Part shown: positions 1 to 64,000 of the stretch, piece by piece
How the letters are laid out: each line of letters opens with the position of its first letter
Position numbering within the stretch: position 1 is the stretch's first letter
Origin: an uncultured Poribacteria bacterium
GTDB taxonomy: Bacteria > Poribacteria > WGA-4E > WGA-3G
Length of the DNA: 64,000 nt
Assembly: GCA_958296135.2 (NCBI GenBank)
Contig: CATQHZ020000001.1
Coordinates: forward strand, 3,008,001-3,072,000
Direction of reading: 5' to 3'
The notes under the pieces: generated by a model
Told to the model about the DNA's origin: nothing
Seen by the model: the letters and a program-made list of their open reading frames with translations, nothing else
The model's database searches: none
Program-made: the position numbers and the translations under genes

Positions 1-1184
1 CGCAAGGCAAGTTTGCCGATGCAGAGAAGCACGCGCAAAACGCAGTCTTGCTTCTGCCGAAGGCAGCCGAACCTTTTTTACGATTAGGCGATATCTACGT
101 CCAACGAGGCAAATTGACGGCGGCGCAGCGGGCGTATCAGAAGGCCATCGCGCGGGATGCCTCCCTCGCGGCGGGATACCACGGTGCTGGACGCGTCGCT
201 TTCATGCGGAATCGGCTGGAGGAAGCTGTGCAATTCTATCAGCGAGCGATTGAGCTCGCGCCCTATCCCGCCGAGCCATACTACAACCTCGCTATCGCCT
301 ATCGCAAACTCAAGAGAGGAGAGGCGGCGAAATCTCAGCTGGCTGCTTTCCGGCGGCTGAAAACGTATCAGGAACGCACGCATCGGTATCGGCGGATGCT
401 GCAAGAACATCCGAACGCGCTGGAACCGCGCATGAAGTTGGCAGAGGCGCACCTCAAAGTCGGCAATCACGAAAAGGCGATTCATACCTACCAAATCGCG
501 GCGGCGTTGCATCCCGAATCCCTTCCGCTTTACCACAACTTGGGCGGGCTCTACATACAAAGCGGGCAGTTTGCATCGGCGATTTCGGCGTTTCAACGCG
601 TTATTCAGTTGGATAACGGCGATGCTGAGGCGTATCTCCACCTCGGCTGGCTTCACGCACGCCAACGTCAATTTGCGGACGCTGTCTCCTATTTGCAAAC
701 CGCTATCGAGAAGAATAACGCTTTAACCGCCGCTTACTATGGACTCGCCGAGGTATATGTTCAGCAAGGTAAGCACACCGATGCCATTGAGATATATCGC
801 GAATTAACGAGGCTCCATCCGGCCGACGCGCAGGCGTGGGTGCGGCTCGGCGTGTTGCATATTAAAATGGAAAAATTTCAGGAAGCTGTCGCTGCCTTTG
901 AACGAGCCATCGCGGTAGATGAGAATTCGGCGGATGCCTATAATAACCTCGCGTGGCTTTATGCAACGCGCGGCGAGGAACTGACGCGCGCTGGCGCATT
1001 GGCGGAACGCGCTGTCGCATTGGCGGAAAACGCTGCGCGTTTGGACACCCTCGCTTATGTCTATTATCGGCAGGGCGCATACGCGGCAGCGGAGCAAGCC
1101 ATCTTACGCGCCATCGCTTTAGCCCCGAATAACAGTGCCTACTCGGCGCGCTTGAAAGAAATCCGGGAGGCAAAAAAGCAGTGA
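1..1184 (+). CDS. Tetratricopeptide repeat protein (5'-partial; frame is open from the window start)
   Basis: About 10 TPR units (e.g. AEPYYNLAIAY, AEAYLHLGWLH, ADAYNNLAWLY); no stop in this frame upstream of position 48. Confidence 0.9.
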   Translation, partial: QGKFADAEKHAQNAVLLLPKAAEPFLRLGDIYVQRGKLTAAQRAYQKAIARDASLAAGYHGAGRVAFMRNRLEEAVQFYQRAIELAPYPAEPYYNLAIAYRKLKRGEAAKSQLAAFRRLKTYQERTHRYRRMLQEHPNALEPRMKLAEAHLKVGNHEKAIHTYQIAAALHPESLPLYHNLGGLYIQSGQFASAISAFQRVIQLDNGDAEAYLHLGWLHARQRQFADAVSYLQTAIEKNNALTAAYYGLAEVYVQQGKHTDAIEIYRELTRLHPADAQAWVRLGVLHIKMEKFQEAVAAFERAIAVDENSADAYNNLAWLYATRGEELTRAGALAERAVALAENAARLDTLAYVYYRQGAYAAAEQAILRAIALAPNNSAYSARLKEIREAKKQ

Positions 1185-2899
1185 TAGGCTATCGGCACCT
1201 AACAAACCCCGTAGGCGCGTTTTGGGGCCCGCGTGCTTACAAAGCGCGCCTACCGGGAACTCTCTTTATCTGCATCGCGATGCTCCTAAACCCCTTCAGC
1301 GTGACAGGAAGCCCTGTCACATTCGTTGAAGTTGCTGAGGTATCAGGCATTCATTTCCAACACACCGATGGCAAGAGCGGCAGACGGCTTTTTAACGAGC
1401 AATACGGCTCGGGCGGCGGTTTTTTTGATTACGATAACGATGGCTTTCTTGACATCTATCTTATCAATGCGCGCCCACAAATAACAGAAACAAACGGTGA
1501 AATGCCAACGAACATTCTCTATCACAACAACGGCGATGGCACATTTACCGATGTCACCCGTTCGGCCGGCGTAGGCGACACCGGCTACGGCGTGGGCGCG
1601 ACTACCGGCGATTACGATAACGATGGGGACGTAGATATCTACGTGACAAATTTCGGAACGAACGTTCTTTACCGTAACAACGGCGATGCCACCTTCACCG
1701 ATGTCGCGCAGACTGCGAACGTCGCCGATATGAAGTGGGGCACCAGCTGCGCATTCGCTGATCTGGACAGTGACGGGTTTCTTGAACTTTACATCACCAA
1801 CTATGCCGATTATTCTCCTGTCACAGATAAACCGTGCAACCGGCACGGCATCTCAGTTTACTGCGGCCCTCACACTTATCCGCCGCAATCCGATAGTCTT
1901 TACTATAACAACGGCGACGGCACTTTCATCGAACAAAGCGGCTTCTCAAACGTTCCGGCAGCACATGGACTTGGAGTCGCCATCGGAGATATTGACAACG
2001 ACGGTGATGCCGACATCTACGTCGCGAATGACCAGGGTTTCAACTACCTCTTCCAAAACCGAGGCGATGGCACTTTCGAGGAGATAGGCCTGCTTGCCGG
2101 CGTCAGTTGCAGCGACATGGGAAAAGAGGAGGCAGGGATGGGTGTCGCTTTCGCCGATTACGATAACGATGGCCGACTTGACGCAACGGTGAGTAACTTC
2201 CAGAATGAAACCAACACGCTCTATCACAACGAAGGCGACAATTTTTTCATGGATACCACGATTCCTGCAGGCATCGCAGAGCATACGCATCGCTACCTCG
2301 GATGGGGCATCGGTTTTTTCGATTACGACAACGACGGTTACAAAGATATTTTTGTCGCGAACGGGCATACGATGGATAACATCGCCGAAGTAGACAGGGC
2401 TACGACTACGCCGCAGCGGAATCTGCTCTTCCGGAATTTGGGCAATGGACAGTTTGCGGATGTCACGGCTCAGCTGGGCCCAGGATTCGCGCTACGGAAG
2501 GTGAGCCGTGCCGCCGCTTTCGCCGATTACGATAGCGATGGCGACATCGATATCCTCGTAACGAACTGGAATCAGCCCGCGGATCTGCTCAGAAACGATG
2601 GCGGCAACCGGAACAATTGGATACAGATACAAGCTGTCGGCACGCAAAGTAACCGTTCGGCGATCGGCGCGCGCATCAAGGTAGTCGCAGGCGAACTGAC
2701 GCAATACGCGGAGGTGCAGAGCTCCGGGAGTTATCTCGCTTTCAGTGATTTGCGCGTCCATTTTGGTTTAAAAGATGCCGAGGCTGTGGCACTGATAGAA
2801 ATCCGTTGGCCGAGTGGGACAACGGATACTGCCACGCAGCTCCGGGCGAATCAACGCTATATCGCCGTTGAAGGTGCTGAGATTGTGCCGTTTCGGTAG
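1181..2899 (+). CDS. CRTAC1-family FG-GAP/VCBS repeat protein with C-terminal ASPIC/UnbV domain
   Basis: Repeated DYDNDGxxDI motifs; C-terminal AIGARIKV...HFGL...IRWPSG; GTGA overlap with the TPR gene. Confidence 0.9.
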   Translation: MIGYRHLTNPVGAFWGPRAYKARLPGTLFICIAMLLNPFSVTGSPVTFVEVAEVSGIHFQHTDGKSGRRLFNEQYGSGGGFFDYDNDGFLDIYLINARPQITETNGEMPTNILYHNNGDGTFTDVTRSAGVGDTGYGVGATTGDYDNDGDVDIYVTNFGTNVLYRNNGDATFTDVAQTANVADMKWGTSCAFADLDSDGFLELYITNYADYSPVTDKPCNRHGISVYCGPHTYPPQSDSLYYNNGDGTFIEQSGFSNVPAAHGLGVAIGDIDNDGDADIYVANDQGFNYLFQNRGDGTFEEIGLLAGVSCSDMGKEEAGMGVAFADYDNDGRLDATVSNFQNETNTLYHNEGDNFFMDTTIPAGIAEHTHRYLGWGIGFFDYDNDGYKDIFVANGHTMDNIAEVDRATTTPQRNLLFRNLGNGQFADVTAQLGPGFALRKVSRAAAFADYDSDGDIDILVTNWNQPADLLRNDGGNRNNWIQIQAVGTQSNRSAIGARIKVVAGELTQYAEVQSSGSYLAFSDLRVHFGLKDAEAVALIEIRWPSGTTDTATQLRANQRYIAVEGAEIVPFR

Positions 2900-2975
2900 G
2901 AGAGGGCGGCTCCCGGTTTCGCCGCGCAAAAATACAAGAGGCATCCGGCATGCCTCTGGAAAAATACGTTTAAAG

Positions 2976-3004
2976 TTGACTTTAATCACTACACGTGGTA
3001 TAAT
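2976..3004 (+). promoter_or_regulatory. sigma70-type promoter of groEL
   Basis: TTGACT-N17-TATAAT with an extended -10 TG. Confidence 0.7.
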
Positions 3005-3036
3005 TAAACATATTCTACACTATTTCAAACCCATAG

Positions 3037-4683
<1,647 letters not shown>

Positions 4684-4696
4684 ACGAACAAACCGG

Positions 4697-4723
4697 GTAG
4701 GCGCGCTTGCAACGCGCGCCTAC
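4697..4723. repeat. GTAG-type REP palindrome (family GTAGGCGCG..CGCGCCTAC); related copies near 1211, 5309, 12752, 19793, 21871, 45705, 50937
   Basis: GTAGGCGCGCTTGCAACGCGCGCCTAC hairpin, recurring through the window. Confidence 0.8.
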
Positions 4724-4765
4724 GGCCCGAGAAACCGCAGGGGGGATGCAGCCGCTGAGCTGCCC

Positions 4766-5221
4766 TTACGACGCATTCGGCTGGAACCGCGGTTCCAACC
4801 CGCTATCCCAATCACAATCGAGACAGAACATCTCCGCCGGTCCCAAATATTGGATGCTCTTGCTGCCACACGCTGGGCATGTCGTTATCGGCTTCTCCCG
4901 CTCGCGATTCTCGCCCCGGATGTCAATCTGGAAGATTCTCAGCTGCCCCGGGTAGCGATGCCCCATCGGGCAGCGGATCAGGTGCAGAGCATCGTTCTCA
5001 AAGCGCGCGATTGTCTCCCGTAGGAACGTCAACCGGCCGTGACAGACTGGGCACGGGTTAGGAGTCAATTCCTTCACGATAAGCACGTCCGTGTTGTCCT
5101 CGCGAATGGTGACGTTCAAGGCGAGGTGCTGCGCCGGCCGGGGTTGCGGCGTGTTTTTGGAGAGTTCCGTGGCGATGTCCGCGTAACTTTCGGGGCTCAG
5201 CACCACCTCTGTCGGAATCAT
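4766..5221 (-). CDS. Hypothetical protein with Zn-ribbon-like Cys pairs
   Basis: CPVC...CPMGH and CPAC...CLDC; start moved to ATG 5221 (the upstream extension runs through a REP). Confidence 0.65.
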   Translation of the reverse strand: MIPTEVVLSPESYADIATELSKNTPQPRPAQHLALNVTIREDNTDVLIVKELTPNPCPVCHGRLTFLRETIARFENDALHLIRCPMGHRYPGQLRIFQIDIRGENREREKPITTCPACGSKSIQYLGPAEMFCLDCDWDSGLEPRFQPNAS

Positions 5222-5364
5222 CGTTCCGCCTTTCAAACTAGAGAGAAGCCGATAGATGCGTTCTAATATCACATGTAGACTCCATAGGATAGACGCAGCC
5301 CCAACTCCGTGGGCGCGGTTTGCAACCGCGCCTACCTGGGGCCCCAACGAAACTTGTGCAGTAC

Positions 5365-5739
5365 CTAAATTGTTCTCTCAGTGGGCGGGTCTGGGATAAG
5401 TGGCCGTTCGGCAGAGCGGGCTAACGGAGATGTCCCCCGTTGGGCGCGATACGCTTCCGCTGGCTGATTGCGCAGCAGCATCAAGTCATCGCCATCCCGT
5501 TCAATGACATCGTTCGGCATTAACGTCGTCTCAAATTTCCGCATGCTTGTGCTGAAATTGATAGTCACGCGTGCCTGCGCGTTCATTTGGATGCGCCAGC
5601 CGGTATCCGTTTTGACGCGGGTAAATCCTTTCCCAATATCAATAGACTGCACCTGGGCTGCGTTGATGATAACCCCACTCTCCGCCTGCATCGGATGCGC
5701 TGTTTCAGTGGCAATGTCGGTTCCGTTTTCTTCAGCCAT
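5365..5739 (-). CDS. Hypothetical protein
   Basis: ORF with GGAG RBS before ATG 5739; upstream minus-strand promoter TTGACA-N18-TAGAAT (5799-5770). Confidence 0.6.
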   Translation of the reverse strand: MAEENGTDIATETAHPMQAESGVIINAAQVQSIDIGKGFTRVKTDTGWRIQMNAQARVTINFSTSMRKFETTLMPNDVIERDGDDLMLLRNQPAEAYRAQRGTSPLARSAERPLIPDPPTERTI

Positions 5740-5967
5740 GTCGTGCTCCATGTTTTTGAAGTTTGTCACATTCTACCACACGGGTTTAACAATTGTCAAC
5801 GAAAAAACGGAACGCTTCAGTTCTCTCCTCTGTAGTTCGGGCTCGCCCAACTGCGCAGGAAACCTGAACAGTGGACATTTCTGCAAAAAGATGGACGATA
5901 AGGAAGCCCCGAGCGTCTTAACAGACGTGTCCTTGCAGAGATGACGGTTTCCTGAACGTAAATCGCC

Positions 5968-5997
5968 TTGACATTAATAGTGCAATCAGGTTATAAT
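5968..5997 (+). promoter_or_regulatory. sigma70-type promoter
   Basis: TTGACA-N18-TATAAT upstream of the 6025 operon. Confidence 0.65.
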
Positions 5998-6024
5998 GTT
6001 TTGTGAAAGGAATCATAAACAAAT

Positions 6025-8409
6025 ATGCGATTCACCTATTTTTGGCCCGGATGGGCAGTTGCACTCGGAATTGTTATCGCGATTGGCGTGACAACGCTTG
6101 TGTATCAGCGGGTAGCCCGCCCGTTGCGTACGTGGCACACATTTTTATTAATTGCACTGCGGGTATGCGCTCTGGCGATTCTGCTCGGCTGCTTGTTAGC
6201 CCCAGTCATCATCGAAAAACGGGACATCACGCCGCCGACGCATCTCTCCGTTTTAGTGGATACCTCGCAAAGCATGCGGCTGACAGATTCAGGCACTGTG
6301 TCGCGGCTCAATCAAGTCAATCAACTTTTGTTTGGGAGCGGCGATGAGGACGGGAGCCCCTTCCTCCAAGCGTTAACAGCGAAGTTTGAGGTGCATGTCT
6401 ACCCGTTTGACACAAGGCTTCATCAAGGGGTGATGACAGAAGATAGCGAAGAGGGGCAACCAATACAGTGGCTTAAACCGGCGGGCGCGCTTACGGACAT
6501 CGGGGCGGCTCTGCAGCAAGCGGATGCGGCGTGGAAGGGGCAACAGCGCGCCGGCATCGTGCTTCTCACTGATGGCGCGCAGAACGCAGGCGAGTTTCCT
6601 ATGGCGGCACTCGTCGCGTTGCAAATGCCTGTCTACGCAATCGGCGTGGGTGCCATTGAGCCGCCAAAGGATATTCAGATTCAGTGGGTTGATGTCGCAC
6701 CGGTGGCTTACACGGGACATGAACATCTCATCCGCGTCACGATTGCGCAAACGGGGTATACCGGCCAAACGACGCGGCTCGCTTTGCGGGAGCGGAATAG
6801 CCAACGTCTCGTCGCTTCAACAACGGTGACGCTTGCAGAAAGTTCACAACAGATTGAATTCAGCCTGACACCAGAGAGGGAGGGACATTTTCAATATACC
6901 CTCACGCTGCCGACGCTTGATGGCGAGTTGACAGCAGAAAACAATGAGAAAACCTTCGCGCTCAAGGTAGTCAAAGCAAAACTCAGTGTCTTTTACCTAG
7001 AAGGGGTGCCGCGGTGGGAGTATACGTTCCTGAAACGTGCGTTGGAGCGCGACCCGGATATTGAATTCACTTCGGCCCTCTTATCCAAACGGCCTGCCCC
7101 CGAATCGGTGCTCAATCGCTCTGATGGCTACTATCCACAAGTCTTGGGCGATGCTGCACGGCGAGGCACAGGCTCTCGCCCGACGATGCAAGAGGCGAGC
7201 ATCCAGCGATTTCCTGAAACGCGCGAGGCACTCTCTCAATACGATGCACTGATTTTCGGCGACGTGACAGCGGAACATCTCACCGATGCACAACAGCAAC
7301 TCATCGTTGATTTCGTGGAGACAGAAGGCCACGCCGTTATCTTTCTGCCTTCCCGGAACGCGCTCGGCAGGAATGGACTCGGCGCAACCGAACTCACGCG
7401 ACTTTTGCCCATCTCAATCCCTGCCACGGGATGTGCGATGTCGGAGGCGGAGTTTACCGTGCAGTTGACGCAGGCCGGGGCGTTTCATCCGATATTGCAG
7501 CTTGCTGGTGACTCCCGGCGCGGCGAGAACCGGGCCCTCGTCCGACGGGGTAACCTAGCACCGAACCGGAACGCCGTGTTCTGGCGAAATTTGCCGGCAC
7601 TTTCTCGGCTCTTCCGCGGTTTTCAACTGAGAGGCGGCGCGACGGTGTTTTTAGAGACAGGAAAAAGCGAACCCGTAATGATTTTTCAGCGGGCGGGCCT
7701 CGGGAAAAGCCTGCTCTTCGCCGCGGAGGGTTTATGGCAGTGGGATTTCGGCGTTTCAGACTTCAAAGATGAACGGTATCTCACCCTCTATCCGCAGTTT
7801 TGGGCCCAAGCCCTCCGATGGCTGGGCACCACGAACACCGATGAAAACCGGTTATACTTGACAACGGATGCATCGACGTATGCGACAGGTGAGACGGTTC
7901 AGGTGACTGCGCAGGTGTATTCCGAAACGTATCAGCCTCAAACGGGGGCTACGGTTCACATTGAGGTTACGCCCCCGGAAGGCGCGCCTTTCCAACTTCG
8001 GACGACAACGATTTCTGGCGGGGTGAACGGACGCGAGGGACTACGGGCCGGACAAGAAAACCGATACACGGCGCAATTTGAGGCGCGAGAGAGGGGGACT
8101 TACCACATCCGCGCCACAAGCGGGGCCGGCAACACAGATAAAACCGAAATTTACGTTCAGCCGCAACTTGCCGAATTGGAGACACCGCAGTTGAACGAAG
8201 CGTTGCTCAAGCAGCTCGCATCGCAAACCGGGGGTGCCTATTTTGCCATTTCGGAGGCAGCGCAACTGCCTGAAAACATCGCGTTCGTTCAAGACCCGGT
8301 TTTTGTAGACACCGAGCGCGACATCTGGGCACATCCGCTGATTTTCATCGCCGTAGTCGGGTTGCTCGGCACAGAATGGGTGTTCCGCAAACGGATCGGA
8401 TTGACTTAA
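6025..8409 (+). CDS. Membrane-anchored vWA-like / class I glutamine amidotransferase-like domain protein (type associated with MoxR-vWA clusters)
   Basis: N-terminal TM helices, VLVDTSQSM (MIDAS-like), LLTDG, LEGVPRWEYTFLKRAL, C-terminal TM ending EWVFRKRIGL. Confidence 0.75.
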   Translation: MRFTYFWPGWAVALGIVIAIGVTTLVYQRVARPLRTWHTFLLIALRVCALAILLGCLLAPVIIEKRDITPPTHLSVLVDTSQSMRLTDSGTVSRLNQVNQLLFGSGDEDGSPFLQALTAKFEVHVYPFDTRLHQGVMTEDSEEGQPIQWLKPAGALTDIGAALQQADAAWKGQQRAGIVLLTDGAQNAGEFPMAALVALQMPVYAIGVGAIEPPKDIQIQWVDVAPVAYTGHEHLIRVTIAQTGYTGQTTRLALRERNSQRLVASTTVTLAESSQQIEFSLTPEREGHFQYTLTLPTLDGELTAENNEKTFALKVVKAKLSVFYLEGVPRWEYTFLKRALERDPDIEFTSALLSKRPAPESVLNRSDGYYPQVLGDAARRGTGSRPTMQEASIQRFPETREALSQYDALIFGDVTAEHLTDAQQQLIVDFVETEGHAVIFLPSRNALGRNGLGATELTRLLPISIPATGCAMSEAEFTVQLTQAGAFHPILQLAGDSRRGENRALVRRGNLAPNRNAVFWRNLPALSRLFRGFQLRGGATVFLETGKSEPVMIFQRAGLGKSLLFAAEGLWQWDFGVSDFKDERYLTLYPQFWAQALRWLGTTNTDENRLYLTTDASTYATGETVQVTAQVYSETYQPQTGATVHIEVTPPEGAPFQLRTTTISGGVNGREGLRAGQENRYTAQFEARERGTYHIRATSGAGNTDKTEIYVQPQLAELETPQLNEALLKQLASQTGGAYFAISEAAQLPENIAFVQDPVFVDTERDIWAHPLIFIAVVGLLGTEWVFRKRIGLT

Positions 8410-9087
8410 ATGCACAGAGTAAACAAAGGTTGGGTTTGTTCCATCATGATTTGCGCGGCGATGCTGCTTCTGCAGCACGGTTTGTCTGGCGGACAACGAT
8501 TCACTATCGCGCAGGTTCAGTACAGCGGCGGTGGGGATTGGTACGGAGATGCCACCGTCATCAGCAATTGGTTGCGGCTCCTCCGCGCCCGCGCCGCCAT
8601 TGAAACCGCTGAAGACAGGGTGATTCTGAAACTGACAACTCACACGCTTTATAACTACCCGATGCTTTACCTCGTCGGGCATGGAAATATCCGGCTGACA
8701 GAAAGTGAAGTGGAGATACTTCGGCACTATTTGACGCACGGCGGTTTCCTTTTCGTCAACGACGACTACGGTTTGGACGAGAGTTTTCGGCGCGAAATGC
8801 GGCGCGTGTTTCCGCAGCAGGAGCTGGCCCCTATCCCGAACGCGCATCCGATTTATCACTGCTTCTATGAGTTGCCGGGACTCCCGAAGATTCATGAGCA
8901 CGATTCGGAACCGGCGCAAGGGTTCGGGCTCTTTCACGATGGACGCATGGTAGTTTACTACGTCTACAGTTCGGACATCGGCGATGGCCTTGAGGATGCA
9001 GATGTGCATCCAGAGGATACGCCGGAAGTGCGGGAACTCGCTGCGAAAATGGCGGTGAACATTGCGGTTTATGTCCTTACCCATTAA
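8410..9087 (+). CDS. DUF4159 domain protein
   Basis: YSGGGDWY, YPMLYLVGHG, GGFLFVNDDYG, DIGDGLED, MAVNIAVYVLTH. Confidence 0.85.
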   Translation: MHRVNKGWVCSIMICAAMLLLQHGLSGGQRFTIAQVQYSGGGDWYGDATVISNWLRLLRARAAIETAEDRVILKLTTHTLYNYPMLYLVGHGNIRLTESEVEILRHYLTHGGFLFVNDDYGLDESFRREMRRVFPQQELAPIPNAHPIYHCFYELPGLPKIHEHDSEPAQGFGLFHDGRMVVYYVYSSDIGDGLEDADVHPEDTPEVRELAAKMAVNIAVYVLTH

Positions 9088-9200
9088 CCGGAAAAATGTC
9101 AGGCGAGGGGCAGAATCTCGCTGACGAAGGCTGTCGGGCACTCAGCCGTCAAAAGACAGGCTCTCGCCCCACAAAATCGGCACTATTTTAGGAGAGAAAA

Positions 9201-12200
9201 GTGGAAAAACACACCGTGAATGAGGCATACGAAAAGGTTATCGTCGCAATCCGCGCCGTGAGACGGACGTGGCGATGGCTCATCTTTTCTGAAGGCGTGC
9301 TGATGTGCATCGGCATCCTCGCGTTCGCGATGACAAGCGCGCTCGTCTGTTTTCAGTTACCGCTGCCGCGCTGGATGCGCATGGCAGTTATCGTTTCCTG
9401 TCTCGGTGTCGGCATTTGGACGCTCATCCGATTCATTCTCCGGCCGCTGCTCCGCAAACTGACAGACGCTACGGTAGCATCGCACCTTGAGAAAACCGAG
9501 CCTGCGTCCCAAAGTCGCATTCTCAGTGCAGTGCAACTCAAGGGAACACTAACCGCTAACCGATTCGGGTATGCGCCCGAGTTTGTCGAGCAGTTAATTT
9601 TTGAAACGGCGCGCGAAGTTGAACGGATTCAACCTAAGCAGGTTTTTGCGAGCGAGTATCAGCATATCAAGCGGAACGCAGGGCTGGCCGGGCTCGCAGT
9701 GGGGCTGCTGCTCATCACCCATTTTCTGTGGTTGCCTACCGCTTTCAAAGGGTTCGCGCAAACCTTCCGTGCTATCCCGAAAACACCCCAGGAAGTACTG
9801 CAAGTTCAAATTTCGGACGTTCACCCCGGAGACATCAACATTGAGCGTGGCACGGGTGTGACTATCACGGCGAATGTCAGCGGGCATCTCGGCGCACCGG
9901 TCGCGCTCTATTATCGGATTGGCAATCAAGCTGGAGAAGGCGCGCCTACCGAATGGCACGCGCTGGAGATGCACCGCAGCCCGATTGAAATTCTCTACAG
10001 CATGACGATTGAAAACGTCGATAGGACGTTGCAATACTATATTTCGACAAAAGAGGTTACCTCCGAGCAATATCAGATTACGGTGAACCGTGAGCCGGTT
10101 GTCAAGCAGTTCCAAATTCGGCTCAACTATCCGCCCTACACGCAACTTCCATCGCAAACGCTTGAAGTGAACAACGGCGATATCCACGCGCTCTTCGGGA
10201 CAGAAGTCGTCTTCACCGGCGAGAGCAATAAGCCGCTCGCCTCGGCATTTTTAGACTTTGAGGAAAGCGAGGATGTGCCGTTAGCAATTACAGATGTTCA
10301 GGAATTTGCAGACGCTGGTGAGCCCGAGGCACGGCCAGACACAGGTTTCCCTCGCATCGATGGCACCTTCATCGCGCAGAAAAGTGAAAATTACAGCATA
10401 CGTCTGACAGCTGTTGAAGGTAACCTCACGAACCGCGCCCCGATTCGCTATACCGTCAATGTCATCAAAGATGCCGCACCGGAGGTTGACATCGTTGAGC
10501 CCGCGCGCGACAGCGTGTTAGACGATGCGATGTTCGTGGAACTCAAGGTAGAGGCAACAGACGACTACGGCATCCAAGAAATTCAACTCGTCTATCGGAT
10601 TGAAAGAGAGGACGCAGCAGAGGTGAACGTGCCGCTGCACGCTCCCACCGCGCGCCTCCCGAAGCGGCAGTCCCTGTTTTTGACATACACGTGGGACGTG
10701 GACGCAGTTGGCATGTTTCCCGGCGAGACGCTTGCCTATTACATCCAAGCCCTGGATACCGATAATGTGTCAGGACCGAATGTCGGCAAATCGCTCACCT
10801 ACACGCTCCGCTTCCCATCGCTCTCCGAAATGTATGATGCAATTTCTTCCGAACAGCAAACGGAACAGCACGGCATTGAGGAACTCTTTGACGAACAGGC
10901 GGAAGCCGCTGGTTTGGTAGACACGCTCCTCCATAAAATCCGAAAAAGTCAACAACTGACGCTCAAAGATGAAAACCTGATGCAACAGGTGATGGATACG
11001 CAGCAACAGATTGAGGAGGCCGCGACGCAACTCGTCGAAGATATGAAGCAAACCGCGGCGGAGATGGAAAAGAATCAACTCTTCGACCGGGAGACACTCC
11101 AGAAGTATCAGGAGCTCCAGGAATTGATGGAGGAGGCACTCTCGGAAGAGCATAAGGAACTTTTGAAGAAGTTGTCGGAGGCATTGGCGGAACAAGAGTT
11201 AACCGAGCAGGAGAAGGCGTTGATGGAGGCGAATCTGAATCAAGAGCAGTTCTTGCAACAATTGGAACGCGCGAAATCACTCTATGAACAGCTCCTCCTG
11301 CAACAAGAACTTGAGGCCGCCGCGAAGCAGGCGGAAGCGCTCGCCGAACAACAGCAGCAACTGATGGATACGTTGGAGGCGATTGAAGACGGTTCGCACT
11401 CTCCGCAAGAAGGAAACCCCACGGATACACCGCAAGACTTAGCGCAAAAAGAAGACCGGGTGGGCTCGGAGGTCGCGCAACTTCACGAAAAATTGGACAG
11501 TCTCGGTGCGGATATGGGGAAGTTGGCAGAGAAACAAGACAGTGAAACAATCGGGGCCCCGCCGCAAATCGAGCGGCTCGCCGATGAAATCAAGCGGCTC
11601 AATCAGTTCGCGCAGGCACAGAAACTCACCGAAACGCTCCAAGGCACAAGTGCTAACTTACGAAGCGGGCAAAACCAGCAAGCCCTTCAATCGGGACGAG
11701 AAGCGCAGCAGACGCTTACCGAACTCGCGCAAGGTTTGGATAACGCATTAGAATTCATGGAAGGTGCGAACGCTAATGCGACACAGACAGCGATGCAACA
11801 AGCCGTCTCTAGCGCGCTGCATCTCTCGCACCTCCACGAGAAAGTACTGGAGCAGACGCAAACCTTATCCGCAACCGCAGCAGCAGACCGGCCCGTTGAT
11901 GGAGAAATCAAGCGGATGCAACAACTTGCCGCCGAAGAACTCAGTGCTGCAGAAGGGCTCGACCGGCTCGCAACGCAGCTATGGGAACTCGGCACCCGCC
12001 AGATGGAAGTAGACCCGGGTATTGTCCGCTCCCTCAACGCCTCAAACGACGCGCTTTCTCGCGCAGCACGCGCGTTAGAGGATAGGCAACCAGGGCTCGC
12101 CGTGCCTATCCAACGCGCCGCCCTCGCAGAACTGAACGCAGCAATTTTTCAACTGCTCAATGCCATGGCACAGATGAACCAGCAGATGGGTGCCAGCGGC

Positions 12201-12755
12201 TTAGAGAACATGATGCAGCAGTTGCAACAGCTCGCGCAAAGCCAAGAGCAGCTAAACCAAATGGCACAAAACCTGAGTCAGCAGATGCGGCAACAGGGAC
12301 AAACGCCCGGGCTCCAACAGCTGCTCAAGCAGCTGGCCGGGCAGCAGCAGCTCATCCGCGAGGCAACCGAACGTCTCGCAGAAATGGCAGAGCAGATGGC
12401 GGAGATGCTCGGCAGCCTCGAAGATGTCGCCGAAGAAATGGCGGAAGTTGAGAAGTCCCTCCAACAAGGTGAACTCAACCGGCAGGTGCTTGATAGACAA
12501 GAGCAAATTCTGACGCGCATGCTTGACAGCCTGAAATCGTTGCAGAAACGGGATGTGGGCAAACAACGGAAAGCGCAGGTGGCGAAAAAGCCATCGGCTC
12601 CAGCACGAGAAGTACCGCCGTTGCATCCGGCACTGCTCGAAATCGTGCGGAAGTTAGAGACTTCGCCGAACGCGACTGAGATGGAAAATATCCCCTTTCA
12701 ATATCGCGAACAACTTCGGCAGTATTTCAAAGCACTTTCACAGAAGACCCGGTAG
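9201..12755 (+). CDS. DUF4175-like membrane protein with Ig-like domains and a long Gln-rich coiled coil
   Basis: N-terminal TMs, YPPYT, ATDDYG, Q/E-rich helical C-terminus ending P..YREQLRQYFKAL. Confidence 0.75.
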   Translation: MEKHTVNEAYEKVIVAIRAVRRTWRWLIFSEGVLMCIGILAFAMTSALVCFQLPLPRWMRMAVIVSCLGVGIWTLIRFILRPLLRKLTDATVASHLEKTEPASQSRILSAVQLKGTLTANRFGYAPEFVEQLIFETAREVERIQPKQVFASEYQHIKRNAGLAGLAVGLLLITHFLWLPTAFKGFAQTFRAIPKTPQEVLQVQISDVHPGDINIERGTGVTITANVSGHLGAPVALYYRIGNQAGEGAPTEWHALEMHRSPIEILYSMTIENVDRTLQYYISTKEVTSEQYQITVNREPVVKQFQIRLNYPPYTQLPSQTLEVNNGDIHALFGTEVVFTGESNKPLASAFLDFEESEDVPLAITDVQEFADAGEPEARPDTGFPRIDGTFIAQKSENYSIRLTAVEGNLTNRAPIRYTVNVIKDAAPEVDIVEPARDSVLDDAMFVELKVEATDDYGIQEIQLVYRIEREDAAEVNVPLHAPTARLPKRQSLFLTYTWDVDAVGMFPGETLAYYIQALDTDNVSGPNVGKSLTYTLRFPSLSEMYDAISSEQQTEQHGIEELFDEQAEAAGLVDTLLHKIRKSQQLTLKDENLMQQVMDTQQQIEEAATQLVEDMKQTAAEMEKNQLFDRETLQKYQELQELMEEALSEEHKELLKKLSEALAEQELTEQEKALMEANLNQEQFLQQLERAKSLYEQLLLQQELEAAAKQAEALAEQQQQLMDTLEAIEDGSHSPQEGNPTDTPQDLAQKEDRVGSEVAQLHEKLDSLGADMGKLAEKQDSETIGAPPQIERLADEIKRLNQFAQAQKLTETLQGTSANLRSGQNQQALQSGREAQQTLTELAQGLDNALEFMEGANANATQTAMQQAVSSALHLSHLHEKVLEQTQTLSATAAADRPVDGEIKRMQQLAAEELSAAEGLDRLATQLWELGTRQMEVDPGIVRSLNASNDALSRAARALEDRQPGLAVPIQRAALAELNAAIFQLLNAMAQMNQQMGASGLENMMQQLQQLAQSQEQLNQMAQNLSQQMRQQGQTPGLQQLLKQLAGQQQLIREATERLAEMAEQMAEMLGSLEDVAEEMAEVEKSLQQGELNRQVLDRQEQILTRMLDSLKSLQKRDVGKQRKAQVAKKPSAPAREVPPLHPALLEIVRKLETSPNATEMENIPFQYREQLRQYFKALSQKTR

Positions 12756-12774
12756 ACGCGGTTTCTAACCGCGC

Positions 12775-14210
12775 ACGGCAAAACCCGGCGAGCACGTTCC
12801 CAAACGGCCCCTCTTCACCGTAGCGCGAGGTCCTGTGCCTCGCGATCGCTCTCGCACCGAGAACGCCCTCTTCACCGTAGCGCGAGGGCCTGTGCCTCGC
12901 GATCGCTCTCGCACCGAGAACGCCCGCAGCCCCATAGCGCCAGGGAAAACATGGCCCCCGCGATCCAAACGGCCCCTCTTTACCGTAGCGCGAGGTCCTG
13001 TGCCTCGCGATCGCTCTCGCACCGAGAACGTCCGCAGCCCCGCAGCGCGAGGGAAAACATGGCCCTCGCGATCGATGCATGGCGCGGCACAGGACCGCGC
13101 CCTACGGACTCAGGCGCATTTTCACCGTAGCGCGAGGTCCTGTGCCTCGCGATCGCTCTCGCACCGAGAACGCCCGCAGCCCCATAGCGCCAGGGAAAAC
13201 ATGGCCCCCGCGATCCAAACGGCCCCTTTTCACCGTAGCGCGAGGTCCTGTGCCTCGCGATCGCTCTCGCACCGAGAACGCCCGCAGCCCCATAGCACCA
13301 GGGAAAACATGGCCCTCGCAATCGATGCATGGCGCGGCACAGGACCGCGCCCTACGGACTAAGCGCCTTTTCACCGTAGCGCGAGGTCCTGTGCCTCGCG
13401 ATCGCTCTCACGCCGAGAACGCCCGCAGCCCCATAGCGCCAGGGAAAACATGGCCCCCGCGATCCAAACGGCCCCTCTTTACCGTAGCGCGAGGGCCTGT
13501 CCCTCGCGATCTCTCTCGCACCGAGAACGCCCGCAGCCCCGTAGCGCGAGGGAAAACATGGCCCTCGCGATCGATGCATGGCGCGGCACAGGACCGCGCC
13601 CTACGGACTAAGGCCCCTTTTCACCGTAGCGCGAGGGCCTGTGCCTCGCGATCTCTCTCGCACCGAGAACGCCCGCAGCCCCGCAGCGCGAGGGAAAACA
13701 TGGCCCCCGCGATCCAAACGGCCCCTCTTTACCGTAGCGCGAGGTCCTGTGCCTCGCGATCGCTCTCGCACCGAGAACGCCCGCAGCCCCGTAGCGCGAG
13801 GGAAAACATGGCCCTCGCGATCGATGCATGGCGCGGCACAGGACCGCGCCCTACGGACTAAGCCCCCTTTTCACCGTAGCGCGAGGGCCTGTGCCTCGCG
13901 ATCGCTCTCGCACCGAGAACGCCCGCAGCCCCATAGCGCCTGGGAAAACATGGCCCCCGCGATCGATGCATGGCGCGGCACAGGACCGCGCCCTACGGAC
14001 GAAGAAGCATTTTCACCGTAGCGCGAGGTCCTGTGCCTCGCGATCGCTCTCACGCCGAGAACGCCCGCAGCCCCATAGCGCCAGGGAAAACATGGCCCCC
14101 GCGTTCCCAAACGGCCCCTTTTCACCGTAGCGCGAGGGCCTGTCCCTCGCGATCTCTCTCGCACCGAGAACGCCCGCAGCCCCATAGCGCGAGGGCACCC
14201 CTCGCGAATC
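12775..14210. repeat. BIME-like tandem array of GTAG REP modules (12 copies of ACCGTAGCGCGAGG; mostly alternating 108/142 bp spacing, ~250 bp higher-order unit)
   Basis: Copies at 12817, 12874, 12982, 13124, 13232, 13373, 13481, 13623, 13731, 13873, 14015, 14124, interleaved with inverted GGCGCGGCACAGGACCGCGCCCTAC. Confidence 0.92.
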
Positions 14211-14240
14211 GTTTTTTGTGCATTTTTTTTGCATTTTAAC

Positions 14241-14269
14241 TTGACTTTGCCCCAAAAATGTGTTATAAT
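14241..14269 (+). promoter_or_regulatory. sigma70-type promoter
   Basis: TTGACT-N17-TATAAT, extended -10. Confidence 0.7.
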
Positions 14270-14385
14270 TAATACATGAATTACTGAAAAGCGCATTTTT
14301 AACGCAATCTTTCACAGAACCGCGCCAAACGCTCGCGCAAACACGCGAACTAGAATGCACGATTACAGGACTTTAGAGACACACG

Positions 14386-15969
14386 ATGAAAATACGAAAC
14401 CTCCTCCGACAACCCGCATCGGACACGACGCTCTTCTTCTGCTGCCTCTGCGCCGTCCTCGGCGGCATTATCCTCCACAACGCAAACAAACAGGCTGACA
14501 GCTTTATCACCATCGCCCACGATGAGCCGGAACGTTTCGTCAATGGCAAGAATCTCTTGATCAAGAGGGTGCACGAAGACAGCTGGGACATCGCCTACGG
14601 ATTTCACGACGATTGCCCCGCCAGTGAAAAAACCGAGGAGAACCTCGCTATCATCCGCGAAGCCTTGGAAAAAGCAATCAGAATGTGGTTAGCTCCTCTA
14701 CGGGAAATCAGCGATAAACCGATTGTCGATAAGTTCAATTTTTATGGTCGTGGCCATAAGCCCTATCACATCTATGCCAATTTTACATGTGTTTTTGGCA
14801 GATCGTATGCTGACAGAAACTCGAGGGCAATTGTCATGAAAAAAGCACATTGGGGGCAACCTATCTCTCCAGACCTGCCTTATCGCTTAAGTTCTCTATT
14901 GCATGAACTTGGACACACTTTCGATCTCGCCGATACCTACGCAGCTGCGGAGCGGGGGGAAAGCTTTGTCAGCACCGGTAACCTCAGTAATACCAGGGGC
15001 AAACACGCCTACTCGGTTATGTCCTCAGTGTATTGCAAAGGAGGCGACATCTGTGATGATGACAAAAAGGCTATGCAGTGGCTGTACCGCTATCACTACG
15101 AGGGACTCGATCCCACAAACTGCCCGCCGGACTATGTCTACGATGAACTCCCCGAAGGCGATCGGCAAATCGGTGGCTGTGTTCCCCGGCAACCGCTGAT
15201 TTTTGAGGCTCGGCAGGGACATATCAGCCTTGTGCAACGGATGGTCAAAGAAAACAAAAACCTACTGATCAACGAACAGGACAGAGATGGCAATACAGCT
15301 TTACATCATTTGTCCACATATCTCAACGTTCATGGAAGAGACACGTTAGCAAAGACGCTACAGATGTTCTTCGATTACCCCGGTCCCGGCATTGACATCA
15401 ATATCAAAAACAACGCCCAGAGTGGCGGCAATACCGCCCTGCACCTCGCGGTGGTGCTCAATAACCATACGATGGTCAGAGTTTTACTCGCAGTCACAGG
15501 CGTTGAACTCAACGCCCGCAATACCCTCGGCATGACCCCCTTACACTACGCGGCAAAGCGTGGAGATGTCGAAAGTGCCAAACTCCTGCTGGCGCATTCA
15601 AACATCAACCCGAATCTCCGCACGGAGGCAGGGCTCACCGCCTTGCAGATTGCGCAGCGGCGCGATGACATCAACGCAGTCCTCGCCGCCTGGGCAGCGG
15701 AGACAGAGCCGGACTTCGTCCCGTCGCCGTCGGAGTTACAGCAGCGCCGTGCTGAGATCGCCGCGTTGTTGCGCGCGCATCCGCGGATAATCCTACCGGC
15801 AGCATCAGACATCAACGGCGATGGCATTGTGAACATCTTAGACCTCGTGAAGATTGCCAATGTGTTCGGGCATCCCTTCGATGGCCCAGAGGATGTCAAC
15901 GGCGATGGCATTGTAAACATCTTAGATTTAGTGTGGGTATCCGGCGCGTTTGGGCAGGCGGCGGACTAA
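14386..15969 (+). CDS. Secreted/anchored metzincin-like Zn metalloprotease with ankyrin repeats and a C-terminal dockerin-like domain
   Basis: N-terminal hydrophobic segment; HELGHTFDLAD plus a YSVMS Met-turn; GNTALH/GMTPLH/GLTAL ankyrins; two D(I/V)NGDGIVNILDLV. Confidence 0.85.
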   Translation: MKIRNLLRQPASDTTLFFCCLCAVLGGIILHNANKQADSFITIAHDEPERFVNGKNLLIKRVHEDSWDIAYGFHDDCPASEKTEENLAIIREALEKAIRMWLAPLREISDKPIVDKFNFYGRGHKPYHIYANFTCVFGRSYADRNSRAIVMKKAHWGQPISPDLPYRLSSLLHELGHTFDLADTYAAAERGESFVSTGNLSNTRGKHAYSVMSSVYCKGGDICDDDKKAMQWLYRYHYEGLDPTNCPPDYVYDELPEGDRQIGGCVPRQPLIFEARQGHISLVQRMVKENKNLLINEQDRDGNTALHHLSTYLNVHGRDTLAKTLQMFFDYPGPGIDINIKNNAQSGGNTALHLAVVLNNHTMVRVLLAVTGVELNARNTLGMTPLHYAAKRGDVESAKLLLAHSNINPNLRTEAGLTALQIAQRRDDINAVLAAWAAETEPDFVPSPSELQQRRAEIAALLRAHPRIILPAASDINGDGIVNILDLVKIANVFGHPFDGPEDVNGDGIVNILDLVWVSGAFGQAAD

Positions 15970-15974
15970 AAAAA

Positions 15975-16970
15975 CCTGTCCCTCGATGCTCCGTTGTAGG
16001 AGAGACCCCTGGTCTCGATGCCTTCTCCCTTTTCACCGTAGCGCGAGGTCCTGTGCCTCGCGATCGCTCTCGCACCGAGAACGCCCGCAGCCCCGTAGCG
16101 CGAGGGCCTGTCCCTCGCGATCCACCGACCGCACCAAACGGCCCCCTTTCACCCTCGCGATCGATGCATGGCGCGGCACAGGACCGCGCCCTACGGGAAC
16201 GGAAGGGGCTCGTGGAGATCGATGCATGGCGCGGCACAGGACCGCGCCCTACGGGAACGGAAGGGGCGCGTGGCGAGGGAAAACCCGGCGAGCGCGTTCC
16301 CAAACGGCCCCTCTTTACCGTAGCGCGAGGGCCGTCACGCCGAAACGTTGTCATCTCTGCAGCCCCGCTGCAGAGATGTCCACTGTCCCTCGCGATCGGT
16401 GCATGGCGCGGCACAGGACCGCGCCCTACGGTAAGGGAAGGGGCGCGTGGCGAGGGAAAACCCGGCGAGCGCGTTCCCAAACGGCCCCTTTTCACCGTAG
16501 CGCGAGGGCCTGTCCCTCGCGATCGTCCGACCAACAAGAAAGGCCCCTTTTTCCCATCGCGCGAAGAATCGTTCGCGCAAAGCATGCGCGGCACAGGACC
16601 GCGCCCTACGGGAACGGAAGGGGCTCGTGGAGATCGAGAGACCGCGAGGCACAGGACCTCGCGCTACGGGCCGCGGACGGTTTTGCCGCGCGCGTGAGAC
16701 CGCGAGGCACAGGACCTCGCGCTACGGGCCGCGGACGGTTTTGCCGCGCGCGTGAGACCGCGAGGCACAGGACCTCGCGCTACGGGCCGCGGACGGTTTT
16801 GCCGCGCGCGAGAGACCGCGAGGCACAGGACCTCGCGCTACGGGCCGCGGACGGTTTTGCCGCGCGCGTGAGATCGCGAGGCACAGGACCTCGCGCTACG
16901 GGCCGCGGACGGTTTTGCCGCGCGCGTGAGACCGCGAGGGACAGGCCCTCGCGCTACGGACCGCGGACGC
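15975..16970. repeat. Second REP mosaic, including a 58-bp tandem repeat (starts 16638, 16696, 16754, 16812, 16870, 16928)
   Basis: Unit GAGACCGCGAGGCACAGGACCTCGCGCTACGGGCCGCGGACGGTTTTGCCGCGCGCGT; same REP modules as the 12.8-14.2 kb array. Confidence 0.92.
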
Positions 16971-17024
16971 GCCAGCACAAGACCGCGCTCTACCGGATAA
17001 AAGGAAGGCGGAAACAGATAAAAC

Positions 17025-18695
17025 ATGCGTATCAACCACGCACTAGCCATAGGGGCAATCCTCATTTTTGGCACCATAATGTGCGCGCCCGCGTTTGCGC
17101 TCACCGATGAAGAAATAGCCGCAAAACTGGAGCGGATGTCCATAGAGGAAAAGGTGGGGCAGCTGCTCATCGTCGGCATTGGCGGCAAACAGGTGAGCCA
17201 AGTCGCCAGAGCCCATATCACTAAACGCTTTGCCGGCGGCATTATCCTTTTCGGACGGAACATCCAGTCCCCGCAGCAGGTCGCGAGGTTAACGATGGCG
17301 CTCCAGCAGGTTGCGCAGCAAACACCGAATGCCATCCCGCTGTTCATCGCGCTCGACCAGGAGGGAGGAATTGTCGCGCGATTGAAAAAAGGCGTAACCG
17401 TTTTCCCCGGCAACCTCGCTTTAGGTGCAACGCGCTCAGAACGCCTCGCCGAAAAAGCCGGGGAAATCACCGCGATTGAATTAGCCGCTGTCGGAGTGAA
17501 CCTCAACTTCGCGCCAGTGATGGATATTAACACCAATCCGCGCAATCCTGTCATCGGTGTTCGCGCTTACGGCGAATCTCCCATGCTCGTCTCGCAGTTA
17601 GGCACCGCCTACATCCGCGGCTTGCAAGCAAACGGCGTGCTCGCCACCGCCAAACATTTTCCCGGACACGGGGATACGCACCTCGATTCTCACAAAAAAC
17701 TGCCCACCGTCAGACACGACAAGGAACGGATGGACACCGTTGAACTCGCGCCATTTCGGGCCGCGATTCGGGCGCGGGTTGCCGCGATTATGTCGGCGCA
17801 TATCCTCTATCCTCTGCTTGATGCAGACACCCCGGCGACGCTATCGCATCGCATTCTGACCGGGGTCCTTCGCGAACAACTCGGATTTGAAGGACTCATC
17901 ATCACCGATGACCTGGAAATGCAAGCAATCGACGCGCATTACCAGACCGGCAATGCCGCTGTCATGGCGATTCAAGCCGGGGCGGATATCGTGATGGTGC
18001 CGTGGACGCTTAAAAAGCAGCAGCAGGCATACAACGCGCTCCGGAATGCAGTCACGCGTGGAGATATTTCAAGAAACCGCCTCAACGAATCCGTGCGGCG
18101 CATTTTAAAGGCGAAAAGCGAATTCGGGATGTTTAAACCACGGGCGGGAGGAACAATCTCTGCGCGCGACTTGGGAAACCCGCGGCACTTAGAAATCGCG
18201 CAAACCATCGCGACGCAAGCGATAACCGTCGTCAAAAACAGTGATGCGATACTGCCACTGAACGCCGAATCTCGGAAACCTGTCATGCTCATCAGTGCCT
18301 CGCGCTTGTTTGCGAATGCATTCCTGAAGGCGCACACCGATACAGCGCACATTTCGCACGTTAAGATTCCAAAACAACTTGACGCGGCGCAATTGCTACC
18401 GCAATTGATGCGACAGCAGCCATCTGTCATTGTGGCAGGGATTACCAACGCGCAGCAGGCAGAATTGATGCATCAACTAGCGCAAAACACGCAAAACACG
18501 CAAGACACACTGACACCTATCGTCGTGGTTTCGCTTGCGTCGCCGTATCTGTTGGGACACTGTCCCGATGTTGCCGCCGCGCTCGCCGCCTACGATGGGA
18601 ATTACTACTCCGCGCTCGCCGCTGTGGAAGTTATATTCGGAAAGCAGCAGGCGACAGGAAAGTTGCCCGTTACAATTCCGCCTCGCGTTCCGTAG
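17025..18695 (+). CDS. nagZ: GH3 beta-N-acetylhexosaminidase (NagZ-like, secreted, two-domain)
   Basis: DQEGG, KHFPGHGDTHLDSH, IITDDLEM, C-terminal ATGKLPV; signal peptide. Confidence 0.88.
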   Translation: MRINHALAIGAILIFGTIMCAPAFALTDEEIAAKLERMSIEEKVGQLLIVGIGGKQVSQVARAHITKRFAGGIILFGRNIQSPQQVARLTMALQQVAQQTPNAIPLFIALDQEGGIVARLKKGVTVFPGNLALGATRSERLAEKAGEITAIELAAVGVNLNFAPVMDINTNPRNPVIGVRAYGESPMLVSQLGTAYIRGLQANGVLATAKHFPGHGDTHLDSHKKLPTVRHDKERMDTVELAPFRAAIRARVAAIMSAHILYPLLDADTPATLSHRILTGVLREQLGFEGLIITDDLEMQAIDAHYQTGNAAVMAIQAGADIVMVPWTLKKQQQAYNALRNAVTRGDISRNRLNESVRRILKAKSEFGMFKPRAGGTISARDLGNPRHLEIAQTIATQAITVVKNSDAILPLNAESRKPVMLISASRLFANAFLKAHTDTAHISHVKIPKQLDAAQLLPQLMRQQPSVIVAGITNAQQAELMHQLAQNTQNTQDTLTPIVVVSLASPYLLGHCPDVAAALAAYDGNYYSALAAVEVIFGKQQATGKLPVTIPPRVP

Positions 18696-18770
18696 GGGGG
18701 AAGGCCCGGCGATAGCGAATCGCTGAGGGTTTCCCGCGCCGTGCCGAGGCTAAAAACGAAAGGACCAGGA

Positions 18771-19796
18771 ATGACACGACACACTTATGTCAGCATCACC
18801 GACGATGCATTCTATATTAACGGAGAAATTACCTATAAAGGCCGCTTCTACGAGGGACATCAGATCGAAGGGTTGCTCATGAACACCCGCATGGTGCAAG
18901 GCATCTTTGACGATAGGAATCCCGATACGGTGCATCGGTGGGAGTACCCGGACACCGGCGAGTGGGATGCCGAGCGGAATACACGCGAATTCCTCGCCGC
19001 CATGACAGAATGGCGCGCCCACGGTGTCTTAGCCTTCACTATTAACTTGCAAGGCGGAAGCCCGGAAGGGTATTCCAAAGCGCAACCGTGGCACAACTCC
19101 GGTATTGAATCCGATGGAAGCCTCAATCCCGACTATCTGGCGCGGCTGACGCGAATTATTAACCGGGCTGATGAGCTCGGCATCGTGGTTATCCTCGGCT
19201 ATTTCTATTTTGGGCAAGACCAGCGGCTGGCCAGCGAGGCCGCGGTCGCCCGCGCTACTGATAATGCAACGCAGTGGCTCTTCGACCAGGGGTATACCAA
19301 CGTCATCGTTGAGGTCAACAACGAATGCAACGTCCGCTATTCGCATGAGATTCTGCAACCGGCACGGGTGCATGAGCTTATTGAACAAGTCAAAGCGACA
19401 ACGCGCAATAGCCGGAGATTTCTCGTCGGCACGAGTTACGGCGGGGGCAGGGTGCCGTTTGAAAACGTTGTCCGGGCATCCGATTTTCTGCTCGTCCACG
19501 GCAACGGCGTGAGCGAACCGAACCGCATCGTTGATATGGTGCAGCAGACGCGCGAAGTGCCCGGTTATCGTCCGATGCCTATCCTCTTTAACGAAGATGA
19601 CCATTTTGATTTCGACAAACCCTTTAACAACTGCGTTGCCGCTGTCAGTCAATACGCTTCTTGGGGTTACTTTGACCCGGGTGAGAACGACTATTGCCAC
19701 GGTTACCAGTCGGTGCCGGTTCAGTGGCAAATTAACACGCCGCGCAAGCGCGCATTTTTCAACAAGGTCCGGGACATCACAGGAGGGACCCGGTAG
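18771..19796 (+). CDS. Putative glycoside hydrolase (clan GH-A-like TIM barrel)
   Basis: VEVNNE acid/base-like and ILFNED nucleophile-like motifs; ATG at 18771 after an AGGA RBS. Confidence 0.6.
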   Translation: MTRHTYVSITDDAFYINGEITYKGRFYEGHQIEGLLMNTRMVQGIFDDRNPDTVHRWEYPDTGEWDAERNTREFLAAMTEWRAHGVLAFTINLQGGSPEGYSKAQPWHNSGIESDGSLNPDYLARLTRIINRADELGIVVILGYFYFGQDQRLASEAAVARATDNATQWLFDQGYTNVIVEVNNECNVRYSHEILQPARVHELIEQVKATTRNSRRFLVGTSYGGGRVPFENVVRASDFLLVHGNGVSEPNRIVDMVQQTREVPGYRPMPILFNEDDHFDFDKPFNNCVAAVSQYASWGYFDPGENDYCHGYQSVPVQWQINTPRKRAFFNKVRDITGGTR

Positions 19797-19842
19797 GCGT
19801 TGTTAGAAACCGCGCCTACATTTACGAAAGGAACACCACGAT

Positions 19843-20622
19843 ATGCTACAAATTTCCCCGATTTATTTTGCGATTGCGATTGCCGTTATTGTCATGCTCG
19901 CTACCAGCATTCGCGTCCTCAAGGAATACGAACGCGCTGTTATTTTTCGCCTCGGCCGGTTGAGAAGCACACGCGGCCCCGGGCTTGTCCTCATGATTCC
20001 GTTTTGGATCGAACGGATGCAGCGCATTAGCCTCCGCGTCATCGTCAACGATGTCACGCCACAAGACGTAATTACTAAAGATAACGTCTCCGTTAGCGTC
20101 AACGCCGTGCTGACGTTCAGAGTCATTGAACCCGATCGTGCGGTGATAGAGGTGGAGGACTTCGGTTTCGCCATCGCTCAGATTGCGCAGACGACGCTCC
20201 GCAGCGTACTCGGCCGCGCCGAGCTCGATGACCTGCTTTCCGAACGCGAAAAGTTAAATCAAGACTTGGAGGCCATCATCAAAGAACACTGTGAACCATG
20301 GGGCGTTGAAGTGCTCGCCATGGAGATCAAGCACGTCGATTTGCCAGCGGAGATGCAACGTGCCATGGCGAAACAGGCAGAGGCGGAACGCGAACGCCGC
20401 GCGAAAGTGACGCACGCGCAAGGCGAATTGGAATCTGCACGAGCCTTAACCGGTGCCGCCCAAGTTTTGAGCGAATCTCCAACAGCGGTGCAACTCCGTT
20501 TCCTGCAGGCGTTGGTAGAGGTGAGCGCAGAGAAAAATTCTACCATCGTCTTCCCCATCCCGATTGATTTACTGAGCCCGTTTTTGAACAAGGCGACAGA
20601 AAAAGAGCCGGATAAGTGGTAG
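19843..20622 (+). CDS. SPFH/Band 7 stomatin-like (slipin) protein
   Basis: [42 protein letters not shown]. Confidence 0.93.
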
Positions 20623-20786
20623 CGTCGGATAATTTTTTCGGCCACCCGGCGAGAGACAGTGGACATCTCTGCAGCGAGGCTGCAGAGATGACAACTTAAA
20701 GTAAGGTAGTTTGCTGTAGGCGTGCCCGTGACGGCCCTCGCCCTACGGTATAATAAGGGATGGCTGCGTAAAGAGAAGATTAGGTT

Positions 20787-21842
20787 CTACCAGTCCTCAT
20801 CGTAAAACGGCATGCTCGGATAACTGTAGACATTTCCCTCATAGTTGCGCATCTGGATTTCATCGTCATTGAAGGTGACAACCGGGTCTGGGATGAGAGC
20901 GATTTTGCCGCCGCCGCCCGGGGCATCGACAACATAGTGCGGCACGCCGAGTCCAGAGATATGCCCACGCAACGCCGCGACAATCTCTAACCCGGTCTTC
21001 ACCGCCGTGCGGAAGTGGTCTGTGCCGACAACCAGGTCTGCCTGATAGATATAGTAGGGTTTCACTCGGATGCGCAGGAGCCCCTTCATGAGTTCTACCA
21101 TCACCCCCGGGTCATCGTTGACTCCCTTGAGGAGCACCGTCTGGTTACCGAGGGGGATGCCGGCATCAGCTAACATGCCGCACGCTTTCTCGGTTTCCGG
21201 CGTAATTTCGCGCGGGTGGTTGAAATGCGTGTTGATGTAAAACGGGTGATTCGCCTTCAAAATCGCGCACAACTCCGGGGTTATCCGCTGCGGCAACGTC
21301 ACAGGCACTCGCGAACCGATCCGAATAATCTCCAGATGTTTGATGGCGCGGAGCCCGCTGACGATGTATTCAATCTTCTTATCTGTCAACATGAGCGGGT
21401 CGCCCCCGGAGATGATGACATCGCGGATTTCCGGGTGCGCCTGAATGTAGGCGAGCCCAGTCTCAATGTTGTTCTCGGAGATAGAGTGCGGGTCGCCGAC
21501 TTTCCGCTTGCGCGTGCAAAATCGGCAATAAATTGGGCACATATAGTTGACGTAAAAGAGCGCCCGGTCGGGGTAGCGATGCGTGACATTCGGCACCTCG
21601 CTGTCGTCTTCTTCGTGCAGCGGGTCCTCCACACCAGTGCTGATTAATTCGCGCGAGTCTGGGACAACCTGCTTCCAGATAGCATCGCCGGGTTCCTCAA
21701 TCAGGCTGAGATAGTAGGGGTTAATACGGATCGGGAATTCTTTGTGAATGCGCTGTATCTCTTCGATGTCAACATCAAAGGCAGCGGCGAGTTTTTCGGG
21801 CGTGTTCACCGTGTCCCGAACGAGACGTTTCCATTCTTCCAT
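20787..21842 (-). CDS. KamA-family radical SAM lysine 2,3-aminomutase-like protein
   Basis: HRYPDR, CPIYCRFCTR, ISGGDPL, NQTVLLKGVND, DAPGGGGK. Confidence 0.92.
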   Translation of the reverse strand: MEEWKRLVRDTVNTPEKLAAAFDVDIEEIQRIHKEFPIRINPYYLSLIEEPGDAIWKQVVPDSRELISTGVEDPLHEEDDSEVPNVTHRYPDRALFYVNYMCPIYCRFCTRKRKVGDPHSISENNIETGLAYIQAHPEIRDVIISGGDPLMLTDKKIEYIVSGLRAIKHLEIIRIGSRVPVTLPQRITPELCAILKANHPFYINTHFNHPREITPETEKACGMLADAGIPLGNQTVLLKGVNDDPGVMVELMKGLLRIRVKPYYIYQADLVVGTDHFRTAVKTGLEIVAALRGHISGLGVPHYVVDAPGGGGKIALIPDPVVTFNDDEIQMRNYEGNVYSYPSMPFYDEDW

Positions 21843-22047
21843 TGATTTTTGTCCACCTTTCTTTCTATGTGCGCGGTTGTAAACCGCGCCTACGGCCCGC
21901 GGGCTGCAGGCCGCGCTTACCAGATGATACCAAGTTAACTTCTGTCGTTCGGGCTTGCAACCCGCCGATGTTAGTCACATCGGGAACGGCCAAGATTCGG
22001 CGAGCTGGTTTCCCTACAGAAGCAAGACACCTCAACGTCATTTGGTA

Positions 22048-22581
22048 TTATGGGGAAACCGGATAGTTTTTCAACGTTACCTTGCGCATGACATCGCCTT
22101 GCCGAAGCGCGTCCACGATATCTATCCCCTCAATGACTTTTCCGAAGGTTGTGTAGCCGCCATTGAGATGTGCGTAACGTGTTGCATCGGTGCCGAGGCA
22201 AATATAAAACTGACTGCCAGCGGAGTCCGGGTGGCGCGTTCGCGCCATTGCGAGGACCCCTTTTTCGTGCGGCGGCATTTTCGCGCGGAGGCCCGGGTCT
22301 TGGAATTCGCCCGGAATTGTCCAGCCAGGGCCGCCGCGGCCGGTTCCCCCCGGGTCTCCCCCTTGTATCACGAATCCGGGGACATACCGATGAAAAGACA
22401 GGCCGTCGTAGAATTCGGCTTCAATCAGTTTAGCGAAATTCGCCACCGTGGCGGGTGCAGCATCCGGGTAAAGTTCAATAACAATGTTTCCTTTATCCGT
22501 TTCAAGCGTTACCGTAGGTAGCCGTTCGCCGTGGCACGAGAAGACTGTCAGCACGAAGGCACCTAATAAACCAATTCGCAT
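22048..22581 (-). CDS. Cyclophilin-type peptidyl-prolyl isomerase (probable lipoprotein)
   Basis: FYDGLSFHR, FVIQGGDP, LAMAR, SAGSQFYI, YTTFGKV. Confidence 0.93.
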   Translation of the reverse strand: MRIGLLGAFVLTVFSCHGERLPTVTLETDKGNIVIELYPDAAPATVANFAKLIEAEFYDGLSFHRYVPGFVIQGGDPGGTGRGGPGWTIPGEFQDPGLRAKMPPHEKGVLAMARTRHPDSAGSQFYICLGTDATRYAHLNGGYTTFGKVIEGIDIVDALRQGDVMRKVTLKNYPVSP

Positions 22582-22743
22582 CGTTTTTCGTTTGCTCCAG
22601 TTTTAAAAGTGAGCGCGCGTGCCTATTTTACAAAATGTCGGCATTTTCGCGCCGTGCTTTACATGATTTATATGCATTATACATTTATTTCCGCGGAAAG
22701 TCAAGGAAATTTTTGAAAAACTGAGGCGTATGGAAAATTAGCC

Positions 22744-22772
22744 TTGACATCGCTTTTTGACTATGGTATTCT
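22744..22772 (+). promoter_or_regulatory. sigma70-type promoter of disA
   Basis: TTGACA-N17-TATTCT with extended -10 TG. Confidence 0.7.
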
Positions 22773-22793
22773 ATTAAGCAGGAGGTGGGCGCG

Positions 22794-23894
22794 GTGCAGA
22801 ATATCCCGATAGAAAATCAGCGGGAACGCGAGTTGGTGGCGGCGTTAGAGCTGCTATCGCCGGGGACTTCGCTGAGGGAAGGCATTGACTATATTATCCA
22901 AGGCAAAACGGGGGCCTTGATTGTCGTCGGGGATACGCCAGAGATTCTCAGTCTGACAGAGGGCGGCTTCCGCATCAACTCACGGTATACGCCGATGCGG
23001 CTGTATGAATTGGCGAAAATGGACGGTGCCATCATTCTGTCTGAGAATATGAAACGGATTGTCCGCGCGAATGTGACGCTGCGGTTAAACCCCTCTATTG
23101 ACTCTAGGGAAACGGGGCTTCGGCATCGCGCTGCGGATAAGTTTGCGCAGCAGACTGGGCACATCGTGCTTGCCGTGTCCCGGAGCAGGAACACGTTGTC
23201 CTTATATCTCCGGAACCAGCGTTACATTTTCCGCGAGCGTCCGATTCTGATTTCGGGCGCGAATCAGACGATGCTCGCGCTCACGCAGTACATCAAGACG
23301 ATGCAGAACGCGATAGCGATACTGAATTGGGTGGAATTGAGCGGGAACGCCACATTGGCGGATGTCATCACAACCATCCAGTTATGCGAGCGCGTGCGCC
23401 GCACTGAATATGAGTTAACCCGATACCGGATTGAATTAGGCACGCACGCGCAGTCGCTCCAACTCATGCCATCGGAGTTGATGGCCGAGATTGAGCGCGG
23501 GCTTCTTGTGATTAAAGACTACTATCACGAGAGCCTACCGGATGCGGCCCAGGCTTTTGAAAAGATTCTGCGGCTGGATGCGAACAGTCTCGCGAGCCGG
23601 AGCACTGTCAGCACTGCCTTGGGCTATCCGCCTGATGCGAGCAATCCGTTAGAGGTGTTGGAGCCGCGCGGGTACCGGATGCTGAGTCAGATTCCGCATA
23701 TCCCGCTCAGCGTCATTGAAAACATCGTTCAGCAGTTCAAAAGGTTGGAAGCTATCTCCGCTGCGTCTGTCGCTGAGTTAGAGGCAGTGGCGGATGTCGG
23801 GAAGGCGAGAGCCACCGCGATTAAGGAGGCACTTGTCAAAATGAAAACGGCGGCTGTCCAACCGGAAATCGTAGCGTTATCTGTATTTGAATAG
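22794..23894 (+). CDS. disA: DNA integrity scanning diadenylate cyclase DisA
   Basis: PGTSLREG, LYELAKMDGA, ETGLRHRAA, PRGYR, C-terminal HhH (DVGKARA); GTG start after GGAGG. Confidence 0.92.
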   Translation: MQNIPIENQRERELVAALELLSPGTSLREGIDYIIQGKTGALIVVGDTPEILSLTEGGFRINSRYTPMRLYELAKMDGAIILSENMKRIVRANVTLRLNPSIDSRETGLRHRAADKFAQQTGHIVLAVSRSRNTLSLYLRNQRYIFRERPILISGANQTMLALTQYIKTMQNAIAILNWVELSGNATLADVITTIQLCERVRRTEYELTRYRIELGTHAQSLQLMPSELMAEIERGLLVIKDYYHESLPDAAQAFEKILRLDANSLASRSTVSTALGYPPDASNPLEVLEPRGYRMLSQIPHIPLSVIENIVQQFKRLEAISAASVAELEAVADVGKARATAIKEALVKMKTAAVQPEIVALSVFE

Positions 23895-24082
23895 TGATAC
23901 GTGGCTGTGCACGCCTGCACGCCGCGTTTCAGCAGATACGCAACAAACTTAGAAACCAAAAATTGTAATATATCTGATTGACGTAGTCTTATCTCTCAGG
24001 TGAGAGGCTGGCGAACGGAGCGTGATGAGCGTTTCCTGCTGCACGATATCAAGAGGCTGGCATATAATGTCCTAACCCCCCG

Positions 24083-24222
24083 TGTGAAGCGGATTAAGAG
24101 TCGGCGGTGCGCAGGCATCGCTGACGGTGGAGGGGCCGTAAGTCCGACGCGATTCCCGAAAGGATTGTTTCGCTGCAGTATCTAGGACTACAACAACAAA
24201 CGTCGCCGCTGGTTTGACCGAG
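24083..24222 (+). ncRNA. Candidate structured RNA domain (riboswitch-like)
   Basis: 11-bp hairpin with G-U pairs GTCGGCGGTGC-GCAG-GCATCGCTGAC; nested AGTCC/GGACT, GCGA/TCGC, TCC-CGAAA-GGA; TATAAT at 24063. Confidence 0.45.
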
Positions 24223-24448
24223 ATGTAAAACGCCTGTGGCGCTCGTGTAAGCCCTCACTGTATTCGCATTTCTCCGATTTTGACGCAGTCTTATTCTGTT
24301 TACAGAATAAGACATCTTCGGCATGCTTGGAAACCTTCGCAAGCATGCCTCCGTCAAAATCGGCAGGTGCGTTTCGGAGGCTCTGAGTGCCGAAGGAGGA
24401 ACTTAGAAGTCTCGACTTATCTCGATATGACGAGACTTCGGGGAACAG
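24203..24448 (+). ncRNA. Orphan TnpB omegaRNA (reRNA)/IS right-end homolog with no adjacent tnpB
   Basis: Shares collinear blocks with 29424-29605: TCGCCGCTGGTTTGAC.GAGA, AAACGCCTGTGG.GCTCGTGT.AG, TGAGTG..GAAG.AGGAACTT, a 3' hairpin and terminal GGGAACAG. Confidence 0.75.
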
Positions 24449-24455
24449 CCACACA

Positions 24456-25832
24456 ATGAGACAATTCATCGCTTTAGCGCGCGAAGTGTTTGTCAAAGTG
24501 AACGTGACACTCTCACCGCGCACGCGCAACCGTATTGAAACGTCCGCCTATAGGGTACCGCCGGTCGCGTTATTCTGCATCGCGCTCTGCATTGCGGGAT
24601 GCGGCGGACAACTTGGAACCATTAAACCACCAGAAGTTGAAACCGCGCTCACGCAGGCGGAGTCCGCTATCGAAAAGGCACGTGAAGTGGACGCGCCGTC
24701 GCTTGCCGCTGACGCGTTTAACTCGGCGGAGGCGAACCTCGCCGCCGCGAAGACTGCCCTCAAGGAAAAGCGAGGGAGCGAGGCACTTCGCCTCGCGTAT
24801 CAAGCCACTGCTGATGCCAAGGTCGCGTACAAGGTGGCCGTTGACACCGCTAAAAACGCGGCGCTGAACGCAACCATCCTTGAGAAGGAAGCGAGTGCTA
24901 AAAAACTCCGCAAAACCCTCACCACGAAAGAGGCACAGTTGGCGAAGGCACAAGAGCGGGTGCAGGAACTCAGCCGTGACGAAGAACAACTGAAACGCAG
25001 GATGAGCCGGCTGGAAAAAGAGAAACGCGAATTGAGAAATAAGCGGGAAACCTACGGGAAACAGGTTTCCGAGCTGAGGGAAACTTTGGAATCGATTCAA
25101 GCGCGCTCGAAGCGTGCAGAAACCGAAATCCGTAGCTACGGCAAGGAGATAGCCGAGTTGCGCCGCAAGTTGGAAGTCGCCGATAAAATGATTCGGGAAG
25201 AGGGGCACCAGAAACGTGCAGCCATCGCCGCGGCGGAATCTCTCCGGAAGCAGCTGCGCGAGCAGGCGGAAATCTATACGGATAAACTCGCGCGGGCGAA
25301 TCAGCGCAGTTCGGCGGCAAAGCATGAGGACTACCTCAAGGAGAAGGCGGCGGAAGCGCGAGCGTTCGTCCAGAGCCAACGGCAGCATGAACCCGTTAAG
25401 ACAGGGCGCACGTCGCTTTCCACAGAGCAGATTGCTGCAGGCAAGGTTGCTCTCAGTAGGTGGAACACCGCGTGGGATAGCAAAAACCTATCCGCGCATC
25501 TCGCTTTTTACGCACCGAATGTCATTGCCGATAAAGTTGTCATTCGTGAGAGCAAGGAGCATCGCACCAAAATCGACCGGGGACAACTTGAAGCCGCCCT
25601 TCGTCCGATGAACGCGCATCCCTGGCGCAAAATCAAGGGAAGCACCGAGGTTGAGCGTGAAAGCGTCATCGGTATTTACCGATTGAGCCGCCTCGTCGCC
25701 CCGGCGGAGAATGAAGACGCGACGGCCCTCTACAATATCTGGATTCGCGAAGTCTGGATGCACCAAGTTGGTGCAGCGTGGAAAATCCATCACGAAATCT
25801 GGCAGATTTACGAGAACGTGCCAAACTTTTAA
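24456..25832 (+). CDS. Lipoprotein with DUF4398-like helical domain, coiled coil and C-terminal NTF2-like domain
   Basis: Lipobox IAGC; AESAIEKAR...AEANLAAAK; long coiled coil; RWNTAWDSKNLSAHLAFY...WKIHHE. Confidence 0.75.
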   Translation: MRQFIALAREVFVKVNVTLSPRTRNRIETSAYRVPPVALFCIALCIAGCGGQLGTIKPPEVETALTQAESAIEKAREVDAPSLAADAFNSAEANLAAAKTALKEKRGSEALRLAYQATADAKVAYKVAVDTAKNAALNATILEKEASAKKLRKTLTTKEAQLAKAQERVQELSRDEEQLKRRMSRLEKEKRELRNKRETYGKQVSELRETLESIQARSKRAETEIRSYGKEIAELRRKLEVADKMIREEGHQKRAAIAAAESLRKQLREQAEIYTDKLARANQRSSAAKHEDYLKEKAAEARAFVQSQRQHEPVKTGRTSLSTEQIAAGKVALSRWNTAWDSKNLSAHLAFYAPNVIADKVVIRESKEHRTKIDRGQLEAALRPMNAHPWRKIKGSTEVERESVIGIYRLSRLVAPAENEDATALYNIWIREVWMHQVGAAWKIHHEIWQIYENVPNF

Positions 25833-26075
25833 TCTGTTTGAACGTTCCACGAACCGTAGGCAAGAGACATTTAGTCCCATTTTTGTCGTTTGCGCTCGCC
25901 CCGCGCCGCAGGAGACTCAAACAGGGATGGCTCAAGGGCGAGGCCCGTGGTGGGCTCTTCACCGTCGATAACTGAATGCCTCTGAAACCGTAGGGCGAGG
26001 GAAAACCCGGCGAGCACGAATCGCCGAGGGCCCCCCTCGCCATGCCACGACTTTCGCAGAATAGGAGATTAAGTT

Positions 26076-27515
26076 ATGAATGACTCCCAGAACGAAAGGA
26101 CGCAGAAAAGCTTCCTATCTAACACCCGTAACCTGATATGGGGTGGTGCAATCGCAGGTATCGTCATCGTCCTCATTGCATTCGTGGTGATGTTCATGAG
26201 TTCAAGCGAGACACCGAACGCCTTTCTCGCGCGCTGGAAGAGCACGCTTGAATCCGGTGAACTGAAGAAGTATGAGGGCCTGTGGCTTCCCAATGCACGC
26301 CGTAAGTATGCGCAAGACTATAAACGCACGGCAGACTTGCTTAAAGCGGACGGACAAGCACGCTTTGAGGTAAATCTCAGCGATGCCCCGATTTCGCCGC
26401 GCCGGGTCCCGCGTTACCCGAATCGTTTGCAGATTGAAGGGATTCCGGTGCTCGTGCATTTCCCCGGTGAATCCCAACAGCAGGTGCGGAACCTGACTAT
26501 CGAAAGTAAGGGGATGGTTCAGAAACGGTGGAAAATTGTCAGGGATGAGGTAGTCGGACAAGAATTTGCCCCCGTTGATACAACACCGTCGTCCACACCG
26601 CAAGTTGATGACACTTCTGAGCCGACGTTAACCCCGCCGAATAGTCCGGTTGTGCCGTTGGTTCAAGCGTGGAAAAACGCGCTGGAATCGCAAGATTCCA
26701 AGAAGTATACCTCCCTCTGGGATAAATCTGCCCAGAGCAAGCAGAAAGCGAACTTCCAGAGGGCGATAAAAGCGATGTCTCAAACTCCGAGTGTTGACTT
26801 GTCGCAGGCTACCTACATTGCAGTGCCGCGCAAGAAGGAGCGGCACATCGTTGCCAATATCAGCGTAACGTTGTATGATGGCGGTACACCGATTGAGACG
26901 CACACTCGCACCCTCACGATTGAGAAAAAGGGATTTCTCTGGCAGGACTGGAAACTGATTAACGATGAAATCGGCGGTGAGGCGGCGAGCCCCGAACCTG
27001 TCGTACAATATGAAACTGCTCCCGCGGACACCGTCTCCGGCGAAGAATCTGGTGGTACGTTTGCTGGGAACGCGCCGTTGGATACGCAGCTCAAAGTGCG
27101 TCAAGTATTGGGAAAATGGCAATCTGCGTGGGAGGGGAAGGACCTTAAAACCTACATGTCCATTTATGCAGAGCTGGCGCAAATCACCCGCGTCACTGTG
27201 AGCGGCGGTGGAAAGGGGACACCTACCTATCTTACCAAAGCGCAGCTCCGCGCGAAGATGCGGAAGCTCAACCGGATGTATGCCAAAATCGATGTTACGA
27301 TTTCTAACTTGCAGGTGAACGGCGACAGAGCGGTGGCAGATGTCACTTTCTTGCAAAAATTCGCTGGCACCCCGGCATCGGGCACACGTCCCTCTTACTC
27401 CGATTACGGCACCAAACAGTTGAATTTAATGGTAGATCCAGCCGATGGCCGCTGGAAAATCTACGCCGAATCGTGGCGTTACTACGAGGATGTGCCGGAA
27501 TTTCCGAAGATGTAA
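26076..27515 (+). CDS. Membrane-anchored protein with three NTF2/SnoaL-like repeats
   Basis: One N-terminal TM; three units W(K/Q)xxLE/WE...Y..LW/IY...WK(I/L)xxxE. Confidence 0.75.
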   Translation: MNDSQNERTQKSFLSNTRNLIWGGAIAGIVIVLIAFVVMFMSSSETPNAFLARWKSTLESGELKKYEGLWLPNARRKYAQDYKRTADLLKADGQARFEVNLSDAPISPRRVPRYPNRLQIEGIPVLVHFPGESQQQVRNLTIESKGMVQKRWKIVRDEVVGQEFAPVDTTPSSTPQVDDTSEPTLTPPNSPVVPLVQAWKNALESQDSKKYTSLWDKSAQSKQKANFQRAIKAMSQTPSVDLSQATYIAVPRKKERHIVANISVTLYDGGTPIETHTRTLTIEKKGFLWQDWKLINDEIGGEAASPEPVVQYETAPADTVSGEESGGTFAGNAPLDTQLKVRQVLGKWQSAWEGKDLKTYMSIYAELAQITRVTVSGGGKGTPTYLTKAQLRAKMRKLNRMYAKIDVTISNLQVNGDRAVADVTFLQKFAGTPASGTRPSYSDYGTKQLNLMVDPADGRWKIYAESWRYYEDVPEFPKM

Positions 27516-27586
27516 CGTCCCGCGGCCCGTAAAACGAGGGAGACCTGGGCTTCGCCATGCTGCAATGCCCCGGATTAACACCCAAC

Positions 27587-28003
27587 ATGCGTACTGAATA
27601 CCGAACGAAAAGGAAAATAGAGTTTGCCGATACCGATATGGCTGGCATCGTCCATTTCACGCGATTTTTCGTGTTCATGGAGACAGCGGAGCACGAATTC
27701 TTGCGAAGTCTCGGCACCAGTGTCGCTACCGAATGGAATGGGGACAAAATCGGGTGGCCGCGCCTCGCCGCTTCGTGTGAATATCTCCGGCCCCTGCGCT
27801 TTGAAGATGTGGTGGATATTCACTTGTGGGTTTGCAAAAAAGGGACGAAGTCGCTCACGTATCAATTCCATTTTACGCATCTGGGCAAGGATGTCGCGCG
27901 CGGGCAGGTTACGGCAGTTTGCTGTGTCTGTAATCCGGGTGAAAAGTTGCGCGCCATTCCTATTCCCGATTTTATTGCGAATCAGATTCACCCCGTGTCT
28001 TAG
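27587..28003 (+). CDS. 4-hydroxybenzoyl-CoA-type (hotdog fold) acyl-CoA thioesterase
   Basis: IEFADTDMAGIVHF, CEYLRPLRFED. Confidence 0.88.
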   Translation: MRTEYRTKRKIEFADTDMAGIVHFTRFFVFMETAEHEFLRSLGTSVATEWNGDKIGWPRLAASCEYLRPLRFEDVVDIHLWVCKKGTKSLTYQFHFTHLGKDVARGQVTAVCCVCNPGEKLRAIPIPDFIANQIHPVS

Positions 28004-28016
28004 GGAGGACGTTCCT

Positions 28017-29605
28017 AGCTTCCGAAAATCGAGACACATCGTGATAAAAGCGGATTTATCGTGATAAACGCCAACATAAGTGCTATACGAAGTGTTACCG
28101 TGTTGGGCTCGGTCGAGCGTGCAGTGTTATTCGGGAGACCGAATAACACCTCTTCGGCTCAGCAGATCGTGCAGTGTTTTTTGTAATAACAAAAAACACA
28201 TCTTCGGAAACCGGTTTGGAAACCTTTGCAAACCTGCCTACACGAGCTGCAGCAGCGTGTATTCACGCTCGCCTACACGCCCGCCCGCCAATGATATCAC
28301 CGCCAGCGCATTGCCCACCCTAGTGATATAGGCGAAACACGGCAGACGGGAACACCTCATGAAAACGCACAATATTGCACTGCGCCCGACACCGGCACAG
28401 GTTCAACAATTTCATCAGCACGCGGGATTCCGCCGATTTGTCTATAACTACGCTTTGTCCGATTTCAAAGCAGGCTTAGCTGAAGGCGAATGGCGGAACG
28501 GCCGCACATTGCGCACTCGGTTTAATGCCGTGAAGGACACGCAGTTTGACTGGCAGAAACGGCTCATCGCCCGCGTGGCATCACATGCGTTTGATGATTT
28601 TAACACGGCGTGTCAACGATGGAAGAACAAGCTTGCCAAGTTTCCGAAGTATAAGCGGAAGTCGGGTAAACAATCGTTTCGCGTTGACAATAAACGCAAT
28701 GCGATAAAATGTGAAGGTAAACGGCTTTACCTGCCGAAGATAGGCTGGGTGCGGACGTTTGAAGCGTTGCGGTTCAAAGGCGACGTGATGCGCGTAGTGA
28801 TTAAGAAGCGAGGCCCTCGTTGGTTTGCATCGGTGCTCGTCGAAACCCTGTCAATAGCCAAGCCCGATTTACGTGGTTTGCCTACCGTGGGCATCGATGT
28901 GGGTATCAACACCCTCGCTACTTGCTCTGATGGACGCGCCTTTGAAAACCCGCGCGCCTTGGCTCGTTATCAACGTCAACTCCGCCGTGCGCAACGCGCA
29001 CTGAGTCGTTCAGTCTATCGCAGTCAGAATTGGTGGAAAAAGAAGGAACGTGTTGTCCGTATCCACTATCGTATCGCTTGCATCCGCGAAGACGCGCATC
29101 ACAAAGCCAGCACGGCGATTGTGAAAGGTGTCTCAGCAATCGGGATAGAATCTCTGAACGTGAAAGGCATGATGAAAAACCGCCGGATTGCGAAGGCATT
29201 ATCAGACGCAGCACTCGGGGGATTTCTCTCCAAGTTGAAGACGAAGGCGGCGGCACTCGGCGTGCGGATTGAGGAAGCCTCTCAGTGGTTCGCTTCCTCG
29301 AAGACGTGCAGTGCATGCGGACATAAAAAGGATACCCTCACGTTATCGGAACGTGACTATCACTGCAGCGGGTGTGGATTGCGGATAGACCGAGATTTGA
29401 ACGCTGCAAGGAATTTGGAACCCTCGCCGCTGGTTTGACGGAGAGGAGTGGGTATTACCTCTCGTATCCGAGAGGTAATACCTTAAACGCCTGTGGAGCT
29501 CGTGTCAGACTTCGGTTGCGAAGCAGTGAGTGTTGAAGCAGGAACTTTAGAAATCGGACAGACTCATACGGACTTGTCCAGATATGTCTCGATTTCAGGG
29601 AACAG
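28017..29605 (+). mobile_element. Non-autonomous IS607/IS200-IS605-like element carrying only tnpB
   Basis: Imperfect inverted ends (28026 AAATCGAGACACATC vs reverse complement of 29581-29595 AAATCGAGACATATC); AG at both junctions; ATCGTGATAAA direct repeats at 28038/28058; no tnpA. Confidence 0.65.
28359..29438 (+). CDS. tnpB: RNA-guided endonuclease TnpB
   Basis: N-terminal LRPTPAQ..HAG..RFVYN; RuvC motifs GIDVG, IGIESL, DRDLNAARN; Zn finger CSAC/CSGC. Confidence 0.95.
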   Translation: MKTHNIALRPTPAQVQQFHQHAGFRRFVYNYALSDFKAGLAEGEWRNGRTLRTRFNAVKDTQFDWQKRLIARVASHAFDDFNTACQRWKNKLAKFPKYKRKSGKQSFRVDNKRNAIKCEGKRLYLPKIGWVRTFEALRFKGDVMRVVIKKRGPRWFASVLVETLSIAKPDLRGLPTVGIDVGINTLATCSDGRAFENPRALARYQRQLRRAQRALSRSVYRSQNWWKKKERVVRIHYRIACIREDAHHKASTAIVKGVSAIGIESLNVKGMMKNRRIAKALSDAALGGFLSKLKTKAAALGVRIEEASQWFASSKTCSACGHKKDTLTLSERDYHCSGCGLRIDRDLNAARNLEPSPLV

Positions 29606-29625
29606 TTCTATGCAAAACGTGCCCA
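29424..29625 (+). ncRNA. TnpB omegaRNA overlapping the tnpB 3' end; guide predicted to start after 29605
   Basis: AACGCCTGTGGAG...GAAGCAGGAA scaffold, multiple hairpins, terminal GGGAACAG. Confidence 0.75.
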
Positions 29626-30287
29626 GGAACAGTTCACACTTAAAAGTCTCTAACCTGCATAAGAGTTTCGGCGCGGTCCAAGTTCTGCGCGACATCTCGT
29701 TTTCGTTTGGCTCGGGCGCGTCTGTGGCCATTACCGGTCCCTCTGGTTCAGGCAAAAGCACGTTGCTCCATCTCATTGGCACACTGGCGGAACCCTCCGG
29801 TGGGCGGATTGAGATTAACAACGTCAACCCGTTTGACTTATCGGAGCGCGAGCTCGCGGCATATCGGAACTCGGTGCTTGGGTTTGTGTTTCAGGAGCAT
29901 CATCTGCTGCCGCAGTATTCGGTGCTTGAAAATGTGCTGGTTCCAACGCTCGCGTTTAAGGGGAAATCCGATGCCACACAGCGGGCGCATGAGCTGCTCA
30001 AGCGGGTGGGATTAACACATCGGCTGACGCATCGGCCCGGGGAGCTCTCCGGCGGCGAACGTCAACGCGTTGCCATCGCGCGCGCCCTTATCAACCGACC
30101 GGGGATTCTGCTCTGCGATGAACCAACCGGCAATTTGGATAACGCTACCGCTGAGACTATCGTCAATTTGCTATTTGAGATGCATCGCGTGGAGCAGCAC
30201 ATCTTAATCGTCGTCACGCACAATCTTGAATTCGCGTCCCGTTTTCAGCACCGCCTCAACCTCGCCGAGGGCACCTTGGACACCTAG
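29610..30287 (+). CDS. ABC transporter ATP-binding protein (LolD/MacB type)
   Basis: GPSGSGKST, LSGGERQRVA, LLCDEPTGNLD, VVTH; the ORF extension to 29493 is omegaRNA sequence. Confidence 0.93.
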   Translation: MQNVPRNSSHLKVSNLHKSFGAVQVLRDISFSFGSGASVAITGPSGSGKSTLLHLIGTLAEPSGGRIEINNVNPFDLSERELAAYRNSVLGFVFQEHHLLPQYSVLENVLVPTLAFKGKSDATQRAHELLKRVGLTHRLTHRPGELSGGERQRVAIARALINRPGILLCDEPTGNLDNATAETIVNLLFEMHRVEQHILIVVTHNLEFASRFQHRLNLAEGTLDT

Positions 30288-30328
30288 GAACTCGGGATGG
30301 ACGCAAGCTCCTATCGTGCGAATAAAAA

Positions 30329-33300
30329 ATGCTGAAGAACCTAAAACATTTTTGGCAAATCCATCTCACGGTCGCGCTGTGCACAGCGGTGGCGACAGGT
30401 GTGCTTGCTGGCGCGCTCATCGTCGGCGATTCCGTGCGCGGCAGTCTTAAAGCGGTGACGTTGGAGCGGCTTGGCACGATTGAGCACGCGCTCAGCGCCG
30501 ACCGGTTTTTCGCGCCGGCGTTGCTGCAGCGACAAAATATGGTGCCGGCGATTCTGCTGAACGGCACGGTTGTCGCGCCGGCAAGACAAACCCGCGCGTC
30601 AAAGGTTAACATCCACGGCGTGGACAATGCCTTCTTCCAATTTTGGGAAGGCGAAACGGTGCGAGGGACAGGCCCTCGCGCTACGGGGGCCGGAGGGCAG
30701 CCTGCTGTTGAGACAGCGCGAGGGACAGGCCCTCGCGCTACGGGGGCCGGAGGGCACATTGCCATTAACGAGGCACTCCAACGCGAATTAAACGTGCAAA
30801 TCGGCGACGCGCTCCTCGTGAATTTTCCGCAAGCAATGGACATCCACCCAGAGTTCCTATTCGGCCGGCGCGAGGCATCCGAGACTCTCCAAAGCCTACG
30901 GTTGACTGTCGGTGAGGTTATCCCAACGCAAAATGCGGGCAGATTTAGTCTTCGGCCTCACCAAAGTCTCCCTTTGAACGCTTTCATGCCTCTCCCGTTC
31001 CTGCAAAAAGCCCTTGCTCAAGAGGGGAAAGTGAATGCCTTATTTACGGCAGACGCGGTGCCTATTTCGCCTGATTCGCTTGCGCTAACGTTAGATGCGC
31101 TCGGCTTAAAAATCCGCGAACATGCGTCTTACCTCACCCTGCAGAGTGAGCAGTATCTGCTCAAGCCGCCGCTATCGGACATCGCGCTGTCTGTCGCAGC
31201 CGAGAGCGGTATCCCCGCGCTACCGACGCTCACATACCTTGCTAATACCATCGCCGCCAATGGCAAAACTATCCCCTATTCTACCATCGTGGCACTTCCT
31301 ATTGATGTCCGAGATTTCTCCGTTGTCCTTGCCAATGACGAAATTATTCTGAATACGTGGGCGGCCGCTGACCTGGGTGCCAAAGTGGGGGATAGCGTTG
31401 ACATCACCTATTACCGCATCGGCGCGGGCGAAGAGTACATCACTGAAACGGCGCATTTCCGCCTGAAGGCAATTACACCTATTCAGGGACTCGCCGCGGA
31501 GCCGGGTATCATTCCCGAATTTCCGGGGATTCACGATACGGCGGATATGTCCAATTGGGACTCCCCTTTTCCGATTGATTACACGCGCATCCGGGCGAGA
31601 GATGAGGCGTATTGGGATGAGTACGGCGCGACGCCCAAGGCATTTATCACGCTTGCAACAGGGAAACGGCTCTGGAAAAACCGCTTTGGAGACATCACCA
31701 CCCTTCGGATGAAGGCAGGGCGCGCGACGCGCGCGCAGTTTGAAACCGCGCTTCTGGAGAGAATCCAACCGGGACAGGTTGGGTTCCAATTCTTATCCCT
31801 CCGCGCTGATGGGCTTCACGCGGCACGCGGCACGACAGATTTTGGGATGCTGTTTAGTGGCCTGAGCATCTTGATTATTTTTTCTGCCGCCTACCTAATC
31901 GAGATGCTCTTCCGCATTGGTGTAGAACAACGCTCGCGTGAAATCGGGCTCCTCCGCGCTGTCGGGTATCCACTCGCCAACATCCGTATCCGCTTCCTCT
32001 CCGAGGCCGGTATTCTCGCCGGAACCGGCAGCCTCATCGGGTGCGTCTTCGCAGTAGGATACGCACAGTTGATGCTCTTTGGCTTGCAGACCTGGTGGTT
32101 ACCCGCCATTGGTACGCCTTTTGTTGAACTCCATATCGGCATCACGAGTCTGCTCATTGGCGTGCTCATCTCGCTAGGTGTTGTGCTGTTTTCTATCCAA
32201 GCAACTATTCGCAGACTCGGGAAGTCTCCCGCCGCATCACTTCTCGCCGGTGTGACAGATTTCGCGGAGGCGGGCCCGCAACCCGAAACACCGGAAATGA
32301 TTGCCCGGACTAAAAAACGGACGTGGCAGATATCTATTTGCATTATTCTTGGGATTACCGTAATCATAATCCTGAACTTCTTTGAACAATGGGGAGTTTC
32401 TAAACTTTGGGAGGACTGGTTAGATAATCCTATTGCCAGATTGCTGGCATCCACTGTATCCACCGTCGGAGTGGGGTGGCTCGTCTTTGACAGATGGCTC
32501 ACCTCGCAAAAGGTGCCGAAGCACCTCACTCGCCTCCGGTTTGCGCTTAAAAACGCCGCGCGGCACCCCGGCCACAGCAAAGGTTGCGTGATGATGGTGA
32601 GTTTGGCGTGTTGCATCGTCGCTGCGGTGGGTGTGAATCGGCAGGAGGCACCGCCTCCGACAGAATACGCCTTCGTCGCCGAGGCGGATATCCCACTGCA
32701 TCACAACCTTAATACCGAAGACGGACGCTTTGAGCTCGGTTTTTCCGATAAAGATGCTGAACTTCTCAGCGAATCGGCGGTGATGCCTTTCCGCGTTCTG
32801 CCCGGCGAAGATGTCAGTTGTCTCAACCTCTACCAACCGCAGAAACCGCAGATTTTGGGCATTTCGGATGCCGCCCTAGACGAAAACCCGTGGCGCGAGA
32901 CGCGGCCTCGGGGCGATAAAGTTGTCGCCATCGCCGATGAAAATTCGGTGCGCTGGGTGTTACATCTTGACCCGAGCGATACATTGTTCATTGAAGATGA
33001 ATTCGGAAATCCGCTCGGCTTGGCTCTTCATGTCTTGCAGAACAGCCTTTTTCAAGGCCAACTGATTATTTCAGAATCGAATTTCATGAAGTTCTTCCCA
33101 AGCCAGAGTGGGTATCGCTATTTCTTAATCAAAACGCCGCCTGAATTGCGGGAAGCGACAGCACAAGTGCTTGAGAAAACGTTAGGCGATTACGGCTTTG
33201 ACGTGACGCTGGCATCGGCACGGCTGGCAAGTTATCGGAGCGTAACAAACAGTTATATCTCCACGTTTCAGAGTTTAGGAGGGCTCGGGGTCATCCTCGG

Positions 33301-33631
33301 CACGTTCGGGTTGGCACTCGTGCTCTTCAGGAACGTTATTGAACGTCGGGGTGAATTGGCTACGCTCCGCGCGTTCGGGTTTCGCCGACAGCTTTTGTCG
33401 CGGATGTTGTTCGTTGAGGGCAGCTTTCTGCTGGGTGTCGGGATGCTCATCGGTATCGCCGCGGGGCTCGTTTCTTCACTCGCTGAACGAGGGGCTCTAC
33501 CGGCATTTCCATGGGTATCTCTCACAATTACCTTGCTTTCAATTTTCGTTTTTGGTATAATTGCAAATGCAGTTGCGGTTGCCGTGGCACTCCGAAGTCC
33601 ACTTCTTGCAACCCTCAAAAAGGATTTGTAG
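30329..33631 (+). CDS. FtsX/MacB-like ABC transporter permease (duplicated)
   Basis: Two FtsX blocks (EQRSREIGLLRAVG; ERRGELATLRAFG); multiple TMs. Confidence 0.9.
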   Translation: MLKNLKHFWQIHLTVALCTAVATGVLAGALIVGDSVRGSLKAVTLERLGTIEHALSADRFFAPALLQRQNMVPAILLNGTVVAPARQTRASKVNIHGVDNAFFQFWEGETVRGTGPRATGAGGQPAVETARGTGPRATGAGGHIAINEALQRELNVQIGDALLVNFPQAMDIHPEFLFGRREASETLQSLRLTVGEVIPTQNAGRFSLRPHQSLPLNAFMPLPFLQKALAQEGKVNALFTADAVPISPDSLALTLDALGLKIREHASYLTLQSEQYLLKPPLSDIALSVAAESGIPALPTLTYLANTIAANGKTIPYSTIVALPIDVRDFSVVLANDEIILNTWAAADLGAKVGDSVDITYYRIGAGEEYITETAHFRLKAITPIQGLAAEPGIIPEFPGIHDTADMSNWDSPFPIDYTRIRARDEAYWDEYGATPKAFITLATGKRLWKNRFGDITTLRMKAGRATRAQFETALLERIQPGQVGFQFLSLRADGLHAARGTTDFGMLFSGLSILIIFSAAYLIEMLFRIGVEQRSREIGLLRAVGYPLANIRIRFLSEAGILAGTGSLIGCVFAVGYAQLMLFGLQTWWLPAIGTPFVELHIGITSLLIGVLISLGVVLFSIQATIRRLGKSPAASLLAGVTDFAEAGPQPETPEMIARTKKRTWQISICIILGITVIIILNFFEQWGVSKLWEDWLDNPIARLLASTVSTVGVGWLVFDRWLTSQKVPKHLTRLRFALKNAARHPGHSKGCVMMVSLACCIVAAVGVNRQEAPPPTEYAFVAEADIPLHHNLNTEDGRFELGFSDKDAELLSESAVMPFRVLPGEDVSCLNLYQPQKPQILGISDAALDENPWRETRPRGDKVVAIADENSVRWVLHLDPSDTLFIEDEFGNPLGLALHVLQNSLFQGQLIISESNFMKFFPSQSGYRYFLIKTPPELREATAQVLEKTLGDYGFDVTLASARLASYRSVTNSYISTFQSLGGLGVILGTFGLALVLFRNVIERRGELATLRAFGFRRQLLSRMLFVEGSFLLGVGMLIGIAAGLVSSLAERGALPAFPWVSLTITLLSIFVFGIIANAVAVAVALRSPLLATLKKDL

Positions 33632-33740
33632 GCAGGAAAAAGCCCTATTCCGATAAGGTTCCCGCTCGCGCGGCTTAGCGTCCGGTAGAGCTGCTTTGTA
33701 GGTTGGGCGCGCCTGACTTCAACCGCCGCTCCCTTATCCG

Positions 33741-34418
33741 ATGAGCATCAGAAACGTAGGCATTGACAACGGCAATGACAGATGGACGGAGAGAAACGTG
33801 AGCGCACCAGATACATATCCAAACGCGTTGCGAATAACAAAAAATCGACTTTATTGGATACTCGCAATGTTCTTCCTGCTCGGAACGTTCTTCGGTTGTT
33901 CCGAAGATACGGAGGACAATACGGCCCCTGCTCTCTCACACGCGGAGAAAGGATGGGGGTTTTATCAAGCGGGCGACTATGCGCAGGCACTGCTCAGTTT
34001 TGAGCGCGCGCTCAACTTCGATGAGGCGCTTGCCGACGCGCACAACGGGGTAGGCTGGAGTCACCTGAGTCTCTCGTTAGCCATTCCTGTTGCGCAGGAA
34101 GCGTTCCAAAACGCCGTTCGGCTTGATGCCGCCAATGCGGATGCGTGGATTGGCCTCGCAAACCTGCTCTATTTGCGGCAGAAAGACGCGTCTGATTTCA
34201 GGGCGGCCCTCCGCGCAGTCGATAACGCCATGAACGCCGATGCACAATACCTCTATCGCCACGACTATGATTCTCCCGCCGGTCTTCATGCACTCAAGGC
34301 GGCGTGCTATTACTATCTGGGCGAGAATCCGGACGCGAGACAGGAGGTTGAGAAGGCACTCCGCATCGACTTAGAAAATAGGAGCGCGCGTGCCCTTGAC
34401 GCGCTGCTGCAAAAATGA
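33741..34418 (+). CDS. TPR lipoprotein (start uncertain)
   Basis: Lipobox-like FFGC; TPR units KGWGFY, ADAHNGVGW, ADAWIGLA. Confidence 0.75.
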   Translation: MSIRNVGIDNGNDRWTERNVSAPDTYPNALRITKNRLYWILAMFFLLGTFFGCSEDTEDNTAPALSHAEKGWGFYQAGDYAQALLSFERALNFDEALADAHNGVGWSHLSLSLAIPVAQEAFQNAVRLDAANADAWIGLANLLYLRQKDASDFRAALRAVDNAMNADAQYLYRHDYDSPAGLHALKAACYYYLGENPDARQEVEKALRIDLENRSARALDALLQK

Positions 34419-34436
34419 TAAAAATAGGAGCGATAA

Positions 34437-35336
34437 ATGGCTCAAAACGTTTTAACAGCAACAAACTTAACGCACTTCACACCCATACACCGCGGGAAAG
34501 TGCGCGACCTCTATGAACTGGGGGATGAACTCCTCATTATATCCACCGACCGGCTTTCGGCGTTCGATGTGGTTTTGCCGAACGGCATCCCCGACAAAGG
34601 CAGCGTGCTCACCGGACTGTCCAAATTTTGGTTCAACTACACCGAGGCTGTCGTTGACAATCACCTCATCGCAACCGAGGTTGCGGACTATCCGGCGGCA
34701 CTCCACGTTGATGCGGAGGTATTAACCGGCCGCTCCATGCTCGTTCGTAAAGCGGAGCGGGTTGACGTTGAATGCGTTGTGCGCGGCTATCTCGCGGGTT
34801 CGGGATGGGCTTCGTATCAGAAGACAGGGGAGATATGCGGGCAAAAACTTCCGGCAGGGCTTCGCGAATCGGAACGCCTCCCGGAACTCCTCTTCACGCC
34901 GACGACAAAGGCGGAGCACGGTGAACACGACGAACCTATCTCTATCCAGCAAATGCGCGATGAAATCGGCACGGAGCTCACCGCCCGGCTGATTGATGCC
35001 AGTTTCGCGCTCTTCAACGCCGCCAGCGAGCACGCCGAGAACGCCGGTATCATTCTCTGTGATACCAAGTTTGAATTCGGGCAACGCGACGGTGAGTTGA
35101 TTCTCATCGACGAGGTATTCACGCCGGATTCCTCGCGCTTTTGGCCCGCCGATTTGTATGAACCCGGTAAGTCGCAGCAGAGTTTTGATAAACAGTTCGT
35201 GCGGGATTACCTCTCTAAAATCGGATGGAACAAGCAGCCGCCCGCGCCGGAACTTCCGGCCGAAGTCATCGCTAAAACGAGCGAGAAGTATCGGGAGGCA
35301 TACCGCCTCATCGTTGGAGAGGAACTCCCGGCATAA
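34437..35336 (+). CDS. purC: SAICAR synthetase
   Basis: GKVRDLY, TDRLSAFD, ECVVRGYL, FTPTTK, DTKFEFG, DEVFTPDSSR, DKQFVR. Confidence 0.97.
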   Translation: MAQNVLTATNLTHFTPIHRGKVRDLYELGDELLIISTDRLSAFDVVLPNGIPDKGSVLTGLSKFWFNYTEAVVDNHLIATEVADYPAALHVDAEVLTGRSMLVRKAERVDVECVVRGYLAGSGWASYQKTGEICGQKLPAGLRESERLPELLFTPTTKAEHGEHDEPISIQQMRDEIGTELTARLIDASFALFNAASEHAENAGIILCDTKFEFGQRDGELILIDEVFTPDSSRFWPADLYEPGKSQQSFDKQFVRDYLSKIGWNKQPPAPELPAEVIAKTSEKYREAYRLIVGEELPA

Positions 35337-35403
35337 TCGATTGTTTATCATAACAAGGTGAGGAACAGGCCCTCGCCCTACGTAAGACGCTACGGTTACA
35401 ATT

Positions 35404-36606
35404 ATGGCGACTCCGCTAGATGGCATCAAAGTGCTCGATCTCACCCGTGTCCTTGCTGGCCCGTATGCCACAATGCTTCTCTGCGACTTAGGTGCAGAGG
35501 TGATTAAGATTGAACAGCCCGGCACCGGGGACGAGTCTCGGAATTTCGGTCCCTTCAAAAACGGGTTTAGCCTCTATTTCATGAGTGTGAACCGCGGCAA
35601 GCGGAGCATCACGCTGAACCTCAAGACGCAGCGTGGGCGCGAGTTATTCATGCAACTTGTCAAACAGTGTGACGTTGTGGTGGAGAATTTCCGTCCGGGA
35701 ACGATGCTGAAACTGGGTTTGGATTACGATACGCTCAAAACCGAGCGTCCATCGCTGATTTATGCGGCGTGCTCCGGTTTCGGCCAAACGGGCCCTTATG
35801 CGCAGCAGGGTGCCTACGATATGATTATTCAAGGGATGGGCGGCATCATGAGCATCACAGGTGAGCCGCCCTCTCCGGACGAAAAGCGCGCGCCGGTGCG
35901 CGTCGGCACGTCCATCAGCGACATCACCGCGGCACTCTTCACGACAATCGGCATTCTGTCCGCGCTCCATCACCGCCACCAAACAGGAAAGGGGCAGTTT
36001 GTGGATGTCGCCATGCTGGATAGCCTCGTCGCCGTTTTAGAGAATGCGGTTGTCCGCTATTTCGCTACAGGTGATGTGCCGCAACCGCTCGGGAGCCGGC
36101 ACCCTGCGATAACACCGTTTGAAGCGTTCGCATCTGCAGATGGATACGTGATTATCGCTATCGGAAACGATACGCTTTGGGAGAAGTTTTGTGAACATGT
36201 TGGCAGGCAAGAACTCATCTCCGATGCGCGGTTCCGTACCAACGCCGGCAGGACAGCAAATCATAGTGCACTTTTCCCGATTCTCTCGGAGATTCTGCGT
36301 CAACAGACTACGGATGCATGGATAGACGCTCTTGAGAAAATCGGTGTGCCGTGTGGCCCGATTAATGCCATGGACAAAGTCGTCAATCATCCGCAGGTGC
36401 AGGCGCGTGAGATGATTACGCGAGTCGTGCATCAGATTACCGGGGCGGTTGAAGTGCCGGGTATGCCGATTAAACTCTCGGAAACCCCTGGTAGTGTGGA
36501 CGCGCCTGCGCCGAGCCTCGGCGAACATACCACCGAGGTTTTGACAGAATTGTTGGGAATGCCCCCTGACGATGTGGAGAGGTTAAGACAGGAGGGGATT
36601 GTTTAA
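35404..36606 (+). CDS. CoA-transferase family III (CaiB/BaiF)
   Basis: VLDLTRVLAGP, LGAEVIKIE, NRGKRS, ENFRPG, APSLGEHT. Confidence 0.95.
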   Translation: MATPLDGIKVLDLTRVLAGPYATMLLCDLGAEVIKIEQPGTGDESRNFGPFKNGFSLYFMSVNRGKRSITLNLKTQRGRELFMQLVKQCDVVVENFRPGTMLKLGLDYDTLKTERPSLIYAACSGFGQTGPYAQQGAYDMIIQGMGGIMSITGEPPSPDEKRAPVRVGTSISDITAALFTTIGILSALHHRHQTGKGQFVDVAMLDSLVAVLENAVVRYFATGDVPQPLGSRHPAITPFEAFASADGYVIIAIGNDTLWEKFCEHVGRQELISDARFRTNAGRTANHSALFPILSEILRQQTTDAWIDALEKIGVPCGPINAMDKVVNHPQVQAREMITRVVHQITGAVEVPGMPIKLSETPGSVDAPAPSLGEHTTEVLTELLGMPPDDVERLRQEGIV

Positions 36607-38856
36607 ATGAACACATTACCGGGAACAACGCTCTTAACGATAGAAGGCGACATCGCCGCACAGATGGTGGAGGCACTCAACACCTATGTGATGCAAGCCA
36701 CCGCGGCTTCGGTGGAGAAGCGCGATGCCTTGTGGCATCGGGATTATAGTGCTCACGGCGCGTATGTCGAATCTGTGAAGCCAAACCGAGAACGGTTTAG
36801 AAAACAGATTGGCTGCGTTGATACGCGCCTGCCTATTGATGCACTCGCCTATATAGCGACAACGAAGTGCTATAAACATGCCGTGCCTAAAAGCACTGTC
36901 AAGGAGACGGAGAATTACAGCGTATCCCGCGTCCGCTGGCCCGTTTTTGACGAAGTGGAAGGTGAAGGGCTCCTCCTGGAACCTATCGGCGAACCTGTCT
37001 CCCAAGTCATCGCCTTGCCGGATGCAGACTGGACACCGGAAATGATAGCCGGTATCACCGATGAACTGCCGCCGCAAGCACAGTTCGCGCGGCGTTTAGC
37101 GGCGGCGGGGTGCCGCGTCGTCGTGCCGCTTTTGATTAACCGCGACGATACCTACGCCGGCAACCCGACAATCGGCGCAATGACTAATCAACCGCATCGG
37201 GAATTTATCTATCGGATGGCGTTTGAACTCGGCAGGCATATCATCGGGTATGAGGTGCAGAAAGTGCTGGCGTTGGTAGACTGGATGTCCACTGAAAAAG
37301 CACCCATCGGCGTTATCGGCCACGGCGAGGGTGGGCTCCTCGCGTTTTATAGCGCGGCTGTGGATACGCGCATACAGTCTACGGTTGTCAGTGGGTATTT
37401 CCAATCGCGGCAGGATGTCTGGCGTGAACCGATTTATCGAAACGTCTGGGGGCTCCTGCACGAATTTGGCGATGCCGACATCGCGAGTCTTATTGCCCCG
37501 CGCACGTTAATCGTTGAGGCGAGCCGTGGACCTGAAATAGCCGGGCCTCCGCCGGCGCGCTCGGGGCGAGGTGGTGCAGCACCGGGACAATTGGTGTCGC
37601 CACCGCAAACTTCCGTGGAAGCGGAGTTCAATCGCGCTCGTTCTTTTTATCAACACCTCGGCTGTGAAGATGCGCTGCGCCTCGTTATTCCTGAAGACAG
37701 CTTACCGGGTGCTGATGAGACGTTAAACGCGTTTCTCGGCGGGCTCGGTGTTGAGAATAGGGGTGCGCGCGTGGAAAGCGCGCCTACCGAACCCTTTGGG
37801 GAACCCCTCGACTATGAAGCACGGCAGCAGCGGCAATTCATGCAGCTCGTTCATCTGACACAACGCTTCTTGCGAGAGGCAGCATCCCGACGGAAAGCGT
37901 TCTTTTGGGATAATACCGATACCTCTTCGCTTACTAATTGGGAGGCAAGCTGCGCCGATGCCAAGGCTTATTTCTGGGATGAAGTCATCGGGCGGTGTCC
38001 GGCACCCGATGTGCCTGCTAATCCGAGGACGCGCCTGCTCTACGACGAACCGCTCTGGAGCGGTTATGAAGTCATGCTTGATGTGTGGCAGGACGTTTTC
38101 GCTTACGGCATCTTGCTCATCCCGAAGGGGATTCATGAGGGCACAAAACGGCCCGTCGTCGTCTGCCAGCACGGGTTAGAGGGAAGGCCGCAGGATACCG
38201 CCGACCCGAGGATAGACTCAGTCTATCATTCTTACGCGGCGCAGTTGGCAGACAGAGGATTTATTGTTTACGCGCCACAGAACCCGTATATCGGGCAGGA
38301 TGCGTTCCGTGTCATCCAACGCAAGGCGAATCCGATAAAATGGTCTCTATTTTCTCTGATTATTCGGCAACACGAACGCACGTTGGAGTGGCTGGCAGAA
38401 CAACCGTTCGTCAATTCTTATCGCATCGGGTTTTATGGGCTCTCCTACGGTGGGAAAACGGCGATGCGCGTGCCAGCATTGCTAGAAGGTTATGCCTGTT
38501 CGATCTGCTCCGCGGATTTCAACGAGTGGATTGTCAAAAACGCTACCTATGACTCGCGCTATAGTTACATGTTCACCGGCGAATATGAGATGCCGGAATT
38601 TGACCTCGGGAATACGTTCAACTATGGTGAGATGGCTGCGCTCATCGCGCCGCGGCCGTTTATGGTAGAGCGCGGCCACGAAGATGGCGTTGCACCCGAT
38701 GAGTGGGTGGCACACGAATACGCGGTTGTGCGGCGGCTCTACGTTCAACTCGGCATCGGTGTGAGAACAGAGATCGAGTTTTTTGACGGTGGGCATCAGA
38801 TTAACGCCGAGTCCACGTTCCGTTTCCTGCATCGTAGCCTGAATTATTGGCCGTAA
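36607..38856 (+). CDS. Tandem alpha/beta hydrolase (dienelactone hydrolase/esterase-like)
   Basis: Two hydrolase-like halves; GHGEGG (degenerate) and GLSYGG nucleophile elbows; LIAPR repeats; FFDGGH. Confidence 0.8.
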   Translation: MNTLPGTTLLTIEGDIAAQMVEALNTYVMQATAASVEKRDALWHRDYSAHGAYVESVKPNRERFRKQIGCVDTRLPIDALAYIATTKCYKHAVPKSTVKETENYSVSRVRWPVFDEVEGEGLLLEPIGEPVSQVIALPDADWTPEMIAGITDELPPQAQFARRLAAAGCRVVVPLLINRDDTYAGNPTIGAMTNQPHREFIYRMAFELGRHIIGYEVQKVLALVDWMSTEKAPIGVIGHGEGGLLAFYSAAVDTRIQSTVVSGYFQSRQDVWREPIYRNVWGLLHEFGDADIASLIAPRTLIVEASRGPEIAGPPPARSGRGGAAPGQLVSPPQTSVEAEFNRARSFYQHLGCEDALRLVIPEDSLPGADETLNAFLGGLGVENRGARVESAPTEPFGEPLDYEARQQRQFMQLVHLTQRFLREAASRRKAFFWDNTDTSSLTNWEASCADAKAYFWDEVIGRCPAPDVPANPRTRLLYDEPLWSGYEVMLDVWQDVFAYGILLIPKGIHEGTKRPVVVCQHGLEGRPQDTADPRIDSVYHSYAAQLADRGFIVYAPQNPYIGQDAFRVIQRKANPIKWSLFSLIIRQHERTLEWLAEQPFVNSYRIGFYGLSYGGKTAMRVPALLEGYACSICSADFNEWIVKNATYDSRYSYMFTGEYEMPEFDLGNTFNYGEMAALIAPRPFMVERGHEDGVAPDEWVAHEYAVVRRLYVQLGIGVRTEIEFFDGGHQINAESTFRFLHRSLNYWP

Positions 38857-38874
38857 CCCAATCACGAGAGAAAA

Positions 38875-39930
38875 ATGCTTTACTCAACCATGGTCCCGGC
38901 AGGACTTGAAAAGATTGCGCGTGAAGAGCTCACGGAACGTTTCGGTAACACGGGCACCCTAAAAATTCTCGCGCCGAAGCCGCGGCGCGTCCTTTTCCAC
39001 TATTCTGGTAACCCGCGCGAACTCCTCTCGCTGCGGACAGCGGAGCATCTGTTTCTTGTCGTCAAGAAGCTGCCGAAGATGAGCCGCTCGCGCGGCTCTT
39101 TGGCAGCCCTGAGCGGCTCACTGGCACGCTTTAATTTCAACGAGACGTTTGACTGCTGCCGACAGATGGGGCTGAAACTTCGCAAGCGCGTGACGTTCCG
39201 GGTGACGAGTCGCTTGTCGGGGCATCGCAACTTCCGTCGGTTGGATCTTCAGCGAGTTGTCGAGAGGGTGTTACGGGAGCACGGATGGCACTTGACAGCA
39301 CCGAACCCCGCGCTGGATGTCTGGGCAGAAGTGCATGGCGACGATGGGTATCTCAGCATCAGGCTTTCGCCGATTGAGATGGCACAACGCCGCTATAAGC
39401 AAGCACACATTCCCGCTTCGCTGAAACCGACACTCGCTTATAGCATGGTGCGGCTTTCACAACCACGCCCGAACGATGTTTTTCTGGACGCGATGTGCGG
39501 CGCAGGCACAATTTTGCTGGAACGCGCGTTTGCCGGCCGCTACCGTTATCTCATCGGCGGCGATATCTCCACAGCAGCGTTGGATGCCACCGTGACGAAT
39601 TTCGGCAGGCAGCATCAACCGCGCCAATTTTTCCACTGGGACGCACGCGCGCTGCCGCTCCAACCGAACACCGTTGATAAAATCGTCTGTAACCTGCCGT
39701 TCGGTGAGACGCACGGAGAGTCGGCACATCTGACAAGCCTATATCGGGACTGCCTCCGTCAATTTGAGGCGGTGCTGAAACCGCGCGGCCGAATGGTGCT
39801 GCTCACCTCGCAGCAAACGCTCCTAGACGAACTCCTCAAACGGCGGCGGAAACTCAAGGTAACGCAACGGTTGTCGGTAGATGTGCGTGGGATGCGCGCG
39901 TGGATTTACGTTATCCTATTGATTAGGTAG
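38875..39930 (+). CDS. THUMP-domain class I SAM-dependent RNA methyltransferase (Trm14/RlmL-like)
   Basis: PAGLE, ASLKPTLA, LDAMCGAGT, IVCNLPFG. Confidence 0.88.
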   Translation: MLYSTMVPAGLEKIAREELTERFGNTGTLKILAPKPRRVLFHYSGNPRELLSLRTAEHLFLVVKKLPKMSRSRGSLAALSGSLARFNFNETFDCCRQMGLKLRKRVTFRVTSRLSGHRNFRRLDLQRVVERVLREHGWHLTAPNPALDVWAEVHGDDGYLSIRLSPIEMAQRRYKQAHIPASLKPTLAYSMVRLSQPRPNDVFLDAMCGAGTILLERAFAGRYRYLIGGDISTAALDATVTNFGRQHQPRQFFHWDARALPLQPNTVDKIVCNLPFGETHGESAHLTSLYRDCLRQFEAVLKPRGRMVLLTSQQTLLDELLKRRRKLKVTQRLSVDVRGMRAWIYVILLIR

Positions 39931-39934
39931 GGGG

Positions 39935-40100
39935 CTCGTCGTGCCGTGTTCGCGAGGGAAACGTAGGAGAGACCTCCTGGTCTCGATGCCCTCCCGGGCG
40001 TTCCTCGTCGTGCTGTGTTCGCGAGGGAAACGTAGGAGAGACCTCCTGGTCTCGATGCCCTCCCGGGCGTTCCTCGTCGTGCTGTGTTCGCGGGGGAAAC
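39935..40100. repeat. 69-bp tandem repeat (~2.4 copies) containing the GTAGGAGAGACCTCCTGGTCTCGAT REP
   Basis: Units start at 39935, 40004, 40073, between convergent genes. Confidence 0.85.
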
Positions 40101-40152
40101 CCTCGGCAGTTAGTGACTGCCGGGGCCCCGCGCTACAGACGAAGAAGATGCC

Positions 40153-41238
40153 TTATATCTCCGGCACCCGCACTGACACCTCTTTCCCGGCTTCGTGCGA
40201 ACGGAAAATGCCATCCATAATCACGTTCGTGAGCAGCACTCCCTCCGGCGGAATCGGCGAGGGCCCGTCTGTCTTGACTGCCTCACGGAAGGCAGACATC
40301 TGTGCCTCCCACACATCTACTGCCGGGAAGCCGGAGAAGCGGATAGTCGTCATCCCTTCCGGTGGATTCGGTTCCGCTGTGAGCCCTTCCGCCTCGACGA
40401 GTTTCTGGAGTTCATCGGTATACGCATCGGCATAGACAACGGGGCCATCCAACGAAATCCCGGCTTCCTTGCCGAGGCAGAAGTTGCCGCCAAGCGAGTC
40501 GTTGTGAATCGCCCACGAGATTTTGAACACCATCACGCCGCCGTTATCAAACCGCACCCATGCCGCGCCGAATTCCTCAACGTCCATCACGTCGCGCCAC
40601 CTCGGGTCTTGCTGCGAGATGTAATCCTCCGTGATGGCAGAGACGCGCACCGGCTTTGGATATCCCATCGCATACAGCGAGTTGTGCATGTTGTAAACAC
40701 CGATGTCAACCGTCGCTCCTGCGCCCGCTGTCTTCTTGTAGATGAAGGTGTGTCCCGGATTGCCGCGCCTTCTGCATCCCGCGGATTCGGAATAGTAGAT
40801 GTCGCCGAGTAACCCGGCATCGACAACCTTTTTAGCGAATTGGAGGCGCGGGTTAAACGTGCTGTGAATACCAATCTGCAAGATTTTGCCAGAGGCTTTC
40901 GCTGCGCGCGCCATCGCGGTGGCATCCGTCAACTTCGCCGCCATCGGTTTCTCGCAGAACACATGCTTGCCGGCGTTCAACGCCGCCACTGTCGGCCGGC
41001 GATGCCCCTGATTATACGTGCAGACGCTCACCGTATCAATGGTGTCCATCTCCAGCATCTTGTTGTAACTAGTGAAGACGTGCTTTTGGGGGACACCCCA
41101 TTCTTCGGCGGCTTGCCGTGCCTTACTTTTGATAATGTCACATACTGCGACGATTTCAAAACCGCCGGCTTTTTCGTAGGCTCTCTGGTGTGCACGCGAA
41201 ATGCCACCTGTGCCAACGATACCAACTCGGATAGTCAT
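40153..41238 (-). CDS. Gfo/Idh/MocA family oxidoreductase
   Basis: IRVGIVGTGGI, GKHVFCEKP, DIGVY. Confidence 0.93.
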   Translation of the reverse strand: MTIRVGIVGTGGISRAHQRAYEKAGGFEIVAVCDIIKSKARQAAEEWGVPQKHVFTSYNKMLEMDTIDTVSVCTYNQGHRRPTVAALNAGKHVFCEKPMAAKLTDATAMARAAKASGKILQIGIHSTFNPRLQFAKKVVDAGLLGDIYYSESAGCRRRGNPGHTFIYKKTAGAGATVDIGVYNMHNSLYAMGYPKPVRVSAITEDYISQQDPRWRDVMDVEEFGAAWVRFDNGGVMVFKISWAIHNDSLGGNFCLGKEAGISLDGPVVYADAYTDELQKLVEAEGLTAEPNPPEGMTTIRFSGFPAVDVWEAQMSAFREAVKTDGPSPIPPEGVLLTNVIMDGIFRSHEAGKEVSVRVPEI

Positions 41239-41300
41239 GGTGTCATCTCCTTTTTCGGTTGATGCAAATCCCTTTCTTGGTTGATGCGAATCCCTTTCTT

Positions 41301-41426
41301 GTAGGAGGGACCTCCTGGTCCCGATAGGGGAGAGTATCGAGACCAGGAGGTCTCTCCTACCGGGGATTGTCGAGACCGGGAGGTCTCTCCTACCGGGGAT
41401 TATCGAGACCGGGAGGTCTCTCCTAC
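41301..41426. repeat. REP cluster: one GTAGGAGGGACCTCCTGGTCCCGAT plus three inverted copies at 33-bp spacing
   Basis: TCGAGACC(A/G)GGAGGTCTCTCCTAC x3; preceded by a 22-bp direct duplication at 41257-41300. Confidence 0.85.
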
Positions 41427-41502
41427 AGCAGTTAACTGAATGTTGTTTATTTTAAACGCGATTCGGTTTGCAATGCAAGTGAAAAATGTGGTATCCTAAT
41501 TG

Positions 41503-41730
41503 CAGAAGGGATTCCGTTGCGGCGGTAGCGGCAGTGTGGAGAGCATTTTCTGTCTTTCTGCACTGTAAACGCAGTATTTCACTGCGGCTTACCACCTCAT
41601 GAAAAGAACCCTCTTCAGATCGCCTGCCCGTTTTCTAAAGGCGTGACCGTTTTTCTATAGACATGTAGGTGACAGCGAACCTAAAGCGAATTTCTTGTGA
41701 CGAGAACCCCTTCGCGCAGAAAGAGTCTGC
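41503..41730 (+). ncRNA. Candidate ~210-230 nt structured ncRNA or leader upstream of dndC
   Basis: Promoter TTGCAA-N18-TATCCT (41468-41497); closing stem GAAGGGATTCCGTTGC/GTGACGAGAACCCCTTC; G-U rich hairpin GCAGTGTGGAGAG/CTTTCTGCACTGT; CGCAGT/ACTGCG. Confidence 0.35.
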
Positions 41731-41741
41731 AGTAAAAAAAA

Positions 41742-41771
41742 TTGGCATTTTATTGCGAAATATGCTATGCT
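41742..41771 (+). promoter_or_regulatory. Putative promoter of dndCDE
   Basis: TTGGCA-N18-TATGCT with extended -10 TG. Confidence 0.45.
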
Positions 41772-41864
41772 TCGTTTTGCGCCTTGAGAGCTTTTGAAAC
41801 AGATATTCAGCTCAATGCGTTATATCTATTTTTAGACAGTTTTCCTTGAAAGGGAATGTAATCC

Positions 41865-43271
41865 ATGGGAGCCGAGACCCCTTACAGCATTTTCAATACG
41901 CGCCCGCTTGCCCAGGTCTATCGCGAAATCCAAGAGGTCTATCTTGAAAACGCGCGTCCCTGGGTCATCGGCTACAGCGGCGGGAAAGACTCAACGACAG
42001 CACTCCAACTCGTTTGGTATGCTCTCGCGGAACTGCCGCCCGAAAAACGGAAGTATCCGGTCTACGTCATTTCATCCGATACCCTCGTCGAAACACCGGT
42101 GATTGTCAGTTACATTACCGGCACGCTGGCGCGAATTGAAACGCACGCGCGCGAACAACAGATGCCTTTTCAGACCGAACTCGTTCGGCCGAAAACCGAA
42201 GACACCTTTTGGGTGAACCTCATCGGGAAGGGTTACCCCGCGCCCTATTCACGCTTTCGGTGGTGCACCGACCGGCTCAAGATCCAGCCGGCGAATCGGT
42301 TCATTTTGGACAAAGCCTCGGTGCACGGCGAGGTTATCCTCGTGCTCGGTTCGCGCAAAGGGGAGAGTGCCACCCGCGACCAGGTGTTGAGTCTGCATCG
42401 TCTCAAAGATTCGTTGCTATCAAGGCATACCACGCTGCCGAATGCCTACGTCTATACGCCGATTGTCGATTTTGGATTGAACGATGTGTGGATGTATCTG
42501 CTTAGCAATCCGCCGCCGTGGGGCGGCAATAACAAGCAGCTCGTCACGCTCTACCGAAACGCCAACGCGCAAGGCGAATGTCCGCTCGTCGTTGACGAAA
42601 CCACGCCTTCGTGCGGAAACAGCCGCTTTGGATGCTGGACCTGCACGGTTGTCTCGAAAGACCGGTCTATGGAAGGACTCATTGACAACGGCGAAGAGTG
42701 GATGTTGCCGCTGCTGGAATTCCGGGACTTCCTCGCCGAAACGCAAGACCCGGAACGGAAGGCAGATATTCGGGAGCATAGACGGCGGAATGGAAAGATA
42801 ACGTTCGTGGGAGAGAAACTGATTCGGGGCCCCTATACGCTGGAATTCTGTAAGGCACTGTTGCGGCGGCTTCTTGAAACCCAGCAGCAGGTCCGCGAAG
42901 AAGGACCGGATCCGAACCTCCAACTCATCACGGATGCTGAATTGGAAGAGATTCGTAATATCTGGCGGACTGAACGTTCGGATTGGGAAGATGCCGTACC
43001 GCAGATTTACAAGGAAGTTGTCGGTGAGCACGAGTGGATTGTTGACAACACAACCGCTTTTAACGGCGACGATAAACTGTTGTTGTCCAAAATCTGTGAC
43101 GCAAACGGTATTCCCGTTGAACTCGTAGCAAAACTACTTGATACCGAACGACAGATGGATGGCATGAGCCGTCGCGCGGGAATCCAGTCCCGGATTGATG
43201 CAATCTTTCACGAGGACTGGGATTCAGAGGAAGAAGCTCGCGCCCGTCTAACTAGAAGTAATCAATTATGA
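41865..43271 (+). CDS. dndC: DNA phosphorothioation sulfurtransferase DndC
   Basis: PWVIGYSGGKDS, SDTLVETP, FWVNLIGKGYPAP, RWCTDRLKI, CGNSRFGCWTCTVV. Confidence 0.95.
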   Translation: MGAETPYSIFNTRPLAQVYREIQEVYLENARPWVIGYSGGKDSTTALQLVWYALAELPPEKRKYPVYVISSDTLVETPVIVSYITGTLARIETHAREQQMPFQTELVRPKTEDTFWVNLIGKGYPAPYSRFRWCTDRLKIQPANRFILDKASVHGEVILVLGSRKGESATRDQVLSLHRLKDSLLSRHTTLPNAYVYTPIVDFGLNDVWMYLLSNPPPWGGNNKQLVTLYRNANAQGECPLVVDETTPSCGNSRFGCWTCTVVSKDRSMEGLIDNGEEWMLPLLEFRDFLAETQDPERKADIREHRRRNGKITFVGEKLIRGPYTLEFCKALLRRLLETQQQVREEGPDPNLQLITDAELEEIRNIWRTERSDWEDAVPQIYKEVVGEHEWIVDNTTAFNGDDKLLLSKICDANGIPVELVAKLLDTERQMDGMSRRAGIQSRIDAIFHEDWDSEEEARARLTRSNQL

Positions 43272-45271
43272 TTATCCATACCCTCACCGTTAACAACTTT
43301 GGTTTGTTCCGTGGAGAGCATACTCTTCCGTTAACACCGAACGGTACGGAGTCCGTCATCCTTATCGGTGGAATGAACGGTGCTGGCAAAACGACGCTGC
43401 TGGAGGCGGTTCGTCTTTGTCTGTACGGCAAGCGTGCCCTCGGGAATCGGGTTAGCCTCAATGAATATCATGAGTACCTCTCTAAAATGATTCATCGAGA
43501 TTCTCGTTTCGCGGGGAGTTTAAATTACGCTTCTGTGTCACTTGAATTTGAGTATGCCTACGGAGCAGAAAAAAGAGAGTACCGGGTCAAACGTTTTTGG
43601 CAACAGTGCGGCAAAGCAGTTGACGAGGTTTTGACTGTCTCTGAACCTCATCAGTCAAGCAACCATTTTGAGACAGAACATTGGCAGGACTACCTCAATG
43701 GACTCCTCCCAATTGGAGTATCCCAGTTCTTTTTTTTTGATGGCGAGGATATCCAGAAATTGGCGGACGACTCCAGTCACGACGTATTCCTTGCGGATTC
43801 GATTAAGGCGTTGCTCGGGCTAAATCTCGTTGAGCGGCTGCAATCGGATTTGCGAATCTACTCAAACCGGTTGGTTAAGCGAGGAAGTCCGGTCTCGGTG
43901 CAAGAAGAAATTGGGGCGGTGGAGTCAGTAGTCACCTCTCTTGAAGTGTCTCTTTCAAATGTGACTGCAGAAAAGGAATCTCTACAGTCGCAGATTGAGG
44001 AGTTATCAGCAGCAATTACCCAACAAGAAGAGCGGATTGCAGCCGAAGGCGGAAGTTACGCCCAAAGTCGCGAAAACCTGAAACTTCAGCGAGAGCAACT
44101 GCAGAACGAGATTGAGGAATTAGAAGACGAGATTCGCGTATTTTGTGACGAATTGTTTCCGTTCGCTTTAGCACCGGGACTTCTCGAGGAATTGGCGGAA
44201 CGGCTTCTTAAAGAGATGGAGTTGGATAAGTGGGAAGCGACAAACAACGCGTTAACTGAGCATAACACTGCGGTGCTTGAAACGCTGGGATCGGGCAATT
44301 TTTGGGAAGGGGTTTCCCTATCGGGGGAACAAATCGCGGATATTCGCGCCAAACTTGCTCCGCTGCTCAAGACACAATTTGAGCGTCCCGAATCGTTGCG
44401 CGGTTTCACAAAACTCAGGGACCGGTCTCCATCGGAACGGCAGCAACTGTTAAAATGGATTGATGCCTGTCTCAATGAAGTTCCGCGGCAAGCGAAGAAG
44501 TTGTTCAATGCACTGGAAAAAGCACAAACCGAACTACAGCAGGTGGAACAGGCTCTTCAGAGAGTGCCATCCGACGAAGTTTTGAAGCCGCTAATCGAAA
44601 AACACTCGGAGTTGAATCAAACGCTGGGGCAACTGCAAAAGCAGGAGCAAGATACAGAAAAATTCGTGCTCTCCTTGACACGTCAATTGGCAGAAACAGA
44701 GCGCAGATTAGAAAGGTTGCGTCAAGCCAAACGGTTGGACGAAGCGCACCGCGAACGCCAAAAACGGGTGAGCGATGTGCAATCGGTGCTCTCTAAGTAC
44801 ACGACAAAACTCACCGGGACAAAAATTTTGACTTTGGGAAACACTATTGTAGAGGGTTTTAACCAACTCTCTCACAAGCGGAATAGAATCAAACGGGTTG
44901 AGATACATCCGCGGACGTTTGCGGTAACGCTCTATGATACCTACAATCGTCCTGTGGCCAAGGAAGAATTATCAGCGGGTGAAAAGCAGATTTACACAAC
45001 CGCGCTCTTATGGGGGTTGGCGAAGACCTCGGGCAAGGTATTGCCGATGATTCTTGACACGCCTCTAGGACGTTTAGATAGTGACCATCGCCGTCTGCTG
45101 ATTGAGCGGTATTTTCCGTATGTCAGTCATCAAGTGGTTTTGCTTTCAACGGATACGGAAGTTGACGAGCATCTCTACGAGCTGCTGACCCCTCACATTT
45201 CGCATGCGTTCCGGTTGGTGTATCAGCATACAGAAGTTCACACCACTATTGAGAATGGCTATTTCGGATAA
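43268..45271 (+). CDS. dndD: DNA sulfur modification SMC-like ATPase DndD
   Basis: GGMNGAGKTT, FFFFDGE, coiled coil, LSAGEKQI, ILDTPLGRLD, YFP..SHQVVLLSTDTE; ATGA overlap with dndC. Confidence 0.95.
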   Translation: MIIHTLTVNNFGLFRGEHTLPLTPNGTESVILIGGMNGAGKTTLLEAVRLCLYGKRALGNRVSLNEYHEYLSKMIHRDSRFAGSLNYASVSLEFEYAYGAEKREYRVKRFWQQCGKAVDEVLTVSEPHQSSNHFETEHWQDYLNGLLPIGVSQFFFFDGEDIQKLADDSSHDVFLADSIKALLGLNLVERLQSDLRIYSNRLVKRGSPVSVQEEIGAVESVVTSLEVSLSNVTAEKESLQSQIEELSAAITQQEERIAAEGGSYAQSRENLKLQREQLQNEIEELEDEIRVFCDELFPFALAPGLLEELAERLLKEMELDKWEATNNALTEHNTAVLETLGSGNFWEGVSLSGEQIADIRAKLAPLLKTQFERPESLRGFTKLRDRSPSERQQLLKWIDACLNEVPRQAKKLFNALEKAQTELQQVEQALQRVPSDEVLKPLIEKHSELNQTLGQLQKQEQDTEKFVLSLTRQLAETERRLERLRQAKRLDEAHRERQKRVSDVQSVLSKYTTKLTGTKILTLGNTIVEGFNQLSHKRNRIKRVEIHPRTFAVTLYDTYNRPVAKEELSAGEKQIYTTALLWGLAKTSGKVLPMILDTPLGRLDSDHRRLLIERYFPYVSHQVVLLSTDTEVDEHLYELLTPHISHAFRLVYQHTEVHTTIENGYFG

Positions 45272-45276
45272 GCATT

Positions 45277-45684
45277 ATGCAATTCAACCGAATTCGCCTT
45301 TCTGAGGATTCCCGCATCAAGTTGGGAATTTTAAAGACGCGCACGGGTTTGCTACCCAACGTTCTCTGTCGAATTGGGTTGATGCTTTCGTTAACAAACC
45401 CGAGCGAACCAGAACTTGATGCTGATGCAACGGATGGTTCCGAGTTTAACCGCTACACGCTTACGGGTGAGTGGGATCCACTGATTGTAGCACTCTTGGA
45501 GGAAAGGGTTCTCTCCAAAAGGCTTTGTGCGGACAATCAAGAATTTGGCGCGGATAGGGAAGAGTTTGACAATGAAAAACTTGTTAAATACTTTCGAGCG
45601 CACCTGAATCACGGAGTGCGTATGCTTCACGGCCGCGTGAGGGGATTGGAGGATTTAGCGAACCTCCTAATGCCTGTGCCTTAA
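45277..45684 (+). CDS. dndE: DNA sulfur modification protein DndE
   Basis: RIRLS..LK.RTGL.PNVLCRIGL.LSL, EFNRYTLTGE, FRAHL..G; directly follows dndD. Confidence 0.9.
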   Translation: MQFNRIRLSEDSRIKLGILKTRTGLLPNVLCRIGLMLSLTNPSEPELDADATDGSEFNRYTLTGEWDPLIVALLEERVLSKRLCADNQEFGADREEFDNEKLVKYFRAHLNHGVRMLHGRVRGLEDLANLLMPVP

Positions 45685-45784
45685 TATTTCGTCAAACGAG
45701 TCCGGTAGGCGCGCTTCGTAAGCATGCTCCCTTGGATTGACGCGCGCTTACAAAGTGGATCTACTAGTATTAAGTCTCTCTAAC

Positions 45785-46810
45785 CTATTTCCCCCATTCC
45801 CGCTCGTACTGACTCGTTGAAGGCCGAGCCTCAATTCCCAATTCTCGTTTCAATGCAAGGGCAAGGTCTACACCATGCCCACCCCGGCTGTTATCCGTGA
45901 TAACCTTCTTGGCTCCAGTAGCACGTACATATTCAAGAGTCCCTATATAGTCAGCATGGTCTGAAAGTGATACGCAAAATGCCTTCTCTGAATATTCTAC
46001 GACTGGATCCCCGAAGCGGCTCATGTATGCACTCAACACGATTCTGGAAGTAGCTTCACCCTTGTCAGTTGGGAACCTCTCTCTGGTTCCATAAAGACGA
46101 ATGTACCTTCCTTCGCTGCAAGCGAGTTTTGCTTCTGCTGTCTCAGCATTAAGGACCTTTGTTAGGCTATATCCATGCTGCTGATACACTCTTAATTCAT
46201 CACAGAGCCGTGCGCTTGCAATGATCGGGAATTTGACTGCATCATCTAGACAAGAAGCTGCTCTTTGTAGGGTACCGCGGTGAGATAAAATTAGAACCGG
46301 GCCAACTTTTATCCGCTCAACAACTAACTCTATAAAGCGGCCATTTGCCTCTTCTTGGGTGAATTTTCGGACTGATTCAGGAGATCCGTAGGTGCTATCC
46401 AATACGAGTTCCTCAACCTCTATAACCTCGCCGAGAGGCCAAGCGAAATCCCCTGAGTATCCGCACCTTCCTCCATCAGGTAACGTTACTTCAACCTGCA
46501 CAGAACCTAGCATGTGTCCGTTATCCAGCAACCGGATCTGACATTCAGCTAGATGAATAGGATGCCCTAATGAAACAGCCTTGACGTTAGCGCGATACGG
46601 GATGTCTGCATTGTATTCAGCTATCAACAGGTCGCGAGTGGGCTGAGTCATAATAATATGCTTCTGATGCCCTTTGCTCCTATCAAAGCCATCCATGTGA
46701 TCTTCATGGACATGGGTTTGTACGCGAATCGGATATTCGTGAACGAAACCGTCACAAGTTACCACATCACCTAGTGTAACCGCACCCGATCCAGAAATGT
46801 CAATCCTCAT
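45785..46810 (-). CDS. MBL-fold beta-CASP-type nuclease (SNM1/ligase-associated exonuclease-like)
   Basis: THVHEDH (HxHxDH), NGHMLGS, YSGDF, LVLDSTYG, SLSDHAD. Confidence 0.85.
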   Translation of the reverse strand: MRIDISGSGAVTLGDVVTCDGFVHEYPIRVQTHVHEDHMDGFDRSKGHQKHIIMTQPTRDLLIAEYNADIPYRANVKAVSLGHPIHLAECQIRLLDNGHMLGSVQVEVTLPDGGRCGYSGDFAWPLGEVIEVEELVLDSTYGSPESVRKFTQEEANGRFIELVVERIKVGPVLILSHRGTLQRAASCLDDAVKFPIIASARLCDELRVYQQHGYSLTKVLNAETAEAKLACSEGRYIRLYGTRERFPTDKGEATSRIVLSAYMSRFGDPVVEYSEKAFCVSLSDHADYIGTLEYVRATGAKKVITDNSRGGHGVDLALALKRELGIEARPSTSQYEREWGK

Positions 46811-46815
46811 ACAAC

Positions 46816-47526
46816 CTAATCCTTGCTAGTTAATTCTCGTGTTAGATATTCCGTGATTGCTTGTTCAAAGCCCTCAGGAAGTGACATAATCGCGGCATGA
46901 AGCCGATCGTCTCCAATTAGAAGAAAATATCCATCACCAAGTTTGGATCCCAATCGCGGAATATTAGGACTGTATCGATCTAGTGCAGATTGCAGAAGAT
47001 TATCACGTTCTAGTTGTGAAATCTGCCTGAGACTATCTTTCAACCTTTCAGATTGGAGACTTCCGACAATCACATGCCTTCTCTCAATGACTGGACGTTG
47101 ATTCAAGACAGCCTTCATGCACTCTTTGATGGAGTTTCCCGAGCGCTGCCGGATTTGAACAACCTGCATGATCTCGGATTTGCTAAACCGATTCTCCAAC
47201 GCGGCTGTTGCTAATGCAAGTTGCTCTTGCTCGTCCTCAAGTCGGGCAATCTCAGAACCGGCAGTAAAGGACAAGGTTGCCGGATCAGACCCCCATCCGA
47301 TGAGTTGTTGCACGTCAGGAGGTAGCCGGAGAAGGCGGATGAAACGCCCGATTATAGATGAATCCTCAAGGAGGAGCCGGGCAGCAATCTCCCGCCTTTT
47401 TTCACCTGCCTCTAATGCTTTGTCCATAAGTTTCGCGACTTCAACCGGCGAAAGCGGCCGCGCCGATTTATGCGTTCCTACGGAAAGAATAAGCTGACGT
47501 ACTTCGGACGACGACAACCCTCTCAC
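46816..47526 (-). CDS. ParB/Spo0J-type HTH protein lacking the N-terminal CTPase domain
   Basis: LSPVEVA...EIAARL...SSIIGRFIRLLRLPPDVQQLI resembles the Spo0J/KorB HTH region; GTGA overlap with the upstream gene. Confidence 0.65.
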   Translation of the reverse strand: MRGLSSSEVRQLILSVGTHKSARPLSPVEVAKLMDKALEAGEKRREIAARLLLEDSSIIGRFIRLLRLPPDVQQLIGWGSDPATLSFTAGSEIARLEDEQEQLALATAALENRFSKSEIMQVVQIRQRSGNSIKECMKAVLNQRPVIERRHVIVGSLQSERLKDSLRQISQLERDNLLQSALDRYSPNIPRLGSKLGDGYFLLIGDDRLHAAIMSLPEGFEQAITEYLTRELTSKD

Positions 47527-48356
47527 ACTATACCTCTGTCAGGATCGTAGCCGCCGCTTGATAATCCGCTTTCAATCAGTTGGGCAGCTGCCTCGTCTAC
47601 GGTAGTGCCTTCGTCCTTCGCAAATTGCCCTAACGAGTTGCGAATTTGCTTTCCAAGGGTCACAGTAATTTGCGTAACCTTTTCGCCGCTTTTCGCTCGT
47701 TCTACAAGTTCATCCACAGAGGCATCGGAATCATCTCTTAGTTTCTTGCGGAGATTCTCTTGCTGCGCGCCGCTCATCTGTGACATTTCTTTGGCGAGTT
47801 TCACGGAATCTTGCGGGTCGGGATCGCCCTCGGTTGCCAGGGCATCCTGGGCACGAAGGGCAGCCTTCAAGGTGGCGTCTCCCTTTTCAACAACCCTTTT
47901 GAGTTCAGGAATTAGACGGTCATATTTGACATATTCGCGCACTTTTTCGTAGGGTAGTCCGGTTTCGTCCGCGACCTCTTTCATTGACGCGTAGTGCTTA
48001 TACAGGTATGTGCAAACGTCAATCAGGTCCTTCCGGTTTAGGTTGCGACGGACAAGGTTTTCGGTTACCGATAATACCTTCGCTTGGATTTCTTCCACGC
48101 GGTCGTCAAGGATACCGGCTTTAATCGTTTTTTTACCAAGTCTCTGGTGTGCCAAAAAACGCCTTTGGCCCAGTATAATTTCATACTTTTCACCAGATTC
48201 CAAAGGAGCGACCAGGATAGGTTCCAAGAGTCCTACTTTGGCAATGCTGTCTGCGATCTCATCAATCTCTTTCCCAACATCGCTTAAGCGGACTTGGCTC
48301 GTTCCGATTACTAGATCTTCCAAAGGAATATCTTTAAATTCGACAATATTTGCCAT
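47523..48356 (-). CDS. ParB/Srx N-terminal domain protein with HTH and C-terminal RHH-like domain
   Basis: IADSIAKVGLLEPILV, YEIILGQRRFLA (GxRR), ENLVRRNL, EVADETGLP HTH; ATG 48356 after GGAGGA. Confidence 0.85.
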   Translation of the reverse strand: MANIVEFKDIPLEDLVIGTSQVRLSDVGKEIDEIADSIAKVGLLEPILVAPLESGEKYEIILGQRRFLAHQRLGKKTIKAGILDDRVEEIQAKVLSVTENLVRRNLNRKDLIDVCTYLYKHYASMKEVADETGLPYEKVREYVKYDRLIPELKRVVEKGDATLKAALRAQDALATEGDPDPQDSVKLAKEMSQMSGAQQENLRKKLRDDSDASVDELVERAKSGEKVTQITVTLGKQIRNSLGQFAKDEGTTVDEAAAQLIESGLSSGGYDPDRGIV

Positions 48357-48495
48357 CTTAGTTTCCTCCGCATTGAGACACAGTTGATACTCCACTAGGG
48401 GGTCTCGTTTATGTCCCCCAGATATTTTCGATTGTTGACATAAAGACTGCAACACAGGAACTTTGTGATGTCAACATCTTTGTAAATAAACTATT

Positions 48496-48677
48496 GTCGG
48501 AGTTGCAGTGCGGATTCGCGAGTCTCCGGCCCCACAAGTTGACTGCCTCCGCCTTTGAGTTCTCGGTGTTGACGCGACAGCAACGACGCGTCTTTGTGAA
48601 CGAAGCGCGACGCGCGCTCGGTTCTGTGCAGTCCGAGGGCCGCCTCTTCCGCTGCGACCGGCCCGGCGCAATTCCTC
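48496..48677 (-). ncRNA. Candidate rod-shaped ncRNA copy A (6S RNA-like)
   Basis: Own promoter TTGCAA(48712-48707)-N17-TATGCT with TG; nested stems CCGGTC/GGCCGG, GACTGC/GCAGTC, GACGCG/CGCGTC; near-duplicate of copy B. Confidence 0.55.
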
Positions 48678-48741
48678 TTAAATAGCATACCACAAAACGC
48701 GAAAATTTGCAAACAAAAAATATTAGAGAATTTTCTGTGGA

Positions 48742-48914
48742 GTCGGAGTTGCAGTGCGGATTCGCGAGTCTCCGGCCCCACAAGTTGACTGCCTCCGCCT
48801 TTGAGTTCTCGATGTTGACGCGACAGCAACGACGCGTCCTTGTGAACCATGGTTCTGCGCAGTCCGAAGGGCCGCCTTTCCCGCTGCGACCGGCACGAAC
48901 CCGCGCAATTCGTC
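48742..48914 (-). ncRNA. Candidate rod-shaped ncRNA copy B (6S RNA-like)
   Basis: Own promoter TTGCAA(48949-48944)-N17-TATTCT with TG; closing stem GCGGGTTCG/CGAATCCGC plus the same inner stems. Confidence 0.55.
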
Positions 48915-49134
48915 GTGGATAGAATACCACAGAAAACGAAATTTTGCAAACAAAAAACGTTCGCGAAATTTTCGTGGATACGGTATCAACGCTTTCATTT
49001 TAGAAAAATGCCAATTTGTCTCAACCACTTTTTTGCGCAAAGCGATGCCTTAACATCGGTTTTTGAGGATTTCGGCACAAATTAACCAAACCTTCTCTCA
49101 ATTTTACCACATTTCCAAAAAAAACAAAATGTTC

Positions 49135-49163
49135 TTGACAAATTTATCAGAAAATAATAGAAT
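49135..49163 (+). promoter_or_regulatory. sigma70-type promoter
   Basis: TTGACA-N17-TAGAAT. Confidence 0.6.
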
Positions 49164-49244
49164 ACCTAGATTGACACGCTGTTCGCGCCAAATGCGCGCA
49201 ACAGAAATTATGAATATCTCTAACCAACAGGAGGAATCTTGTTT

Positions 49245-50078
49245 ATGAGACTCTTTATTACCGTTGCTTGTGTGCTGTGTGCTGCAGCTATCATGCTTTG
49301 CGCACCCACAGCCGATGCAGCGAAGAAAATTGATGTCTTCGTTTACACGGAGACAGTGCAGTGGATCGGCCAAGCACAGGCACAAGACGCAGCCGACATC
49401 CTGATCAAGGAAATCGAAGGCAAACAGGGAATCGGCGAAGTTGTCAACGACCCGGCGAAAGCGATTGAAGCCTGGACGAAGAAACATACCGTCGACAAGG
49501 GCAATCACATCATTGTGATGTTCGGGGATTTCCCCAAGGAAATTTACCCGAATGGTAAAGGCGACATCAAGAAGGGCTCCGTCGCTGAGGAGTTCCTCGA
49601 TGCCGGCAATACCTACTCGAACAGTGCCGACTACTTTTTCTGGGGACAAGGAGGCCGGAATGAAAAGGAAGGACTCCAAAACATGATGGATATCCCCGCA
49701 ATCGTTCAGTGGGATGACGACACCCCGATGAAGGTGACGAAGGAAGGAAAGGCACTGACTCCGTCATTGGACGATTACAACACAGACCGGCCCTTCCACC
49801 TCAATGAGCTGGAAGGCGATTGGGAATTGGAAGTCGCCTTCGCTACCGAAACCGGCAAGGGGGATAACGCAACACGCTGCGATCCTTGTATCGTCCGGAA
49901 TACGAAGACGGATGCACGCCTTATCCAGGTCTACCAGACTAACAATCAGGCTGATCCGAAGGGTGAAGTCATCGCGGAGATCATCCTGAACTACTATCTT
50001 GAAGTCACGGGGGCCCTCGAGGTCGACCCGCAGGATAAACTGCCTACACGTTGGGCAGACATCAAAACTCGGAGGTAA
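49245..50078 (+). CDS. Secreted hypothetical protein with Poribacteria-type C-terminal motif
   Basis: Signal peptide; ADYFFWG, GLQNMMDI, DRPFH; tail VDPQDKLPTRWADIK. Confidence 0.8.
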   Translation: MRLFITVACVLCAAAIMLCAPTADAAKKIDVFVYTETVQWIGQAQAQDAADILIKEIEGKQGIGEVVNDPAKAIEAWTKKHTVDKGNHIIVMFGDFPKEIYPNGKGDIKKGSVAEEFLDAGNTYSNSADYFFWGQGGRNEKEGLQNMMDIPAIVQWDDDTPMKVTKEGKALTPSLDDYNTDRPFHLNELEGDWELEVAFATETGKGDNATRCDPCIVRNTKTDARLIQVYQTNNQADPKGEVIAEIILNYYLEVTGALEVDPQDKLPTRWADIKTRR

Positions 50079-50084
50079 TAATTG

Positions 50085-50888
50085 ATGCGAAACGTTTGTA
50101 TCCTTCTAATCGCCATGGTTTTCATGGCACTCCCCTTGGCTCCGCTGTTCGCAGCAGGCGAGGTGGCAATCTACACCGGCACCACGCAGTGGATCGGCAA
50201 AGCCCCCGCGGACGAACAGGCGCAGATCTGCGTTGACATGCTTGACGCTGCCGGCATCTTGAACACGTGGTTCGATAGCGATGGCGATATGGATGCCCTC
50301 GCCGAGTGGATGGATAGTGTCACCGGCGACCAGGGATTGGACATCTGTGTGCTTTACGGCGATTTGCCGCCGCCCGTCTATCCGGAGGGCAACTCACAGA
50401 CCGATGGCTCCGTCGGCGAAACCTTCATTGAGACTACCGATGGCGATACGTTCATCAACCACGCCGACTATATGTTTTGGGGACTCGGCGGCCGAAATGA
50501 GGAAGGCGGCTTGCAGAACATGATGGACATTGAAGGCATTGTGATGTGGGACGATGATACCGCGATGACCGTGACAGACGAAGGCAAGACCATCTCGCCG
50601 AGTCTGACCGATTTTGCGTCAGATCGCCCGTTCCACGTCGATGAACTTGATGGCGATTGGGAAGTTGAGGTATCTTTGGCACAGAGTGATGACGGCACCC
50701 GTGCGGATCCGATTATCGTTCGCGATGGCAACCTCGGCAGACTGATTCCGGTCATCCAAACGAACGGAGGCGATGAGCCGAAAGGCGCGGTCGCGGCGGA
50801 GATCATCATCTGGCTGATGTCCACCACGCCTGTTGAACCGGCTGGAAAGTTGTCCACAACGTGGGCAGACTTGAAAGCAGTCCGATGA
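50085..50888 (+). CDS. Secreted hypothetical protein, paralog of the preceding gene
   Basis: ADYMFWG, GLQNMMDI, DRPFH; tail VEPAGKLSTTWADLK. Confidence 0.8.
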   Translation: MRNVCILLIAMVFMALPLAPLFAAGEVAIYTGTTQWIGKAPADEQAQICVDMLDAAGILNTWFDSDGDMDALAEWMDSVTGDQGLDICVLYGDLPPPVYPEGNSQTDGSVGETFIETTDGDTFINHADYMFWGLGGRNEEGGLQNMMDIEGIVMWDDDTAMTVTDEGKTISPSLTDFASDRPFHVDELDGDWEVEVSLAQSDDGTRADPIIVRDGNLGRLIPVIQTNGGDEPKGAVAAEIIIWLMSTTPVEPAGKLSTTWADLKAVR

Positions 50889-50987
50889 GTCTTTTTGTCA
50901 GGGCGGATTTCTATATCCGCCCTGACTTCCAACTCCGTAGGCGCGGTTTCCAACCGCGCCCGGTCGACAAGAAAATTAACCCAATTT

Positions 50988-51194
50988 ATGAAATCTTCGC
51001 CAACACCACGCAGCAAAGAATTACGGAAAGGGCGGCACTCAGCACCTGGAATATACTACCCTCTCACAACTGTCACACGTGCACGCAAACCCATCCTTGC
51101 AGACAGCGGGACTGCGTCAATTATTTTTAAAGCCTTTGACTGGCTGGAAACCATTGGAAACCACGCGTACCGGGAATTCACCTTATATCAATGA
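50988..51194 (+). pseudogene. Truncated REP-associated tyrosine transposase (RAYT) N-terminus
   Basis: LRKGRHSAPGIYYPLTTVTRARKPILAD resembles RAYT N-termini; no HUH motif or catalytic Tyr; GTAG REP at 50937 just upstream. Confidence 0.6.
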
Positions 51195-52060
51195 ACTTGA
51201 GACGACACAGCGTCCTATTCATAGGCACCCTTACTATTGTGCTGCTAGCATTGATTTCCTGCAATGAGCGGATGGATTCTCCCATCGTTGGCACCCTGCC
51301 CATCGAAACGCTCACTACAGACAAGGATTCGGCCGTGATGGTCTATGTTCCTGCAGGCGAGTTTTTGATGGGCACCAGCGATGCAGACATCGAGCAGTAT
51401 AAAGTGCTGTTCCCTCTCCGCAAAATCTCCCGATTTGATAACGAACGTCCGCAGCGCACCGTGTTTGTCGATGCGTTCTACATTGACCGGACAGAGGTTA
51501 CCAATCGGCAATATAAGCGGTTTCTCGCCGAGACCGGCTACGAACCGCAGCACTATCTGGATTATTTGCCCTATAACGCGCCCGATTTGCCTGCCGCGGT
51601 GCTGGAGTGGGAGGATGCCATCGCCTACGCCGAGTGGGCCGGCAAACGGCTGCCTACCGAGGCGGAATGGGAGAAAGCGGCGCGCGGCACAGATGGCCGT
51701 TTCTGGCCTTGGGGAAATGAATGGGATGCCACGAAACTGAGCGGCAACGATGGCACAGGACTCAAAGACGGCTATAAGGAGACTGCGCCGGTCGCGCAAT
51801 TTCCGCAAGGCGCGAGCCCGTACGGCGCGCTGGATATGGCAGGCAATTTGTGGGAGTGGGTATCTGACTGGTATGATGCAGACTACTATCGCAAAAACCC
51901 GAGCAATGTGAATCCACTGGGCCCCGAGACCGGGGATGGACACGTTTTGAAAGGCGGCGGCTGGGCAGAGAATTTAGATTTCACGCGATGCGCCAGTCGG
52001 TTAGGCGGCAACCCGGGCTCGCTCTTGCGCGGTTTCCGTTGCGCGATGGACGCGCCATGA
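51191..52060 (+). CDS. FGE-sulfatase (SUMF1/EgtB/PvdO-like) domain lipoprotein
   Basis: VPAGEFLMG, EVTNRQY, RLPTEAEWEKAARG, DMAGNLWEW, GFRCA. Confidence 0.92.
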   Translation: MNLRRHSVLFIGTLTIVLLALISCNERMDSPIVGTLPIETLTTDKDSAVMVYVPAGEFLMGTSDADIEQYKVLFPLRKISRFDNERPQRTVFVDAFYIDRTEVTNRQYKRFLAETGYEPQHYLDYLPYNAPDLPAAVLEWEDAIAYAEWAGKRLPTEAEWEKAARGTDGRFWPWGNEWDATKLSGNDGTGLKDGYKETAPVAQFPQGASPYGALDMAGNLWEWVSDWYDADYYRKNPSNVNPLGPETGDGHVLKGGGWAENLDFTRCASRLGGNPGSLLRGFRCAMDAP

Positions 52061-52536
52061 AGCAGATTGTCACGCACGCAAACCCAGACCTGGATGCCAT
52101 CGTTAGCGCATGGCTTGCGCAAGATTTCCTCTTTCGCGGGCAACCGACAGAGGTGCTGTTTGTCAGCCGCAAAGTTCCTGAGAAATTGATGCAGACAGCC
52201 GACTGTCTCGTTGATGTCGGCAACACTTACTGTCCCGAACGTTATCGGTTTGACCACAAGCCGCCGGCATTTGTGAACCGAAACAGCACTTGTGCAACAC
52301 AATTAATTTGGGAACATTTGCGGGAGATAGGTGTGAAAGTAGAACACCTAGCACCGCTGGTGCAGGTGACTTATGAAGGAGATACGCATCGAAATTCGGC
52401 GGCTCTTAAACAGAGTCGCATCAATGGCCCACACGCAGAATTGGCGAAATTGAAACGGAAATATCGGAAGGCGATGGACATCTATCAGCGGATGGTTGTC
52501 TGGTTGCGGGAGTATGCGCGACAATTAGGGAGGTAG
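52057..52536 (+). CDS. DHH/MYG1-like phosphoesterase-domain protein
   Basis: IVTHANPDLDA, VDVG, RFDH; ATGA overlap with the upstream gene. Confidence 0.6.
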   Translation: MKQIVTHANPDLDAIVSAWLAQDFLFRGQPTEVLFVSRKVPEKLMQTADCLVDVGNTYCPERYRFDHKPPAFVNRNSTCATQLIWEHLREIGVKVEHLAPLVQVTYEGDTHRNSAALKQSRINGPHAELAKLKRKYRKAMDIYQRMVVWLREYARQLGR

Positions 52537-52541
52537 AACCG

Positions 52542-53165
52542 ATGGCATTTAGCGATTTCAAGTCGGTTCCTGAAGTTCAAGCGAAATTCGGCATCAAATC
52601 TTCAGAAGAGGATTTCATCGGGGTTGAGGAAGCTTTAACTCCTTCGGAGTCTTTTCTGCAAGAATTTGAATTTAACCGGCAACACCTCAACACCCTCGGG
52701 TCTGAGATGGCACGATGTGAGACGCTTATCTTTCCGGTTTTACGGGAAGTCTATAAACCCTACGCCGAGTCCTATATGCTCTGGATTGGCGAATCTCTTG
52801 CTTACGACGCAACTTTAACCGGCACGCCGGACTACTTCATCGCCACAAAATCTGAACTGGGCAAGCGCGTTGTCGGCACGCCCTTGATAATTCTTGTTGA
52901 GGCGAAGAAGAACGATTTTGAGTTAGGTTGGGGGCAGTGTCTGGCGGAGTTAATCGCCGCGCAGAAAATCAACGAGGATGCAGCTTTTCCGGTATACGGC
53001 ATCGTCACCGATGGGATGCTCTGGCAATTCGGGAAACTTGTCGGCGTCCGCTTTACTGAAAACATCACGCCGTTTAGTTTGGGGGATTTGCCGCGCCTCT
53101 TCGGAGCAATTGATGCTGTCTTCAAAGCAGCCCAAAACGGAAGCCCCGCGACCGCGGCACCGTAG
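52542..53165 (+). CDS. PD-(D/E)xK restriction-endonuclease-fold protein, copy 1
   Basis: LTGTPDY...VEAKK...GWGQCLAE...YGIVTDG..WQFG. Confidence 0.75.
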   Translation: MAFSDFKSVPEVQAKFGIKSSEEDFIGVEEALTPSESFLQEFEFNRQHLNTLGSEMARCETLIFPVLREVYKPYAESYMLWIGESLAYDATLTGTPDYFIATKSELGKRVVGTPLIILVEAKKNDFELGWGQCLAELIAAQKINEDAAFPVYGIVTDGMLWQFGKLVGVRFTENITPFSLGDLPRLFGAIDAVFKAAQNGSPATAAP

Positions 53166-53240
53166 CCGCCGGCAACTTTGTCGCCATCAGCATTTTCGGT
53201 ACAGACACGGTGTTGCTTTACCAGAAAAGGAGTGGAACCG

Positions 53241-53864
53241 ATGGCATTTAGTGATTTCAAAACGCTCACTGAAGTGCAAAAAAGATTCGGCATTAAGGAC
53301 TCGGAAATTGACTTTGTCGAGGCTGACAAACTCTTAAACCCTTCGGAGCATTTCCTGCAAGGATTTGCGTTTAGTCGGCAGCACCTTAATGTTTTCCGGT
53401 CCGAGGCGGCTCGGTGTGAGGCGGTTATCTATCCAATTTTACTAGAGAGTTATAAAGGATATGCCGATAATTATATGCTCTGGATTCGCGAACCGCTCGC
53501 CTACGATGCAATCTTGAGCGGCACACCGGACTACTTTATCGCTACCCGGTCGGCATTGGGAAAAAACGTTGTCGGCACGCCTTTGGTGATGGTGGTAGAG
53601 GCGAAGAAAAACGATTTTGAGTTAGGTTGGGGGCAATGTCTGGCGGCGATGATAGCCGCGCAGAAAATCAACGAGGATGCGGCGTTTCCGGTATACGGCA
53701 TCGTCACCGATGGCATGTTTTGGCGATTGGGGAAACTTGTCGGCGACACTTTCTGGGAGAACATCACGCCGTTTAGTTTGGGGGATTTACCGAGACTCTT
53801 CGGGGCAATTGATGCTGTCTTCAAAGCCGTTCAAAACGGAAGCCCCGCGACCGCGGCACCGTAA
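53241..53864 (+). CDS. PD-(D/E)xK restriction-endonuclease-fold protein, copy 2
   Basis: Same motifs; MAFSDFK start at 53241. Confidence 0.75.
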   Translation: MAFSDFKTLTEVQKRFGIKDSEIDFVEADKLLNPSEHFLQGFAFSRQHLNVFRSEAARCEAVIYPILLESYKGYADNYMLWIREPLAYDAILSGTPDYFIATRSALGKNVVGTPLVMVVEAKKNDFELGWGQCLAAMIAAQKINEDAAFPVYGIVTDGMFWRLGKLVGDTFWENITPFSLGDLPRLFGAIDAVFKAVQNGSPATAAP

Positions 53865-53941
53865 CGCCCCTCGTGCTTTGTTGCAATCGGCAGCTCTGGG
53901 ACAGGCACGGTGTTGCCTTACCAAAAGAGGAGGGGGAACCG

Positions 53942-54565
53942 ATGGCATTCAGTGATTTCAAAACCGTTGTTGAAGTGCAAGAAAAATTCAGCATCAAGTC
54001 TTCAAGAGTGAATTTTGTCGCGGATGAGGAACCCTTAACTCCTTCGGAGTGGTTTCAGCAAGAATTCGCTTTCAATATGCAACAGTTTGACTTTGCCGAA
54101 TCTGAAACGGCACGGTGTCAGGCACTGATCTTCCCCGTTTTACGGGAAGTCTACAAGGCCTATGCCGAGGACTACGTGCTCTGGATTGACGCATCTCTTG
54201 CTTACGATGAAACTTTAACCGGCACGCCGGACTACTTCATCGCCACAAAATCTGAACTGGGTGGGCGTATTCTCGGCACGCCGCTGATAATCGTTGTTGA
54301 GGCGAAGAAGAACGATTTTGAGTTAGGTTGGGGGCAATGTCTGGCGGAGTTAATCGCCGCGCAGAAAATCAACGGGGATGCGGCGTTTCCGGTGTATGGC
54401 ATCGTCACCGATGGGATGCTCTGGCAATTTGGCAGGCTTGTCGACGACAGCTTCACACAAAACATCACGCCGTTTAGTCTCGGCGATTTACCGCGCTTGT
54501 TCGGCGCAATCGATGCTGTCTTCAAAGCCGTTCAAAACGGAAGCCCCGCGCCCGCGACACCGTAA
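53942..54565 (+). CDS. PD-(D/E)xK restriction-endonuclease-fold protein, copy 3
   Basis: Same motifs; MAFSDFK start at 53942. Confidence 0.75.
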   Translation: MAFSDFKTVVEVQEKFSIKSSRVNFVADEEPLTPSEWFQQEFAFNMQQFDFAESETARCQALIFPVLREVYKAYAEDYVLWIDASLAYDETLTGTPDYFIATKSELGGRILGTPLIIVVEAKKNDFELGWGQCLAELIAAQKINGDAAFPVYGIVTDGMLWQFGRLVDDSFTQNITPFSLGDLPRLFGAIDAVFKAVQNGSPAPATP

Positions 54566-54641
54566 CGTCCCTCGTGCTTTGTTGCAATCGGCAGCTCTGG
54601 GACAGGCACGGTGTTGCCTTACCAAAAGAGGAGGGGAACCG

Positions 54642-55268
54642 ATGGCATTCAGTGATTTCAAAACCGTTGTTGAAGTGCAAGAAAAATTCAGCATCAAGTC
54701 TTTAGAGGAGGATTTTGTCGGCGTTGAGGAACCCCTAACACCTTCGGAGTGGTTTCTAGAAGAATTCGCTTTCAACATGCAACAGTTCAACTTTGCCGGG
54801 TCTGAGATGGCACGGTGTCAGGCATTAATTTTTCCTGTTTTACGGGAAGTCTATAAGGCCTACGCCGAGGACTACGTGCTCTGGATTGACGAATCCCTTG
54901 CTTACGATGAGACTTTGACCGGCACGCCGGATTACTTCATCACCACAAAATCTGAGTTGGGCCGACGCATTTTCGGCAGGCCTTTGGTGATGGTGGTAGA
55001 GGCGAAGAAGAACGATTTTGAGTTAGGTTGGGGGCAATGTCTGGCAGAGTTAATCGCCGCGCAGAAAATCAACGGGGATGCGGCGTTTCCGGTGTATGGC
55101 ATCGTCACCGATGGCATGTTCTGGCAATTTGGCAGGCTTGTCGACGACAGCTTCACACAAAACATCACGCCGTTTAGTCTCGGCGATTTACCGCGCTTGT
55201 TCGGCGCAATCGATGCTGTCTTCAAAGCCGTTCAAAACGGAAGCACTTCACTACCGGAAAGGAAATGA
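54642..55268 (+). CDS. PD-(D/E)xK restriction-endonuclease-fold protein, copy 4
   Basis: Same motifs; MAFSDFK start at 54642. Confidence 0.75.
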   Translation: MAFSDFKTVVEVQEKFSIKSLEEDFVGVEEPLTPSEWFLEEFAFNMQQFNFAGSEMARCQALIFPVLREVYKAYAEDYVLWIDESLAYDETLTGTPDYFITTKSELGRRIFGRPLVMVVEAKKNDFELGWGQCLAELIAAQKINGDAAFPVYGIVTDGMFWQFGRLVDDSFTQNITPFSLGDLPRLFGAIDAVFKAVQNGSTSLPERK

Positions 55269-56578
55269 TGAAACACATTGCAATCCTACTCATAACCGTT
55301 TTCTGCTCCATCGCGTTCCTCCATGCGGATGAGTGGCCGCAGTGGCGCGGCAAACACCGCGATGGCGTATGGAAAGAAACGGGGATAATTGACGCTTTTG
55401 AGGTGCCGGATATCCCCATCCGCTGGCGCGTGCCGATAGGCAGCGGCTACAGCGGCCCTAGCGTCGCTGATGGACGCGTCTACGTTACCGACCGGCTCAC
55501 GAAGCCGACGCAAGTTGAACGCGTTCACTGCTTTGACTGGGAAACGGGCGAACAAACCTGGTCCTACGTTTACGAGTGTGCTTATCGGATTGATTACACT
55601 GCCGGCCCGCGCGCTACCGTCACCGTTCATGACGGACTCGCCTACGCGTTAGGCGCGATGGGGCACCTGCACTGCTTTAATGCCGCTACCGGCGAGATTG
55701 TGTGGAAAAATGACCTCGGTGCAACGTATAATATAGAGATGCCGACATGGGGTATCGCGAGCGCGCCGATTGTCGAGGGTGAACACCTCATCGTGCAAAT
55801 CGGTGGCACACCGGGTGCGTGCATCGTCGCACTTGACAGGAGAACAGGCAAGGAGCGGTGGAAGGCCCTAGACGCTCCTGCCTCCTATTCCGCGCCTATT
55901 GTTATCACGCAGGCGGGACAACGCATTTTAATCTGCTGGACAGCCGCCAATATCGCCGCGCTCAATCCACAGACAGGCGAAGTGCTGTGGCTCTATCCGT
56001 TTAAACCGACGCGCATGAGTATCGGCATCGCCACCCCGGTTTTCTACGAAAATGAGCTCTTTATTACGGATTTCTTTGAAGGTTCGCTTTTGTTGAAACT
56101 AGCCCCCGATAAACTGACGGTGAAACTTGGCTGGCACCGCAAGGGCAAAGACGAGCAGCATACGGATGCACTGCATTCCACGATGGCTACGCCGATTCGG
56201 AACGGCAATTACATCTACGGCGTGGATAGTTACGGCGAACTCCGCTGTTTGGATGCTCGCAACGGCGATAGGGTGTGGGAAGCCCTCTCCGCCGTGCCGA
56301 GAGCACGATGGAGCAACATCCATTTTATCGAGAACGGCGACAAGGTGTGGATGTTCAACGAGCGCGGGGAGCTCCTCATCACGACGCTTTCTCCGGAGGC
56401 GTTGAACGTCATCAGCCGCGCGAAGTTGATTGAACCAACGCGAGCTCAGCTGAACCGCAGAGGTGGCGTAACCTGGGCGCACCCGGCGTTCGCCTATCGG
56501 CATGTCTTCGCGCGGAATGATAAGGAGCTGGTCTGCGCGAACCTCGCGAAAAATCAAAAATCAGATAAAGGAGACTAA
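55265..56578 (+). CDS. PQQ-like (BamB-type) beta-propeller repeat protein, secreted
   Basis: EWPQWRG, GYSGPSV, repeated D..TG...W blades, WAHPA. Confidence 0.88.
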   Translation: MMKHIAILLITVFCSIAFLHADEWPQWRGKHRDGVWKETGIIDAFEVPDIPIRWRVPIGSGYSGPSVADGRVYVTDRLTKPTQVERVHCFDWETGEQTWSYVYECAYRIDYTAGPRATVTVHDGLAYALGAMGHLHCFNAATGEIVWKNDLGATYNIEMPTWGIASAPIVEGEHLIVQIGGTPGACIVALDRRTGKERWKALDAPASYSAPIVITQAGQRILICWTAANIAALNPQTGEVLWLYPFKPTRMSIGIATPVFYENELFITDFFEGSLLLKLAPDKLTVKLGWHRKGKDEQHTDALHSTMATPIRNGNYIYGVDSYGELRCLDARNGDRVWEALSAVPRARWSNIHFIENGDKVWMFNERGELLITTLSPEALNVISRAKLIEPTRAQLNRRGGVTWAHPAFAYRHVFARNDKELVCANLAKNQKSDKGD

Positions 56579-56582
56579 CATA

Positions 56583-59500
56583 TTGGAAACGACTCAAACG
56601 CCAACCGTTGATTTGCAACCTGGCCAACACCTGCACGGATTTGACGTGAAATCCATCACCCCGATTGATGAACTTCGCGCGGTGACAATTGAAGTAGCCC
56701 ATCCGCAGAGCGGCGCACGGCTGCTGCATCTCTATACGCACGACACAGAAAATCTTTTTTCTATCAATTTCCCGACACCGCCGCCCGATGATACCGGGCT
56801 GCCGCATATTCTTGAACATGCGGTGCTTGCCGGCTCACACAAATATCCGGTAAAGGAACCGTTCTTCGAGATGATTAAGATGAGCATGGCAACGTTTATC
56901 AACGCCATGACGAGCGCAGACCACACCTATTACCCGGTCGCGAGCAACGTTAAGAAAGACCTTTTCAATCTCGCCGAGGTCTACTTTGACGCGGTGTTTC
57001 ATCCGCTCCTGACTGAGGATACTTTCCGACGCGAGGGGCATCATCTCGCGCCTGCGAATCCGGAAGAGCCGACCGGCGATTTGAAAATCACCGGCATCGT
57101 CTATAACGAGATGAAGGGTGTCTTCTCCGACCCGGAGTCGCGGTTGTATCGTTCTATGACGAGCCGCCTGATGCCGGATACGCTTTACGCGCGGGAATCT
57201 GGCGGGAATCCGGTCGTGATTCCGGATCTAACTTATGAACAACTCAAGGCGTTTCACCAAACCTATTACCATCCGAGCAACAGTTACTTCTTCCTCTATG
57301 GCGATATTCCGACGAGTGATTATCTTGCCTTTCTCGCCGATAAACTAGCGGCTATTTCGCAAAATGGGGGCGGTTCGGCACACCGGCCACTCCGTCCCGA
57401 AGTCACGCGCCAACGGAAGTGGACATCGCCGCAGACGGTGATGGATACCTATCCCGTCGGTGCGGACGAGCCGCTCACGGAGAAGACGTATCTGATGCTG
57501 AGTTGGCTTATCGGTGATGCGACGGCTCCAGAAGATGTCGTCTTGTGCCGCATTTTAAGCCTGATTTTGCTTGGCAATGAAGGCGCGCCGCTCCGAAAGG
57601 CGATTATCGATTCCAAGCTCGGTGCCGATCTGGTTTATTCGGGTGCCAGTTCTATCGGTCCCACTAGCACCTTTTACGTTGGGCTCAAAGGTAGCGAGGC
57701 TGAGCGCGCCGAGGCGTTTACGCAATTGGTAATGAAAACCCTCACCGAGATTGCCGATGCAGAAATCGACAGTGCTCGGGTGGCATCGGCGTTCCAGCAG
57801 GCCACCTATCACTATCAGGAGGTTGCGTCGATGTTCCCGCTTCGGATGCTCTACCGCGTCATTGAAGCGTGGATTTATGAAAAGGACTCGGGCACCTTTT
57901 TGAGGATGGGAGAGAGTCTGGCTGCTGTTCAGCGGCGGTGGCAGGAGAATCCTGCGATTTTCAATGAACTGATTCGCGAGCAGCTGATTGACAATCCGCA
58001 CCGTTTGCTGAGTGTGCTATCCCCCGATGCGGAGATGCAGGCGAAGATAGACGCTGAATCAGCGGCACGGACGAGGGGTATTCGCGCGCAATTGACAGAT
58101 GGGCAGGTCGCGCAGCTCGCCGCCGAGGCCGCCGAATTGGAACGTCTCAACGGGCAACCTAACTCACCGGAGGCACTGGCAAAACTGCCGCAGTTGAAAG
58201 TCAGCGAGCTTCCTGAAAAGCCGCGGCATATTCCGACAACCGTTGAAAAGGTTCACGGCCGTGACTTGCTCCACAACGATGTCTTTTCTAACGGTGTGAA
58301 TTACCTCGTTCTCAACTTCGATCTGGCTGGGTTACCGCAGCACTTGTGGCAACACCTGCCTCGGTACGCCGAGGCGATTAGCAAACTGGGTGCCGCCGAT
58401 ATGAACTACGAACAGATGGCCCAGCGGAAATCCGCTGTCACCGGTGGTATTGGTTGCACGCCCGGTTTCGGCACGCACGCGTTGGATGGGAGTCGTTTGT
58501 TGCAGCATCTGCGTTTTCATCTGAAGGTACTTGATGGCAAGATGGATGCTGCGCTGGATGTGCTGCGGGATTTGGTTTTTTCCGTGAACCCGCGCGATAC
58601 TGAACGTCTTCGCGATGTGCTGACGCAGTCCGTAGCGGAATATCGCACTGAGATGATTCTCGACGGGGCGAGTACGGCGATTCATCACGCCGCGCGCGGG
58701 CTTTCATCGGGGGCGCATCTGTCTGAAATCGTCTTTGGGCTGCCGCAGTTGCACGGCAGTGAGAAGCTGCTCAGCGGTTTTGACGAACTTAACACTGAGC
58801 TCATGCGTCATATTGAGCAGATTCGCGATTTTCTGTTGTCCCCCGGCAGGGTGACTGCAAGTTTCACTGGTTCTGATGCCGCTTTCGATGCCACGCGCGC
58901 GTGTCTCGGCGAGTGGCTCAGCGCGATGAAAGCTGAAGCGATAGCTGCCGAGCCGGTTGCCTTCCAGCCGTTTGTCACCCCGCCACGCGAAGGGTTGGCG
59001 GGTCCGATTCAGATTGCGCACTGCGCGCAGGTGATGCCTGCACCGCACTATTCGCACCCGGATTCAACGTTGCTCAGTATCGGCGCGCACATCATTCGTT
59101 TGGATTACATCATGAGTGAGATTCGGTTTAAGGGCAATGCTTACGGTGCGTGGTTTACCTATAGTCCGCTTGAGGCGCATCTGTATCAGGCTTCTTACCG
59201 CGACCCGCACGTGGCGCGCACGCTCAACGTTTTCGCCGAAACTGTCGATTACGTCAAACAGGTGAAATGGACGCAGACAGACATTGATAGAGCGATTATC
59301 GCTACGGCGAAGAGCGGCGAGAAACCGATTCGTCCGAGTGGGGCAGCGAGCGGCGCGCTGAGTCAGCATCTCACTGGGCAGACGCGCGAGATGCGTGAGG
59401 AGCGGTATGCGCAACTCCGCCGTGCAACCCCTGCAGAAGTAAAGCGCGCGCTCCTCCAACTTTTGGAAGAAAACCGCGATAAGGCCGCGGTGTGCGTCGT

Positions 59501-59588
59501 GTCGAGCCGTGAAAAATTAGCGGCGGCGAATCAAGAATTGGCGGACCCTCTTGCTATTGAGGATATTCTGATATCCGCTTCAACGTAA
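56583..59588 (+). CDS. M16C insulinase-family peptidase (presequence protease-like)
   Basis: GLPHILEH inverted zincin, TFINAMT, GIVYNEMKG, YYHPSN, IRFKGNAYG, SYRDP; TTG start after AAGGAG. Confidence 0.93.
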   Translation: METTQTPTVDLQPGQHLHGFDVKSITPIDELRAVTIEVAHPQSGARLLHLYTHDTENLFSINFPTPPPDDTGLPHILEHAVLAGSHKYPVKEPFFEMIKMSMATFINAMTSADHTYYPVASNVKKDLFNLAEVYFDAVFHPLLTEDTFRREGHHLAPANPEEPTGDLKITGIVYNEMKGVFSDPESRLYRSMTSRLMPDTLYARESGGNPVVIPDLTYEQLKAFHQTYYHPSNSYFFLYGDIPTSDYLAFLADKLAAISQNGGGSAHRPLRPEVTRQRKWTSPQTVMDTYPVGADEPLTEKTYLMLSWLIGDATAPEDVVLCRILSLILLGNEGAPLRKAIIDSKLGADLVYSGASSIGPTSTFYVGLKGSEAERAEAFTQLVMKTLTEIADAEIDSARVASAFQQATYHYQEVASMFPLRMLYRVIEAWIYEKDSGTFLRMGESLAAVQRRWQENPAIFNELIREQLIDNPHRLLSVLSPDAEMQAKIDAESAARTRGIRAQLTDGQVAQLAAEAAELERLNGQPNSPEALAKLPQLKVSELPEKPRHIPTTVEKVHGRDLLHNDVFSNGVNYLVLNFDLAGLPQHLWQHLPRYAEAISKLGAADMNYEQMAQRKSAVTGGIGCTPGFGTHALDGSRLLQHLRFHLKVLDGKMDAALDVLRDLVFSVNPRDTERLRDVLTQSVAEYRTEMILDGASTAIHHAARGLSSGAHLSEIVFGLPQLHGSEKLLSGFDELNTELMRHIEQIRDFLLSPGRVTASFTGSDAAFDATRACLGEWLSAMKAEAIAAEPVAFQPFVTPPREGLAGPIQIAHCAQVMPAPHYSHPDSTLLSIGAHIIRLDYIMSEIRFKGNAYGAWFTYSPLEAHLYQASYRDPHVARTLNVFAETVDYVKQVKWTQTDIDRAIIATAKSGEKPIRPSGAASGALSQHLTGQTREMREERYAQLRRATPAEVKRALLQLLEENRDKAAVCVVSSREKLAAANQELADPLAIEDILISAST

Positions 59589-59697
59589 GGACGGATGTCT
59601 ATGGTTTCCGCCTGTCCATGAAGCCTGCGATGGGATGTAAGCGCAGATTCTATCCCTCCATGCTTTCAAATAGAACATAAAATAGGAGATAATTATC

Positions 59698-61044
59698 ATG
59701 AAAAGCATTGCGTTTTTAACCCTCTGTGTCTGCGCTTTAGCGGCGATTGCGGCGGGCGCATCACAGCCGGGCGATTATGAGAAAAATTGGCATCAGTGGC
59801 GTGGGCCGCATGCGACTGGGGCTGCTGCCAGCGACGCGAATCCCCCGCTGACTTGGAGCGAAACCGAGAATGTCCGTTGGAAAGTGGCTATCCCCGGCAT
59901 GGGGCATGCCACGCCGATTGTGTGGGAAGATAAAATCTTCGTCCAAACCGCTATCCAAGGCGTGGTGCAGAAAGCGGAGGAAACCGATGATGGCAATCCG
60001 TTTAGTGGTTTTTTCCAGCGAAGGGACGGAGGTCCTACTAATACGTATAAGTTCTCCCTGCTTGCTATCAACCGAAGCGATGGCAGTATCTTGTGGCAGA
60101 AAACATTGCGCGAGGAAGTCCCACATGAAGGCATGCACCAAGATGCCAGTTTCGCCTCCAATTCGCCGGTTACCGACGGTGAATATATCTACGCCTATTT
60201 CGGCTCGCGCGGGCTTTACTGCGTGGATATAGATGGCAACGTCAAGTGGGAGAAGGACATCGGCACGATGCGTAAATCAAACGCCTTCGGCGAAGGCAGC
60301 TGCCCCGCGCTCTATGGGAATACCCTCGTTATCGTTCAAGACCACGAGGGCCCCACGCCTTCCTTCATCATCGCGCTGGATAAGCGGAGCGGCGACGTGC
60401 TGTGGAAAACCGAGCGAGATGAACGCACCACGTGGACATCGCCTATCGTTGTTGAGCAGGACGGGAAACCGCAGGTGATTGTTCCCGGAACGAACCGTAC
60501 CCGGAGTTATGATTTGGCAACCGGCAAACTTTTATGGGAATGTAGTGGGTTAACCAGAAACGTTATTCCTGCGCCCGTTGCCGATGATGGGTTAGTCTAT
60601 GTCACCAGCGGCTTCCGCGGGAACGCCCTGCAGGCGATTCAATTAGCTGCAGCCAAGGACGATATTACCGATTCCGATGCTATTGTGTGGCAGCACGACA
60701 GGGATACACCTTATGTGCCATCGCCGCTCCTCTATAAGGACGCGCTCTATTTCTTAAAACGCAACGATGGCATCCTCTCTGCCTTCAATATCAAAACCGG
60801 GGAGGCAAACTATGGTCCTGAGCGGTTACAAGGCATTGGTAATGTCTACTCTTCGATCGTCGGTGCGGCGGGGCGCGTCTATATCGCCAGCCGAAACGGC
60901 ACGGTGCTTGTCATCAAACACTCGCCAACCTTCGAGGTCTTGGCGACGAACAAACTAGCCGATAGTTTCAATGCTTCGCCGGTGATTGTCGGTTCGGAGT
61001 TATATCTGCGCGGGATGGAGTATCTCTACTGTATCGCGGAGTAG
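59698..61044 (+). CDS. PQQ-like beta-propeller repeat protein, secreted
   Basis: NWHQWRGP, WSETENVRWK, ASNSPVTDG, YVPSP, FNASP. Confidence 0.88.
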   Translation: MKSIAFLTLCVCALAAIAAGASQPGDYEKNWHQWRGPHATGAAASDANPPLTWSETENVRWKVAIPGMGHATPIVWEDKIFVQTAIQGVVQKAEETDDGNPFSGFFQRRDGGPTNTYKFSLLAINRSDGSILWQKTLREEVPHEGMHQDASFASNSPVTDGEYIYAYFGSRGLYCVDIDGNVKWEKDIGTMRKSNAFGEGSCPALYGNTLVIVQDHEGPTPSFIIALDKRSGDVLWKTERDERTTWTSPIVVEQDGKPQVIVPGTNRTRSYDLATGKLLWECSGLTRNVIPAPVADDGLVYVTSGFRGNALQAIQLAAAKDDITDSDAIVWQHDRDTPYVPSPLLYKDALYFLKRNDGILSAFNIKTGEANYGPERLQGIGNVYSSIVGAAGRVYIASRNGTVLVIKHSPTFEVLATNKLADSFNASPVIVGSELYLRGMEYLYCIAE

Positions 61045-61132
61045 TTTAATTTGACTTTTGGTTCTGCATGTGGTAAACTTAACCTATCGTTGTTTTGTTT
61101 CCACATGCAGATACCCGAAGGAGGTTATTGAA

Positions 61133-61348
61133 ATGAAACTGACACCAGATAATAAGGAACGCCTTGAAGAGATTCAGGAGTTCTATCGCACTATGGAGCG
61201 GGAGTCTGAGCCGTACCGCGAGTATTTCGCGGCTCTGGCAACTTTGCCCCCAGAACCGCCTCCGCCTGTAACTTTCATCGAAATTGGGAACACATCGGTT
61301 CCACGTGGCGGATCTGAGGATGCCAGACTCCAGTTAACTCCTACATGA
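61133..61348 (+). CDS. Small hypothetical protein (71 aa)
   Basis: Promoter TTGACT-N17-TAAACT (61051-61079) and AAGGAGG RBS before ATG 61133. Confidence 0.55.
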   Translation: MKLTPDNKERLEEIQEFYRTMERESEPYREYFAALATLPPEPPPPVTFIEIGNTSVPRGGSEDARLQLTPT

Positions 61349-61436
61349 AATTAATGCCGCATACCGTAGAGTGAGGGGATGGTTTAAAAGGATATTGACG
61401 TGCATCGCCGTGAAACGCCGCCTTACAAAAGGTATA

Positions 61437-61549
61437 AAGGAATTTCTCGTACGTCTCGGCAAGGCGAGGGACAGGCCCTCGCCCTACGGGCCAAGGAATT
61501 TCTCGTACGTCTCGGCAAGGCGAGGGACAGGCCCTCGCCCTACGGGCCA
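61437..61549. repeat. 56-bp tandem duplication containing the GGCGAGGGACAGGCCCTCGCCCTAC REP
   Basis: Units start at 61437 and 61493. Confidence 0.85.
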
Positions 61550-61558
61550 GGGGATAGC

Positions 61559-62305
61559 TTAATACGTCGCCCTGCCCCCACTCACATCGTAACACTGCCC
61601 CGTAACAAAACTCGCCTCATCCGAAGCGAGGAAATTGACGACAGCGGCGACTTCCTCCGGTTGCCCAACGCGTCCCAACGGAATTTTGCTCACCATATAG
61701 TCAACGGTTGACTGCGCCATGCCCGCCAAAATCGGTGTCTCAATTACGGCGGGTGACACGGCGTTGACGCGGATGTTATAGTCTGTCACCTCCTTCGCCA
61801 GTGCCTTCGTCAGACAGATGACCCCGGCCTTGGAGACCGAATACGGGATGAGTGTCGGATTGCCTTCCTTACCGGCAATGGAGGCGATATTCACGATGCG
61901 GCCGTAGTCTTGTGTAATCATCGTCTCGATAACCGCCTTACAGCAGAGGAAAACGCCGGTGAGATTGACACCCATCACGGCGTTCCATTCCGCCTCCTCT
62001 AACTCCGTCAAGGGCACCGTTTGCCCGGCAATCCCGGCGTTATTCACGAGAATGTCGATGCGGCCGAAGGCTGTCAGTACCTGCGCGACAGCGGCGTTCA
62101 CTTCTGCTGCTTGCGAGACATCCGCTTGAAGAGGGAGTGCCTTGCGTCCAACACCTTCAATTTTCTGTGCTGTTGCTTCGGCTGCCGATAGGTTGATGTC
62201 CATGATGGCGACATCGGCACCGGCGTTCGCTAGCCTGAGCGCGATGGCTTTGCCGATGCCTTGGCCTGCGCCTGTCACAATCGCGATTCTATCGTTCAAT
62301 GTCAT
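61559..62305 (-). CDS. Short-chain dehydrogenase/reductase (FabG-like)
   Basis: TGAGQGIG, NNAG, YSVSK, VNAVSP. Confidence 0.95.
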   Translation of the reverse strand: MTLNDRIAIVTGAGQGIGKAIALRLANAGADVAIMDINLSAAEATAQKIEGVGRKALPLQADVSQAAEVNAAVAQVLTAFGRIDILVNNAGIAGQTVPLTELEEAEWNAVMGVNLTGVFLCCKAVIETMITQDYGRIVNIASIAGKEGNPTLIPYSVSKAGVICLTKALAKEVTDYNIRVNAVSPAVIETPILAGMAQSTVDYMVSKIPLGRVGQPEEVAAVVNFLASDEASFVTGQCYDVSGGRATY

Positions 62306-62318
62306 CACAATGCCTCCT

Positions 62319-63548
62319 TTATTCGCCGATGACTACCCCGTATTCGCCGACGACTGCGCCTTTGTGGCCGCTCTGATAATGCATGTGTCTCTCGCCGATA
62401 ATCGGCTGAGTGCTTTGCACTTCCACCGTGCCGCGTTCATTCCCCATCGCGCCTTCATCTATATCCTCGCAGCAGAGCGGCTTAATCTGACGATGCAACT
62501 GCCGCCGGATATCTCCTTGTTTATTTCGGATGATAATGTTAACGAACGCATCCGCTTCGCCGACGTTGAGGAAGCGGAACCAGTCTCTTGCCCCGGTTGC
62601 GATTTCTGGAAAAAAGAGCCGGAGCCCCACGTGTCCACCTTCTTTCGATGCGCCCGGGAGATCGACAATAGCTGTCCCGCTGCGCATGTGTCGCTCCGCG
62701 ACAATCGGCTGCTCGCTGCTGACTTCTACGGAGCACTTCACCTTAATATCCTCCATATCCGGGTTCCAGCACTTGAAAGGTTCCAAGGGGGAGTGTACTT
62801 TGCTCCAGAACGATTGCGCGTTGTCGTCTTTACGTGCGATCATCTCCACCCGCGCTGGCTCGTTACCGACGTTGACGATGACTACCCAGTCGTCCCACGC
62901 CGGCCCGACTTCGGGAAAGAAGAGGGTGCGCGGTGCCTCCGAAATGACTTGTCCGAATTGCCCGACGCAGGTTTTTCCACCCTGATAGTGCAGGTGCCGT
63001 TCACCGACAATCGGTTGCGAACTTTGCATCTCAACTGTTCCGGTGACGTTCCCCATCACGCCTTCGTTGAGATCCCAGCAGCAGTGCGGCCGGATGACGT
63101 GGTGGCGTTGCCGCAGCACGTCCCCGTTTCTGTTTCGGACGGTGATGTTGACATGTGCGTCCGCCTCGCCGACGTTCAAGACCCGGAACCAATCGTGTGC
63201 GCCCGACACCAATTCGGGAAAGAAGAGCCGCTGCCCGACTGTCTCATATTCCTCTGCTGCGCCGACGAAGTCAATGATGTTCGTGCCCGAGTGCATGTGG
63301 CGTTCGGCGACAATCGGCTGATCTGCGCTAATTTGCATCGATGCATTCTCTTTGATATCCTCAACCGGGGGTGTCCAACACTCAAAAGCACCGATTGTTT
63401 TCTCAGAAATATTGATAGGGTTGCCATTGCGCGCGTGCCGGGCTAGCGCCTTGACGCGCGTCTCCTCTGTCCCGACGTTGACAACTTGGATCCAGTCCTG
63501 CCATTGCGGGCCCACTTCGGGAAAATAGAGGATTGTTGCTCCAGCCAT
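62319..63548 (-). CDS. Hypothetical protein made of four ~100-aa internal repeats
   Basis: 4x L(Y/F)FPE...DW....NVG...QPI(V/I)(A/G)ERH(M/L). Confidence 0.8.
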   Translation of the reverse strand: MAGATILYFPEVGPQWQDWIQVVNVGTEETRVKALARHARNGNPINISEKTIGAFECWTPPVEDIKENASMQISADQPIVAERHMHSGTNIIDFVGAAEEYETVGQRLFFPELVSGAHDWFRVLNVGEADAHVNITVRNRNGDVLRQRHHVIRPHCCWDLNEGVMGNVTGTVEMQSSQPIVGERHLHYQGGKTCVGQFGQVISEAPRTLFFPEVGPAWDDWVVIVNVGNEPARVEMIARKDDNAQSFWSKVHSPLEPFKCWNPDMEDIKVKCSVEVSSEQPIVAERHMRSGTAIVDLPGASKEGGHVGLRLFFPEIATGARDWFRFLNVGEADAFVNIIIRNKQGDIRRQLHRQIKPLCCEDIDEGAMGNERGTVEVQSTQPIIGERHMHYQSGHKGAVVGEYGVVIGE

Positions 63549-63695
63549 AATTTTCTCCTATAACCAGCCTCTATGAGGCTTTATCGAAATTGGAACTTTT
63601 CAATTTTTTCGGATTGCGCCTACACGTCTATTTTAACTTGCTTTTATATCAATTTTCCACTACAATTTCACCAGAATCCTTAGGAGGAGACAATT

Positions 63696-63983
63696 ATGGC
63701 AGTCAAAAAACTGACAGACGCTGACATTCAGCAGAAACTAGAACAAGTCAACGGATGGACGGTGCAAGATGGGAAATTGCACAAGGAATTCCAGTTTGAC
63801 ACCTTCGTCACGGCATTCGGTTTCATGACGCAGCTCGCCTTAATCGCCGAGTCGATGAATCATCATCCCGAATGGTTCAACGTCTACAATCGCGTTACTA
63901 TCGATTTGATGACGCACGACGCGGGCGGCATTAGCGAATTGGATTTCGAGTGGGCATCGCGCGCCGATGCACTGAGTCACTGA
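63696..63983 (+). CDS. phhB: Pterin-4-alpha-carbinolamine dehydratase
   Basis: [28 protein letters not shown]. Confidence 0.93.
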
Positions 63984-64000
63984 ACGATTTTCCGGTAGGC

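What the first reader, a model, noticed from the sequence alone, without database searches (positions are those of the whole stretch)
24203..24470. Orphan TnpB omegaRNA: a protein-less guide-RNA scaffold ~5 kb from its cognate copy, with a different guide
Seen: 24203-24448 is collinear with the tnpB 3' RNA at 29424-29605. Shared blocks are TCGCCGCTGGTTTGAC.GAGA; AAACGCCTGTGG.GCTCGTGT.AG; TGAGTG..GAAG.AGGAACTT; and a 3' hairpin whose stems differ but still pair (GAAGTCTCG/CGAGACTTC vs GAAATCG/CGATTTC) around a similar GACTT.TC..GATATG. Both end in GGGAACAG. No tnpB remnant or recognisable IS left end precedes the orphan, which has a candidate -10 box. Homology stops exactly after GGGAACAG, giving predicted guides CCACACAATGAGACAA (orphan) and TTCTATGCAAAACGTG (cognate); each spans the start codon of the next gene. 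Known: TnpB uses the right-end omegaRNA plus flanking sequence as its guide. Inference: a trans-encoded guide loaded by TnpB (one nuclease, several guides), or an omegaRNA domesticated as a 5' leader.
Basis: partly seen in the sequence, partly recalled or inferred. Interest (0 to 1): 0.82.

Follow-up and report, generated by a model that had tools for sequence, protein, structure and literature searches.

The report
Truncated guide-RNA-only mini transposon copy
The "orphan" guide RNA is real, but it is the right end of one crippled copy of a small, multi-copy transposon that carries a TnpB guide-RNA scaffold and no nuclease gene, a kind of element already described elsewhere.

Summary
Window 24198-24448 is homologous to the RNA scaffold that follows tnpB genes, ends exactly at GGGAACAG, and no tnpB remnant precedes it.

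It is not a lone orphan. It is one of 7 copies, plus 2 diverged ones, of a roughly 450-nt tnpB-less mini-element in this genome. Intact copies have:
- a left end 90-94% identical to that of two resident IS607-type elements (serine recombinase plus TnpB);
- a conserved ~205-nt domain with base-pair covariation;
- the omegaRNA scaffold.

All 9 tnpB-less scaffolds carry the 5' domain. It was not detected at any of the 32 tnpB-linked ones.

The window copy has lost about 70 nt of its left end and the host GGAG ribosome-binding site. Two same-genus genomes show the empty site ...GGAG|CCACAAAATG. This copy should therefore be immobile.

The "guide spans the start codon" pattern is a family trait. 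Left ends abut GGAG in 12 of 14 copies, and an ATG opens a long ORF 5-13 nt after the right end in 10 of 15.

Standalone omegaRNAs used in trans are already in print, so this is a new member of a known kind. Expression and TnpB loading could not be tested. The 5' domain and the ribosome-binding-site targeting are the new leads.

The parts
23895..23961 (+). Remaining native disA-lipoprotein spacer. It ends in tagaaaccaaaa (23950-23961), the last stretch shared with the empty sites of G001 and G002.
   Evidence: Direct reading. Short-read contigs of one sample run across this junction without a difference (23400-24094).
23962..23985 (+). Inner remnant of the mini-element's left end. About 70 nt of the left end, plus about 19 nt of host flank including the GGAG ribosome-binding site, are missing.
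   Evidence: blastn homology to six sibling copies begins at 23961-23965, whereas the siblings extend about 65-70 nt further left to ..aaGGAG|GAGAGTGCTAG...
23986..24188 (+). Conserved ~205-nt 5' domain of the mini-element. It is predicted to be a structured RNA closed by long-range helices.
   Evidence: Covariance model R1 hits G000:C1:3031986-3032188 at E=8.7e-46. 54 pairs are 96.7% paired, and 7 pairs change on both sides (2 of 500 shuffles reach this). Alifold z=-6.1. No Rfam match.
24198..24448 (+). omegaRNA-type scaffold at the right end of the element, ending in GGGGAACAG.
   Evidence: In this copy 25 of 29 consensus pairs are standard, the lowest of 17 sequences (the others have 27-29).
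24273..24365 (.). Nested 93-nt double-hairpin miniature repeat with 15-nt inverted ends, inserted in the apical loop of a scaffold stem.
   Evidence: Absent from copy C1:2122199-2122650. Inverted arms 24274-24288 and 24349-24363 are 93% complementary. It folds as a separate arm. Similar units lie at 28103-28240 and elsewhere.
24449..24464 (+). Predicted 16-nt guide (host flank). It contains the ATG at 24456-24458.
   Evidence: The element boundary is fixed by 7 copies and the empty site. The only perfect genomic match is this place itself.
24456..25832 (+). Downstream host gene, a DUF4398-domain protein of 458 aa.
28008..29605 (+). Family-A tnpB-only element: left end GACGTTCCTAGC.. after GGAG (28004-28007), tnpB at 28359-29438, scaffold from about 29391 to 29605.
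   Evidence: Full-length alignment to the solved ISDra2 TnpB at E=4.7e-47.

Best explanation
Window 23962-24448 is a 5'-truncated, immobilised copy of a non-autonomous IS607-family mini-element that carries a TnpB guide-RNA (omegaRNA) scaffold but no tnpB.

Intact siblings are 452 nt without nested repeats. Their order is: left end, a ~205-nt structured 5' domain, the omegaRNA scaffold, and a right end ...GGGGAACAG.

Inferred life cycle of intact copies:
- The serine recombinase of the two resident autonomous IS607-type elements moves them in trans, because the ends match.
- They integrate right after a GGAG, which in practice is the ribosome-binding site of a gene. The flank that becomes the guide therefore covers that gene's start codon.
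- The RNA is loaded in trans by a resident TnpB. Family A is the likeliest partner, since it has the closest scaffold, the same GGAACAG end and the same GGAG flank.
- That TnpB then cuts emptied sites and restores the element by recombination.

The window copy inserted at ...GGAG|CCACA.AATG upstream of the DUF4398 gene. A later deletion removed about 70 nt of its left end together with the host GGAG. It can no longer be excised, and its guide has no TAM-flanked target left in this genome. The scaffold is probably transcribed as part of the disA-to-DUF4398 transcript and now serves passively as that gene's 5' leader.

Shown here: homology, copy number, boundaries, empty site, deletion, covariation and insertion-site bias. 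Inferred: trans mobilisation, trans loading, transcription and current inactivity.
For: Family and boundaries:
- 7 copies share 23961-24448 at 87-91% identity, and 2 more at 73%.
- All 7 end at GGGGAACAG with unrelated flanks.

Left end:
- In 6 of 6 full copies the left end GAGAGTGCTAG... follows aaGGAG.
- It is 90-94% identical over 32-40 nt to the left ends of two elements encoding a MerR-HTH/resolvase protein of 208 aa and a TnpB of 383 aa. Those elements also end in GGAACAG.

Empty site and junctions:
- G002 has 51 nt between disA and the gene, reading ..tagaaaccaaaacttaaccgaaaaaaaGGAG|ccacaaaATG. G001 has the same junction.
- The window goes from tagaaaccaaaa straight into the inner left end.
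- Junction contigs in 4 runs of one sample agree.

No tnpB remnant.

Census: 49 nhmmer hits. 32 are tnpB-linked loci and 17 lie in 11 tnpB-less loci (7 O, 2 P, 2 fragments).

5' domain:
- The covariance model hits exactly the 9 O/P loci in this genome and at least 14 in G004. It hit nothing in the other 149 of 151 phylum genomes searched.

Structure:
- 5' domain: z=-6.1, 9 covarying pairs against 2.2 +/- 1.4 in shuffles.
- Scaffold: z=-4.85, 13 covarying pairs against 2.7.

Target choice:
- GGAG precedes 12 of 14 A/O left ends.
- An ATG opening an ORF of at least 100 aa lies 5-13 nt after 10 of 15 right ends. The control is 626 of 20000 random positions.

Available nuclease:
- There are 8 family-A tnpB copies with open frames.
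- In the alignment to ISDra2 TnpB, D, E and D are present in the GIDVGI, IGIESL and IDRDLNAA stretches. That these are the catalytic positions is recalled, not tested.

The O scaffold is closest to family A: 77% at best, against 62% for B.

The concept is in print.
Against: - There are no expression data. No RNA run is on record for this organism.
- No promoter was recognised in the window copy or in an insert-free sibling.
- Trans loading by family-A TnpB is inferred from 77% scaffold identity only. The 3' hairpin differs in sequence and length.
- The left-end deletion rests on a 12-nt shared flank (tagaaaccaaaa) plus the position where sibling homology starts. A global three-way alignment did not place this 12-mer in register.
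- The window copy is about 10% diverged from its siblings. It could stem from a sub-lineage with another left end.
- The left boundary (GGAG|GA...) is fixed by only one empty site, and that site shows the right junction. The thioesterase/ABC site of the tnpB copy gave no clean empty site in G002.
- The covariation comes from about 4-5 independent lineages in 2 genomes.
Confidence: 0.85

Rival explanations
1. A still-working trans guide. The window RNA is expressed, loaded by a resident TnpB, and directs cleavage of GGAG-flanked empty alleles of the disA/DUF4398 junction. Such alleles could arrive by recombination with relatives. This would make the RNA a drive or exclusion function that outlives the element's own mobility.
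For: The scaffold is largely intact: 25 of 29 consensus pairs are standard, and the 5' domain has 58 of 61, like its siblings. Relatives carry the matching empty allele with GGAG and one mismatch to the 16-nt guide. Standalone omegaRNAs are reported to work in trans (passage in PMC10691335). Open tnpB copies are present.
Against: This copy has the lowest scaffold pairing of 17 sequences, with three newly broken pairs. One hits a C that 15 of the other 16 sequences keep. There is no target in this genome. No promoter was recognised and there are no RNA data. The mismatch to the relatives' allele lies at guide position 6.
Confidence: 0.25
2. A domesticated regulatory 5' leader. The element is kept because it controls the DUF4398 gene, for example by folding around the start codon or by TnpB binding at the leader.
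For: The native ribosome-binding site is gone, so translation must start from the element's G-rich end (GGGGAACAG, then 7 nt, then ATG). The copy is old (about 10% diverged) yet the 5' domain still pairs.
Against: Position next to a start codon is the rule for the family (10 of 15), so it needs no locus-specific selection. G001, G002 and G004 express the same gene arrangement without the element. No test for selection was possible.
Confidence: 0.1
3. A recent local deletion of tnpB from a full element related to the copy 5 kb downstream.
For: Scaffold blocks are shared with the nearby family-A copy.
Against: All 9 tnpB-less loci share one architecture with a 5' domain that no tnpB element has. 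The same architecture occurs in another genus. No tnpB remnant is present. Relatives show an empty site, not a full element. Identity to family A is only 77%.
Confidence: 0.03

Closest known systems
Standalone omegaRNAs of OMEGA systems (described in the introduction of PMC10691335, citing earlier work of 2021 that I did not read)
   Same: A mobilised guide-RNA scaffold without effector or transposase, sitting in the same genome as effector-bearing copies. The guide is the flank just outside the transposon end. Use in trans by a compatible effector is expected.
   Different: Here the ends are IS607-type. A conserved ~205-nt structured domain sits where tnpB would be. The window copy has lost its left end. 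Whether published standalone omegaRNAs carry such a domain I could not check, because supplements are closed.
PATE-like minimal IS200/IS605 elements of Geobacillus stearothermophilus (PMC10055086, passages read)
   Same: Non-coding mini-elements with the ends of tnpB elements, 'which often encode omegaRNAs' that must be used in trans.
   Different: PATEs are defined by the palindromic ends used by Y1 (HUH) transposases. Here no Y1 gene lies next to any element (2 weak hits elsewhere), and the matching autonomous element encodes a serine recombinase.
IS607-family tnpA(S)-tnpB elements and IStrons (10.1101/2023.11.20.567912, passages read)
   Same: A serine-recombinase element with an omegaRNA overlapping the right end. 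Excision is scarless. There are no target duplications. A short G-rich motif lies next to the left end (TGGG there, GGAG or GG here).
   Different: No group I intron was detected (Rfam). The mini-element lacks both genes. Its 5' domain is far smaller than a typical IStron intron and matches no Rfam family.

Membership tests
TnpB omegaRNA (OMEGA guide RNA) | Scaffold homologous to the RNA that overlaps or follows tnpB 3' ends | tested here: met
   blastn E=1e-18 to family-A scaffolds. nhmmer E=4.9e-14 and 1.4e-5. 13 covarying pairs against 2.7 in shuffles.
TnpB omegaRNA (OMEGA guide RNA) | The scaffold ends at the transposon right end, and the guide is the adjoining flank | tested here: met
   7 copies end at GGGGAACAG with unrelated flanks. 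The empty site in G001 and G002 resumes at 24447-24449.
TnpB omegaRNA (OMEGA guide RNA) | Transcribed and bound by a TnpB | not testable with these tools
   No RNA run is on record. The complex predictor takes no RNA.
TnpB omegaRNA (OMEGA guide RNA) | The target is flanked by the transposon-adjacent motif | tested here: not met
   The family motif GGAG precedes 12 of 14 left ends. In the window copy the GGAG side is deleted, and no other near-match to the guide exists.
Standalone omegaRNA / PATE-like non-autonomous element | Multi-copy, no ORF, both ends like those of an autonomous element | tested here: inconclusive
   Met by 6 sibling copies. The window copy lacks the outer ~70 nt of the left end. 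The 61-aa ORF at 24000-24185 is broken by indels in the siblings.
Standalone omegaRNA / PATE-like non-autonomous element | Palindromic subterminal hairpins used by a Y1 transposase (strict PATE sense) | tested here: not met
   PF01797 gives only 2 weak hits, not next to any element. The matching autonomous elements encode a resolvase-type protein.
IS607 family | Serine recombinase TnpA with an N-terminal MerR-like HTH, next to tnpB, and ends shared with the element in question | tested here: met
   Resolvase E=6e-14 plus MerR/HTH_17 in the 208-aa protein, followed by TnpB domains. Its left end is 90-94% identical to the O left end, and its right end is GGAACAG. Actual mobilisation was not tested.
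IStron / group I intron | Group I intron core at the left side of the element | tested here: not met
   No Rfam match at E<=10 for the window copy or for an insert-free sibling, and none at gathering thresholds over the whole window.

The most novel reading that the evidence does not exclude
Guide-only elements of this lineage are not decay products. They are a stable, cross-genus lineage in which tnpB has been replaced by a dedicated ~205-nt structured RNA domain. The product would be a roughly 350-nt two-domain RNA: the 5' domain supplies expression, processing or stability (or a catalytic activity), and the 3' part is the omegaRNA. This would let a 450-nt parasite exploit both the TnpB and the serine recombinase of other elements. 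The same end-type group (families A and O) homes to GGAG ribosome-binding sites. Its guides therefore systematically cover start codons, and its G-rich right end may stand in for the displaced ribosome-binding site.
Probability: 0.35. Interest if true: 0.65.

Novelty: new member of a known kind. Interest (0 to 1): 0.4.

Why it matters
As submitted, the finding is a further example of standalone omegaRNAs, which are already known and reported to work in trans. Three points go beyond that and can be tested directly.

1. All 9 tnpB-less scaffolds in this genome carry a conserved 5' domain with covarying base pairs. It was not detected at any of the 32 tnpB-linked scaffolds. It also occurs in a second Poribacteria genus, again without a tnpB nearby. 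This hints at what a guide-only element needs in order to make a usable RNA without the tnpB mRNA.

2. An IS607-type TnpB family appears to use the ribosome-binding-site core GGAG as its adjacent motif, and it lands between that site and the start codon. This bears on how such elements limit, or cause, damage to host gene expression.

3. The window copy is a natural case of a guide left behind after its element was immobilised. It could show whether such RNAs stay loaded and active.

Tried and rejected
- Rfam. There were 0 matches at gathering thresholds over the whole window. At E<=10, only snoRNA-like chance hits appeared around the window copy. In the insert-free sibling the best hit was RAGATH-18 at 22.3 bits (cut-off 44.9, E=0.11) inside the scaffold core. 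I treat this as a lead only.
- Group I intron / IStron reading of the 5' domain: no support.
- Small-protein reading of the ORF at 24000-24185: rejected, because sibling copies have 1- and 2-nt indels in it and Pfam finds nothing.
- The 5' domain as decayed tnpB 3' coding sequence. blastx and an nhmmer profile of 29 tnpB 3' regions match only from about 20 nt before the stop. A by-eye 'DRD' resemblance was not supported and was dropped.
- Promoter scans: 1 site against 0.7 expected in the window region, inside the nested repeat, and 0 in the sibling. The TATAAT at 24063-24068 is private to this copy and has a poor -35.
- Sequencing runs: no RNA holder is listed. The 4 holders belong to one sample and one study. 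Laying their contigs gave no joint that skips the element, and the repeat interior is collapsed.
- Pattern scan of genome contigs for a 5'-domain block: 9 places, all in one Poribacteria MAG record of 5.5 Mb. This is probably G004, which I did not verify.
- Pattern scan of metagenome contigs: 4 places, all unrelated GC-rich sequence with no omegaRNA-profile or TnpB match in them.
- A second empty site, for the tnpB element at 28008-29605. In G002 that spacer holds other sequence and the ABC gene has a different N-terminus, so it is not informative. My G001 look-up failed to find the anchor word.
- Off-target search for guides: the only perfect match of the window guide is its own flank. The best other match has 2 mismatches and no GGAG (the output was cut in the middle, but the window guide's rows were complete).
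- Three-way MAFFT of the left junction did not put the shared 12-mer in register. The deletion reading rests on direct comparison.
- Rows dropped. The tool alignment A3, model R1 and the pair counts used 13 of the 16 unique 5' domains listed; the three with a large nested repeat were left out. Two further copies (C1:944757 and C1:3579736) had been missed by my extraction. The script alignments used 17 sequences: 7 O, 2 P and 8 of the copies in G004 (at least 14 there). The genome search scored at most 14 candidates per genome, so the G004 count is a lower bound.
- Literature. 'TnpB' + 'Shine-Dalgarno' + 'transposon-adjacent motif' gave 0 papers. 'Poribacteria' + 'TnpB' gave 0. For a broader five-term search I saw only the listing, and no title concerned ribosome-binding-site targeting. 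Supplements are closed. Extended data of PMC10055086 and the 2021 work cited in PMC10691335 may show standalone omegaRNAs in more detail than I could see.
Full report

Yes. The repeat finder pairs 24198-24223 with 29419-29444 (88%) and 24228-24256 with 29485-29513 (86%).

The similarity is not chance:
- blastn of the orphan against the whole genome hits the RNA that follows other copies of the same tnpB family at E=1e-18.
- A DNA profile built from the region after 29 tnpB genes, plus one O and one P copy, hits the window at 24198-24271 (E=4.9e-14) and 24367-24458 (E=1.4e-5).

The part between these two hits is a nested 93-nt repeat (24273-24365) with 15-nt inverted ends. One sibling copy lacks it. 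In a single-sequence fold it forms its own arm on top of a scaffold stem.

**2. It is one member of a family, not a lone orphan.**

The repeated unit is 23961-24448, not 24203-24448. It recurs six more times in the genome at 87-91% identity, and twice more at 73%. I call these families O and P.

All O copies end at GGGGAACAG and have unrelated right flanks.

The six siblings reach about 65-70 nt further left. They reach a left end GAGAGTGCTAGAGCCCGAAAATCCGAG..., which is preceded by aaGGAG in 6 of 6. The shortest sibling, free of nested repeats, is 452 nt (C1:2122199-2122650).

No tnpB remnant is present. blastx with ten resident TnpBs finds only the last ~19 codons, which overlap the scaffold. 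An nhmmer profile of tnpB 3' regions matches only from about 20 nt before the stop codon.

**3. What kind of transposon is it?**

The genome holds about 32 tnpB loci in four sequence families. It has no Y1 transposase next to any of them; PF01797 gives 2 weak hits elsewhere.

The O left end matches, at 90-94% over 32-40 nt, the left ends of two elements at C1:4838048 and C1:3569044. These elements encode:
- a 208-aa MerR-HTH/resolvase protein (Resolvase E=6e-14);
- an overlapping 383-aa TnpB.

Both elements end in GGAACAG. That is the IS607 layout, as described in passages of 10.1101/2023.11.20.567912.

The tnpB-only family A, which includes the window copy at 28008-29605, also ends in GGGAACAG, and its left end likewise follows GGAG. 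By eye its left end resembles the other two; I did not score that similarity.

Families B and D, and P, share another end pair: GGCTCGGTGCAGTGGCG... at the left and ...GCGG at the right.

I infer, without a test, that the resident serine recombinase mobilises the A and O elements in trans.

**4. The empty site and the damage to the window copy.**

In same-genus genome G002, disA and the DUF4398 gene are 51 nt apart. The spacer reads ..tagaaaccaaaacttaaccgaaaaaaaGGAG|ccacaaaATGagacaattc... G001 has the same junction behind an unrelated insert.

In the window, homology to the right flank resumes at 24447-24449, directly after GGGGAACAG. On the left, the window runs from tagaaaccaaaa (23950-23961) straight into the inner part of the O left end (attgtaatatatctga...).

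The simplest reading has two steps. First the element integrated after GGAG. Then a deletion took about 19 nt of host flank, including the GGAG, together with about 70 nt of the left end.

Contigs from four short-read runs of one sample cross both junctions without a difference. No contig skips the element. That sample is probably the source of the assembly, so this is not independent support.

A global three-way alignment did not place the shared 12-mer in register, so this step rests on direct comparison.

Consequences (inferred):
- This copy lacks one recombination end and cannot be excised.
- The GGAG-flanked target of its guide no longer exists here. The 16-nt guide has no other match with fewer than 2 mismatches.

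**5. Why the guides span start codons.**

This is a property of the end-type group, not of this locus:
- GGAG precedes 12 of 14 A/O left ends. The other two have AGAG.
- An ATG that opens an ORF of at least 100 aa lies 5-13 nt after 10 of 15 A/O right ends.
- The control is 626 of 20000 random positions (3.1%).
- Two further degraded right ends (C1:4423239 and C1:2152697) show the same pattern.

These elements therefore sit between the ribosome-binding site and the start codon.

I found no paper that combines TnpB, Shine-Dalgarno and the adjacent motif (0 papers). In one search I saw the listing only.

**6. The 5' domain.**

Between the left end and the scaffold, all O and P copies carry a ~205-nt stretch (window 23986-24188). 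It is also present, at 66-78% identity, in many tnpB-less copies in G004, a genome of another genus. There, 8 of 8 loci examined have no tnpB within about 1.5 kb.

Evidence for structure:
- On 17 sequences, RNAalifold gives z=-6.1 and 9 covarying pairs, against 2.2 +/- 1.4 (maximum 6) in 100 column shuffles. For the scaffold the figures are z=-4.85 and 13 against 2.7.
- On a tool alignment of 13 sequences, 54 pairs are 96.7% paired. Seven pairs change on both sides (2 of 500 shuffles reach this; slid controls give 0-2).
- The evidence comes from roughly 4-5 independent lineages, so I rate it as moderate.

Distribution:
- A covariance model of the domain hits exactly the nine O/P loci in this genome and at least 14 loci in G004.
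- It hit nothing in the other 149 of 151 genomes of the phylum searched. This used strict filters and scored at most 14 candidates per genome.

So all 9 complete tnpB-less scaffolds have the domain, and it was not detected at any of the 32 tnpB-linked ones.

It matches no Rfam family, and no conserved ORF lies in it. Its role is unknown. My best guess is an expression, processing or stability module that replaces what the tnpB mRNA provides.

**7. State of the window copy.**

It differs from the O consensus at 38 of 351 core columns. Its 5' domain keeps 58 of 61 pairs, like its siblings. Its scaffold keeps 25 of 29, the lowest of 17 sequences (the others keep 27-29). Three pairs are newly broken. 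This is compatible with relaxed constraint, but the numbers are small.

**8. Could it still act?**

A nuclease is available. There are eight family-A tnpB copies with open frames. The window's TnpB aligns over its full length to solved ISDra2 TnpB (E=4.7e-47), with D, E and D present in the GIDVGI, IGIESL and IDRDLNAA stretches. That these are the catalytic positions is recalled, not tested.

The O scaffold is closest to family A: 77% at best, against 62% for B.

Relatives carry a GGAG-flanked allele with one mismatch to the guide.

Expression and loading could not be tested. No RNA run is listed, and no promoter was recognised. Because the native spacer is only 51 nt in G002, read-through from disA is the likeliest source of transcript (inference).

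**9. Comparison with what is known.**

[quoted passage not shown] PMC10055086 says PATE elements 'often encode omegaRNAs' that need TnpB in trans. For both papers I read passages only.

It is not a PATE in the strict sense, because no Y1 system is present. It is not an IStron, because no intron core was found.

The 5' domain, the ribosome-binding-site targeting, and the repeated invasion of scaffold loops by a small hairpin repeat are the parts I could not find described.

**10. Verdict.**

- Observation: confirmed.
- Interpretation: partly supported.
- Identity: a truncated copy of a guide-only IS607-family mini-element, confidence 0.85.
- Novelty: new member of a known kind.
- Interest: 0.4. 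The open leads named above raise the ceiling if they hold.

Noticed in passing
window 28004-28007 and 29606-29612; genome-wide A/O copies: Family-A and family-O elements sit between a GGAG ribosome-binding site and the start codon of the next gene. GGAG precedes 12 of 14 left ends. An ATG with an ORF of at least 100 aa follows 10 of 15 right ends within 5-13 nt, against 3.1% of random positions. The G-rich right end may replace the displaced site.
   Followed up: partly
window 24273-24365, 28103-28202; C1:203000, 3122188, 4732687, 2659681, 673081 and others: A ~90-nt double-hairpin miniature repeat with inverted ends CCGATTTT(T)G(A)CG has inserted repeatedly into these elements. It lies in the scaffold loop in 6 of 7 O copies (with a second nested copy in 2), in the loop of a 5'-domain hairpin in 5 copies, and upstream of tnpB in families A and B.
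   Followed up: partly
window 28240-28261 versus 29484-29505 (and 24230-24252): The tnpB 5' leader contains a 22-nt stretch that is 77% complementary to the most conserved scaffold block (AAACGCCTGTGGAGCTCGTGT). It lies in a ~190-nt insert present in 4 of 8 family-A copies. It could be an antisense pairing or a by-product of repeat insertion.
   Followed up: no
window 29445-29484: The window's own tnpB-linked scaffold carries a 40-nt perfect hairpin insert (arms of 14 nt, 100% complementary). It is present in 4 of 8 family-A copies, which again shows that scaffold loops tolerate insertions.
   Followed up: no
G000 C1:4838048-4835900 and C1:3569044-3567000 (minus strand): Two autonomous IS607-type elements (MerR-HTH/resolvase of 208 aa plus TnpB of 383 aa). 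Their own right-end RNA is short and was not detected by the scaffold profile.
   Followed up: partly
L085 (G004), the spacer between disA and the DUF4398 gene: In the other genus the same spacer holds an unrelated tnpB C-terminal fragment, itself interrupted by a small hairpin repeat, upstream of ..GGAGtcaaaaaaATG. G001 has two copies of a ~90-nt repeat there. This spacer is a recurrent landing place.
   Followed up: no
G000 contig C2 (143,886 bp): Its G+C content is 36.8%, against 54.4% for the main contig. It could be a plasmid, a phage, or contamination in the assembly.
   Followed up: no
G000 C1:3734478-3734807 and C1:4791155-4791397: These are the only two Y1-transposase-like hits in the genome (45 and 30 bits). 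They lie in open frames of 274 and 226 aa that are not next to tnpB. They may be REP-associated transposase-like genes.
   Followed up: no
L067 1772-1847 (sibling copy, scaffold core): A sub-threshold Rfam hit to RAGATH-18 (22.3 bits, cut-off 44.9, E=0.11) lies on the conserved scaffold core. It may hint that this Rfam family is related to TnpB scaffolds.
   Followed up: no

Follow-up and report, generated by a model that had tools for sequence, protein, structure and literature searches.

A ParB, ParB-HTH and β-CASP nuclease cassette linked to DNA phosphorothioation genes in an uncultured Poribacteria bacterium

The window, a stretch of 64,000 nucleotides from an uncultured Poribacteria bacterium, carries two convergent gene clusters (Table 1): dndCDE, which would constitute a phosphorothioate (PT) modification module, and a group of three genes, called here the triad, encoding a ParB protein, a protein with only the HTH domain of ParB (HTH-only protein) and a β-CASP nuclease of the MBL fold. 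The open reading frames, coupling and spacing agree with those given in the sequence-only reading of this DNA: dndC and dndD overlap by 4 bp and dndE follows dndD after 5 bp, the ParB and HTH-only genes likewise overlap by 4 bp with 5 bp between the HTH-only and nuclease genes, and the stop codons of the two clusters lie 100 bp apart. The block is also AT-richer than its flanks, as had been suspected, with a GC content of 0.47-0.51 across ~43-49.5 kb versus 0.54-0.60 on either side. When 51 ORFs of the window were scanned with PADLOC, the DndA, DndB, DndF, DndG, DndH, Pbe and Ssp models gave zero matches, and no ParA-type (AAA_31) match was found within the window coordinates, in line with the absences reported before. 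The next-nearest PADLOC matches in the window are PD-(D/E)xK paralogues located ~4 kb off.

Table 1. Genes and leader of the dndCDE and triad clusters (positions within the window).
Feature	Position	Strand	Description
dndC	41865-43271	+	468 aa; PAPS-reductase-type sulfurtransferase
dndD	43268-45271	+	667 aa; SMC/ABC-type ATPase
dndE	45277-45684	+	135 aa
β-CASP MBL-fold nuclease	45785-46810	-	341 aa, "mini"; last triad gene
HTH-only protein	46816-47526	-	236 aa
ParB	47523-48356	-	277 aa; longest ORF reaches GTG at 48455
Triad leader	48357-48483	-	GGAGGA 8 nt before ATG; TTGACA hexamer

The dndC, dndD and dndE assignments were all borne out by matches above curated cut-offs. DndC scored 569 bits with TIGR03183 (cut-off 290), 646 bits with NF005316 and 670 bits with the PADLOC DndC model, its Pfam matches being PAPS_reduct and a C-terminal 'Sp-DndD' small-protein domain (residues 402-448). 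DndD scored 540 bits with TIGR03185 (cut-off 246) and 706 bits with PADLOC DndD, and DndE 84 bits with TIGR03184 (cut-off 72) and 79 bits with Pfam DndE; all three proteins matched the PADLOC Dnd models. The best match to DndB in the genome scored 70 bits where the cut-off is 328. The sulfur would presumably be supplied by a housekeeping IscS.

The first triad protein matched Pfam ParB_N (48 bits, cut-off 26) and TIGR00180 (63.9 bits, cut-off 58.45). It consists of an N-terminal CTP-pocket domain, an HTH, a linker and an RHH-like tail, and residues Q21, R23, G63-Q64-R65-R66, L68, A69, E99 and N100 are invariant among 33 homologues. A profile search retrieved Noc (7ol9, E 1.9e-19) as well as structures of ParB with CTP, and these motifs were aligned in the matches. 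The tail gave RHH-type matches below threshold only, in 5 of the 8 tails scanned (RHH_5 in 3, ParG in 2, RepB-RCR_reg in 2, DUF6290 in 1). The ParB domain, GQRR motif, HTH and RHH-like tail described earlier stand. The start of the gene probably needs correcting: ParB most likely begins at the ATG at 48356 and not at the GTG at 48455, since GGAGGA lies 8 nt upstream of the ATG and every homologue aligns only from residue 30-34 onwards. The leader (114-127 bp) has no counterpart in L010, a syntenic relative whose homology begins at 48368, or in G066, a genome of the same genus whose flank homology stops at 48483. Like the CTP-dependent clamps ParB, Noc and KorB, the triad ParB combines the N-terminal domain with an HTH and keeps the pocket motifs. 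It differs from them in having no ParA partner, in carrying Q for E in the GERR motif and an RHH-like tail instead of the usual C-terminal dimerisation domain, and in being always encoded in an operon with a nuclease; moreover, no shared palindromic site was detected among the triad loci.

HTH_ParB (33 bits, cut-off 22.6) was the sole Pfam match of the second protein, which is consistent with the earlier description of a ParB HTH separated from any other ParB domain. The ParB-type DNA-binding domain occupies approximately residues 1-140, the N-terminal (CTP) domain is missing and the C-terminal domain is an unmatched α/β fold. Its AlphaFold model (pLDDT 95.2) aligned by Foldseek with the DNA-binding part of ParB, Spo0J and Noc only, over ~120-130 columns. 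In 7 of 87 loci the HTH-only protein and the nuclease form a single 582-aa ORF, and 9 such fusions occur among the 120 homologues listed. The HTH-only protein is tied to the nuclease, the two being one polypeptide in some relatives.

The third protein has no Pfam and no PADLOC match, and its AlphaFold model (pLDDT 91.8) resembles β-CASP nucleases (Foldseek E 1.7e-18). The top matches were archaeal CPSF/FttA, Artemis and SNM1A (E 1e-18 to 1e-14), and a profile search returned the same PDB families. The HxHxDH motif lies at residues 33-38. D20, H33, H35, D37, H38, H99, D138 and H285 do not vary among 32 diverse homologues and D121 hardly does; all are kept here, in line with the intact HxHxDH motif reported earlier. 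Because these metal-site residues and the QxR, GQRRxLA and EN residues of ParB are invariant and retained, both the nuclease and ParB look active. The families nearest to the enzyme function either in the repair of DNA (SNM1A, Artemis, ligase-associated exonuclease) or in the processing of RNA (CPSF), and as N307 aligns where CPSF-type enzymes have the motif C His (the neighbouring D306 being nearly invariant), the sequence is compatible with either DNA or RNA specificity.

The proposal that the triad forms an operon was confirmed in metagenome loci: the genes for ParB and the HTH-only protein immediately precede that for the nuclease, in the same order, in 50/50 loci with at least 1700 bp of upstream sequence; the HTH-only gene is present in 59/59 loci with at least 800 bp. 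Related genomes and near-duplicate contigs are among the loci counted; the tree has 86 rows, of which 80 are distinct. The one exception, L011 (Gaiellaceae), carries the HTH-only and nuclease genes at the edge of a contig and lacks a ParB gene before them; no module-type ParB was found in this genome, which gave a weak SspD-model match (39.7 bits), and tblastn of the window DndC, DndD and DndE was blank at that place. The usual cassette, however, comprises four genes, as an SNF2 helicase, missed by the earlier reading, precedes ParB in 41/45 loci; the three-gene module proposed there is thus conserved in gene order without being the usual form of the family. In the relatives, SNF2 looks like a defence motor, its best matches being helicase modules from ZorD (262 bits), DpdE (247 bits) and DrmD.

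No such helicase is encoded in the window or in the whole genome, where the best match (59.7 bits) falls on SNF2 proteins that are unrelated and longer than 1000 aa. In L010, 4.1 kb (4364-8443) with SNF2, DndB-like and GIY-YIG-like genes corresponds to 878 unrelated bp here, so that the window holds a helicase-less, three-gene version, whose function may be altered or lost. That the loss of these three genes left a crippled, non-functional remnant, as the scarcity of SNF2-less cassettes and the replaced 4.1 kb would suggest, is nevertheless rather unlikely: the three ORFs are full length with their translational coupling kept, all invariant family residues are present, there is a Shine-Dalgarno site ahead of the ParB ATG, and SNF2-less versions recur in 4/45 other loci. 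In one of them (L013), ParB begins 9 bp after dndE in a single operon-like string.

A PAPS-reductase-type writer was found in 18/18 metagenome loci whose sequence extends 3 kb or more past the triad in both directions: Dnd (DndC/DndD) in 15, SspABCD in 1 and a lone PAPS reductase in 2. SspABCD lies beside the triad in L052 (SspC 1056 bits, SspD 360 bits), the order in L063 is SspB-SspC-SspD-SNF2-ParB-HTH-MBL, and in L016 and L024 the lone PAPS reductase directly follows the nuclease. Of 40 loci with dnd genes, 13 have them upstream of the triad and 11 downstream of it, all on its own strand; in 14 they converge on the triad and in 2 they diverge from it. Within the phylum, DndC occurs in 64/176 genomes and the nuclease in 10/176, and in each of the ten genomes with the nuclease, dndC lies 2.4-5.7 kb from it on one contig. 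The triad is therefore strongly linked to DNA sulfur modification, next to dnd or ssp genes as had been predicted; the PT link first proposed is upheld, but it extends beyond Dnd. The triad could also be a defence or mobile-element maintenance system of its own that only happens to occupy islands together with PT genes. This would fit the AT-rich block and the integrases and transposases of some related loci (L015, L016, L024, L052), and mobile elements often encode ParB proteins. This explanation is very doubtful, as writer adjacency in all 18 informative loci and ten phylum genomes holds over four arrangements and three writer types, tblastn of the nuclease gave 0 matches in 72,556 plasmids and 50,697 phage records, no ParA-type gene lies in the window, and the nearest other PADLOC matches there are the PD-(D/E)xK paralogues.

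The same linkage could mean that the cassette serves modification itself, by helping PAPS-reductase-type enzymes to reach, open or nick DNA or by setting the amount of PT, in which case it would not restrict foreign DNA. The PAPS-reductase type (DndC, SspD or a lone protein of 240-280 aa) is the sole gene family common to the three partner types. The L016 and L022 islands consist of SNF2-ParB-HTH::MBL-PAPS reductase with small ORFs between housekeeping genes, and neither DndD/E nor SspB/C is present that could target the PAPS reductase. Known PT writers employ an ATPase, a nickase and a DNA binder, which fits a role of this kind. A precedent is DndB, a ParB-superfamily protein that regulates PT writing according to the available text of PMC10853773. 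Such an accessory role is unlikely, since 54/64 DndC-positive genomes of the phylum are without the cassette, indicating that Dnd writing is independent of it, and since the Dnd- and Ssp-linked loci already have complete writer sets. DndB moreover co-occurs with the cassette in four loci (L029, L055, L059, L010), which shows that the cassette is no DndB substitute, and in G066 the restriction module Pbe takes its place.

G066 shares synteny with the window on either flank and has retained dndCDE at 79% nucleotide identity. Convergent with dndCDE, exactly in the slot of the triad, it carries PbeA (817 bits), PbeC (434 bits) and a gene for a 160-aa protein. Triad and Pbe thus represent a natural module swap at one chromosomal site. 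The accessible part of PMC11662687 describes PbeABCD as an established restriction partner that depends on PT. PbeA (688 aa) is of helicase type and PbeC is an ATPase resembling DndD, both unrelated to ParB or the nuclease. The established partners were not found elsewhere in the genome: DndF, DndG and DndH (TIGR03236, TIGR03237, TIGR03238) gave no match genome-wide, these models being silent also in 14/14 control genomes, and full PbeA was not found, the best match (123 bits) covering the helicase part only. A 576-aa DUF262+DUF1524 gene ~1.15 Mb away (PADLOC 'Orf5', 585 bits) has the DndI/SspE architecture and could serve dndCDE in trans, so that the triad is not the sole candidate effector. 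Likewise, in the loci that have dnd genes behind the cassette on its own strand, a further nuclease (either HNH_2 or Mrr_cat with HARE-HTH) separates the cassette from dndB, and the cassette is not the sole candidate restriction enzyme in those loci.

The cassette might instead act in PT-associated DNA repair, the β-CASP enzyme trimming breaks or lesions at PT sites or during PT insertion and ParB and the HTH-only protein marking the site; the HNH_2 and Mrr_cat nucleases that co-exist with it could then be the true restriction enzymes. The closest curated family is indeed the ligase-associated DNA damage response exonuclease (TIGR04122, 62 bits; Atlas look-alikes), and this family, SNM1A and Artemis (TM 0.60-0.69) share with the triad nuclease its fold and small size (~340 aa). 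By contrast, 62 bits is far under the cut-off of 325, the gene context differs with no ligase or Lhr-type neighbour in annotated loci, and the motif C position is neither His nor Val. A repair function, which we consider quite improbable, would also sit poorly with the patchy distribution (10/64 DndC genomes), the replacement by Pbe at the same site, the defence-type SNF2 and the AT-rich, island-like locus.

We favour a PT-coupled restriction partner, to which we assign a probability of about 0.55. The full cassette (SNF2 helicase, ParB, ParB-HTH protein and β-CASP nuclease), of which the window would hold a reduced copy, would most likely act as the restricting effector in a PT-based system that tells self from non-self. 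The HTH-only protein would bind DNA and carry the nuclease, ParB may act as a nucleotide-gated clamp or switch, probably using CTP, that licenses or restrains the nuclease and might also, as proposed earlier, recruit it as a sensor or clamp, and in the full form the SNF2 motor would drive the complex along DNA. DndCDE marks would stop the complex cutting host DNA, as with DndFGH and DndI.

DndFGH, the restriction partner beside dndBCDE, is a motor with a nicking nuclease restrained by PT in the text available from PMC11662687 and PMC10853773; the triad shows no homology to it and the domain sets differ. Closer in design are the PT-sensing effectors SspE (with SspABCD) and DndI (with IscS-DndBCDE), in which a ParB-superfamily NTPase domain is coupled to a PT-modulated nuclease and PT on self DNA alters NTPase activity and DNA binding, as far as the consulted portion of PMC11662687 describes them. 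Like these, the triad pairs a presumed nucleotide-hydrolysing ParB/Srx-superfamily domain with a nuclease encoded beside a PT writer. SspE and DndI, however, are fusions of a DGQQR-type DUF262 to a DUF1524 HNH nickase, whereas the triad has separate proteins (normally with SNF2 in the set), a canonical ParB/Noc-type domain (GxxRxxA, ENxxR) and a β-CASP MBL-fold nuclease, and matches no SspE model.

As had been proposed, the triad appears undescribed, with no PADLOC defence model matched and no description found in the literature searched. The cassette accompanies sulfur-marking genes in many uncultured bacteria, and probably represents a partner of these genes that attacks unmarked foreign DNA.

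In the ORF reading of the window, 41865-48455 is occupied by six ORFs (Table). Three of them, on the forward strand, encode DndC, DndD and DndE, all above their NCBIfam cut-offs and matched by the PADLOC Dnd models, and together constitute a Dnd modification module; dndC and dndD overlap by 4 bp, dndD and dndE are 5 bp apart, and the C-terminus of DndC bears the small-protein domain 'Sp-DndD' (Pfam). The other three converge on dndCDE from the opposite strand as a tightly coupled operon (a 4-bp overlap, then a 5-bp gap) and encode a ParB protein, a protein with the ParB HTH domain and no ParB N-terminal match (HTH-only), and a beta-CASP MBL nuclease; these three genes are referred to below as the triad. 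The GC content of the block is 0.47-0.51 compared to 0.54-0.60 in the flanks. No further Dnd, Pbe or Ssp match was obtained with PADLOC among the 51 window ORFs that were scanned, and neither a ParA-type gene nor DndA was found in it. The gene identities, the coupling, the absences and the AT-richness therefore confirm what the sequence-only reading had described. IscS is able to replace DndA, as stated in PMC11662687, and the genome holds two IscS-like genes (417 and 397 bits, under the DndA cut-off of 480) that could provide sulfur for dndCDE.

Features of the window, of its genome (G000) and of the compared loci
Feature	Location	Strand	Description
dndC	41865-43271	+	569 bits (NCBIfam equivalog cut-off 290); PADLOC Dnd model
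dndD	43268-45271	+	540 bits (NCBIfam equivalog cut-off 246); PADLOC Dnd model
dndE	45277-45684	+	84 bits (NCBIfam equivalog cut-off 72); PADLOC Dnd model
Nuclease	45785-46810	-	341 aa; beta-CASP MBL
HTH-only	46816-47526	-	ParB HTH domain
ParB	47523-48356	-	most likely start, ATG at 48356
Tandem repeat	48496-48983	-	~240-bp unit, just 5' of ParB; 106-nt core 98% identical between copies
Two paralogous familyless ORFs	49239-50888		279 and 268 aa; just upstream of the PD-(D/E)xK genes
Three paralogous PD-(D/E)xK proteins	52542-55268		PADLOC PD_DExK, 139-150 bits
TnpB-type gene	28359-29438		OrfB_IS605, Cas12f-like TNB and HTH_OrfB_IS605 domains
DUF262+DUF1524 gene	G000:C1 ~1,903,000-1,904,700 (L112 472-2202)		576 aa; GmrSD_N + GmrSD_C
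DUF262 (GmrSD_N) protein	G000:C1 ~3,200,000-3,201,800 (L113 507-2333)		608 aa; weak PADLOC candidates only
Possible defence island	G000:C1 ~1,503,574-1,517,260		DGQHR/DndB-like ORF (70 bits), 1058-aa SNF2-type ORF and partial 48496-48983-type repeat within 14 kb
Pbe genes of the same-genus genome G066	G066:C1:4543000-4562999 (L111), 13698-18385		PbeA 817 bits, PbeC 434 bits, 160-aa ORF; triad slot (window ~45668-48483)
Segment of the syntenic relative	L010 4364-8443		4.1 kb, corresponding to 878 unrelated bp in the window
Genes 5' of ParB in the syntenic relative	L010 5177-8421		GIY-YIG-like 159 aa, DndB-like 418 aa (117 bits), SNF2 461 aa
Loci with lone PAPS reductase	L016 5169-10401; L022 3390-8144; L024 6996-12037; L015 118-2047		HTH-only and nuclease mostly fused (582 aa)
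Loci with dnd downstream, same strand	L029 4585-7061; L055 11005-13724; L060 5280-7666; L078 4176-5417		~90-aa familyless conserved ORF after the nuclease
ParB-less locus (Gaiellaceae MAG)	L011 9228-11014		AMP-binding enzyme gene upstream of HTH-only and nuclease

Homologous loci were compared, 7 from reference genomes and 80 from metagenomes, by searching their ORFs with the window proteins. The triad proved to be conserved as an operon, ParB and HTH-only lying upstream of the nuclease in the same order in each of the 50 metagenome loci whose upstream sequence reaches 1700 bp or more. Of 45 loci in which ParB is preceded by 1500 bp or more, all but L013, L052, L088 and L089 (41 loci) encode a SNF2 helicase of ~460 aa immediately 5' of ParB, and its best matches are the ZorD, DpdE and DrmD helicase modules; the full form, SNF2 helicase-ParB-HTH-only-nuclease, is called here the cassette. 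HTH-only and the nuclease are a single ORF (HTH::MBL) in 7 of 87 loci, and 582-aa proteins of this kind number 9 among the 120 homologues listed. The sole ParB-less case seen is that of a Gaiellaceae MAG, where the contig stops 12 bp past the nuclease gene and the genome has an ordinary ParB alone (51 bits).

Of 18 loci whose sequence extends 3 kb or more past the triad in both directions, 15 encode DndC or DndD. The three remaining loci each have another writer, namely SspA/B/C/D in L052 (SspC 1056 bits, SspD 360 bits) and a lone PAPS reductase of 260-280 aa immediately 3' of the fused nuclease in L016 and L024, and a PAPS-reductase-type writer is therefore present in 18 of 18 informative loci. 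A further locus, L063, has the order SspB-SspC-SspD-SNF2-ParB-HTH-MBL. Within Candidatus Poribacteria, the phylum of the window, the nuclease is found in 10 and DndC in 64 of 176 genomes, and all 10 nuclease genomes carry DndC on the same contig at a distance of 2.4-5.7 kb, these genome and locus counts including non-independent kin and some near-duplicate metagenome contigs. The expected adjacency of the triad to dnd or ssp genes was thus recovered. All four possible arrangements of dnd relative to the triad occur (13, 11, 14 and 2 of 40 loci), the pattern to be expected from selection for adjacency and not from inherited synteny. In a nuclease tree from a quick IQ-TREE run (80 of 86 rows distinct), one starred clade holds four rows linked to a lone PAPS reductase and six with an unknown partner, and two small clades contain the two rows linked to Ssp, the number of partner switches being unreadable from it.

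The loci with a lone PAPS reductase (Table) belong to one clade, in which this protein of 240-280 aa directly follows the nuclease; that of L016 matches PADLOC BrxP (56 bits) and SspD (29 bits), and the start of the L015 contig truncates its HTH part. Housekeeping genes flank the set in L016 and L022 (ftsZ and nrdR; tsaD and DUF2851). SNF2-ParB-HTH::MBL with a lone PAPS reductase may represent a self-contained minimal sulfur-modification system, and such islands amid housekeeping genes suggest a cassette that acts on the modification side, an alternative that we consider unlikely. In four loci with dnd downstream on the same strand, the ~90-aa ORF is followed by an HNH_2 or Mrr_cat nuclease, with or without HARE-HTH, and then by DndB or DndA.

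The locus of the same-genus genome G066 shares synteny with the window in both flanks and in dndCDE (79-90% nucleotide identity). DndC is present in G066 and the nuclease is absent, and the slot of the triad is taken by genes for PbeA, PbeC and a 160-aa ORF. Pbe is a PT (phosphorothioate)-dependent restriction partner according to PMC11662687, and the triad therefore fills the place of a restriction module in the sister genome. G066 also has an insertion between the GFO oxidoreductase gene and dndC, made up of two unknown ORFs and a gene with a PIN domain. The tandem repeat 5' of ParB occurs as one copy at the same flank in G066 and as partial copies elsewhere in the genome of the window. Each copy opens with an AT-rich, promoter-like stretch and continues into a GC-rich part, and the repeat folds no better than shuffled sequences (z 0.08). 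No Rfam match was found in 45600-49400, and a simple promoter/terminator scan returned no more sites than in shuffles.

The nuclease has no Pfam or PADLOC match. Searching 1.84 billion cluster representatives yielded 655 family representatives at E <= 0.001, of which 161 at E <= 1e-30. Among 32 diverse members, D20, H33, H35, D37, H38, H99, D138 and H285 do not vary and D121 is nearly invariant. They make up MBL motifs 1-4 (D, HxHxDH, H, D) and the A (D/E) and B (H) motifs of beta-CASP, the combination that defines a beta-CASP MBL nuclease. The AlphaFold model (pLDDT 91.8) matches archaeal CPSF/FttA, Artemis and SNM1A with E values of 1e-18 to 1e-14 (best 1.7e-18), and the same families were recovered by a profile search of PDB sequences. 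The intact HxHxDH and beta-CASP motifs noticed from the sequence are thus features of a conserved family. At motif C, RNA-acting beta-CASP members have a His and SNM1/Artemis a Val. In the HMMER alignment, N307 of the nuclease, which adjoins the nearly invariant D306, stands opposite the motif C His of PH1404, and this rule for RNA and DNA therefore gives no answer here. Assignment to the ligase-associated DNA damage response exonucleases (TIGR04122) was rejected (62.3 bits, cut-off 325); the look-alikes in the ESM Atlas, which serve as leads, are small MBL/RMMBL and ligase-associated exonuclease clusters alone. The nearest families of the nuclease also suggest PT-linked DNA repair as a function of the cassette, which we regard as quite unlikely. 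A tblastn search with the nuclease gave no match in the plasmid and phage collections, and no longer fused forms (598-2000 aa) appeared at E <= 1e-20, the latter being weak evidence.

ParB scores 48 bits with Pfam ParB_N and 63.9 bits with TIGR00180 (cut-off 58.45). The ATG at 48356 is its most likely start on sequence grounds; GGAGGA sits 8 nt 5' of it, and homologues align only from residue 30-34 onward of the longest ORF. All 33 homologues compared share residues Q21, R23, G63-Q64-R65-R66, L68, A69, E99 and N100, which align with the CTP-pocket motifs of the Noc and ParB-CTP structures, and the protein combines the ParB N-terminal domain, with its QxR, GxxRxxA and ENxxR motifs, with an HTH, as do ParB, Spo0J and Noc. 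Family fold and motifs are thus present and the partition context is absent, with no ParA-type gene and no shared palindrome: in 81 sequences (80 loci and window 40001-50000), no perfect palindrome of 12, 14 or 16 nt occurred in more than two, and this comparison identified no parS-like site. The GQRR motif and HTH reported earlier were upheld; the RHH-like tail is plausible, not established, because all matches of the tail are sub-threshold. The final ~50 residues read as a strand-helix-helix, and five of eight tails gave such RHH-family matches (RHH_5 3, ParG 2, RepB-RCR_reg 2, DUF6290 1). Identity with DndB was rejected, as the canonical ParB model was matched and the DndB model was not, and true DndB co-occurs with the cassette. 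HTH-only matches just the ParB HTH domain in Pfam, as initially read; in its AlphaFold model (pLDDT 95.2), residues 1 to ~130 match the ParB/Spo0J/Noc DNA-binding domain, and structure comparison of the alpha/beta C-terminal domain returned no match. The predicted complex of ParB and HTH-only scored 0.23 (mark 0.32).

The SNF2 gene of the cassette is absent from the window and from the 5.19-Mb, 94.7%-complete genome, where the best hits (59.7 bits) are unrelated SNF2 proteins longer than 1000 aa. Given its presence in 41 of 45 loci, the window thus holds a helicase-less three-gene version of a four-gene cassette. The relative L010 is syntenic with the window locus on both sides, and the GIY-YIG-like, DndB-like and SNF2 genes that it has 5' of ParB are all missing from the window. 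The GIY-YIG-like and DndB-like pair is shared by L008. That the helicase-less copy is inactive seems rather doubtful to us.

The triad is the sole candidate partner beside dndCDE, yet not the sole one in the genome, because the latter also holds the 576-aa DUF262+DUF1524 gene. This gene matches PADLOC 'Orf5' over its full length (585 bits) and has the architecture of DndI, SspE and GmrSD. The 'Orf5' models, which we take to be listed with the dnd system, have accession numbers lying between those of the PADLOC Dnd and Pbe models. As for dndFGH or pbe elsewhere in the genome, the DndF, DndG and DndH models found nothing, which is weak evidence as they were also silent in 14 of 14 control genomes, and a full PbeA was not found, the best of the helicase-domain fragments reaching 123 bits. 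The DndB search of the genome returned a distant DGQHR protein (70 bits), whose surroundings may represent a further defence island. Other genes of the window include a TnpB-type gene, three PD-(D/E)xK paralogues and, upstream of the latter, two familyless ORFs; L010 has two counterparts of these ORFs, each matching both.

None of the triad proteins matched a Dnd, Pbe or Ssp effector model in PADLOC; by this test they show no homology to DndFGH, PbeABCD or SspE, and PADLOC has no model for the triad. Full-text literature searching found no description of it either, in line with its having been called undescribed. The nucleases listed for Dnd neighbourhoods in PMC10853773 are HKD, HNH, REase, URI, HEPN and PIN, and its SNF2 mentions concern DndH; its main text does not mention MBL, lactamase, CASP or CPSF, and its supplementary neighbourhood tables may list the cassette. 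In the available portion of PMC12839542, ParB appears only in GmrSD, DpdB and DndB contexts. PT modification-restriction is already known as a kind of system; what is new is a PT partner module that has no relation to DndFGH, Pbe, SspE or DndI.

Taken together, these results make a PT-coupled restriction partner the best reading of the cassette, with moderate confidence. In a bolder version, the cassette would be a new restriction-partner class, spread over many uncultured lineages and serving at least three writers (Dnd, Ssp and the minimal PAPS reductase); a sliding clamp of the canonical ParB type, gated by CTP, would decide nuclease cutting, reading backbone sulfur as 'self' while sliding or being pushed along DNA. 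This bolder version is tentative, and we give it a probability of roughly 30%. Directly observed are the conserved operon, the HTH::MBL fusion, the intact metal-site and nucleotide-pocket residues, the linkage to three writers and the swap with Pbe. In the proposed mechanism, HTH-only would be the DNA-binding subunit of the nuclease and ParB a nucleotide-gated clamp or switch licensing it; SNF2, where present, would translocate the complex, and PT marks would spare self DNA. Of the PT-linked module first proposed, conservation and linkage stood, and the recruitment of the nuclease by ParB as sensor or clamp is a role that we infer. Among working precedents, SspE and DndI come closest, each having a PT-sensing ParB-superfamily NTPase domain fused to an HNH nickase, and a further one is the translocation-coupled, PT-restrained nicking by DndFGH, as described in PMC11662687.

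Most Dnd modification loci are devoid of DndFGH: according to section 17 of PMC10853773, 3416 taxa encode a nuclease near the modification genes, and just 806 of them have DndFGH. For restriction in the remaining taxa, the cassette is a concrete, testable candidate, and two sponge-symbiont genomes of one genus, with triad and Pbe exchanged at the same chromosomal site, provide a ready natural comparison. The cassette would bring a beta-CASP nuclease into the set of PT effectors and would link ParB CTP-clamp biology with phage defence, two fields so far apart. If the bolder version is true, it would be the first immune system gated by a canonical ParB-type CTP clamp, and the three-gene version of the window would show that the clamp-adaptor-nuclease core is viable without a helicase.
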